Positions 1 through 64,000 of a stretch of DNA of 64,000 nt are shown piece after piece. A program made the position numbers and the translations under genes. The stretch covers positions 14,890,698-14,954,697 of the forward strand of contig OZ037765.1 in assembly GCA_964035545.1 (NCBI GenBank). The letters run 5' to 3'. This stretch comes from Bugula neritina. Taxonomy: Eukaryota; Animalia; Bryozoa. Positions within the stretch are counted from its first letter, which is position 1, and each line of letters starts with the position of its first letter. Under the pieces are notes generated by a model, which was not told the origin of the DNA, searched no databases, and saw nothing but the letters and a program-made list of their open reading frames with translations.

Positions 1-2055
1 CATACTGAAATATACTGTAACACACTGAAATATACTGCAAAATACTGAAATACACTGTAACACACTGAAATACACTGTAACACACTGAAATATACTGCAA
101 CACACTGCAATATACTGAAACACGCTGTAACATACTGAAATACACTGCAACATATTGAAATATACTGCAACACAATGAAACATACGGCAACATACTGAAA
201 CATAGTGCGACACATTGAAATATACTGCAACATACTGAAACATGCTGTAGCATACTGAAATACACTGCAACACATTGAAGTATACTGTAATATACAGAAA
301 TGTACTGTAACATACAGAAACATACGTCAACATACTGAAATGTACTGCAACATGCTGAACTATACTGCAACATACTGAAATACACTGTAATATACTGAAT
401 TAAACTGCAACATACTGCAACATACTGAAATAAGCTGTAGCATACTGAAATACATTGCAGCACACTGAAGCGTCCTGCAATATGCAGAAACGTACTGCAA
501 CATACTGAAATATACCGCAACAAACCGAAATTTTTGGTATACTGAAATATGTTGCAAACTAGTAAAATGTACTGCAACATACAGAAAATAACTGCAACTG
601 TGCAATATAATGAAATATACTGCAAAAATACTGAAATATACTGCAACAATTTGAAAGTTACTGTATGATACTGACATATACTGAAACACATTGAAACATA
701 CTGCAAGATACTGCAACATACTGAAATACACTATAACATACTGAAATACACTGCAACATACTGCAACATACTGCAACATACTGCAACATACTGAATTACA
801 CTGTAACATATTGAAGTACACTGCAATACATTGAAATTTACTGCACCACACTGAAACATACAGCAACATTCTGAAATACACTGTGACATACTGAAATACA
901 CTGCAACATACTGCAACATACTGCAACATACTGAAATACACTGTAACATATTGAAATACACTGCAACGCATTGAAATATACTGCAACACAATGAAACATA
1001 CGGCAACATACTGAAACATTGTGCGACACATTGAAATATACTGCAACATACTGAAACATGCTGTAGCGTACTGAAATACACTGCAACACATTGAAGTATA
1101 CTGTAATATACAGAAATGTACTGTAACATACTGAAACATACGTCAACATACTGAAATGTACTGCAACATGCTGAACTATACTGCAACATACTGAAATATA
1201 CTGCAACGTATCGAAGTATATTGTAATATACGGACATCTACTGTAACATACTGAAACATACTTAAACATACTGAAATATACTTCAACATACTGAAATATA
1301 CTGCAACATACTGCAACATACTGAAATACACTGTAACATACTGAAACACACTGCAACACATCGGAATGAACTGCAACATACCTAAATATACGGTAATATA
1401 CTGAAATATACTGTTCACATTGAAAAACACTGCAACATACTGAAATTTGCTGTAGCACAGTGAAATTCACTGCAACCCACTGAAATATAGTGTAATATAC
1501 GGAAATGTATTTTAACATACTGAAATATACTGTAACACACTGGAATATACTGTCACATACTGAAATACACTGTAAAATACTGAAACATATTGCAACATAG
1601 TGCAACATACTGAAATTCACTGTAGCATATTGAAATACGCTGCAACACATTGAAATATACTGCAACATACCGAAATATATGGTAAACTACTGAAATATAC
1701 TGTATCACATTGAAAAATACTGCAACATACTGAAATATGCTGTAACACACTGAAATATACTGCAAAATACTGAAATACACTGTAACATACTGAAATATAC
1801 TGCAACATACTGAAATACACTGTAACATACTGAAATATACTGCAACATACTGCAACATACTGAAATACACTGTAACGTACTGAAATACACAGCAACATAC
1901 TGCAACATACTGCAACATACTGAAATACGCTGTAACATATTGAATTACACTGCAACACATTGAAATATACTGCAACACACTGAAACATACGGCAACATAC
2001 TGAAATATACTGCAACACACTGAAACATACGGCAACATACTGAAATATACTGCAA
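1..2055 (+). repeat. 10-bp satellite array, segment 1 (continues beyond the window start)
   Basis: Continuous head-to-tail ACTG[C/T/A]AA[C/T]A[T/C] monomers. ACTG stays in register across the 10-nt columns apart from rare indels. Confidence 0.99.
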
Positions 2056-2232
2056 CACAGTTGGTTTAAGGTCATACTTTTCATTTTCTGGCTCTTTGCC
2101 AGGTGCTTTATGTTCTATATGAACAATGTTCCACTGATAGCTCGAACAGGTTGAATGTCACAGGAACAAAAAAAATATGAAAAGATAAAGAAACTCATGT
2201 TCTCCAATATACTTTTTTATTTTTTTCAAAAG
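2056..2232. repeat. Left TIR plus degenerate ~175-bp subterminal inverted repeat of family A (pairs with ~4428-4593)
   Basis: Collinear blocks shared with the reverse complement of the right end: the TIR, TGCTTTATGTT.TATAT.AAC, GATAGCTCGAACAG, GAAAAGATA and ATATACTTTTTTA.TTTTT. Confidence 0.9.
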
Positions 2233-3611
2233 CCAATTCATGTTTAAGTTATAGCTTGTTGAAAAACATAGTCCCCCTTCCACATTCTTTTCAATTTATA
2301 CGCTCCTGACTTGTTATTGTGTCTCAATAATATGCCTTGTATTTGAGTGCTTGTTAGTCTCGCTTCACTAACTTTGCCTATACTTCACAAGTGCCAGTGC
2401 TGCTGGCTCAAAAGCTAAATGTTATAAACTGTCAGCTAAAACCCAATCTTGTATTCCTAGGTTGGTTGGCCTAAATAAAACAATAGTCAAATCATGATTT
2501 CATGTTTTAAAAATTTACTCTATTCTAACCTGCTGCCTAGCTAGTTCTCTTTTTGATGTATAATTACAAAATTTGTGATACATTTTTTTGGCAACCATGT
2601 GATTTATAAAATGCAGTAATGGTACTTATAATATTATATTATTATCATTATAATATATTATATAGTATTATGTGTGTTTTTATTATACTTCATAATATCT
2701 ATTTTATTATTGTTGTTGCGCAAACAAGTGCAATTAACCTAGTTTTCAAAATGTACCTCTAAATTATCAGAATATCAGTTTAGATATTTTCATGCTTTGT
2801 TAGGTAAACCTAAAAAAAGAGGCTGTATTCCCAAAGTAAAGGGTGTTGAACTATGAACTATATTAGATTAGCCACTCTGCTACCAAGTGCATCAGTATAA
2901 TATTATATGAATAGCTCTGATGCTTTGTCTCCGGTGGCTGGCTGCGATATGATAACTTGGCCAACTTCCAAGAGTTTAAAATTGGCGCAATTATTCAAGA
3001 GGTTACATGCTGCACAGAGCTAGCAGTGATAGTAACCTTGCTATTGGCAGTACTTATTACAACTGCCAGCATATAAGCTGCATTGTAGAATGCCGTTGGG
3101 GTAGGCTAGTAAAACCAAATTCTGCTCTCTAATATACCTTAGACACAATGCAGCAACATAATTGTTCGTTTCAAATTACATTGCCACCCTTACATGAGCT
3201 GTGGGCTTCATAAAGATTCATATGATTAGAGATTTATGCTATAGGCTAGCTATGATGAAAATAACACACCATTGTCAAAGTTAACTTCAAGTATGTTGTT
3301 TTCCAGAAACTCAGTAATGTCCATTTATCTCTCGCATACAAATACTTATGTAATAGCATACAGTTTAAGTTTTATTTTAGAGCACATCTGCAAACTCTAC
3401 AATAAGAGCTTGCTTTACCAGTCTATTTCAGACCTGTTTTTGTAGCTAGTAATACGCAAGCTACTTATTTTTAAACTTTTGGGTTATTTGTTCAAAACCA
3501 TTTGCTTTGACTGCTATCAACATGAATTGACAGCCTAATAATTATAACCCATTTGCGCGCGAAATATTTATGTAATGATAGTGACTCAAATAGTGCACGG
3601 TTTAGAAGCAT

Positions 3612-3692
3612 GACTGCGTGGTCCAGAGGTTAGAGGCGTCAGCGAAGAGTTGGTTGGTCATGGTTCAACCCTGTTTTGTTGCAATTTTTTTT
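3612..3692 (+). ncRNA. tRNA-like RNA polymerase III unit (tRNA-derived or SINE-head-like, not a canonical tRNA) inside family A copy 1
   Basis: A-box-like TGGTCCAGAGG at 3619-3629, starting at +8 of GACTGCG as in tRNAs. B-box-like GGTTCAACCC at 3662-3671. Stem TCAGC/GTTGG with a 5-nt loop at the anticodon-arm position. T8 run at 3685-3692. The acceptor stem does not pair. Confidence 0.65.
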
Positions 3693-4282
3693 GTCAACTT
3701 ATGCAAATCCTACGCATGTATAATAAATATGGCTATAATTGTAAAGTTTTTTTTTAACTTTTGTTCAACAGTAAGACAACATACATGCATAATAATTAGA
3801 TACTGAACACTAGACTAAACCTTAAATTGATCTTATAGAATACAATGTACTTAAAATAATCATATGTGAATTAGAGAAACTGAAAGTATACACCTGCTGC
3901 GCTATAGACAGACCTTTACTGACAAGACTGCAAAGTGAAGTGATTTAGCTGAAATTAACTCTGCCAAACAAACAAAGAATTATGTTGTGCTGAGGCATTT
4001 TCAATATATTATTGTAACATAGTGAGATGATTCAGCTAAGTGCTAATGTAAAACAGGGAACATTATATTGGCAGAAATCCAATAGATTGCCAATTTGTGC
4101 GAGAGGGTACTATATGTTATTGTGATAGCGCAGAGCGGCAAACGTACTAGGAATGTTATAATTAGTCACAGGAGCGTAGCTAGAACCACCATATGAAGAA
4201 TTTAGAAAATTGCAGTGAAACTTGCAAAATGGTGTATGTTTTTACCAAATTGTGAAGAGCATAAACAGAATTTCAAAAAACA

Positions 4283-4531
4283 AAGAAAGTATATTAGAGA
4301 AAACATATCAAGGAATGTCAAGTTTAACTTTTAGACTTTATAAAATGAATCCCCTGTGCTACAGCAGTGGAACATGGAGGGTGTAAAATTTTACTTATTA
4401 TGCAACAACTTTCTCAGAAAATTTTTTATTGAAAAATTAAAAAAGTATATGAAAGAGGAATGCAAGAGCTATCTTTTCATGTAAAATTTGTTAATGTGAG
4501 ACAAAAACTGTTCGAGCTATCCCCTGGAAAC
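4283..4531 (+). repeat. Two degenerate direct subterminal repeats (~156-bp offset) at the right end of family A
   Basis: AAAGTATAT (4286) ... CAGTGGAACAT (4365) and AAAGTATAT (4442) ... CCCTGGAAAC (4522). A third, inverted copy lies at ~2126-2218. Confidence 0.75.
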
Positions 4532-6843
4532 CGTTTATATATAACATAAAGCAGTGCATGAATCTGGAAAGTAATGACCTTAAACTAACTGTGAAAACAT
4601 TGAAATATACTGCTACATACTGAAACATGCTGTAGCATACTGAAATACACTGCAACACACTGAAGTATACTGTAATATACAGAAATGTACTGTAACATAC
4701 TGAAACATACGTCAACATACTGAAATGTACTCCAACATGCTGAACTATACTGCAACATACTGAAATACACTGTAATGTACTGAATTAAACTGCAACACAT
4801 TGTAATATACTGCAACATACTGAATCATACAGCAACATACTGAAATATACTGCAACACATTTAAATATACTGCAACATATTGAAATATGCTGTAGCACCC
4901 TGAAATTCACTGCAACTTACTGAAATATAGTGTAATATACGGAATAGTACTGTAACATACTGAAACATACTGTAACACACTGAAATATGCTGTCACATAC
5001 TGAAATATACTGTAAATTACTAGAATTATACTGCAACATACTGCAACATACTGAAATACACTGTAACCTACTGATATACACTGCAATATACTACAACATA
5101 CTGAAATACACTGCAACATACTGCAACATACTGCAACATACTGAAATATTCTGTAACATATTGAAATACACTGCAACATACTGCAACATACTGCAACACA
5201 CTGAAACATACGGCAACACACTCACATGTACAGCGACACATTGAAATATACTGCAACATACTGAAATATGCTGTAGCATACTGAAATACACTGCAACACA
5301 CTGAAATATACTGCAACATACTGCAACATACTGAAATACACTGTAACATACTGAAATACACTGCAACATACTGCAACATACTGAAATACACTGGAACATA
5401 TTGAAACACACTACAACACATTGAAATATACTGCAACACACTGAAACATACAGCAACATACTGAAATATACTGCGACACATTGAAATATACTGCAACATA
5501 CTGAAATATGCTGTAGCATACTGTAATATACTGTAACACACTTTAATATACTGCAACATACTGCAACATACTGACATACACTGGAACATACTGAAATACA
5601 CTCCAATATACTACAACATACTGAAATACACTGTAACCTACTGAAATATGCTGTAGCACACCGAAATATACTGCAACATACTGAAATATAATGCAAGTTA
5701 CTACAACATACTGAAATACACTGTGACATACTGAGATACACTGCAACATACTGCAACATACTGCAACATACTGCAACATACTGATATACACTGTAACAGA
5801 CTGAAATGTACTGTAACACACTGAAATATACTGCAACATGCTGAAATACACTGTAACATACTGAAATATACTGCAACATACTGCAACATACCGAATTACA
5901 CTGTAACAAACTGAAATACACTCCAACATACTACAACATACTGAAATACACTGTAACGTATTGAAATACACCGCAACACATTGAAATATACTGCAACACA
6001 CTGAAATATACTGTAACACACTGTAATATACTGCAACATACTGCAACATACTGACATACACTGGAACATACTGAAATACACTCCAACATACTACAACATA
6101 CTGAAATACACTGTAACCTACTGAAATATGCTGTAGCACACTGAAATATACTGCAACATACTGAAATATAATGGAAGTTACTACAACATACTGAAATACA
6201 CTGTGACATACTGAGTTACACTGCAACACCTTGAAATATAGTGCAACACACTGAAAGATACAGCAACATACTGAAATATACTGCGACACATTGAAATATA
6301 CTGCAGCATACTGAAATATGCTGTAGCATACTGAAATATACTGTAACACACTGAAATATACTGCAACATACTGAAATACATTGTAACATACTGAAATATA
6401 CTGCAACATACTGAAATACACTGTAACATACTGAAATATACTGCAACATACTGCAACATACTGAAATACACTGTAACATACTGAAATACACTGCAACATA
6501 CTGCAACATACTGAAATACACTGGAACATATTGAAACACACTACAACACATTGAAATATACTGCAACACACTGAAACATACAGCAACATACTGAAATATA
6601 CTGCGACACATTGAAATATACTGCAACATAGCTAAATATAATGCAAGATACTGCAACATTCTGAAATACACTGTGACATACTGAAATACACTGCAACATA
6701 CTTCAACATACTCCAACATACTGCAACATACTGAAATACACTGTAACATATTGAAGTGCACTGCAACACATTGAAACATACTGCAACACACTGAAACATA
6801 CGGCAACATGCTGAACTATACTGCAACATACTGAAATACACTG

Positions 6844-9800
6844 TAATAATATTATACTGAATTAAACTGCAACACATTGTAATATACTGCAACATACTGA
6901 ATCATACAGCAACATACTGAAATATGCTGCAACACATTTAAATATACTGCAACATATTGAAATATGCTGTAGTACCCTGAAATTCACTGCAACTTACTGA
7001 AATATAGTGTAATATACGAAATAGTACTGTAACATACTGAAATATACTGTAACACACTGAAATATGCTGTCATATACTGAAATATACTGTAAATTACTAG
7101 AATTATACTGCAACATACTGCAACATACTGAAATACACTGTAACCTACTGATATACACTGCAATATACTACAACATACTGAAATACACTGCAACATACTG
7201 CAACATACTGCAACATACTGAAATACACTGTAACATATTGAAATACACTGCAACATACTGCAACATACTGCAACATACTGCAACATACTGCAACACACTG
7301 AAACATACGGCAACACACTCACATGTACAGCGACACATTGAAATATACTGCAACATACTGAAATGTGCTGTAGCATACTGAATACACTGCAACACACTGA
7401 AATATACTGCAACATACTGCAACATACTGAAATACACTGTAACATACTGAAATACACTGCAACATACTGCAACATACTGAAATACACTGGAACATATTGA
7501 AACACACTACAACACATTGAAATATACTGCAACACACTGAAACATACAGCAACATACTGAAATATACTGCGACACATTGAAATATACTGCAACATACTGA
7601 AATATGCTGTAGCATACTGTAATATACTGTAACACACTTTAATATACTGCAACATACTGCAACATACTGACATACACTGGAACATACTGAAATACACTCC
7701 AATATACTACAACATACTGAAATACACTGTAACCTACTGAAATATGCTGTAGCACACCGAAATATACTGCAACATACTGAAATATAATGCAAGTTACTAC
7801 AACATACTGAAATACACTGTGACATACTGAGATACACTGCAACATACTGCAACATACTGCAACATACTGCAACATACTGATATACACTGTAACAGACTGA
7901 AATGTACTGTAACACACTGAAATACACTGCAACATGCTGAAATACACTGTAACATACTGAAATATACTGCAACATACTGCAACATACCGAATTACACTGT
8001 AACAAACTGAAATACACTCCAACATACTACAACATACTGAAATACACTGTAACATATTGAAATACACCGCAACACATTGAAATATACTGCAACATACCGA
8101 AATATATGGTAAACTACTGAAATATACGGTAACACATTGAAACATACCGCAAAATACTAAAATACACTGCAACACACTGAAGTATACTGTAATATATATA
8201 GAAATGTACTGTAAAATACTTAAACATACGACAACATACCAAAAAATATACTGCAACATACTGAATTACACTGCAATATCCTGAAATATACTTCAACATA
8301 CTGAAACATACCTAAAAACATTGAAATATACTGAAATACAGTGTAGGATATTGAAATACACTGCAACAATTTGGAATATACAGCAACATACCGAAATATA
8401 TGGTAACCTACTGAAATATGTTGCAAACTACTGAAATATACTGCAACATACTGCAACATAATGAAATATACTATAACACACTGGAATAAACTGCAAAATA
8501 CTGAAATATACTGTAACATACTGAAACATACTGCAACATACTGAAATATACTGTAACATACTGAAATATACTGCAAGAAACTGCAATATACTGAAATACA
8601 CTGTAACATACTGAAATACACTGCAACATACTGCAACATACTGACATACACTGGAACATACTGAAATACACTGCAACATACTACAACATACTGAAATACA
8701 CTGTAACCTACTGAAATATGCTGTAGCACACTGAAATATACTACAACATACTGAAATACACTGTGACATACTGAAATACACTGCAACATACTGCAACATA
8801 CTGCAACATACTGAGATACACTGTAACATATTGAAATACACTGCAAAACCTTGAAATATACTCCAACACACTGAAGTATACGGCAACATACTGAAATATA
8901 CTGCGACACATTGAAATATACTGCAATATACTGAAATATGCTGTAGCATACTGAAATATACTGTAACACACCGTAATACACTGCAACATACTGCAACATA
9001 CTGACATACACTGGAACATACTGAAATACACTCCAACATACTACAACATACTGAAATACACTGTAACCTACTGAAATATGCTGTAGCACACTGAAATATA
9101 CTGCAACATACTGAAATATAATGAAAGTTACTACAACATACTGAAATACACTGTGACATACTGATATACACTGCAACATACTGCAACATACTGCAACCTA
9201 CTGCAATATACTGAAATACACTGTAACAGACTGAAATGTACTGTAACACACTGACATATACTGCAACACATTGAAATATACCGCAACATACTGAAATATG
9301 CTGTAGCACACTGAAATACACTGCAACTCACTATAATATAGTGTAATATACAGAAATGTACTGTAACATACTGAAATATACTGTAACATACTGAAATCTA
9401 CTGCAACATACTGAAGTACACTGCAACATACTGCAACATACGGAAATACACTGTAACATATTGAAATACACGACAACACATTGAAATATACTGCAACAGA
9501 CTGAAGGATACGGCAACATACTGAAATATACTGCGACACATTGAAATATACTGCAACATACTGAAATATGCTGTATCATACTGAAATATACTGTAACACA
9601 CTGTAAAATACTGCAACATACTGCAACATACTGCCTTACACTGGAACATACTGAAATACACTGCAACATACTACAACATACTGAAATACACTGTACCCTA
9701 CTGAAATATGCTGTAGCACACTGAAATATACTGCAACATACTGAAATATAATGCAAGTTACTACAACATACTGAAATACACTGTGACATACTGGGATACA

Positions 9801-10473
9801 CTGCAACATACTGCAACATACTGCAACATCTTGAAATACACTGTAACCTGCTGAAATACACTGTAGCATATTGAAATACGCTGCAACACATTGAAATATA
9901 CTGCAACATACCGAAATATATGGTAAACTACTGAAATATACTGTATCACATTGAAAAATGCTGCAACATACTGAAATATGCTGTAACACACTGAAATATA
10001 CTGCAAAATACTGAAATACACTGTAACATACTGAAATATACTGCAACATACTGAAATACACTGTAACATACTGAAATATACTGCAACATACTGCAACATA
10101 CTGAAATACACTGTAACGTACTGAAATACACAGCAACATACTGCAACATACTGCAACATACTGAAATACGCTGTAATATATTGAATTACACTGCAACACA
10201 TTGAAATATACTGCAACACACTGAAACATACGGCAACATACTGAAATATACTGCAACACACTGAAACATACGGCAACATACTGAAATATACTGCAAAACA
10301 TTGAAATATACTGCTACATACTGAAACATGCTGTAGCATACTGAAATACACTGCAACACACTGAAGTAAACTGTAATATACAGAAATGTACTGTAACATA
10401 CTGAAACATACGTCAACATACTGAAATGTACTCCAACATGCTGAACTATACTGCAACATACTGAAATACACTG
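6844..10473 (+). repeat. Dispersed copy of the 3630-bp higher-order satellite unit
   Basis: The rare marker TAATAATATTATACT occurs at 6844 and 10474 (3630 apart). ORF-track translations recur at a constant offset of 22562 (6984/29546, 8220/30782, 9636/32198). Confidence 0.9.
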
Positions 10474-13400
10474 TAATAATATTATACTGAATTAAACTGC
10501 AACACATTGTAATATACTGCAACATACTGCAACATACTGCAACATACTGAAATATTCTGTAACATATTGAAATACACTGCAACATACTGCAACATACTGC
10601 AACACACTGAAACATACGGCAACACACTCACATGTACAGCGACACATTGAAATATACTGCAACATACTGAAATATGCTGTAGCATACTGAAATACACTGC
10701 AACACACTGAAATATACTGCAACATACTGCAACATACTGAAATACACTGTAACATACTGAAATACACTGCAACATACTGCAACATACTGAAATACACTGG
10801 AACATATTGAAACACACTACAACACATTGAAATATACTGCAACACACTGAAACATACAGCAACATACTGAAATATACTGCGACACATTGAAATATACTGC
10901 AACATACTGAAATATGCTGTAGCATACTGTAATATACTGTAACACACTTTAATATACTGCAACATACTGCAACATACTGACATACACTGGAACATACTGA
11001 AATACACTCCAATATACTACAACATACTGAAATACACTGTAACCTACTGAAATATGCTGTAGCACACCGAAATATACTGCAACATACTGAAATATAATGC
11101 AAGTTACTACAACATACTGAAATACACTGTGACATACTGAGATACACTGCAACATACTGCAACATACTGCAACATACTGCAACATACTGATATACACTGT
11201 AACAGACTGAAATGTACTGTAACACACTGAAATATACTGCAACATGCTGAAATACACTGTAACATACTGAAATATACTGCAACATACTGCAACATACCGA
11301 ATTACACTGTAACAAACTGAAATACACTCCAACATACTACAACATACTGAAATACACTGTAACGTATTGAAATACACCGCAACACATTGAAATATACTGC
11401 AACACACTGAAATATACTGTAACACACTGTAATATACTGCAACATACTGCAACATACTGACATACACTGGAACATACTGAAATACACTCCAACATACTAC
11501 AACATACTGAAATACACTGTAACCTACTGAAATATGCTGTAGCACACTGAAATATACTGCAACATACTGAAATATAATGCAAGTTACTACAACATACTGA
11601 AATACACTGTGACATACTGAGTTACACTGCAACACCTTGAAATATAGTGCAACACACTGAAAGATACGGCAACATACTGAAATATACTGCGACACATTGA
11701 AATATACTGCAGCATACTGAAATATGCTGTAGCATACTGAAATATACTGTAACACACTGAAATATACTGCAACATACTGAAATACATTGTAACATACTGA
11801 AATATACTGCAACATACTGAAATACACTGTAACATACTGAAATATACTGCAACATACTGCAACATACTGAAATACACTGTAACATACTGAAATACACTGC
11901 AACATACTGCAACATACTGAAATACACTGGAACATATTGAAACACACTACAACACATTGAAATATACTGCAACACACTGAAACATACAGCAACATACTGA
12001 AATATACTGCGACACATTGAAATATACTGCAACATAGCTAAATATAATGCAAGATACTGCAACATTCTGAAATACACTGTGACATACTGAAATACACTGC
12101 AACATACTTCAACATACTCCAACATACTGCAACATACTGAAATACACTGTAACATATTGAAGTGCACTGCAACACATTGAAACATACTGCAACACACTGA
12201 AACATACGGCAACATACTGAAATATACTGCAACACATTGAAATATACTGCAACATAGTCAAATATAATGCAAGATACTGTAACATTCTGAAACACACTGT
12301 GAGATACTGAAAAACACTGTGACATACTTAAATACACTGCAACATACTGCAACATACTGAAATACACTGCAACACATTGAAATAAACCGCAACATACTTA
12401 AATATACGGTAACATACTGAAATATACTGTAACTCATTGAAAAACATTGCAACATACTGAAACATACTGAAGTATGCTGTAGCACACTGAAATACACCGC
12501 AGTTCACTGAAAAATAGTGTAATATGCGGAAATGTACCGTAACATACTGAAATATACTGTAACATACTGAAATACACTGCAACATACTGCAACATACTGA
12601 CATACACTGGAACATACTGAAATACACTGCAACATACTACAACATACTGAAATACACTGTAACCTACTGAAATATGCTGTAGCACGCTGAAATATACTGC
12701 AACATACTGAAATATAATGCAAGTTACTACAACATACTGAAATACACTGTGACATACTGAAATACACTGCAACATACTGCAACATACTGCAACATACTGA
12801 AATACACTGTAACATATTGAAATACACTGCAAAACCTTGAAATATACTGCAACATACCGAAATATATGGTAAACTACTGAAATATACTGTATCACATTGA
12901 AAAATACTGCAACATACTGAAATATGCTGTAACACACTGAAATATACTGCAAAATACTGAAATACACTGTAACATACTGAAATATACTGCAACATACTGA
13001 AATACACTGTAATATACTGAATTAAACTGCAACATACTGCAACATACTGAAATAAGCTGTAGCATACTGAAATACATTGCAGCACACTGAAGCGTCCTGC
13101 AATATGCAGAAACGTACTGCAACATACTGAAATATACCGCAACAAACCGAAATTTTTGGTATACTGAAATATGTTGCAAACTAGTAAAATGTACTGCAAC
13201 ATACAGAAAATAACTGCAACTGTGCAATATAATGAAATATACTGCAAAAATACTGAAATATACTGCAACAATTTGAAAGTTACTGTATGATACTGACATA
13301 TACTGAAACACATTGAAACATACTGCAAGATACTGCAACATACTGAAATACACTATAACATACTGAAATACACTGCAACATACTGCAACATACTGCAACA

Positions 13401-15216
13401 TACTGCAACATACTGAATTACACTGTAACATATTGAAGTACACTGCAATACATTGAAATTTACTGCACCACACTGAAACATACAGCAACATACTGAAATA
13501 CACTGTGACATACTGAAATACACTGCAACATACTGCAACATACTGCAACATACTGAAATACACTGTAACATATTGAAATACACTGCAACGCATTGAAATA
13601 TACTGCAACACAATGAAACATACGGCAACATACTGAAACATTGTGCGACACATTGAAATATACTGCAACATACTGAAACATGCTGTAGCGTACTGAAATA
13701 CACTGCAACACATTGAAGTATACTGTAATATACAGAAATGTACTGTAACATACTGAAACATACGTCAACATACTGAAATGTACTGCAACATGCTGAACTA
13801 TACTGCAACATACTGAAATATACTGCAACGTATCGAAGTATATTGTAATATACGGACATCTACTGTAACATACTGAAACATACTTAAACATACTGAAATA
13901 TACTTCAACATACTGAAATACACTGTAACATACTGAAACACACTGCAACACATCGGAATAAACTGCAACATACCTAAATATACGGTAATATACTGAAATA
14001 TACTGTTCACATTGAAAAACACTGCAACATACTGAAATTTGCTGTAGCACAGTGAAATTCACTGCAACCCACTGAAATATAGTGTAATATACGGAAATGT
14101 ATTTTAACATATTGAAATATACTGTAACACACTGGAATATACTGTCACATACTGAAATACACTGTAAAATACTGAAACATATTGCAACATAGTGCAACAT
14201 ACTGAAATTCACTGTAGCATATTGAAATACGCTGCAACACATTGAAATATACTGCAACATACCGAAATATATGGTAAACTACTGAAATATACTGTATCAC
14301 ATTGAAAAATACTGCAACATACTGAAATATGCTGTAACACACTGAAATATACTGCAAAATACTGAAATACACTGTAACATACTGAAATATACTGCAACAT
14401 ACTGAAATACACTGTAACATACTGAAATATACTGCAACATACTGCAACATACTGAAATACACTGTAACGTACTGAAATACACAGCAACATACTGCAACAT
14501 ACTGCAACATACTGAAATACGCTGTAACATATTGAATTACACTGCAACACATTGAAATATACTGCAACACACTGAAACATACGGCAACATACTGAAATAT
14601 ACTGCAAAACATTGAAATATACTGCTACATACTGAAACATGCTGTAGCATACTGAAATACACTGCAACACACTGAAGTATACTGTAATATACAGAAATGT
14701 ACTGTAACATACTGAAACATACGTCAACATACTGAAATGTACTCCAACATGCTGAACTATACTGCAACATACTGAAATACACTGTAATGTACTGAATTAA
14801 ACTGCAACACATTGTAATATACTGCAACATACTGAATCATACAGCAACATACTGAAATATACTGCAACACATTTAAATATACTGCAACATATTGAAATAT
14901 GCTGTAGCACCCTGAAATTCACTGCAACTTACTGAAATATAGTGTAATATACGGAATAGTACTGTAACATACTGAAACATACTGTAACACACTGAAATAT
15001 GCTGTCACATACTGAAATATACTGTAAATTACTAGAATTATACTGCAACATACTGCAACATACTGAAATACACTGTAACCTACTGATATACACTGCAATA
15101 TACTACAACATACTGAAATACACTGCAACATACTGCAACATACTGCAACATACTGAAATATTCTGTAACATATTGAAATACACTGCAACATACTGCAACA
15201 TACTGCAACACACTGA

Positions 15217-18200
15217 AACATACGGCAACACACTCACATGTACAGCGACACATTGAAATATACTGCAACATACTGAAATATGCTGTAGCATACTGAAATA
15301 CACTGCAACACACTGAAATATACTGCAACATACTGCAACATACTGAAATACACTGTAACATACTGAAATACACTGCAACATACTGCAACATACTGAAATA
15401 CACTGGAACATATTGAAACACACTACAACACATTGAAATATACTGCAACACACTGAAACATACAGCAACATACTGAAATATACTGCGACACATTGAAATA
15501 TACTGCAACATACTGAAATATGCTGTAGCATACTGTAATATACTGTAACACACTTTAATATACTGCAACATACTGCAACATACTGACATACACTGGAACA
15601 TACTGAAATACACTCCAATATACTACAACATACTGAAATACACTGTAACCTACTGAAATATGCTGTAGCACACCGAAATATACTGCAACATACTGAAATA
15701 TAATGCAAGTTACTACAACATACTGAAATACACTGTGACATACTGAGATACACTGCAACATACTGCAACATACTGCAACATACTGCAACATACTGATATA
15801 CACTGTAACAGACTGAAATGTACTGTAACACACTGAAATATACTGCAACATGCTGAAATACACTGTAACATACTGAAATATACTGCAACATACTGCAACA
15901 TACCGAATTACACTGTAACAAACTGAAATACACTCCAACATACTACAACATACTGAAATACACTGTAACGTATTGAAATACACCGCAACACATTGAAATA
16001 TACTGCAACACACTGAAATATACTGTAACACACTGTAATATACTGCAACATACTGCAACATACTGACATACACTGGAACATACTGAAATACACTCCAACA
16101 TACTACAACATACTGAAATACACTGTAACCTACTGAAATATGCTGTAGCACACTGAAATATACTGCAACATACTGAAATATAATGCAAGTTACTACAACA
16201 TACTGAAATACACTGTGACATACTGAGTTACACTGCAACACCTTGAAATATAGTGCAACACACTGAAAGATACGGCAACATACTGAAATATACTGCGACA
16301 CATTGAAATATACTGCAGCATACTGAAATATGCTGTAGCATACTGAAATATACTGTAACACACTGAAATATACTGCAACATACTGAAATACATTGTAACA
16401 TACTGAAATATACTGCAACATACTGAAATACACTGTAACATACTGAAATATACTGCAACATACTGCAACATACTGAAATACACTGTAACATACTGAAATA
16501 CACTGCAACATACTGCAACATACTGAAATACACTGGAACATATTGAAACACACTACAACACATTGAAATATACTGCAACACACTGAAACATACAGCAACA
16601 TACTGAAATATACTGCGACACATTGAAATATACTGCAACATAGCTAAATATAATGCAAGATACTGCAACATTCTGAAATACACTGTGACATACTGAAATA
16701 CACTGCAACATACTTCAACATACTCCAACATACTGCAACATACTGAAATACACTGTAACATATTGAAGTGCACTGCAACACATTGAAACATACTGCAACA
16801 CACTGAAACATACGGCAACATACTGAAATATACTGCAACACATTGAAATATACTGCAACATAGTCAAATATAATGCAAGATACTGTAACATTCTGAAACA
16901 CACTGTGAGATACTGAAAAACACTGTGACATACTTAAATACACTGCAACATACTGCAACATACTGAAATACACTGCAACACATTGAAATAAACCGCAACA
17001 TACTTAAATATACGGTAACATACTGAAATATACTGTAACTCATTGAAAAACATTGCAACATACTGAAACATACTGAAGTATGCTGTAGCACACTGAAATA
17101 CACCGCAGTTCACTGAAAAATAGTGTAATATGCGGAAATGTACCGTAACATACTGAAATATACTGTAACATACTGAAATACACTGCAACATACTGCAACA
17201 TACTGACATACACTGGAACATACTGAAATACACTGCAACATACTACAACATACTGAAATACACTGTAACCTACTGAAATATGCTGTAGCACGCTGAAATA
17301 TACTGCAACATACTGAAATATAATGCAAGTTACTACAACATACTGAAATACACTGTGACATACTGAAATACACTGCAACATACTGCAACATACTGCAACA
17401 TACTGAAACACACTGTAACATATTGAAATACACTGCAAAACCTTGAAATATACTCCAACACACTGAAGTATACGGCAACATACTGAAATATACTGCGACA
17501 CATTGAAATATACTGCAATATACTGAAATATGCTGTAGCATACTGAAATATACTGTAACACACCGTAATATACTGCAACATACTGCAACATACTGACATA
17601 CACTGGAACATGCTGAAATACACTCCAACATACTACAACATACTGAAATACACTGTAACCTACTGAAATATGCTGTAGCACACTGAAATATACTGCAACA
17701 TACTGAAATATAATGAAAGTTACTACAACATACTGAAATACACTGTGACATACTGATATACACTGCAACATACTGCAACATACTGCAACCTACTGCAATA
17801 TACTGAAATACACTGTAACAGACTGAAATGTACTGTAACACACTGACATATACTGCAACACATTGAAATATACCGCAACATACTGAAATATGCTGTAGCA
17901 CACTGAAATACACTGCAACTCACTATAATATAGTGTAATATACAGAAATGTACTGTAACATACTGAAATATACTGTAACATACTGAAATCTACTGCAACA
18001 TACTGAAGTACACTGCAACATACTGCAACATACGGAAATACACTGTAACATATTGAAATACACGACAACACATTGAAATATACTGCAACAGACTGAAGGA
18101 TACGGCAACATACTGAAATATACTGCGACACATTGAAATATACTGCAACATACTGAAATATGCTGTAGCATACTGAAATATACTGTAACACACTGTAAAA

Positions 18201-20391
18201 TACTGCAACATACTGCAACATACTGCCTTACACTGGAACATACTGAAATACACTGCAACATACTACAACATACTGAAATACACTGTACCCTACTGAAATA
18301 TGCTGTAGCACACTGAAATATACTGCAACATACTGAAATATAATGCAAGTTACTACAACATACTGAAATACACTGTGACATACTGGGATACACTGCAACA
18401 TACTGCAACATACTGCAACATACTGAAATACACTGTAACCTGCTGAAATACACTGTAGCATATTGAAATACGCTGCAACACATTGAAATATACTGCAACA
18501 TACCGAAATATATGGTAAACTACTGAAATATACTGTATCACATTGAAAAATACTGCAACATACTGAAATATGCTGTAACACACTGAAATATACTGCAAAA
18601 TACTGAAATACACTGTAACATACTGAAATATACTGCAACATACTGAAATACACTGTAACATACTGAAATATACTGCAACATACTGCAACATACTGAAATA
18701 CACTGTAACGTACTGAAATACACAGCAACATACTGCAACATACTGCAACATACTGAAATACGCTGTAATATATTGAATTACACTGCAACACATTGAAATA
18801 TACTGCAACACACTGAAACATACGGCAACATACTGAAATATACTGCAACACACTGAAACATACGGCAACATACTGAAATATACTGCAAAACATTGAAATA
18901 TACTGCTACATACTGAAACATGCTGTAGCATACTGAAATACACTGCAACACACTGAAGTAAACTGTAATATACAGAAATGTACTGTAACATACTGAAACA
19001 TACATCAACATACTGAAATGTACTCCAACATGCTGAACTATACTGCAACATACTGAAATACACTGTAATAATATTATACTGAATTAAACTGCAACACATT
19101 GTAATATACTGCAACATACTGAATCATACAGCAACATACTGAAATATGCTGCAACACATTTAAATATACTGCAACATATTGAAATATGCTGTAGTACCCT
19201 GAAATTCACTGCAACTTACTGAAATATAGTGTAATATACGGAATAGTACTGTAACATACTGAAATATACTGTAACACACTGAAATATGCTGTCATATACT
19301 GAAATATACTGTAAATTACTAGAATTATACTGCAACATACTGCAACATACTGAAATACACTGTAACCTACTGATATACACTGCAATATACTACAACATAC
19401 TGAAATACACTGCAACATACTGCAACATACTGCAACATACTGAAATACACTGTAACATATTGAAATACACTGCAACATACTGCAACATACTGCAACATAC
19501 TGCAACATACTGCAACACACTGAAACATACGGCAACACACTCACATGTACAGCGACACATTGAAATATACTGCAACATACTGAAATGTGCTGTAGCATAC
19601 TGAATACACTGCAACACACTGAAATATACTGCAACATACTGCAACATACTGAAATACACTGTAACATACTGAAATACACTGCAACATACTGCAACATACT
19701 GAAATACACTGGAACATATTGAAACACACTACAACACATTGAAATATACTGCAACACACTGAAACATACAGCAACATACTGAAATATACTGCGACACATT
19801 GAAATATACTGCAACATACTGAAATATGCTGTAGCATACTGTAATATACTGTAACACACTTTAATATACTGCAACATACTGCAACATACTGACATACACT
19901 GGAACATACTGAAATACACTCCAATATACTACAACATACTGAAATACACTGTAACCTACTGAAATATGCTGTAGCACACCGAAATATACTGCAACATACT
20001 GAAATATAATGCAAGTTACTACAACATACTGAAATACACTGTGACATACTGAGATACACTGCAACATACTGCAACATACTGCAACATACTGCAACATACT
20101 GATATACACTGTAACAGACTGAAATGTACTGTAACACACTGAAATATACTGCAACATGCTGAAATACACTGTAACATACTGAAATATACTGCAACATACT
20201 GCAACATACCGAATTACACTGTAACAAACTGAAATACACTCCAACATACTACAACATACTGAAATACACTGTAACATATTGAAATACACCGCAACACATT
20301 GAAATATACTGCAACATACCGAAATATATGGTAAACTACTGAAATATACGGTAACACATTGAAACATACCGCAAAATACTAAAATACACTG
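15217..20391 (+). repeat. ~5.2-kb satellite block duplicated at 25557-30731
   Basis: Constant offset of 10340 for rare variants and ORF ends (15555/25895, 17110/27450, 19206/29546, 19541/29881). Confidence 0.9.
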
Positions 20392-23300
20392 TGACATACT
20401 GAGATACACTGCAACATACTGCAACATACTGCAACATACTGCAACATACTGATATACACTGTAACAGACTGAAATGTACTGTAACACACTGAAATATACT
20501 GCAACATGCTGAAATACACTGTAACATACTGAAATATACTGCAACATACTGCAACATACCGAATTACACTGTAACAAACTGAAATACACTCCAACATACT
20601 ACAACATACTGAAATACACTGTAACGTATTGAAATACACCGCAACACATTGAAATATACTGCAACACACTGAAATATACTGCAACATACTGCAACATAAT
20701 GAAATATACTATAACACACTGGAATAAACTGCAAAATACTGAAATATACTGTAACATACTGAAACATACTGCAACATACCGAAATATACTGTAACATTCT
20801 AAAATATACTGCAAGATACTGCAATATACTGAAATACACTGTAACATACTGAAATACACTGCAACATACTGCAACATACTGACATACACTGGAACATACT
20901 GAAATACACTGCAACATACTACAACATACTGAAATACACTGTAACCTACTGAAATATGCTGTAGCACACTGAAATATACTGCAACATACTGAAATATAAT
21001 GCAAGTTACTACAACATACTGAAATACACTGTGACATACTGAAATACACTGCAACATACTGCAACATACTGCAACATACTGAAATACACTGTAACATATT
21101 GAAATACACTGCAAAACCTTGAAATATACTCCAACACACTGAAGTATACGGCAACATACCGAAATATACTGCGACACATTGAAATATACTGCAACATACT
21201 GAAATATGCTGTAGCATACTGAAATATACTGTAACACACTGTAATATACTGCAACATACTGCAACATACTGACATACACTGGAACATACTGAAATACACT
21301 CCAACATACTACAACATACTGAAATACACTGTAACCTACTGAAATATGCTGTAGCACACTGAAATATACTGCAACATACTGAAATACAATGAAAGTTACT
21401 ACAACATACTGAAATACACTGTGACATACTGATATACACTGCAACATACTGCAACATACTGCAACCTACTGCAACATACTGAAATACACTGTAACAGACT
21501 GAAATGTACTGTAACACACTGACATATACTGCAACACATTGAAATATACCGCAACATACTGAAATATGCTGTAGCACACTGAAATACACTGCAACTCACT
21601 ATAATATAGTGTAATATACAGAAATGTACTGTAACATACTGAAATATACTGTAACATACTGAAATCTACTGCAACATACTGAAGTACACTGCAACATACT
21701 GCAACATACGGAAATACACTGTAACATATTGAAATACACGACAACACATTGAAATATACTGCAACAGACTGAAGGATACGGCAACATACTGAAATATACT
21801 GCGACACATTGAAATATACTGCAACATACTGAATTATGCTGTAGCATACTGAAATATACTGTAACACACTGTAAAATACTGCAACATACTGCAACATACT
21901 GACATACACTGGAACATACTGAAATACACTGCAACATACTACAACATACTGAAATACACTGTACCCTACTGAAATATGCTGTAGCACACTGAAATATACT
22001 GCAACATACTGAAATATAATGCAAGTTACTACAACATACTGAAATACACTGTGACATACTCGGATACACTGCAACATACGGCAACATACTGCAACATACT
22101 GAAATACACTGTAACCTGCTGAAATACACTGCAACACACTACAACATACTGAAATACACTGTAACATTATGAATTACACTGCAACACATTGAAAAATACT
22201 GCAACATATCGAAATATATGGTAAACAACTGAAATATACCGTAACACATCGAAAAATACTGCAACATACTGAAATATACTGTAACACACTGAAATATACT
22301 GCAACATACTGAAATACATTGTAACATACTGAAATATACTGCAACATACTGCAACATACTGAAATACATTGTAACATACTGAAATACACTGCAACATACT
22401 GCAACATACTGAAATACACTGTAACATATTGAAGTGCACTGCAACACATTGAAACATACTGCAACACACTGAAACATACGGCAATATACTGAAATATACT
22501 GCAGCACATTGAAATATACTGCAACATAGTCAAATAGAATGCAAGATACTGTAACATTCTGAAACACACTGTGAGATACTGAAAAACACTGTGACATACT
22601 TAAATACACTGCAACATACTGCAACATACTGAAATACACTGCAACACATTGAAATAAACCGCAACATACTTAAATATACGGTAACATACTGAAATATACT
22701 GTAACTCATTGAAAAACATTGCAACATACTGAAACATACCGAAATATGCTGTAGCACACTGAAATACACCGCAGTTCACTGAAAAATAGTGTAATATACG
22801 GAAATGTACCGTAACATACTGAAATATACTGTAACAGACTGAAATGTACTTTAACACACTGAAATATACTGCAACATGCTGAAATACACTGTAACATACT
22901 GAAATATACTGCAACATACTGCAACATACCGAATTACACTGTAACAAACTGAAATACACTCCAACATACTACAACATACTGAAATACACTGTAACATATT
23001 GAAATACACCGCAACACATTGAAATATACTGCAACATACCGAAATATATGGTAAACTACTGAAATATACGGTAACACATTGAAACATACCGCAAAATACT
23101 AAAATACACTGCAACACACTGAAGTATACTGTAATATATATAGAAATGTACTGTAAAATACTTAAACATACGACAACATACCAAAAAATATACTGCAACA
23201 TACTGAATTACACTGCAATATCCTGAAATATACTTCAACATACTGAAACATACCTAAAAACATTGAAATATACTGAAATACAGTGTAGGATATTGAAATA

Positions 23301-25563
23301 CACTGCAACAATTTGGAATATACAGCAACATACCGAAATATATGGTAACCTACTGAAATATGTTGCAAACTACTGAAATATACTGCAACATACTGCAACA
23401 TAATGAAATATACTATAACACACTGGAATAAACTGCAAAATACTGAAATATACTGTAACATACTGAAACATACTGCAACATACCGAAATATACTGTAACG
23501 TACTGAAATATACTGCAAGAAACTGCAATATACTGAAATACACTGTAACATACTGAAATACACTGCAACATACTGCAACATACTGACATACACTGGAACA
23601 TACTGAAATACACTGCAACATACTACAACATACTGAAATACACTGTAACCTACTGAAATATGCTGTAGCACACTGAAATATACTGCAACATACTGAAATA
23701 TAATGCAAGTTACTACAACATACTGAAATACACTGTGACATACTGAAATACACTGCAACATACTGCAACATACTGCAACATACTGAAATACACTGTAACA
23801 TATTGAAACACACTGCAAAACCTTGAAATATACTCCAACACACTGAAGTATACGGCAACATACTGGAATATACTGCGACACATTGAAATACACTGCAACA
23901 TACTGAAATATGCTGTAGCATACTGAAATATACTGTAACACACTGTAATATACTGCAACATACTGCAACATACTGACATACACTGGAACATACTGAAATA
24001 CACTCCAACAGACTACAACATACTGAAATACACTGTAACAGACTGAAATGTACTGTAACACACTGACATATACTGCAACACATTGAAATATACCGCAACA
24101 TACTGAAATATGCTGTAGCACACTGAAATACACTGCAACTCACTATAATATAGTGTAATATACAGACATGTACTGTGACATACTGAAATATACTGTAACA
24201 TACTGAAATCTACTGCAACATACTGAAGTACACTGCAACATACTGCAACATACGGAAATACACTGTAACATATTGAAATACACGACAACACATTGAAATA
24301 TACTGCAACAGACTGAAGGATACGGCAACATACTGAAATATACTGCGACACATTGAAATATACTGCAACATACTGAAATATGCTGTAGCATACTGAAATA
24401 TACTGTAACACACTGTAAAATACTGCAACATACTGCAACATACTGACATACACTGGAACATACTGAAATACACTGCAACATACTACAACATACTGAAAAA
24501 CACTGTACCCTACTGAAATATGCTGTAGCACACTGAAATATACTGCAACATACTGAAATATAATGCAAGTTACTACAACATACTGAAATACACTGTGACA
24601 TACTGAGATACACTGCAACATACTGCAACATACTGCAACATACTGAAATACACTGTAACCTGCTGAAATACACTGCAACATACTACAACATACTGAAATA
24701 CACTGTAACATTATGAATTACACTGCAACACATTGAAAAATACTGCAACATATCGAAATATATGGCAAACAACTGAAATATACTGTAACACATCGAAAAA
24801 TACTGCAACATACTGAAATATACTGTAACACACTGAAAGATACTGCAACATACTGAAATACATTGTAACATACTGAAATATACTGCAACATACTGCAACA
24901 TACTGAAATACACTGTAACATACTGAAATACACTGCAACATACTGCAACATACTGAAATACACTGTAACATATTGAAGTGCACTGCAACACATTGAAACA
25001 TACTGCAACACACTGAAACATACGGCAACATACTGAAATATACTGCAACACATTGAAATATACTGCAACATAGTCAAATATAATGCAAGATACTGTAACA
25101 TTCTGAAACACACTGTGAGATACTGAAAAACACTGTGACATACTTAAATACACTGCAACATACTGCAACATACTGAAATACACTGCAACACATTGAAATA
25201 AACCGCAACATACTTAAATATACGGTAACATACTGAACTATACTGTAACTCATTGAAAAACATTGCAACATACTGAAACATACTGAAATATGCTGTAGCA
25301 CACTGAAATACACCGCAGTTCACTGAAAAATAGTGTAATATACGGAAATGTACCGTAACATACTGAAATATACTGTAACAGACTGAAATGTACTGTAACA
25401 CACTGAAATATACTGCAACATGCTGAAATACACTGTAACATATTGAAATATACTGCAACATACTGCAACATACCGAATTACACTGTAACAAACTGAAATA
25501 CACTCCAACATACTGCAACATACCGAAATACACTGTAACATACTGAAATACACTGCAACATAC
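20382..25563 (+). repeat. ~5.2-kb satellite block duplicated at ~41450-46630
   Basis: Offset of 21068 (20564/41632, 23162/44230), becoming 21067 after a 1-bp deletion near 45500 (24683/45750). Confidence 0.9.
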
Positions 25564-28500
25564 GGCAACACACTCACATGTACAGCGACACATTGAAATA
25601 TACTGCAACATACTGAAATATGCTGTAGCATACTGAAATACACTGCAACACACTGAAATATACTGCAACATACTGCAACATACTGAAATACACTGTAACA
25701 TACTGAAATACACTGCAACATACTGCAACATACTGAAATACACTGGAACATATTGAAACACACTACAACACATTGAAATATACTGCAACACACTGAAACA
25801 TACAGCAACATACTGAAATATACTGCGACACATTGAAATATACTGCAACATACTGAAATATGCTGTAGCATACTGTAATATACTGTAACACACTTTAATA
25901 TACTGCAACATACTGCAACATACTGACATACACTGGAACATACTGAAATACACTCCAATATACTACAACATACTGAAATACACTGTAACCTACTGAAATA
26001 TGCTGTAGCACACCGAAATATACTGCAACATACTGAAATATAATGCAAGTTACTGCAACATACTGAAATACACTGTGACATACTGAGATACACTGCAACA
26101 TACTGCAACATACTGCAACATACTGCAACATACTGATATACACTGTAACAGACTGAAATGTACTGTAACACACTGAAATATACTGCAACATGCTGAAATA
26201 CACTGTAACATACTGAAATATACTGCAACATACTGCAACATACCGAATTACACTGTAACAAACTGAAATACACTCCAACATACTACAACATACTGAAATA
26301 CACTGTAACGTATTGAAATACACCGCAACACATTGAAATATACTGCAACACACTGAAATATACTGTAACACACTGTAATATACTGCAACATACTGCAACA
26401 TACTGACATACACTGGAACATACTGAAATACACTCCAACATACTACAACATACTGAAATACACTGTAACCTACTGAAATATGCTGTAGCACACTGAAATA
26501 TACTGCAACATACTGAAATATAATGCAAGTTACTACAACATACTGAAATACACTGTGACATACTGAGTTACACTGCAACACCTTGAAATATAGTGCAACA
26601 CACTGAAAGATACGGCAACATACTGAAATATACTGCGACACATTGAAATATACTGCAGCATACTGAAATATGCTGTAGCATACTGAAATATACTGTAACA
26701 CACTGAAATATACTGCAACATACTGAAATACATTGTAACATACTGAAATATACTGCAACATACTGAAATACACTGTAACATACTGAAATATACTGCAACA
26801 TACTGCAACATACTGAAATACACTGTAACATACTGAAATACACTGCAACATACTGCAACATACTGAAATACACTGGAACATATTGAAACACACTACAACA
26901 CATTGAAATATACTGCAACACACTGAAACATACAGCAACATACTGAAATATACTGCGACACATTGAAATATACTGCAACATAGCTAAATATAATGCAAGA
27001 TACTGCAACATTCTGAAATACACTGTGACATACTGAAATACACTGCAACATACTTCAACATACTCCAACATACTGCAACATACTGAAATACACTGTAACA
27101 TATTGAAGTGCACTGCAACACATTGAAACATACTGCAACACACTGAAACATACGGCAACATACTGAAATATACTGCAACACATTGAAATATACTGCAACA
27201 TAGTCAAATATAATGCAAGATACTGTAACATTCTGAAACACACTGTGAGATACTGAAAAACACTGTGACATACTTAAATACACTGCAACATACTGCAACA
27301 TACTGAAATACACTGCAACACATTGAAATAAACCGCAACATACTTAAATATACGGTAACATACTGAAATATACTGTAACTCATTGAAAAACATTGCAACA
27401 TACTGAAACATACTGAAGTATGCTGTAGCACACTGAAATACACCGCAGTTCACTGAAAAATAGTGTAATATGCGGAAATGTACCGTAACATACTGAAATA
27501 TACTGTAACATACTGAAATACACTGCAACATACTGCAACATACTGACATACACTGGAACATACTGAAATACACTGCAACATACTACAACATACTGAAATA
27601 CACTGTAACCTACTGAAATATGCTGTAGCACGCTGAAATATACTGCAACATACTGAAATATAATGCAAGTTACTACAACATACTGAAATACACTGTGACA
27701 TACTGAAATACACTGCAACATACTGCAACATACTGCAACATACTGAAACACACTGTAACATATTGAAATACACTGCAAAACCTTGAAATATACTCCAACA
27801 CACTGAAGTATACGGCAACATACTGAAATATACTGCGACACATTGAAATATACTGCAATATACTGAAATATGCTGTAGCATACTGAAATATACTGTAACA
27901 CACCGTAATATACTGCAACATACTGCAACATACTGACATACACTGGAACATACTGAAATACACTCCAACATACTACAACATACTGAAATACACTGTAACC
28001 TACTGAAATATGCTGTAGCACACTGAAATATACTGCAACATACTGAAATATAATGAAAGGTACTACAACATACTGAAATACACTGTGACATACTGATATA
28101 CACTGCAACATACTGCAACATACTGCAACCTACTGCAATATACTGAAATACACTGTAACAGACTGAAATGTACTGTAACACACTGACATATACTGCAACA
28201 CATTGAAATATACCGCAACATACTGAAATATGCTGTAGCACACTGAAATACACTGCAACTCACTATAATATAGTGTAATATACAGAAATGTACTGTAACA
28301 TACTGAAATATACTGTAACATACTGAAATCTACTGCAACATACTGAAGTACACTGCAACATACTGCAACATACGGAAATACACTGTAACATATTGAAATA
28401 CACGACAACACATTGAAATATACTGCAACAGACTGAAGGATACGGCAACATACTGAAATATACTGCGACACATTGAAATATACTGCAACATACTGAAATA

Positions 28501-31500
28501 TGCTGTAGCATACTGAAATATACTGTAACACACTGTAAAATACTGCAACATACTGCAACATACTGCCTTACACTGGAACATACTGAAATACACTGCAACA
28601 TACTACAACATACTGAAATACACTGTACCCTACTGAAATATGCTGTAGCACACTGAAATATACTGCAACATACTGAAATATAATGCAAGTTACTACAACA
28701 TACTGAAATACACTGTGACATACTGGGATACACTGCAACATACTGCAACATACTGCAACATACTGAAATACACTGTAACCTGCTGAAATACACTGTAGCA
28801 TATTGAAATACGCTGCAACACATTGAAATATACTGCAACATACCGAAATATATGGTAAACTACTGAAATATACTGTATCACATTGAAAAATACTGCAACA
28901 TACTGAAATATGCTGTAACACACTGAAATATACTGCAAAATACTGAAATACACTGTAACATACTGAAATATACTGCAACATACTGAAATACACTGTAACA
29001 TACTGAAATATACTGCAACATACTGCAACATACTGAAATACACTGTAACGTACTGAAATACACAGCAACATACTGCAACATACTGCAACATACTGAAATA
29101 CGCTGTAATATATTGAATTACACTGCAACACATTGAAATATACTGCAACACACTGAAACATACGGCAACATACTGAAATATACTGCAACACACTGAAACA
29201 TACGGCAACATACTGAAATATACTGCAAAACATTGAAATATACTGCTACATACTGAAACATGCTGTAGCATACTGAAATACACTGCAACACACTGAAGTA
29301 AACTGTAATATACAGAAATGTACTGTAACATACTGAAACATACGTCAACATACTGAAATGTACTCCAACATGCTGAACTATACTGCAACATACTGAAATA
29401 CACTGTAATAATATTATACTGAATTAAACTGCAACACATTGTAATATACTGCAACATACTGAATCATACAGCAACATACTGAAATATGCTGCAACACATT
29501 TAAATATACTGCAACATATTGAAATATGCTGTAGTACCCTGAAATTCACTGCAACTTACTGAAATATAGTGTAATATACGGAATAGTACTGTAACATACT
29601 GAAATATACTGTAACACACTGAAATATGCTGTCATATACTGAAATATACTGTAAATTACTAGAATTATACTGCAACATACTGCAACATACTGAAATACAC
29701 TGTAACCTACTGATATACACTGCAATATACTACAACATACTGAAATACACTGCAACATACTGCAACATACTGCAACATACTGAAATACACTGTAACATAT
29801 TGAAATACACTGCAACATACTGCAACATACTGCAACATACTGCAACATACTGCAACACACTGAAACATACGGCAACACACTCACATGTACAGCGACACAT
29901 TGAAATATACTGCAACATACTGAAATGTGCTGTAGCATACTGAATACCCTGCAACACACTGAAATATACTGCAACATACTGCAACATACTGAAATACACT
30001 GTAACATACTGAAATACACTGCAACATACTGCAACATACTGAAATACACTGGAACATATTGAAACACACTACAACACATTGAAATATACTGCAACACACT
30101 GAAACATACAGCAACATACTGAAATATACTGCGACACATTGAAATATACTGCAACATACTGAAATATGCTGTAGCATACTGTAATATACTGTAACACACT
30201 TTAATATACTGCAACATACTGCAACATACTGACATACACTGGAACATACTGAAATACACTCCAATATACTACAACATACTGAAATACACTGTAACCTACT
30301 GAAATATGCTGTAGCACACCGAAATATACTGCAACATACTGAAATATAATGCAAGTTACTACAACATACTGAAATACACTGTGACATACTGAGATACACT
30401 GCAACATACTGCAACATACTGCAACATACTGCAACATACTGATATACACTGTAACAGACTGAAATGTACTGTAACACACTGAAATATACTGCAACATGCT
30501 GAAATACACTGTAACATACTGAAATATACTGCAACATACTGCAACATACCGAATTACACTGTAACAAACTGAAATACACTCCAACATACTACAACATACT
30601 GAAATACACTGTAACATATTGAAATACACCGCAACACATTGAAATATACTGCAACATACCGAAATATATGGTAAACTACTGAAATATACGGTAACACATT
30701 GAAACATACCGCAAAATACTAAAATACACTGCAACACACTGAAGTATACTGTAATATATATAGAAATGTACTGTAAAATACTTAAACATACGACAACATA
30801 CCAAAAAATATACTGCAACATACTGAATTACACTGCAATATCCTGAAATATACTTCAACAAACTGAAACATACCTAAAAACATTGAAATATACTGAAATA
30901 CAGTGTAGGATATTGAAATACACTGCAACAATTTGGAATATACAGCAACATACCGAAATATATGGTAACCTACTGAAATATGTTGCAAACTACTGAAATA
31001 TACTGCAACATACTGCAACATAATGAAATATACTATAACACACTGGAATAAACTGCAAAATACTGAAATATACTGTAACATACTGAAACATACTGCAACA
31101 TACTGAAATATACTGTAACATACTGAAATATACTGCAAGAAACTGCAATATACTGAAATACACTGTAACATACTGAAATACACTGCAACATACTGCAACA
31201 TACTGACATACACTGGAACATACTGAAATACACTGCAACATACTACAACATACTGAAATACACTGTAACCTACTGAAATATGCTGTAGCACACTGAAATA
31301 TACTACAACATACTGAAATACACTGTGACATACTGAAATACACTGCAACATACTGCAACATACTGCAACATACTGAAATACACTGTAACATATTGAAATA
31401 CACTGCAAAACCTTGAAATATACTCCAACACACTGAAGTATACGGCAACATACTGAAATATACTGCGACACATTGAAATATACTGCAATATACTGAAATA

Positions 31501-34500
31501 TGCTGTAGCATACTGAAATATACTGTAACACACCGTAATACACTGCAACATACTGCAACATACTGACATACACTGGAACATACTGAAATACACTCCAACA
31601 TACTACAACATACTGAAATACACTGTAACCTACTGAAATATGCTGTAGCACACTGAAATATACTGCAACATACTGAAATATAATGAAAGTTACTACAACA
31701 TACTGAAATACACTGTGACATACTGATATACACTGCAACATACTGCAACATACTGCAACCTACTGCAATATACTGAAATACACTGTAACAGACTGAAATG
31801 TACTGTAACACACTGACATATACTGCAACACATTGAAATATACCGCAACATACTGAAATATGCTGTAGCACACTGAAATACACTGCAACTCACTATAATA
31901 TAGTGTAATATACAGAAATGTACTGTAACATACTGAAATATACTGTAACATACTGAAATCTACTGCAACATACTGAAGTACACTGCAACATACTGCAACA
32001 TACGGAAATACACTGTAACATATTGAAATACACGACAACACATTGAAATATACTGCAACAGACTGAAGGATACGGCAACATACTGAAATATACTGCGACA
32101 CATTGAAATATACTGCAACATACTGAAATATGCTGTATCATACTGAAATATACTGTAACACACTGTAAAATACTGCAACATACTGCAACATACTGCCTTA
32201 CACTGGAACATACTGAAATACACTGCAACATACTACAACATACTGAAATACACTGTACCCTACTGAAATATGCTGTAGCACACTGAAATATACTGCAACA
32301 TACTGAAATATAATGCAAGTTACTACAACATACTGAAATACACTGTGACATACTGGGATACACTGCAACATACTGCAACATACTGCAACATCTTGAAATA
32401 CACTGTAACCTGCTGAAATACACTGTAGCATATTGAAATACGCTGCAACACATTGAAATATACTGCAACATACCGAAATATATGGTAAACTACTGAAATA
32501 TACTGTATCACATTGAAAAATGCTGCAACATACTGAAATATGCTGTAACACACTGAAATATACTGCAAAATACTGAAATACACTGTAACATACTGAAATA
32601 TACTGCAACATACTGAAATACACTGTAACATACTGAAATATACTGCAACATACTGCAACATACTGAAATACACTGTAACGTACTGAAATACACAGCAACA
32701 TACTGCAACATACTGCAACATACTGAAATACGCTGTAATATATTGAATTACACTGCAACACATTGAAATATACTGCAACACACTGAAACATACGGCAACA
32801 TACTGAAATATACTGCAACACACTGAAACATACGGCAACATACTGAAATATACTGCAAAACATTGAAATATACTGCTACATACTGAAACATGCTGTAGCA
32901 TACTGAAATACACTGCAACACACTGAAGTAAACTGTAATATACAGAAATGTACTGTAACATACTGAAACATACGTCAACATACTGAAATGTACTCCAACA
33001 TGCTGAACTATACTGCAACATACTGAAATACACTGTAATAATATTATACTGAATTAAACTGCAACACATTGTAATATACTGCAACATACTGAATCATACA
33101 GCAACATACTGAAATATACTGCAACACATTTAAATATACTGCAACATATTGAAATATGCTGTAGTACCCTGAAATTCACTGCAACTTACTGAAATATAGT
33201 GTAATATACGGAATAGTACTGTAACATACTGAAATATACTGTAACACACTGAAATATGCTGTCATATACTGAAATATACTGTAAATTACTAGAATTATAC
33301 TGCAACATACTGCAACATACTGAAATACACTGTAACCTACTGATATACACTGCAATATACTACAACATACTGAAATACACTGCAACATACTGCAACATAC
33401 TGCAACATACTGAAATACACTGTAACATATTGAAATACACTGCAACATACTGCAACATACTGCAACATACTGCAACATACTGCAACACACTGAAACATAC
33501 GGCAACACACTCACATGTACAGCGACACATTGAAATATACTGCAACATACTGAAATGTGCTGTAGCATACTGAATACACTGCAACACACTGAAATATACT
33601 GCAACATACTGCAACATACCGAATTACACTGTAACAAACTGAAATACACTCCAACATACTACAACATACTGAAATACACTGTAACATATTGAAATACACC
33701 GCAACACATTGAAATATACTGCAACATACCGAAATATATGGTAAACTACTGAAATATACGGTAACACATTGAAACATACCGCAAAATACTAAAATACACT
33801 GCAACACACTGAAGTATACTGTAATATATATAGAAATGTACTGTAAAATACTTAAACATACGACAACATACCAAAAAATATACTGCAACATACTGAATTA
33901 CACTGCAATATCCTGAAATATACTTCAACATACTGAAACATACCTAAAAACATTGAAATATACTGAAATACAGTGTAGGATATTGAAATACACTGCAACA
34001 ATTTGGAATATACAGCAACATACCGAAATATATGGTAACCTACTGAAATATGTTGCAAACTACTGAAATATACTGCAACATACTGCAACATAATGAAATA
34101 TACTATAACACACTGGAATAAACTGCAAAATACTGAAATATACTGTAACATACTGAAACATACTGCAACATACTGAAATATACTGTAACATACTGAAATA
34201 TACTGCAAGAAACTGCAATATACTGAAATACACTGTAACATACTGAAATACACTGCAACATACTGCAACATACTGACATACACTGGAACATACTGAAATA
34301 CACTGCAACATACTACAACATACTGAAATACACTGTAACCTACTGAAATATGCTGTAGCACACTGAAATATACTACAACATACTGAAATACACTGTGACA
34401 TACTGAAATACACTGCAACATACTGCAACATACTGCAACATACTGAAATACACTGTAACATATTGAAATACACTGCAAAACCTTGAAATATACTCCAACA

Positions 34501-37500
34501 CACTGAAGTATACGGCAACATACTGAAATATACTGCGACACATTGAAATATACTGCAATATACTGAAATATGCTGTAGCATACTGAAATATACTGTAACA
34601 CACCGTAATACACTGCAACATACTGCAACATACTGACATACACTGGAACATACTGAAATACACTCCAACATACTACAACATACTGAAATACACTGTAACC
34701 TACTGAAATATGCTGTAGCACACTGAAATATACTGCAACATACTGAAATATAATGAAAGTTACTACAACATACTGAAATACACTGTGACATACTGATATA
34801 CACTGCAACATACTGCAACATACTGCAACCTACTGCAATATACTGAAATACACTGTAACAGACTGAAATGTACTGTAACACACTGACATATACTGCAACA
34901 CATTGAAATATACCGCAACATACTGAAATATGCTGTAGCACACTGAAATACACTGCAACTCACTATAATATAGTGTAATATACAGAAATGTACTGTAACA
35001 TACTGAAATATACTGTAACATACTGAAATCTACTGCAACATACTGAAGTACACTGCAACATACTGCAACATACGGAAATACACTGTAACATATTGAAATA
35101 CACGACAACACATTGAAATATACTGCAACAGACTGAAGGATACGGCAACATACTGAAATATACTGCGACACATTGAAATATACTGCAACATACTGAAATA
35201 TGCTGTATCATACTGAAATATACTGTAACACACTGTAAAATACTGCAACATACTGCAACATACTGCCTTACACTGGAACATACTGAAATACACTGCAACA
35301 TACTACAACATACTGAAATACACTGTACCCTACTGAAATATGCTGTAGCACACTGAAATATACTGCAACATACTGAAATATAATGCAAGTTACTACAACA
35401 TACTGAAATACACTGTGACATACTGGGATACACTGCAACATACTGCAACATACTGCAACATCTTGAAATACACTGTAACCTGCTGAAATACACTGTAGCA
35501 TATTGAAATACGCTGCAACACATTGAAATATACTGCAACATACCGAAATATATGGTAAACTACTGAAATATACTGTATCACATTGAAAAATGCTGCAACA
35601 TACTGAAATATGCTGTAACACACTGAAATATACTGCAAAATACTGAAATACACTGTAACATACTGAAATATACTGCAACATACTGAAATACACTGTAACA
35701 TACTGAAATATACTGCAACATACTGCAACATACTGAAATACACTGTAACGTACTGAAATACACAGCAACATACTGCAACATACTGCAACATACTGAAATA
35801 CGCTGTAATATATTGAATTACACTGCAACACATTGAAATATACTGCAACACACTGAAACATACGGCAACATACTGAAATATACTGCAACACACTGAAACA
35901 TACGGCAACATACTGAAATATACTGCAAAACATTGAAATATACTGCTACATACTGAAACATGCTGTAGCATACTGAAATACACTGCAACACACTGAAGTA
36001 AACTGTAATATACAGAAATGTACTGTAACATACTGAAACATACGTCAACATACTGAAATGTACTCCAACATGCTGAACTATACTGCAACATACTGAAATA
36101 CACTGTAATAATATTATACTGAATTAAACTGCAACACATTGTAATATACTGCAACATACTGAATCATACAGCAACATACTGAAATATACTGCAACACATT
36201 TAAATATACTGCAACATATTGAAATATGCTGTAGTACCCTGAAATTCACTGCAACTTACTGAAATATAGTGTAATATACGGAATAGTACTGTAACATACT
36301 GAAATATACTGTAACACACTGAAATATGCTGTCATATACTGAAATATACTGTAAATTACTAGAATTATACTGCAACATACTGCAACATACTGAAATACAC
36401 TGTAACCTACTGATATACACTGCAATATACTACAACATACTGAAATACACTGCAACATACTGCAACATACTGCAACATACTGAAATACACTGTAACATAT
36501 TGAAATACACTGCAACATACTGCAACATACTGCAACATACTGCAACATACTGCAACACACTGAAACATACGGCAACACACTCACATGTACAGCGACACAT
36601 TGAAATATACTGCAACATACTGAAATGTGCTGTAGCATACTGAATACACTGCAACACACTGAAATATACTGCAACATACTGCAACATACTGAAATACACT
36701 GTAACATACTGAAATACACTGCAACATACTGCAACATACTGAAATACACTGGAACATATTGAAACACACTACAACACATTGAAATATACTGCAACACACT
36801 GAAACATACAGCAACATACTGAAATATACTGCGACACATTGAAATATACTGCAACATACTGAAATATGCTGTAGCATACTGTAATATACTGTAACACACT
36901 TTAATATACTGCAACATACTGCAACATACTGACATACACTGGAACATACTGAAATACACTCCAATATACTACAACATACTGAAATACACTGTAACCTACT
37001 GAAATATGCTGTAGCACACCGAAATATACTGCAACATACTGAAATATAATGCAAGTTACTACAACATACTGAAATACACTGTGACATACTGAGATACACT
37101 GCAACATACTGCAACATACTGCAACATACTGCAACATACTGATATACACTGTAACAGACTGAAATGTACTGTAACACACTGAAATATACTGCAACATGCT
37201 GAAATACACTGTAACATACTGAAATATACTGCAACATACTGCAACATACCGAATTACACTGTAACAAACTGAAATACACTCCAACATACTACAACATACT
37301 GAAATACACTGTAACATATTGAAATACACCGCAACACATTGAAATATACTGCAACATACCGAAATATATGGTAAACTACTGAAATATACGGTAACACATT
37401 GAAACATACCGCAAAATACTAAAATACACTGCAACACACTGAAGTATACTGTAATATATATAGAAATGTACTGTAAAATACTTAAACATACGACAACATA

Positions 37501-38489
37501 CCAAAAAATATACTGCAACATACTGAATTACACTGCAATATCCTGAAATATACTTCAACATACTGAAACATACCTAAAAACATTGAAATATACTGAAATA
37601 CAGTGTAGGATATTGAAATACACTGCAACAATTTGGAATATACAGCAACATACCGAAATATATGGTAACCTACTGAAATATGTTGCAAACTACTGAAATA
37701 TACTGCAACATACTGCAACATAATGAAATATACTATAACACACTGGAATAAACTGCAAAATACTGAAATATACTGTAACATACTGAAACATACTGCAACA
37801 TACTGAAATATACTGTAACATACTGAAATATACTGCAAGAAACTGCAATATACTGAAATACACTGTAACATACTGAAATACACTGCAACATACTGCAACA
37901 TACTGACATACACTGGAACATACTGAAATACACTGCAACATACTACAACATACTGAAATACACTGTAACCTACTGAAATATGCTGTAGCACACTGAAATA
38001 TACTACAACATACTGAAATACACTGTGACATACTGAAATACACTGCAACATACTGCAACATACTGCAACATACTGAAATACACTGTAACATATTGAAATA
38101 CACTGCAAAACCTTGAAATATACTCCAACACACTGAAGTATACGGCAACATACTGAAATATACTGCGACACATTGAAATATACTGCAATATACTGAAATA
38201 TGCTGTAGCATACTGAAATATACTGTAACACACCGTAATACACTGCAACATACTGCAACATACTGACATACACTGGAACATACTGAAATACACTCCAACA
38301 TACTACAACATACTGAAATACACTGTAACCTACTGAAATATGCTGTAGCACACTGAAATATACTGCAACATACTGAAATATAATGAAAGTTACTACAACA
38401 TACTGAAATACACTGTGACATACTGATATACACTGCAACATACTGCAACATACTGCAACCTACTGCAATATACTGAAATACACTGTAAC

Positions 38490-39245
38490 CACAGGATAGT
38501 TAAGGGCATCCTCACTAAGAATATCATAAATTTCTCCCAAAATGTAGTTTAGGTTCTTGAATAATACTACTCTGCGGGTGGCATGCGTGTTGCCTACTTG
38601 CAATTGTTTAGCCTAAGATCAAACTACAACCAATAAGCAGCAACCTTCATTAGGGCTGCGTTATCTATCAACATTTCATTATAGGAGCTACATAAACAAA
38701 GTACCAAGCAAGCTATTCATTAAAGCCTGCCAGCTAGCAAGCCTGTAATTAGCATGTACGCGCCAATATCTTCTCATCCCTATGTGCTCATTGAAGCGTG
38801 AAGCACTGCGCGCTGCTAATTTACTATGAAAAAATATGGCATTTTCAGTGTATAAATCACCAATTTGTGGGTAATCTAGAAGAGTTATTGGAAAAAGAAA
38901 AAAACTTACTCTGGAGAAATACCTCAGGATTCCAGCAGTGCAATTTTTATTCAGATATCATGCTTTGCTGCTGAGATATTTTACTGGTACTGAAAATTCA
39001 GCTTTTCAGGCAAAATTGGCCAAAATTGGGCAGTTTTTTGTCTATAACTTTGCAAAAAAAATTGAAATTGAAATTTCCAAAAAACTTACCCTGGAGAAAA
39101 AGAAGATCTACAGCATAGTTTTTAAATTTTGACTCTAGCACAATTAGATGAGATTTTATTTTACTGGTACTGAATTCTTATATGATTACAATGCAAACCT
39201 CAGCAAGGCAGTTGCAGCTAAAAAGTTGCCCTTAACTATCCTGTG
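38490..39245. mobile_element. Non-autonomous TIR element (MITE-like), family B, 756 bp
   Basis: Perfect 19-bp TIR CACAGGATAGTTAAGGGCA ... TGCCCTTAACTATCCTGTG. The empty site at 34851-34870 reads cactgtaACagactgaaatg and the filled site reads cactgtaAC[element]ACagactg, giving a 2-bp TSD (AC). Higher-order unit arithmetic (+758 bp) agrees. Confidence 0.95.
38899..39174 (+). repeat. Bipartite direct repeat with exact 180-bp offset in family B
   Basis: AAAAAACTTAC[T/C]CTGGAGAAA at 38899 and 39079. TATTTTACTGGTACTGAA at 38977 and 39157. The intervening sequence is poorly conserved but identical in length. Confidence 0.9.
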
Positions 39246-42200
39246 ACAGACTGAAATGTACTGTAACACACTGACATATACTGCAACACATTGAAATATA
39301 CCGCAACATACTGAAATATGCTGTAGCACACTGAAATACACTGCAACTCACTATAATATAGTGTAATATACAGAAATGTACTGTAACATACTGAAATATA
39401 CTGTAACATACTGAAATCTACTGCAACATACTGAAGTACACTGCAACATACTGCAACATACGGAAATACACTGTAACATATTGAAATACACGACAACACA
39501 TTGAAATATACTGCAACAGACTGATGGATACGGCAACATACTGAAATATACTGCGACACATTGAAATATACTGCAACATACTGAAATATGCTGTAGCATA
39601 CTGAAATATACTGTAACACACTGTAAAATACTGCAACATACTGCAACATACTGCCTTACACTGGAACATACTGAAATACACTGCAACATACTACAACATA
39701 CTGAAATACACTGTACCCTACTGAAATATGCTGTAGCACACTGAAATATACTGCAACATACTGAAATATAATGCAAGTTACTACAACATACTGAAATACA
39801 CTGTGACATACTGGGATACACTGCAACATACTGCAACATACTGCAACATCTTGAAATACACTGTAACCTGCTGAAATACACTGTAGCATATTGAAATACG
39901 CTGCAACACATTGAAATATACTGCAACATATCGAAATATATGGTAAACTACTGAAATATACTGTATCACATTGAAAAATGCTGCAACATACTGAAATATG
40001 CTGTAACACACTGAAATATACTGCAAAATACTGAAATACACTGTAACATACTGAAATATACTGCAACATACTGAAATACACTGTAACATACTGAAATATA
40101 CTGCAACATACTGCAACATACTGAAATACACTGTAACGTACTGAAATACACAGCAACATACTGCAACATACTGCAACATACTGAAATACGCTGTAACATA
40201 TTGAATTACACTGCAACACATTGAAATATACTGCAACACACTGAAACATACGGCAACATACTGAAATATACTGCAACACACTGAAACATACGGCAACATA
40301 CTGAAATATACTGCAAAACATTGAAATATACTGCTACATACTGAAACATGCTGTAGCATACTGAAATACACTGCAACACACTGAAGTAAACTGTAATATA
40401 CAGAAATGTACTGTAACATACTGAAACATACGTCAACATACTGAAATGTACTCCAACATGCTGAACTATACTGCAACATACTGAAATACACTGTAATAAT
40501 ATTATACTGAATTAAACTGCAACACATTGTAATATACTGCAACATACTGAATCATACAGCAACATACTGAAATATACTGCAACACATTTAAATATACTGC
40601 AACATATTGAAATATGCTGTAGTACCCTGAAATTCACTGCAACTTACTGAAATATAGTGTAATATACGGAATAGTACTGTAACATACTGAAATATACTGT
40701 AACACACTGAAATATGCTGTCACATACTGAAATATCCTGTAAATTACTAGAATTATACTGCAACATACTGCAACATACTGAAATACACTGTAACCTACTG
40801 ATATACACTGCAATATACTACAACATACTGAAATACACTGCAACATACTGCAACATACTGCAACATACTGAAATACACTGTAACATATTGAAATACACTG
40901 CAACATACTGCAACATACTGCAACATACTGCAACATACTGCAACACACTGAAACATACGGCAACACACTCACATGTACAGCGACACATTGAAATATACTG
41001 CAACATGCTGAAATATGCTGTAGCATACTGAATACACTGCAACACACTGAAATATACTGCAACATACTGCAACATACTGAAATACACTGTAACATACTGA
41101 AATACACTGCAACATACTGAAATACACTGGAACATATTGAAACACACTACAACACATTGAAATATACTGCAACACACTGAAACATACAGCAACATACTGA
41201 AATATACTGCGACACATTGAAATATACTGCAACATACTGAAATATGCTGTAGCATACTGTAATATACTGTAACACACTTTAATATACTGCAACATACTGC
41301 AACATACTGACATACACTGGAACATACTGAAATACACTCCAATATACTACAACATACTGAAATACACTGTAACCTACTGAAATATGCTGTAGCACACCGA
41401 AATATACTGCAACATACTGAAATATAATGCAAGTTACTACAACATACTGAAATACACTGTGACATACTGAGATACACTGCAACATACTGCAACATACTGC
41501 AACATACTGCAACATACTGATATACACTGTAACAGACTGAAATGTACTGTAACACACTGAAATATACTGCAACATGCTGAAATACACTGTAACATACTGA
41601 AATATACTGCAACATACTGCAACATACCGAATTACACTGTAACAAACTGAAATACACTCCAACATACTACAACATACTGAAATACACTGTAACGTATTGA
41701 AATACACCGCAACACATTGAAATATACTGCAACACACTGAAATATACTGCAACATACTGCAACATAATGAAATATACTATAACACACTGGAATAAACTGC
41801 AAAATACTGAAATATACTGTAACATACTGAAACATACTGCAACATACCGAAATATACTGTAACATTCTAAAATATACTGCAAGATACTGCAATATACTGA
41901 AATACACTGTAACATACTGAAATACACTGCAACATACTGCAACATACTGACATACACTGGAACATACTGAAATACACTGCAACATACTACAACATACTGA
42001 AATACACTGTAACCTACTGAAATATGCTGTAGCACACTGAAATATACTGCAACATACTGAAATATAATGCAAGTTACTACAACATACTGAAATACACTGT
42101 GACATACTGAAATACACTGCAACATACTGCAACATACTGCAACATACTGAAATACACTGTAACATATTGAAATACACTGCAAAACCTTGAAATATACTCC

Positions 42201-45200
42201 AACACACTGAAGTATACGGCAACATACCGAAATATACTGCGACACATTGAAATATACTGCAACATACTGAAATATGCTGTAGCATACTGAAATATACTGT
42301 AACACACTGTAATATACTGCAACATACTGCAACATACTGACATACACTGGAACATACTGAAATACACTCCAACATACTACAACATACTGAAATACACTGT
42401 AACCTACTGAAATATGCTGTAGCACACTGAAATATACTGCAACATACTGAAATACAATGAAAGTTACTACAACATACTGAAATACACTGTGACATACTGA
42501 TATACACTGCAACATACTGCAACATACTGCAACCTACTGCAACATACTGAAATACACTGTAACAGACTGAAATGTACTGTAACACACTGACATATACTGC
42601 AACACATTGAAATATACCGCAACATACTGAAATATGCTGTAGCACACTGAAATACACTGCAACTCACTATAATATAGTGTAATATACAGAAATGTACTGT
42701 AACATACTGAAATATACTGTAACATACTGAAATCTACTGCAACATACTGAAGTACACTGCAACATACTGCAACATACGGAAATACACTGTAACATATTGA
42801 AATACACGACAACACATTGAAATATACTGCAACAGACTGAAGGATACGGCAACATACTGAAATATACTGCGACACATTGAAATATACTGCAACATACTGA
42901 ATTATGCTGTAGCATACTGAAATATACTGTAACACACTGTAAAATACTGCAACATACTGCAACATACTGACATACACTGGAACATACTGAAATACACTGC
43001 AACATACTACAACATACTGAAATACACTGTACCCTACTGAAATATGCTGTAGCACACTGAAATATACTGCAACATACTGAAATATAATGCAAGTTACTAC
43101 AACATACTGAAATACACTGTGACATACTCGGATACACTGCAACATACGGCAACATACTGCAACATACTGAAATACACTGTAACCTGCTGAAATACACTGC
43201 AACACACTACAACATACTGAAATACACTGTAACATTATGAATTACACTGCAACACATTGAAAAATACTGCAACATATCGAAATATATGGTAAACAACTGA
43301 AATATACCGTAACACATCGCAAAATACTGCAACATACTGAAATATACTGTAACACACTGAAATATACTGCAACATACTGAAATACATTGTAACATACTGA
43401 AATATACTGCAACATACTGCAACATACTGAAATACATTGTAACATACTGAAATACACTGCAACATACTGCAACATACTGAAATACACTGTAACATATTGA
43501 AGTGCACTGCAACACATTGAAACATACTGCAACACACTGAAACATACGGCAATATACTGAAATATACTGCAGCACATTGAAATATACTGCAACATAGTCA
43601 AATAGAATGCAAGATACTGTAACATTCTGAAACACACTGTGAGATACTGAAAAACACTGTGACATACTTAAATACACTGCAACATACTGCAACATACTGA
43701 AATACACTGCAACACATTGAAATAAACCGCAACATACTTAAATATACGGTAACATACTGAAATATACTGTAACTCATTGAAAAACATTGCAACATACTGA
43801 AACATACCGAAATATGCTGTAGCACACTGAAATACACCGCAGTTCACTGAAAAATAGTGTAATATACGGAAATGTACCGTAACATACTGAAATATACTGT
43901 AACAGACTGAAATGTACTTTAACACACTGAAATATACTGCAACATGCTGAAATACACTGTAACATACTGAAATATACTGCAACATACTGCAACATACCGA
44001 ATTACACTGTAACAAACTGAAATACACTCCAACATACTACAACATACTGAAATACACTGTAACATATTGAAATACACCGCAACACATTGAAATATACTGC
44101 AACATACCGAAATATATGGTAAACTACTGAAATATACGGTAACACATTGAAACATACCGCAAAATACTAAAATACACTGCAACACACTGAAGTATACTGT
44201 AATATATATAGAAATGTACTGTAAAATACTTAAACATACGACAACATACCAAAAAATATACTGCAACATACTGAATTACACTGCAATATCCTGAAATATA
44301 CTTCAACATACTGAAACATACCTAAAAACATTGAAATATACTGAAATACAGTGTAGGATATTGAAATACACTGCAACAATTTGGAATATACAGCAACATA
44401 CCGAAATATATGGTAACCTACTGAAATATGTTGCAAACTACTGAAATATACTGCAACATACTGCAACATAATGAAATATACTATAACACACTGGAATAAA
44501 CTGCAAAATACTGAAATATACTGTAACATACTGAAACATACTGCAACATACCGAAATATACTGTAACGTACTGAAATATACTGCAAGAAACTGCAATATA
44601 CTGAAATACACTGTAACATACTGAAATACACTGCAACATACTGCAACATACTGACATACACTGGAACATACTGAAATACACTGCAACATACTACAACATA
44701 CTGAAATACACTGTAACCTACTGAAATATGCTGTAGCACACTGAAATATACTGCAACATACTGAAATATAATGCAAGTTACTACAACATACTGAAATACA
44801 CTGTGACATACTGAAATACACTGCAACATACTGCAACATACTGCAACATACTGAAATACACTGTAACATATTGAAACACACTGCAAAACCTTGAAATATA
44901 CTCCAACACACTGAAGTATACGGCAACATACTGGAATATACTGCGACACATTGAAATACACTGCAACATACTGAAATATGCTGTAGCATACTGAAATATA
45001 CTGTAACACACTGTAATATACTGCAACATACTGCAACATACTGACATACACTGGAACATACTGAAATACACTCCAACATACTACAACATACTGAAATACA
45101 CTGTAACAGACTGAAATGTACTGTAACACACTGACATATACTGCAACACATTGAAATATACCGCAACATACTGAAATATGCTGTAGCACACTGAAATACA

Positions 45201-48200
45201 CTGCAACTCACTATAATATAGTGTAATATACAGACATGTACTGTGACATACTGAAATATACTGTAACATACTGAAATCTACTGCAACATACTGAAGTACA
45301 CTGCAACATACTGCAACATACGGAAATACACTGTAACATATTGAAATACACGACAACACATTGAAATATACTGCAACAGACTGAAGGATACGGCAACATA
45401 CTGAAATATACTGCGACACATTGAAATATACTGCAACATACTGAAATATGCTGTAGCATACTGAAATATACTGTAACACACTGTAAAATACTGCAACATC
45501 TGCAACATACTGACATACACTGGAACATACTGAAATACACTGCAACATACTACAACATACTGAAAAACACTGTACCCTACTGAAATATGCTGTAGCACAC
45601 TGAAATATACTGCAACATACTGAAATATAATGCAAGTTACTACAACATACTGAAATACACTGTGACATACTGAGATACACTGCAACATACTGCAACATAC
45701 TGCAACATACTGAAATACACTGTAACCTGCTGAAATACACTGCAACATACTACAACATACTGAAATACACTGTAACATTATGAATTACACTGCAACACAT
45801 TGAAAAATACTGCAACATATCGAAATATATGGCAAACAACTGAAATATACTGTAACACATCGAAAAATACTGCAACATACTGAAATATACTGTAACACAC
45901 TGAAAGATACTGCAACATACTGAAATACATTGTAACATACTGAAATATACTGCAACATACTGCAACATACTGAAATACACTGTAACATACTGAAATACAC
46001 TGCAACATACTGCAACATACTGAATTACACTGTAACATATTGAAGTCCACTGCAACACATTGAAACATACTGCAACACACTGAAACATACGGCAACATAC
46101 TGAAATATACTGCAACACATTGAAATATACTGCAACATAGTCAAATATAATGCAAGATACTGTAACATTCTGAAACACACTGTGAGATACTGAAAAACAC
46201 TGTGACATACTTAAATACACTGCAACATACTGCAACATACTGAAATACACTGCAACACATTGAAATAAACCGCAACATACTTAAATATACGGTAACATAC
46301 TGAACTATACTGTAACTCATTGAAAAACATTGCAACATACTGAAACATACTGAAATATGCTGTAGCACACTGAAATACACCGCAGTTCACTGAAAAATAG
46401 TGTAATATACGGAAATGTACCGTAACATACTGAAATATACTGTAACAGACTGAAATGTACTGTAACACACTGAAATATACTGCAACATGCTGAAATACAC
46501 TGTAACATATTGAAATATACTGCAACATACTGCAACATACCGAATTACACTGTAACAAACTGAAATACACTCCAACATACTGCAACATACCGAAATACAC
46601 TGTAACATACTGAAATACACTGCAACATACTGCAACAAACTGAAATACATTGGAACATATTGAAACACACTACAACACATTAAAATATACTGCAACACAC
46701 TGAAACATACGGCAACATACTGAAATATACTGCAAAACATCTAAATATACTGCTACATACTGAAACATGCTGTAGCATACTGAAATACACTGCAACACAC
46801 TGAAGTATACTGTAATATACAGAAATGTACTGTAACATACTGAAACGTGCGTCAACATACTGAAATGTACTCCAACATGCTGAACTATACTGCAACATAC
46901 TGAAATACACTGTAATATACTGAATTAAACTGCAACATACTGCAACATACTGAAATAAGCTGTACCATATTGAAATACACTACAACACATTGTAATATAC
47001 TGCAACATACTGAACCATACGGCAACATACTGAAATATACTGCAACACATTGAAATATACTGCAACATAGTCAAATATAACGCAAGATACTGTAACATTC
47101 GGAAAAACACTGTGACATACTGAAATACACTGCAACATACTGCAACATACTGCAACATACTGAAATACACTGCAACACATTGAAATAAACCGCAACATAC
47201 TTAAATATACGGTAACATACTGAAATATACTGTAACTCATTGAAAAACATTGCAACATACTGAAACATACTGAAATATGCTGTAGCACACTGAAATACAC
47301 CGCAGTTCACTGAAAAATAGTGTAATATACGGAAATATACCGTAACATACTGAAATATACTGTAACAGACTGAAATGTACTGTAACACACTGAAATATAC
47401 TGCAACATGCTGAAATACACTGTAACGTACTGAAATATACTGCAACATACTGCAACATACCGAATTACACTGTAACAAACTGAAATACACTCCAACAAAC
47501 TACAACATACTGAAATACACTGTAACATATTGAAATACACCGCAACACATTGAAATATACTGCAACATACCGAAATATATGGTAAACTACTGAAATATAC
47601 TGTAACACATGGAAACATACCGCAAAATACTAAAATACACTGCAACACACTGAAGTATACTGTAATATATAGAAATGTACTGTAAAATACTTAAACATAT
47701 GACAACATACCAAAAAATATACTGTAACATACTGAATTACACTGCAATATCCTGAAATATACTTCAACATACTGAAACATACCTAAAAACCTTGAAATAT
47801 ACTGAAATACAGTGTAGGATATTGAAATACACTGCAACAATTTGGAATATACAGCAACATACCGAAATATATGGTAACCTACTGAAATATGTTGCAAACT
47901 ACTGAAATATACTGCAACATACTGCAACATAATGAAATATACTATAACACACTGGAATAAACTGCAAAATACTGAAATATACTGTAACATACTGAAACAT
48001 ACTGCAACATACCGAAATATACTGTAACATTCTGAAATATACTGCAAGATACTGCAATATACTGAAATACACTGTAACATACTGAAATACACTGCAACAT
48101 ACTGCAACATACTGACATACACTGGAACATACTGAAATACACTGCAACATACTACAACATACTGAAATACACTGTAACCTACTGAAATATGCTGTAGCAC

Positions 48201-51200
48201 ACTGAAATATACTGCAACATACTGAAATATAATGCAAGTTACTACAACATACTGAAATACACTGTGACATACTGAAATACACTGCAACATACTGCAACAA
48301 ACTGAAATACATTGGAACATATTGAAACACACTACAACACATTAAAATATACTGCAACACACTGAAACATACGGCAACATACTGAAATATACTGCAAAAC
48401 ATCTAAATATACTGCTACATACTGAAACATGCTGTAGCATACTGAAATACACTGCAACACACTGAAGTATACTGTAATATACAGAAATGTACTGTAACAT
48501 ACTGAAACGTACGTCAACATACTGAAATGTACTCCAACATGCTGAACTATACTGCAACATACTGAAATACACTGTAATATACTGAATTAAACTGCAACAT
48601 ACTGCAACATACTGACATACACTGGAACATACTGAAATACACTCCAATATACTACAACATACTGAAATACACTGTAACCTACTGAAATATGCTGTAGCAC
48701 ACCGAAATATACTGCAACATACTGAAATATAATGCAAGTTACTACAACATACTGAAATACACTGTGACATACTGAGATACACTGCAACATACTGCAACAT
48801 ACTGCAACATACCGAATTACACTGTAACAAACTGAAATACACTCCAACATACTACAACATACTGAAATACACTGTAACATATTGAAATACATCGCAACAC
48901 ATTGAAATATACTGCAACACACTGAAATATACTGTAACACACTGTAATATACTGCAACATACTGCAACATACTGACATACACTGGAACATACTAAAATAC
49001 ATGCCAACATACTACAACATACTGAAATACACTGTAACCTACTGAAATATGCTGTAGCACACTGAAATATACTGCAACATACTGAAATATAATGCAAATT
49101 ACTACAACATACTGAAATACACTGTGACATACTGAGTTACACTGCAACACCTTGAAATATAGTGCAACACACTGAAAGATACGGCAACATACTGAAATAT
49201 ACTGCGACACATTGAAATATACTGCAGCATACTGAAATATGCTGTAGCATACTGAAATATACTGTAACACACTGAAATATACTGCAACATACTGAAATAC
49301 ATTCTAACATACTGAAATATACTGCAACATACTGAAATACACTGTAACATACTGAAATATACTGCAACATACTGCAACATACTGAAATACACTGTAACAT
49401 ACTGAAATACACTGGAACATACTGCAACATACTGAAATACACTGGAACATATTGAAACACACTACAACACATTGAAATATACTGCAACACACTGAAACAT
49501 ACAGCAACATACTGAAATATACTGCGACACATTGAAATATACTGCAACATAGCTAAATATAATGCAAGATACCTCAACATTCTGAAATACACTGTGACAT
49601 ACTGAAATACACTGCAACATACTGCAACATACTGCAACATACTGAAATACACTGCAACACATTGAAATAAACCGCAACATACTTAAATATACGGTAACAT
49701 ACTGAAATATACTGTAACTCATTGAAAAACATTGCAACATACTGAAACATACTGAAATATGCTGTAGCACACTGAAATACACCGCAGTTCACTGAAAAAT
49801 AGTGTAATATACGGAAATATACCGTAACATACTGAAATATACTGTAACAGACTGAAATGTACTGTAACACACTGAAATATACTGCAACATGCTGAAATAC
49901 ACTGTAACATACTGAAATATACTGCAACATACTGCAACATACCGAATTACACTGTAACAAACTGAAATACACTCCAACAAACTACAACATACTGAAATAC
50001 ACTGTAACATATTGAAATACACCGCAACACATTGAAATATACTGCAACATACCGAAATATATGGTAAACTACTGAAATATACTGTAACACATGGAAACAT
50101 ACCGCAAAATACTAAAATACACTGCAACACACTGAAGTATACTGTAATATATAGAAATGTACTGTAAAATACCTAAACATATGACAACATACCAAAAAAT
50201 ATACTGTAACATACTGAATTACACTGCAATATCCTGAAATATACTTCAACATACTGAAACATACCTAAAAACTTTGAAATATACTGAAATACAGTGTAGG
50301 ATATTGAAATACACTGCAACAATTTGGAATATACAGCAACATACCGAAATATATGGTAACCTACTGAAATATGTTGCAAACTACTGAAATATACTGCAAC
50401 ATACTGCAACATAATGAAATATACTATAACACACTGGAATAAACTGCAAAATACTGAAATATACTGTAACATACTGAAACATACTGCAACATACCGAAAT
50501 ATACTATAACATTCTGAAATATACTGCAAGATACTGCAATATACTGAAATACACTGTAACATACTGAAATACACTGCAACATACTGCAACATACTGACAT
50601 TCACTGGAACATACTGAAATACACTGCAACATACTACAACATACTGAAATACACTGTAACCTACTGAAATATGCTGTAGCACACTGAAATATACTGCAAC
50701 ATACTGAAATATAATGCAAGTTACTACAACATACTGAAATACACTGTGACATACTGAAATATACTGCAACATACTGCAACATACTGAAATACACTGTAAC
50801 ATATTGAAATACACTGCAACATACTGCAACAAACTGAAATACATTGGAACATATTGAAACACACTACAACACATTAAAATATACTGCAACACACTGAAAC
50901 ATACGGCAACATACTGAAATATACTGCAAAACATCTAAATATACTGCTACATACTGAAACATGCTGTAGCATACTGAAATACACTGCAACACACTGAAGT
51001 ATACTGTAATATACAGAAATGTACTGTAACATACTGAAACGTACGTCAACATACTGAAATGTACTCCAACATGCTGAACTATACTGCAACATACTGAAAT
51101 ACACTGTCATATACTGAATTAAACTGCAACATACTGCAACATACTGAAATAAGCTGTACCATATTGAAATACACTACAACACATTGTAATATACTGCAAC

Positions 51201-51390
51201 ATACTGAACCATACGGCAACATACTGAAATATACTGCAACACATTGAAATATACTGCAACATAGTCAAATATAACGCAAGATACTGTAACATTCGGAAAA
51301 ACACTGTGACATACTGAAATACACTGCAACATACTGCAACATACTGCAACATACTGAAATACACTGCAACACATTGAAATAAACCGCAAC
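39246..51390 (+). repeat. 10-bp satellite array, segment 3
   Basis: Same monomer family and orientation. Confidence 0.99.
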
Positions 51391-53931
51391 CACAGTTGGT
51401 TTAAGGTCATTACTTTCCAGATTCAGGCACTGCTTTATGTTATATATAAACGGTTTCCAGGGGATAGCTCGAACAGTTTTTGTCTCACATTAACAAATTT
51501 TACAAGAAAAGATAGCTCTTGCATTCCTCTTTCATATACTTTTTTAGTTTTTCAATAAAAAATTTTCTGAGAAAGTTGTTGCATAATAAGTAAAATTTTA
51601 CACCCTCCATGTTCCACTGCTGTAGCACAGGGGATTCATTTTATAAAGTCTAAAAGTTAAACTTGACATTCCTTGATATGTTTTCTCTAATATACTTTCT
51701 TTGTTTTTTGAAATTCTGTTTATGCTCTTCACAATTTGGTAAAAACATACACCATTTTGCAAGTTTCACTGCAATTTTCTAAATTCTTCATATGGTGGTT
51801 CTAGCTACGCTCCTGTGACTAATTATAACATTCCTAGTACGTTTGCCGCTCTGCGCTATCACAATAACATATAGTACCCTCTCGCACAAATTGGCAATCT
51901 ATTGGATTTCTGCCAATATAATGTTCCCTGTTTTACATTAGCACTTAGCTGAATCATCTTACTATGTTACAATAATATATTGAAAATGCCTCAGCACAAC
52001 ATAATTCTTTGTTTGTTTGGCAGAGTTAATTTCAGCTAAATCACTTCACTTTGCAGTCTTGTCAGTAAAGGTGTACTTTCAGTTTCTCTAATTCACATAT
52101 GATTATTTTAAGTACATTGTATTCTATAAGATCAATTTAAGGTTTAGTCCAGTGTTCAGTATCTAATTATTATGCATGTATGTTGTCTTACTGTTGAACA
52201 AAAGTTCAAAAAAAAACTTTACAATTATAGCCATATTTATTATACATGCGTAGGATTTGCATAAGTTGACAAAACAAATTGCATCAAAACAGGGTTGAAC
52301 CATGACCAACCAACTCGACGCTGACGCCTCTAACTTCTGGACCACGCAGTCATCGTTAATAAGACCTGCACTGTATGAGTAACTATCATTACATAAATAT
52401 TTCTCGCGCAAATGGGTTATAATTATTAGGCTGTCAATTCATGTTGATAGCAGTCAACTGTTGCAATAGTCTCGGGTTACTAGCAAAGCTAATGGTTTTG
52501 AACAAATAACCCAAAAGTTTAAAAATAAGTAGCTTGCGTATTACTAGCTACAAAAACAGGTCTGAAATAGACTGGTAAAGCAAGCTCTTATTGTAGAGTT
52601 TGCAGATGTGCTCTAAAATAAAACTTAAACTGTATGCTATTACATAAGTATTTGTATGCGAGAGATAAATGGACATTACTGAAGTTCTGGAAAACAACAT
52701 ACTTGAAGTTAACTTTGACAATGGTGTGTTATTTTCATCATAGCTAGCCTATAGCATAAATCTCTAATCATATGAATCTTTATGAAGCCCACAGCTCATG
52801 TAAGGGTGGCAATGTAATTTGAAACGAACAATTATGTTGCTGCATTGTGTCTAAGGTATATTAGAGAGCAGAATTTGGTTTTACTAGCCTACCCCAACGG
52901 CATTCTAGAATGCAGCTTATATGCTGGCAGTTGTAATAAGTACTGCCAATAGCAAGGTTACTATCACTTCTAGCTCTGTGCAGTATGTAACCTCTTGAAT
53001 AATTGCGCCAATTTTAAACTCTTGGAAGTTGGCCAAGTTATCATATCGCAGCCAGCCACCGGAGACAAAGCATCAGAGCTATTCATATAATATTATACTG
53101 ATGCACTTGGTAGCAGAGTGGCTAATCTAATATAGTTCATAGTTCAACACCCTTTACTTTGGGAATACAGCCTCTTTTTTTAGGTTTACCTTACAAAGCA
53201 TGAAAATATCTAAACTGATATTCTGATAATTTAGAGGTACATTTTGAAAACTAGGTTAATTGCACTTGTTTGCACAACAATAATAAAATTGATATTATGC
53301 AGTATAATAAAAACACACATAATACTATATAATATATTATAATGATAATAATATAATATTATAAGTACCATTACTGCATTTTATAAATCACATGGTTGCC
53401 AAAAAAATGTATCACAAATTTTGTAATTATACATCAAAAATAGAACTAGCTAGGCAGCAGGTTAGAATAGAGTAAATTTTTAAAACATGAAATCATGATT
53501 TGACTATTGTTTTATTTAGGCCAACCAACCTAGGAATACAAGATTGGGTTTTAGCTGACAGTTTATAACATTTAGCTTTTGAGCCAGCAGCACTGGCACT
53601 TGTGAAGTATAGGCAAAGTTAGTGAAGCGAGACTAACAAGCACTCAAATACAAGGCATATTGAGACGCAATAACAAGTCAGGAGCGTATAAATTGAAAAG
53701 AATGTGGAAGGGGGACTATGTTTTTCAACAAGCTATAACTTAAACATGAATTGGCTTTTGAAAAAAATAAAAAAGTATATTGGAGAACATAAGTTTTTTT
53801 ATCTTTTCATATTTTTTTTGTTCCTGTGACATTCAACCTGTTTGAGCTATCAGTGGAACATTGTTCATATAGAACATAAAGCACCTGGCAAAGAGCCAGA
53901 AAATGAAAAGTATGACCTTAAACCAACTGTG
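51391..53931 (-). mobile_element. Family A copy 2 (2541 bp), inverted relative to copy 1
   Basis: Reverse complement of 2056-4593 with a perfect 20-bp TIR CACAGTTGGTTTAAGGTCAT. The empty site near 47189 reads aaccgcaACatactta and the filled site reads aaccgcaAC[element]ACatactta, giving TSD AC. The paralog offset changes from 4194 to 6737 (2541+2). Confidence 0.95.
52271..52351 (-). ncRNA. tRNA-like Pol III unit in family A copy 2
   Basis: Minus strand: A-box-like TGGTCCAGAAG (52334-52344), B-box-like GGTTCAACCC (52292-52301), the same TCAGC/GTTGG stem with loop GTCGA, and downstream TTTGTTTT. Confidence 0.6.
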
Positions 53932-56900
53932 ACATACTTAAATATACGGTAACATACTGAAATATACTGTAACTCATTGAAAAACATTGCAACATACTGA
54001 AACATACTGAAATATGCTGTAGCACACTGAAATACACCGCAGTTCACTGAAAAATAGTGTAATATACGGAAATATACCGTAACATACTGAAATATACTGT
54101 AACAGACTGAAATGTACTGTAACACACTGAAATATACTGCAACATGCTGAAATACACTGTAACATACTGAAATATACTGCAACATACTGCAACATACCGA
54201 ATTACACTGTAACAAACTGGAATACACTCCAACAAACTACAACATACTGAAATACACTGTAACATATTGAAATACACTGCAACACATTGAAATATACTGC
54301 AACATACCGAAATATATGGTAAACTACTGAAATATACTGTAACACATGGAAACATACCGCAAAATACTAAAATACACTGCAACACACTGAAGTATACTGT
54401 AATATATAGAAATGTACTGTAAAATACTTAAACATATGACAACATACCAAAAGATATACTGTAACATACTGAATTACACTGCAATATCCTGAAATATACT
54501 TCAACATACTGAAACATACCTAAAAACCTTGAAATATACTGAAATACAGTGTAGGATATTGAAATACACTGCAACAATTTGGAATATACAGCAACATACC
54601 AAAATATATGGTAACCTACTGAAATATGTTGCAAACTCCTGAAATATACTGCAACATACTGCAACATAATGAAATATACTATAACACACTGGAATAAACT
54701 GCAAAATACTGAAATATACTGTAACATACTGAAACATACTGCAACATACCGAAATATACTGTAACATTCTGAAATATACTGCAAGATACTGCAATATACT
54801 GAAATACACTGTAACATACTGAAATACACTGCAACATACTGCAACATACTGACATACACTGGAACATACTGAAATACACTGCAACATACTACAACATACC
54901 GAAATACACTGTAACCTACTGAAATATGCTGTAGCACACTGAAATATACTGCAACATACTGAAATATAATGCAAGTTACTACAACATACTGAAATACACT
55001 GTGACATACTGAAATACACTGCAACATACTGCAACATACTGCAACATACTGAAATACACTGTAACATATTGAAATACACTGCAACATACTGCAACATACT
55101 GCAACACACTGAAACATACGGCAACACACTCACATGTACAGCGACACATTGAAATATACTGCAACATACTGAAATATGCTGTAGCATACTGAAATACACT
55201 GCAACACACTGGAATATACTGCAACATACTGCAACATACCGAAATACACTGTAACATACTGAAATACACTGCAACATACTGCAACATACTGAAATACACT
55301 GGAACATATTGAAACACACTACAACACATTGAAATATACTGCAACACACTGAAACATACAGCAACATACTGAAATATACTGTGACACATTGAAATATACT
55401 GCAACATACTGAAATATGCTGTAGCATACTGTAATATACTGTAACACACTGTAATATACTGCAACATACTGCAACATACTGACATACACTGGAACATACT
55501 GAAATACACTCCAATATACTACAACATACTGAAATACACTGTAACCTACTGAAATATGCTGTAGCACACCGAAATATACTGCAACATACTGAAATATAAT
55601 GCAAGTTACTACAACATACTGAAATACACTGTGACATACTGAGATACACTGCAACATACTGCAACATACTGCAACATACCGAATTACACTGTAACAAACT
55701 GAAATACACTCCAACATACTACAACATACTGAAATACACTGTAACATATTGAAATACATCGCAACACATTGAAATATACTGCAACACACTGAAATATACT
55801 GTAACACACTGTAATATACTGCAACATACTGCAACATACTGACATACACTGGAACATACTAAAATACATGCCAACATACTACAACATACTGAAATACACT
55901 GTAACCTACTGAAATATGCTGTAGCACACTGAAATATACTGCAACATACTGAAATATAATGCAAATTACTACAACATACTGAAATACACTGTGACATACT
56001 GAGTTACACTGCAACACCTTGAAATATAGTGCAACACACTGAAAGATACGGCAACATACTGAAATATACTGCGACACATTGAAATATACTGCAGCATACT
56101 GAAATATGCTGTAGCATACTGAAATATACTGTAACACACTGAAATATACTGCAACATACTGAAATACATTCTAACATACTGAAATATACTGCAACATACT
56201 GAAATACACTGTAACATACTGAAATATACTGCAACATACTGCAACATACTGAAATACACTGTAACATACTGAAATACACTGGAACATACTGCAACATACT
56301 GAAATACACTGGAACATATTGAAACACACTACAACACATTGAAATATACTGCAACACACTGAAACATACAGCAACATACTGAAATATACTGCGACACATT
56401 GAAATATACTGCAACATAGCTAAATATAATGCAAGATACCTCAACATTCTGAAATACACTGTGACATACTGAAATACACTGCAACATACTTCAACATACT
56501 GCAACATACTGCAACATACTGAAATACACTGTAACATAATGAAGTGCACTGCAACACATTGAAACATACTGCAACAAACTGAAACATACGACAACATACT
56601 GAAATATACTGCAACACATTGAAATATACTGCAACATAGTCAAATATAATGCAAGATACTGTAACATTCTGAAACACACTGTGAGATACTGAAATACACT
56701 GCAACATACTGCAACATACTGCAACATACTGCAACATACTGAAATACACTGTAACATATTGAAGTACACTGCAACACATTGAAATATACTGCAACACACT
56801 GAAACATACTGCAACATACTGAAATATACTGCAACATATCGAAGTATATCGTAATATACGGACATGCACTGTAACATACTGAAACATACTGAAACATACT

Positions 56901-59900
56901 GAAACATACTGAAATATACTGGAACATACCGAAATATACTTCAACATACTAAAATATACTGCAACATACTGAAACATACTGAAATACACTGTAACATACT
57001 GAAATACACTGCAACACATCGGAATAAATTGTAACATACCTAAATATACGGAAATATACTGAAATATACTGCTCACATTGAAAAACACTGCAACATACTG
57101 AAATTTGCTGTAGCACAATGAAATTCACTGCAACCCACTGAAATATAGTGTAATATACGGAAATGTACTTTAACATACTGAAATATACTGCAACACATTG
57201 ACATATACTGCAACACACTGAAACATACGGCAACATATTGAAATATACTGCAACACATTGAAACATACTGCAACACACTGAAACATACGGCAACATACTG
57301 AAATATACTGCAACATACTGCAACGTACTGAAATACACTGTAACGTACTGAAATACACAGCAACATACTGCAACATACTGCAACATACTGAAATAAGCTG
57401 TAACATATTGAATTACACTGCAACACATTGAAATATACTGCAACACACTAAAACATACGGCAACATACTGAAATATACTGCAACACACTGAAACATACGG
57501 CAACATACTGAAATATACTGCAAAACATTGAAATATACTGCTACATACTGAAACATGCTGTAGCATACTGAAATACACTGCAACACACTGAAGTATACTG
57601 TAATATACAGAAATGTACTGTAACATACTGAAACATACGTCAACATACTGAAATGTACTCCAACATGCTGAACTATACTGCAACATACTGAAATACACTG
57701 TAATATACTGAATTAAACTGCAACACATTGTAATATACTGCAACATACTGAATCATACGGCAACATACTGAAATATACTGCAACACATTGAAATATACTT
57801 CAACATATTGAAATATGCTGTAGCGCCCTGAAATTCACTGCAACTTACTGAAATATAGTGTAATATACGGAATTGTACTGTAACCTACTGAAATATACTG
57901 TAACACACTGAAATATGCAGTCACATACTGAAATATACTGTAAATTATTAGAATTATACTGCAACATACTGCAACATACTGAAATACACTGTAACCTACT
58001 GATATACACTGCAATATACTACAACATACTGAAATACACTGTAACATATTGAAATACGCTGCAACACATTGAAATATACTGCAACATACCGAAATATATG
58101 GTAAACTGCTGAAATATACCGTAACACATCAAAAAATACTGCAACATACTGAAATATACTGTAACACACTGAAATATACTGCAACTTACTGAAATACATT
58201 GTAACATACTGAAATATACTGCAACATACTGCAACATACTGAAATACACTGTAACATACTGATATACACTGCTATATACTACAACATACTGAAATACACT
58301 GTAACATATTGAAATACGCTGCAAAACATTGAAATATACTGCAACATACCGAAATATATAGTAAACTACTGAAATATACTGTAACACATCGAAAAATACT
58401 GCAACATACTGAAATATACTGTAACACACTGAAATATACTGCAACATACTGAAATACATTGTAACATACTGCAACATTCTGAAATACACTGTGACATATT
58501 GAAATACACTGCAACATACTGCAACATACTGCAACATACTACAACATACTGAAATACACTGTAACATATTGAAGTGCACTGCAACACATTGAAATATACT
58601 GCAACACACTGAAACATACAGCAACATACTGAAGTATACTGCAACACATTGAAAAATACTGCAACATACCGAAATATATGGTAAACTACTGAAATATACT
58701 GTAACACATTGAAAAAAATGCAACATACTGAAATATACTGTAACACACTGAAATATACTGCAAAATACTGAAATACACTGTAACATACTGAAATACACTG
58801 TAACACACTGAAATATACTGCAACACACTGCAATATACTGAAACACGCTGTAACATACTGAAATACACTGCAACATACTACAACATATTGAAATACACTG
58901 CAACACATTGAAATATACTGCAACACAATGAAACATACGGCAACATACTGAAACATAGTGCGACACATTGAAATATACTGCAACATAAAGAAACATGCTG
59001 TAGCATACTGAAATACACTGCAACACATTGAAGTATACTGTAATATACAGAAATGTACTGTAACATACAGAAACATACGTCAACATACTGAAATGTACTG
59101 CAACATGCTGAACTATACTGCAACATACTGAAATACACTGTAATATACTGAATTAAACTGCAACATACTGCAACATACTGAAATAAGCTGTAGCATACTG
59201 AAATACCTTGCAGCACACTGAAGCGTCCTGCAATATGCAGAAACGTACTGCAACATACTGAAATATACCGCAACAAACCGAAATTTATGGTATACTGAAA
59301 TATGTTGCAAACTAGTAAAATGTACTGCAACATACCGAAAATAACTGCAACTGTGCAATATAATGAAATATATTGCAAAAATACTGAAATATACTGCAAC
59401 AATTTGAAAGTTACTGTATGATACTGACATATACTGAAACACATTGAAACATACTGCAAGATACTGCAACATACTGAAATACACTATAACATACTGAAAT
59501 ACACTGCAACATACTGCAACATACTGCAACATACTGCAACATACTGAAATACACTGTAACATATTGAAGTACACTGCAATACATTGAAATTTACTGCACC
59601 ACACTGAAACATACAGCAACATACTGAAATACACTGTGACATACTGAAATACACTGCAACATACTGCAACATACTGCAACATACTGCAACATACTGAAAT
59701 ACACTGTAACATATTGAAATACACTGCAACGCATTGAAATATACTGCAACACAATGAAACATACGGCAACATACTGAAACATAGTGCGATTCATTGAAAT
59801 ATACTGCAACATACTGAAACATGCTGTAGCATACTGAAATACACTGCAACACATTGAAGTATACTGTAATATACAGAAATGTACTGTAACATACTGAAAC

Positions 59901-62900
59901 ATACGTCAACATACTGAAATGTACTGCAACATGCTGAACTATACTGCAACATACTGAAATATACTGCAACGTATCGAAGTATATTGTAATATACGGACAT
60001 CTACTGTAACATACTGAAACATACTTAAACATACTGAAATATACTTCAACATACTGAAATATACTGCAACATACTGCAACATACTGAAATACACTGGAAC
60101 ATACTGAAATACACTGCAACATACTACAACATACTGAAATACACTGGAACATACTGAAATACACTGCAAAACATTGAAATATACTGCAACATACCGAAAT
60201 ATATAGTAATCTACTGAAATATACTGTAACACATCGAAAAATACTGCAACATACTGAAATATACTGTAACACACTGAAATATACTGCAACATACTGAAAT
60301 ACATTGTAACATACTGAAATATACTGCAACATACTGCAACATACTGAAATACACTGTAACATGCTGAAATACACTGCAACATACTGCAACATACTGAAAT
60401 ACATTGGAAGATATTGAAACACACTACAACACATTGAAATATACTGCAACACACTGAAACATACAGCAGCATACTGAAATATACTGCGACACATTGAAAT
60501 ATACTGCAACATAGTTAACTATAATGCAAGATACTGCAACATTCTGAAATACACTGTGACATATTAAAATACACTGCAACATACTGCAACATACTGCAAC
60601 ATACTACAACATACTGAAATACACTGTAACATATTGAAGTGCACTGCAACACATTGAAATGTACTGCAACACACTGAAACATACGGCAACATACTGAAGT
60701 ATACTGCAACACATTGAAAAATACTGAAACATACCGAAATATATGGTAAACTACTGAAATATACTGTAACACATTGAAAAAAACTGCAACATACTGAAAT
60801 ATACTGTAACACACTGAAATATACTGCAAAATACTGAAATACACTGTAACATACTGAAATACACTGTAACACACTGAAATATACTGCAACACACTGCAAT
60901 ATACTGAAACACGCTGTAACATACTGAAATACACTGCAACATACTACAACATATTGAAATACACTGCAACACATTGAAATATACTGCAACACAATGAAAC
61001 ATACGGCAACATACTGAAACATAGTGCGACACATTGAAATATACTGCAACATACTGAAACATGCTGTAGCATACTGAAATACACTGCAACACATTGAAGT
61101 ATACTGTAATATACAGAAATGTACTGTAACATACAGAAACATACGTCAACATACTGAAATGTACTGCAACATGCTGAACTATACTGCAACATACTGAAAT
61201 ACACTGTAATATACTGAATTAAACTGCAACATACTGCAACATACTGAAATAAGCTGTAGCATACTGAAATACATTGCAGCACACTGAAGCGTCCTGCAAT
61301 ATGCAGAAACGTACTGCAACATACTGAAATATACCGCAACAAACCGAAATTTATGGTATACTGAAATATGTTGCAAACTAATAAAATGTACTGCAACATA
61401 CCGAAAATAACTGCAACTGTGCAATATAATGAAATATACTGCAAAAATACTGAAATATACTGCAACAATTTGAAAGTTACTGTATGATACTGACATATAC
61501 TGAAACACATTGAAACATACTGCAAGATACTGCAACATACTGAAATACACTATAACATACTGAAATACACTGCAACATACTGCAACATACTGCAACATAC
61601 TGCAACATACTGAATTACACTGTAACATATTGAAGTACACTGCAATACATTGAAATTTACTGCACCACACTGAAACATACAGCAACATACTGAAATACAC
61701 TGTGACATACTGAAATACACTGCAACATACTGCAACATACTGCAACATACTGCAACATACTGAAATACACTGTAACATATTGAAATACACTGCAACGCAT
61801 TGAAATATACTGCAACACAATGAAACATACGGCAACATACTGAAACATAGTGCGACACATTGAAATATACTGCAACATACTGAAACATGCTGTAGCATAC
61901 TGAAATACACTGCAACACATTGAAGTATACTGTAATATACAGAAATGTACTGTAACATACTGAAACCTACGTCAACATACTGAAATGTACTGCAACATGC
62001 TGAACTATACTGCAACATACTGAAATATACTGCAACGTATTGAAGTATATTGTAATATACGGACATCTACTGTAACATACTGAAACATACTTAAACATAC
62101 TGAAATATACTTCAACATACTGAAATATACTGCAACATACTGCAACATACTGAAATACACTGTAACATACTGAAACACACTGCAACACATCGGAATAAAC
62201 TGCAACATACCTAAATATACGGTAATATACTGAAATATACTGTTCACATTGAAAAACACTGCAACATACTGAAATTTGCTGTAGCACTGTGAAATTCACT
62301 GCAACCCACTGAAATATAGTGTAATATACGGAAATGTATTTTAACATACTGAAATATACTGTAACACACTGGAATAAACTGCAAAATACTGAAATATACT
62401 GTAACATACTGAAACATACTGCAACATACCGAAATATACTGTAACATTCTGAAATATACTGCAAGATACTGCAATATACTGAAATACACTGTAACATACT
62501 GAAATACACTGCAACATACTGCAACATACTGACATACACTGGAACATACTGAAATACACTGCAACATACTAGAACATACTGAAATACATTGTAACCTACT
62601 GAAATATGCTGTAGCACACTGAAATATACTGCAACATACTGAAATATAATGCAAGTTACTACAACATACTGAAATACACTGTGATATACTGAAATACACT
62701 GCAACATACTGCAACATACTGCAACATACTGAAATACACTGTAACATATTGAAATACACTGCAACATACTGCAACATACTGCAACACACTGAAACATACG
62801 GCAACACACTCACATGTACAGCGACACATTGAAATATACTGCAACATACTGAAATATGCTGTAGCATACTGAAATACACTGCAACACACTGGAATATACG

Positions 62901-64000
62901 GCAACATACTGCAACATACTGAAATACACTGTAACATACTGAAATACACTGCAACATACTGCAACATACTGAAATACACTGGAACATATTGAAACACACT
63001 ACAACACATTGAAATATACTGCAACACACTGAAACATACAGCAACATACTGAAATATACTGCGACACATTGAAATATACTGCAACATACTGAAATATGCT
63101 GTAGCATACTGTAATATACTGTAACACACTGTAATATACTGCAACATACTGCAACATACTGACATACACTGGAACATACTGAAATACACTCCAATATACT
63201 ACAACATACTGAAATACACTGCAACCTACTGAAATATGCTGTAGCACACCGAAATATACTGCAACATACTGAAATATAATGCAAGTTACTACAACATACT
63301 GAAATACACTGTGACATACTGAGATACACTGCAACATACTGCAACATACTGCAACATACCGAATTACACTGTAACAAACTGAAATACACTCCAACATACT
63401 ACAACATACTGAAATACACTGTAACATATTGAAATACATCGCAACACATTGAAATATACTGCAACACACTGAAATATACTGTAACACACTGTAATATACT
63501 GCAACATACTGCAACATACTGACATACACTGGAACATACTAAAATACATGCCAACATACTACAACATACTGAAATACACTGTAACCTACTGAAATATGCT
63601 GTAGCACACTGAAATATACTGCAACATACTGAAATATAATGCAAATTACTACAACATACTGAAATACACTGTGACATACTGAGTTACACTGCAATACCTT
63701 GAAATATAGTGCAACACACTGAAAGATACGGCAACATACTGAAATATACTGCGACACATTGAAATATACTGCAGCATACTGAAATATGCTGTAGCATACT
63801 GAAATATACTGTAACACACTGAAATATACTGCAACATACTGAAATACATTCTAACATACTGAAATATACTGCAACATACTGAAATACACTGTAACACACT
63901 GAAATATACTGCAACATACTGCAACATACTGAAATACACTGTAACATACTGAAATACACTGCAACATACTGCAACATACTGAAATACACTGGAACATATT
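53932..64000 (+). repeat. 10-bp satellite array, segment 4 (continues beyond the window end)
   Basis: Same monomer family. ~60.8-62.4 kb is paralogous to the window start (offsets 60819-60829), and there is a local 2066-bp tandem duplication (59459/61525). Confidence 0.99.

Follow-up and report, generated by a model that had tools for sequence, protein, structure and literature searches.

CACAG-N5-TTAAGG-N-CA, a two-box end signal shared by CAC-ended transposon families of Bugula neritina

Three insertions in a satellite array

The window, i.e., the whole stretch of 64,000 nucleotides analyzed in this study, covers positions 14,890,698-14,954,697 of OZ037765.1 (C1:14890698-14954697) in the 216-Mb Bugula neritina assembly GCA_964035545.1. 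It consists of a single satellite array with three clean interruptions, which are referred to as A1, B, and A2, and its features are as follows.

1-2055, 4594-38489, 39246-51390, and 53932-64000, no strand: satellite of period 10/20 bp whose repeat unit approximates CTGAAATATACTGCAACATA (Tandem Repeats Finder)
2056-4593, forward strand: A1, family A, a non-coding, non-autonomous TIR transposon of 2538 bp (ends, alignment, and ORF list)
2056-2075, forward strand: left TIR of A1, CACAG-TTGGT-TTAAGG-TCAT, with the inner box TTAAGG-T-CA (motif match)
4574-4593, reverse strand: right TIR of A1, with the same boxes as the left TIR and the spacer TTAGT (motif match)
2054-2055 and 4594-4595, no strand: 2-bp TSD of A1, AA (flank comparison)
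38490-39245, forward strand: B, a non-coding, non-autonomous element of 756 bp with a perfect 19-bp TIR, CACAG-GATAG-TTAAGG-GCA (ends and ORF list)
38488-38489 and 39246-39247, no strand: 2-bp TSD of B, AC (flank comparison)
51391-53931, reverse strand: A2, family A, 2541 bp, with the spacer TTGGT in both TIRs (ends and alignment)
51389-51390 and 53932-53933, no strand: 2-bp TSD of A2, AC (flank comparison)

The satellite has a period of 20 and is present in approximately 3000 copies in the window according to Tandem Repeats Finder, and its composition is uniform except at the inserts. A2 is the reverse complement of A1 with 96.4% identity. The interior of A1 contains no ORF longer than 62 aa in the ORF list, and the ORF lists of A and B yield no credible ORF in either element. 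An earlier note on this DNA described the interiors of the two families as dissimilar, and blastn agrees, finding nothing above chance besides the TIRs (best E 0.18). The end sequences given there for the two families are also correct, but one end of A1, in which a one-base change gives the spacer TTAGT, went unmentioned.

A1 (L001) recurs 20.9 kb upstream at C1:14871833-14874370 (L002), accompanied to its left and right by no less than 1.5 kb of satellite; the flanks of the two copies are 99.9-100% identical and both carry the AA duplication, which indicates that the satellite array was duplicated in blocks of approximately 21 kb after the insertion. Two copies of B located 3.3 kb apart (L056 and L059) represent a smaller-scale version of the same post-insertion duplication. 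Approximately 8 kb past the end of the window (C1:14962344-14967480), a full copy of A lies in reversed orientation inside another copy of A, at position 326-328 of the latter, and the two halves of the interrupted copy share 3 nt when aligned, which points to self-nesting with a short duplication.

Genome-wide element boundaries and target sites

At least 40 full-length copies of family A (97-100% identity) and at least 40 of family B (94-100%) were scored, and every alignment stops at CACAG/CTGTG. The 60 copies extracted with 1.5-kb flanks, and all copies in the window, start with CACAG and end with CTGTG. Three pairs in the set of 60 are duplicated loci, which leaves 57 independent insertions; in 53 of these, CACAG is directly adjoined on its outer side by a perfect 2-bp TSD, and a TTAA flanking duplication was found in none of the 57. 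Together with the AA, AC, and AC duplications in the window, these counts confirm the proposal of the earlier note that the outer ends are the functional ones. TA is the most common TSD dinucleotide (23 of 53, 43%, versus a background of 10%; p = 4e-10), and the other 57% of the TSDs are AA, TT, TG, CA, CC, and six more dinucleotides.

The genome contains an estimated 200 copies of A, 250 copies of B (500 matches to the 19-mer), and 40 elements of a third family, the ends of which are described below. Insertions occur in satellite, unique DNA, a LINE, and a Gypsy-like element, and the elements therefore have no satellite specificity. The three families form a young and abundant CAC-ended lineage in this genome.

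Two insertions interrupt coding sequences of other elements, as judged by eye from the translations: a copy of A lies within a LINE-like reverse-transcriptase ORF (L029; 1-1500 and 4049-5519), and a copy of B splits a Gypsy-like protease/reverse-transcriptase ORF (L045; 63-1514 and 2219-3085). A-type ends of a "G variant" were considered as the ends of long elements spanning these two loci, an assignment that was rejected because the flanks are LINE reverse transcriptase and Gypsy-like pol, respectively; to judge by a pair of 2,589 bp on contig 2, the G variant is a subfamily of family A. The extra TIR matches in L040 and L042 belong to ordinary copies of A and B and were discarded as candidates for anything new.

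Two further loci depart from the simple pattern. One copy of A (L019; C3:19514931-19517471) is flanked by the 5-bp repeat GCCAT instead of a 2-bp TSD and is the only such copy among the 57, which may reflect a rare alternative stagger or chance; a five-base stagger is typical of Transib and RAG. The same B insertion and its flanks are found at C7:12216967 and C7:14896382 (L053 and L054), 2.7 Mb apart and inverted, with flanks that are 98.9-99.9% identical and adjoining dinucleotides that do not match (AT and TA). This pair represents either a large inverted duplication or a copy of B nested in another repeat.

Logan contigs of four public runs were aligned to a 100%-identical copy of A (L003) over the stretch 1260-4460, which lies between tandem repeats at 816-1253 and 4464-4576. 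In each of the four runs, three from samples of one and the same organism and one labeled "symbiont metagenome," the summed contig depth over family A is very high. The coverage begins at the first base of the element, which fits the CACAG boundary. Neither a junction that bridges the element nor one that links TTAA to TTAA occurs in the contigs; since only the probable source sample contains the flanks of this insertion, the contigs are uninformative on excision.

The end motif, its long carriers, and a proposed mechanism

The motif CACAGNNNNNTTAAGG is matched by 6/6 element ends in the window and has 0 matches in 100 shuffles (0 expected). In the whole genome it occurs 1134 times (567 + 567), versus 37 (17 + 20) for a reversed control. 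The CACAG-N5-TTAAGG ends are real and highly non-random, and the observation of the earlier note that both families share CACAG, TTAA at positions 11-14, and the following GG holds well beyond the window. When consensus ends were built from 30 copies of each of the two families, giving four end types, positions 1-5, 11-16, and 18-19 were identical across all four, i.e., CACAG-N5-TTAAGG-N-CA. Base 17, in the inner box, is T in A (TTAAGG-T-CA) and G in B (TTAAGG-G-CA).

A third TIR type, which surfaced in a search for spacers starting with A or C, combines CACAG-CATAG-TTAAGG and CACAG-CTTGA-TTAAGG as the two opposite ends of a single element. All of its ends (76/76) read CATAG or CTTGA followed by TTAAGGTCA, and its inner box (TTAAGG-TCA) is that of family A. 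The presence of unrelated spacers in one element beside invariant boxes indicates that the length of the spacer is constrained and its sequence is not; these asymmetric spacers are the clearest evidence in this analysis for a free spacer sequence. The end signal is thus CACAG, a free 5-nt spacer, and TTAAGG-N-CA.

Recent common descent of the TIRs of the three families, with boxes that are shared in the absence of functional constraint and spacers that differ by chance, would also produce similar ends. In favor of this reading, there are few independent comparisons with three or four TIR types, and GATAG and CATAG differ by one base. The distribution of the differences makes this reading improbable: five of the six mismatches between A and B in the first 20 nt form one contiguous run, so that the spacer differs at 5/5 positions while 14/15 positions outside it are identical (shuffle P = 0.006). 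In addition, the third-family elements keep identical boxes in every one of their ends with unrelated spacers on the two sides, and the interiors of the elements are unrelated.

The earlier note had favored a composite, in which a Kolobok-like element of the form TTAA/GG...CC/TTAA gained 10-bp CACAG caps and could be moved by two transposases. The TTAA and GG at positions 11-16 of every end do formally resemble the TTAA TSD and the RR/YY termini of Kolobok (PMC9587614). However, empty cap palindromes (CACAG-N5-TTAA-N5-CTGTG) occur 0 times in 216 Mb. A search for uncapped A cores (TTAAGGTCAT plus six subterminal positions, with non-C at position -10) gave 5 matches, 2 of which are point-mutated caps, leaving at most 3, compared with 2 in the control and 369 capped ends. 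For B, 16 matches were obtained beside 451 capped ends: 11 are point-mutated caps, 4 retain the GATAG spacer, and one is unrelated. Uncapped cores are therefore at the background level, most of the apparent cases being point-mutated or partly truncated caps, and with the missing palindromes this means that a TTAA-bounded unit has never been seen mobile and that the cap never occurs without the core. No insertion has a TTAA TSD. Moreover, the motif lies at the same offset in three internally unrelated TIR types, including elements of 11-16 kb, and a composite would need three identical nestings, or an autonomous element that is itself the "core." Judged by the tests that the earlier note itself proposed, the composite is refuted, and we assign it a negligible probability.

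Of the 16 B matches, 11 carry T or A in place of the first C of a damaged cap (TACAG, AACAG, and AGCAG), and these copies are presumably immobile.

Long units, which were located by pattern match only as inverted pairs of full TIRs, have these ends as well. The B-type 19-mer, in inverted pairs, delimits units of 11,027 bp (C1:13964138-13975164), 10,959 bp (C2:24996230-25007188), and 12,798 bp (C3:1146574-1159371). At its right end, the 11,027-bp unit agrees with the right end of B at 27/27 nt; at its left end, it follows B for 19 nt and then diverges from both B end types within positions 20-27. Inverted pairs of the third type delimit about 38 elements, mostly of 5.3-5.5 kb (e.g., C2:18505349-18510711), with six or more of 12-16 kb; the long ones include elements of 12,442 bp (C6:7085149-7097590), 13,262 bp, 13,475 bp, 14,006 bp, and 15,897 bp (C4:15502832-15518728). 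Long elements with CACAGN5TTAAGG ends, which the earlier note had suggested looking for, thus exist as units of 11 to 15.9 kb with the full motif at both ends. On contig 1 and the first part of contig 2, no long element has the A spacer (TTRGT), and the variants there are 3.3-5.7 kb; the 12.4-kb family is the simplest candidate for the helper of A on the basis of the shared inner box. Genome scans with the Pfam profiles RAG1 (PF12940) and Transposase_21 (PF02992), which have little power on the short exons of a distant multi-exon gene, gave no candidates.

On this evidence, A and B are probably non-autonomous members of a single lineage, most likely CMC, which has CAC ends and 2-bp TSDs and in which the TIR is a single two-box unit and a putative transposase acts in trans. 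The whole TIR of 19-20 nt would serve as one recognition unit with two constrained boxes. CACAG would be the cleavage and strand-transfer end, joined to the target with a 2-nt stagger, and TTAAGG-N-CA (positions 11-19) would most likely be the seat at which the DNA-binding part of the transposase sits, while the five spacer bases between them would not be read by the enzyme. The roles of the two boxes are assigned by analogy with the domain logic of ProtoRAG: experiments on its TIRs showed that cleavage requires the terminal CAC and that recombination is efficient and precise only with a second conserved block on the far side of a spacer (PMC8289069). The TTAA in the inner box would be incidental and no relic of a TTAA target. 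The transposase for A and B would be supplied by long elements with the same ends, and the pairing of enzyme and family proposed here follows the end sequences: the 11-kb family (CACAG-GATAG-TTAAGG-GCA) matches B, and the family of 12.4-15.9 kb (CACAG-CATAG or CTTGA-TTAAGG-TCA) has its inner box in common with A, so that family A would most simply be moved by the 12.4-kb family.

A bolder extension, which we put forward tentatively and consider rather doubtful, is that the two boxes form a compact code, comparable to heptamer and nonamer, that is recognized by an unnamed branch of the CMC/Transib clan with a RAG1 fold. Base 17 (T/G) would then be a specificity switch that directs A and the 5.4-kb family to the transposase of the 12.4-kb element and B to that of the 11-kb element, and the spacer would drift freely, including between the left and right ends of a single element.

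These results replace the idea of a composite moved by two transposases with an end signal that is simply defined and can be tested, and CACAG-N5-TTAAGG-N-CA lends itself to the clean annotation of these elements and of their helpers. On their own, the ends are ordinary for CAC-type transposons; the point of interest is the inner box, especially base 17, as a possible determinant of helper specificity. If the partner enzyme has a RAG1-like fold, the signal would be a minimal natural substrate for the two-part reading of ends at a short, fixed spacing.

Comparison with known transposons and recombination signals

Judged from its ends, the lineage most likely fits the CACTA/Mirage/Chapaev (CMC) group, which is listed as EnSpm in Repbase. 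The termini 5'-CAC...GTG-3' of this group are present in all 60 extracted copies and all copies in the window. CAC/GTG termini with a 2-bp TSD have been reported for CACTA/CMC elements, including ENS1_Cis of the tunicate Ciona savignyi (PMC6004678), and the perfect 2-bp TSDs in 53/57 insertions lie within the range of 2-4 bp over which CMC TSDs extend (preprint 10.64898/2026.08.26.747230). Animal CACTA elements and CMC MITEs share with the present families the CAC...GTG termini, a short TIR, and a loose 2-bp TSD (PMC6004678). Like CMC, these families comprise many short non-autonomous derivatives that would be moved in trans. The terminus is CACTA in CMC, whereas it is CACAG here, and TTAAGG-N-CA at a fixed distance of 5 nt is, as far as checked outside Repbase/Dfam, particular to the families of this genome.

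Assignment to another superfamily with a 2-bp TSD, either ISL2EU (related to PIF/Harbinger) or Tc1/mariner-pogo, would make the CAC terminus coincidental, and this seems quite unlikely. ISL2EU has a 2-bp TSD and an IS5/Harbinger-like transposase, and the TSDs here match it in length. Repbase treats it as a superfamily of its own (PMC4455052). The position of TA as the most common TSD (23/53) is likewise compatible with these superfamilies, but the 57% of non-TA TSDs conflict with the TA-only specificity of Tc1/mariner and pogo, nothing specifically favors ISL2EU, and CAC...GTG with a 2-bp TSD has been reported as characteristic of animal CACTA/CMC elements (PMC6004678).

The resemblance to Kolobok is limited to the letters TTAA and two purines. 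Kolobok has a TTAA-specific 4-bp TSD that abuts the RR/YY termini (PMC9587614), whereas here TTAA lies 10 nt inside the element and is never duplicated; the real termini are CA...TG, and no mobile unit is bounded by TTAA. The TTAA TSD of piggyBac is likewise not found, the TSDs being 2 bp.

The earlier note had offered, as a fallback, an undescribed TIR lineage with a bipartite signature. A two-box lineage in or near CMC/EnSpm agrees with our results; that it is undescribed is not established by the ends, since a two-box TIR with CAC ends and 2-bp TSDs falls within the range of CMC and RAG-like elements (PMC6004678, PMC8289069). The ends of A and B are an ordinary two-part signal of CAC-type cut-and-paste transposons. 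The heptamer-spacer-nonamer of the RSS and the TR1-spacer-TR5 of ProtoRAG have the same arrangement of a CAC-initiated box and a second box at a fixed spacing, and in both of them cleavage is determined by CAC (PMC8289069). The RSS heptamer is CACAGTG, compared with CACAG here (CACAGTT in family A), and the ends of the present elements thus have the CAC heptamer-like terminus of Transib and RAG-like elements. To our knowledge, these elements have no RAG2-like partner. The spacer of 12/23 or 27/31 in the RAG family and Transib contrasts with 5 nt here, and the 5-bp TSD of Transib and RAG-like elements contrasts with the 2-bp TSD here, a 5-bp repeat (GCCAT) flanking a single copy of the 57. The ends of the Bugula neritina elements are symmetric in length.
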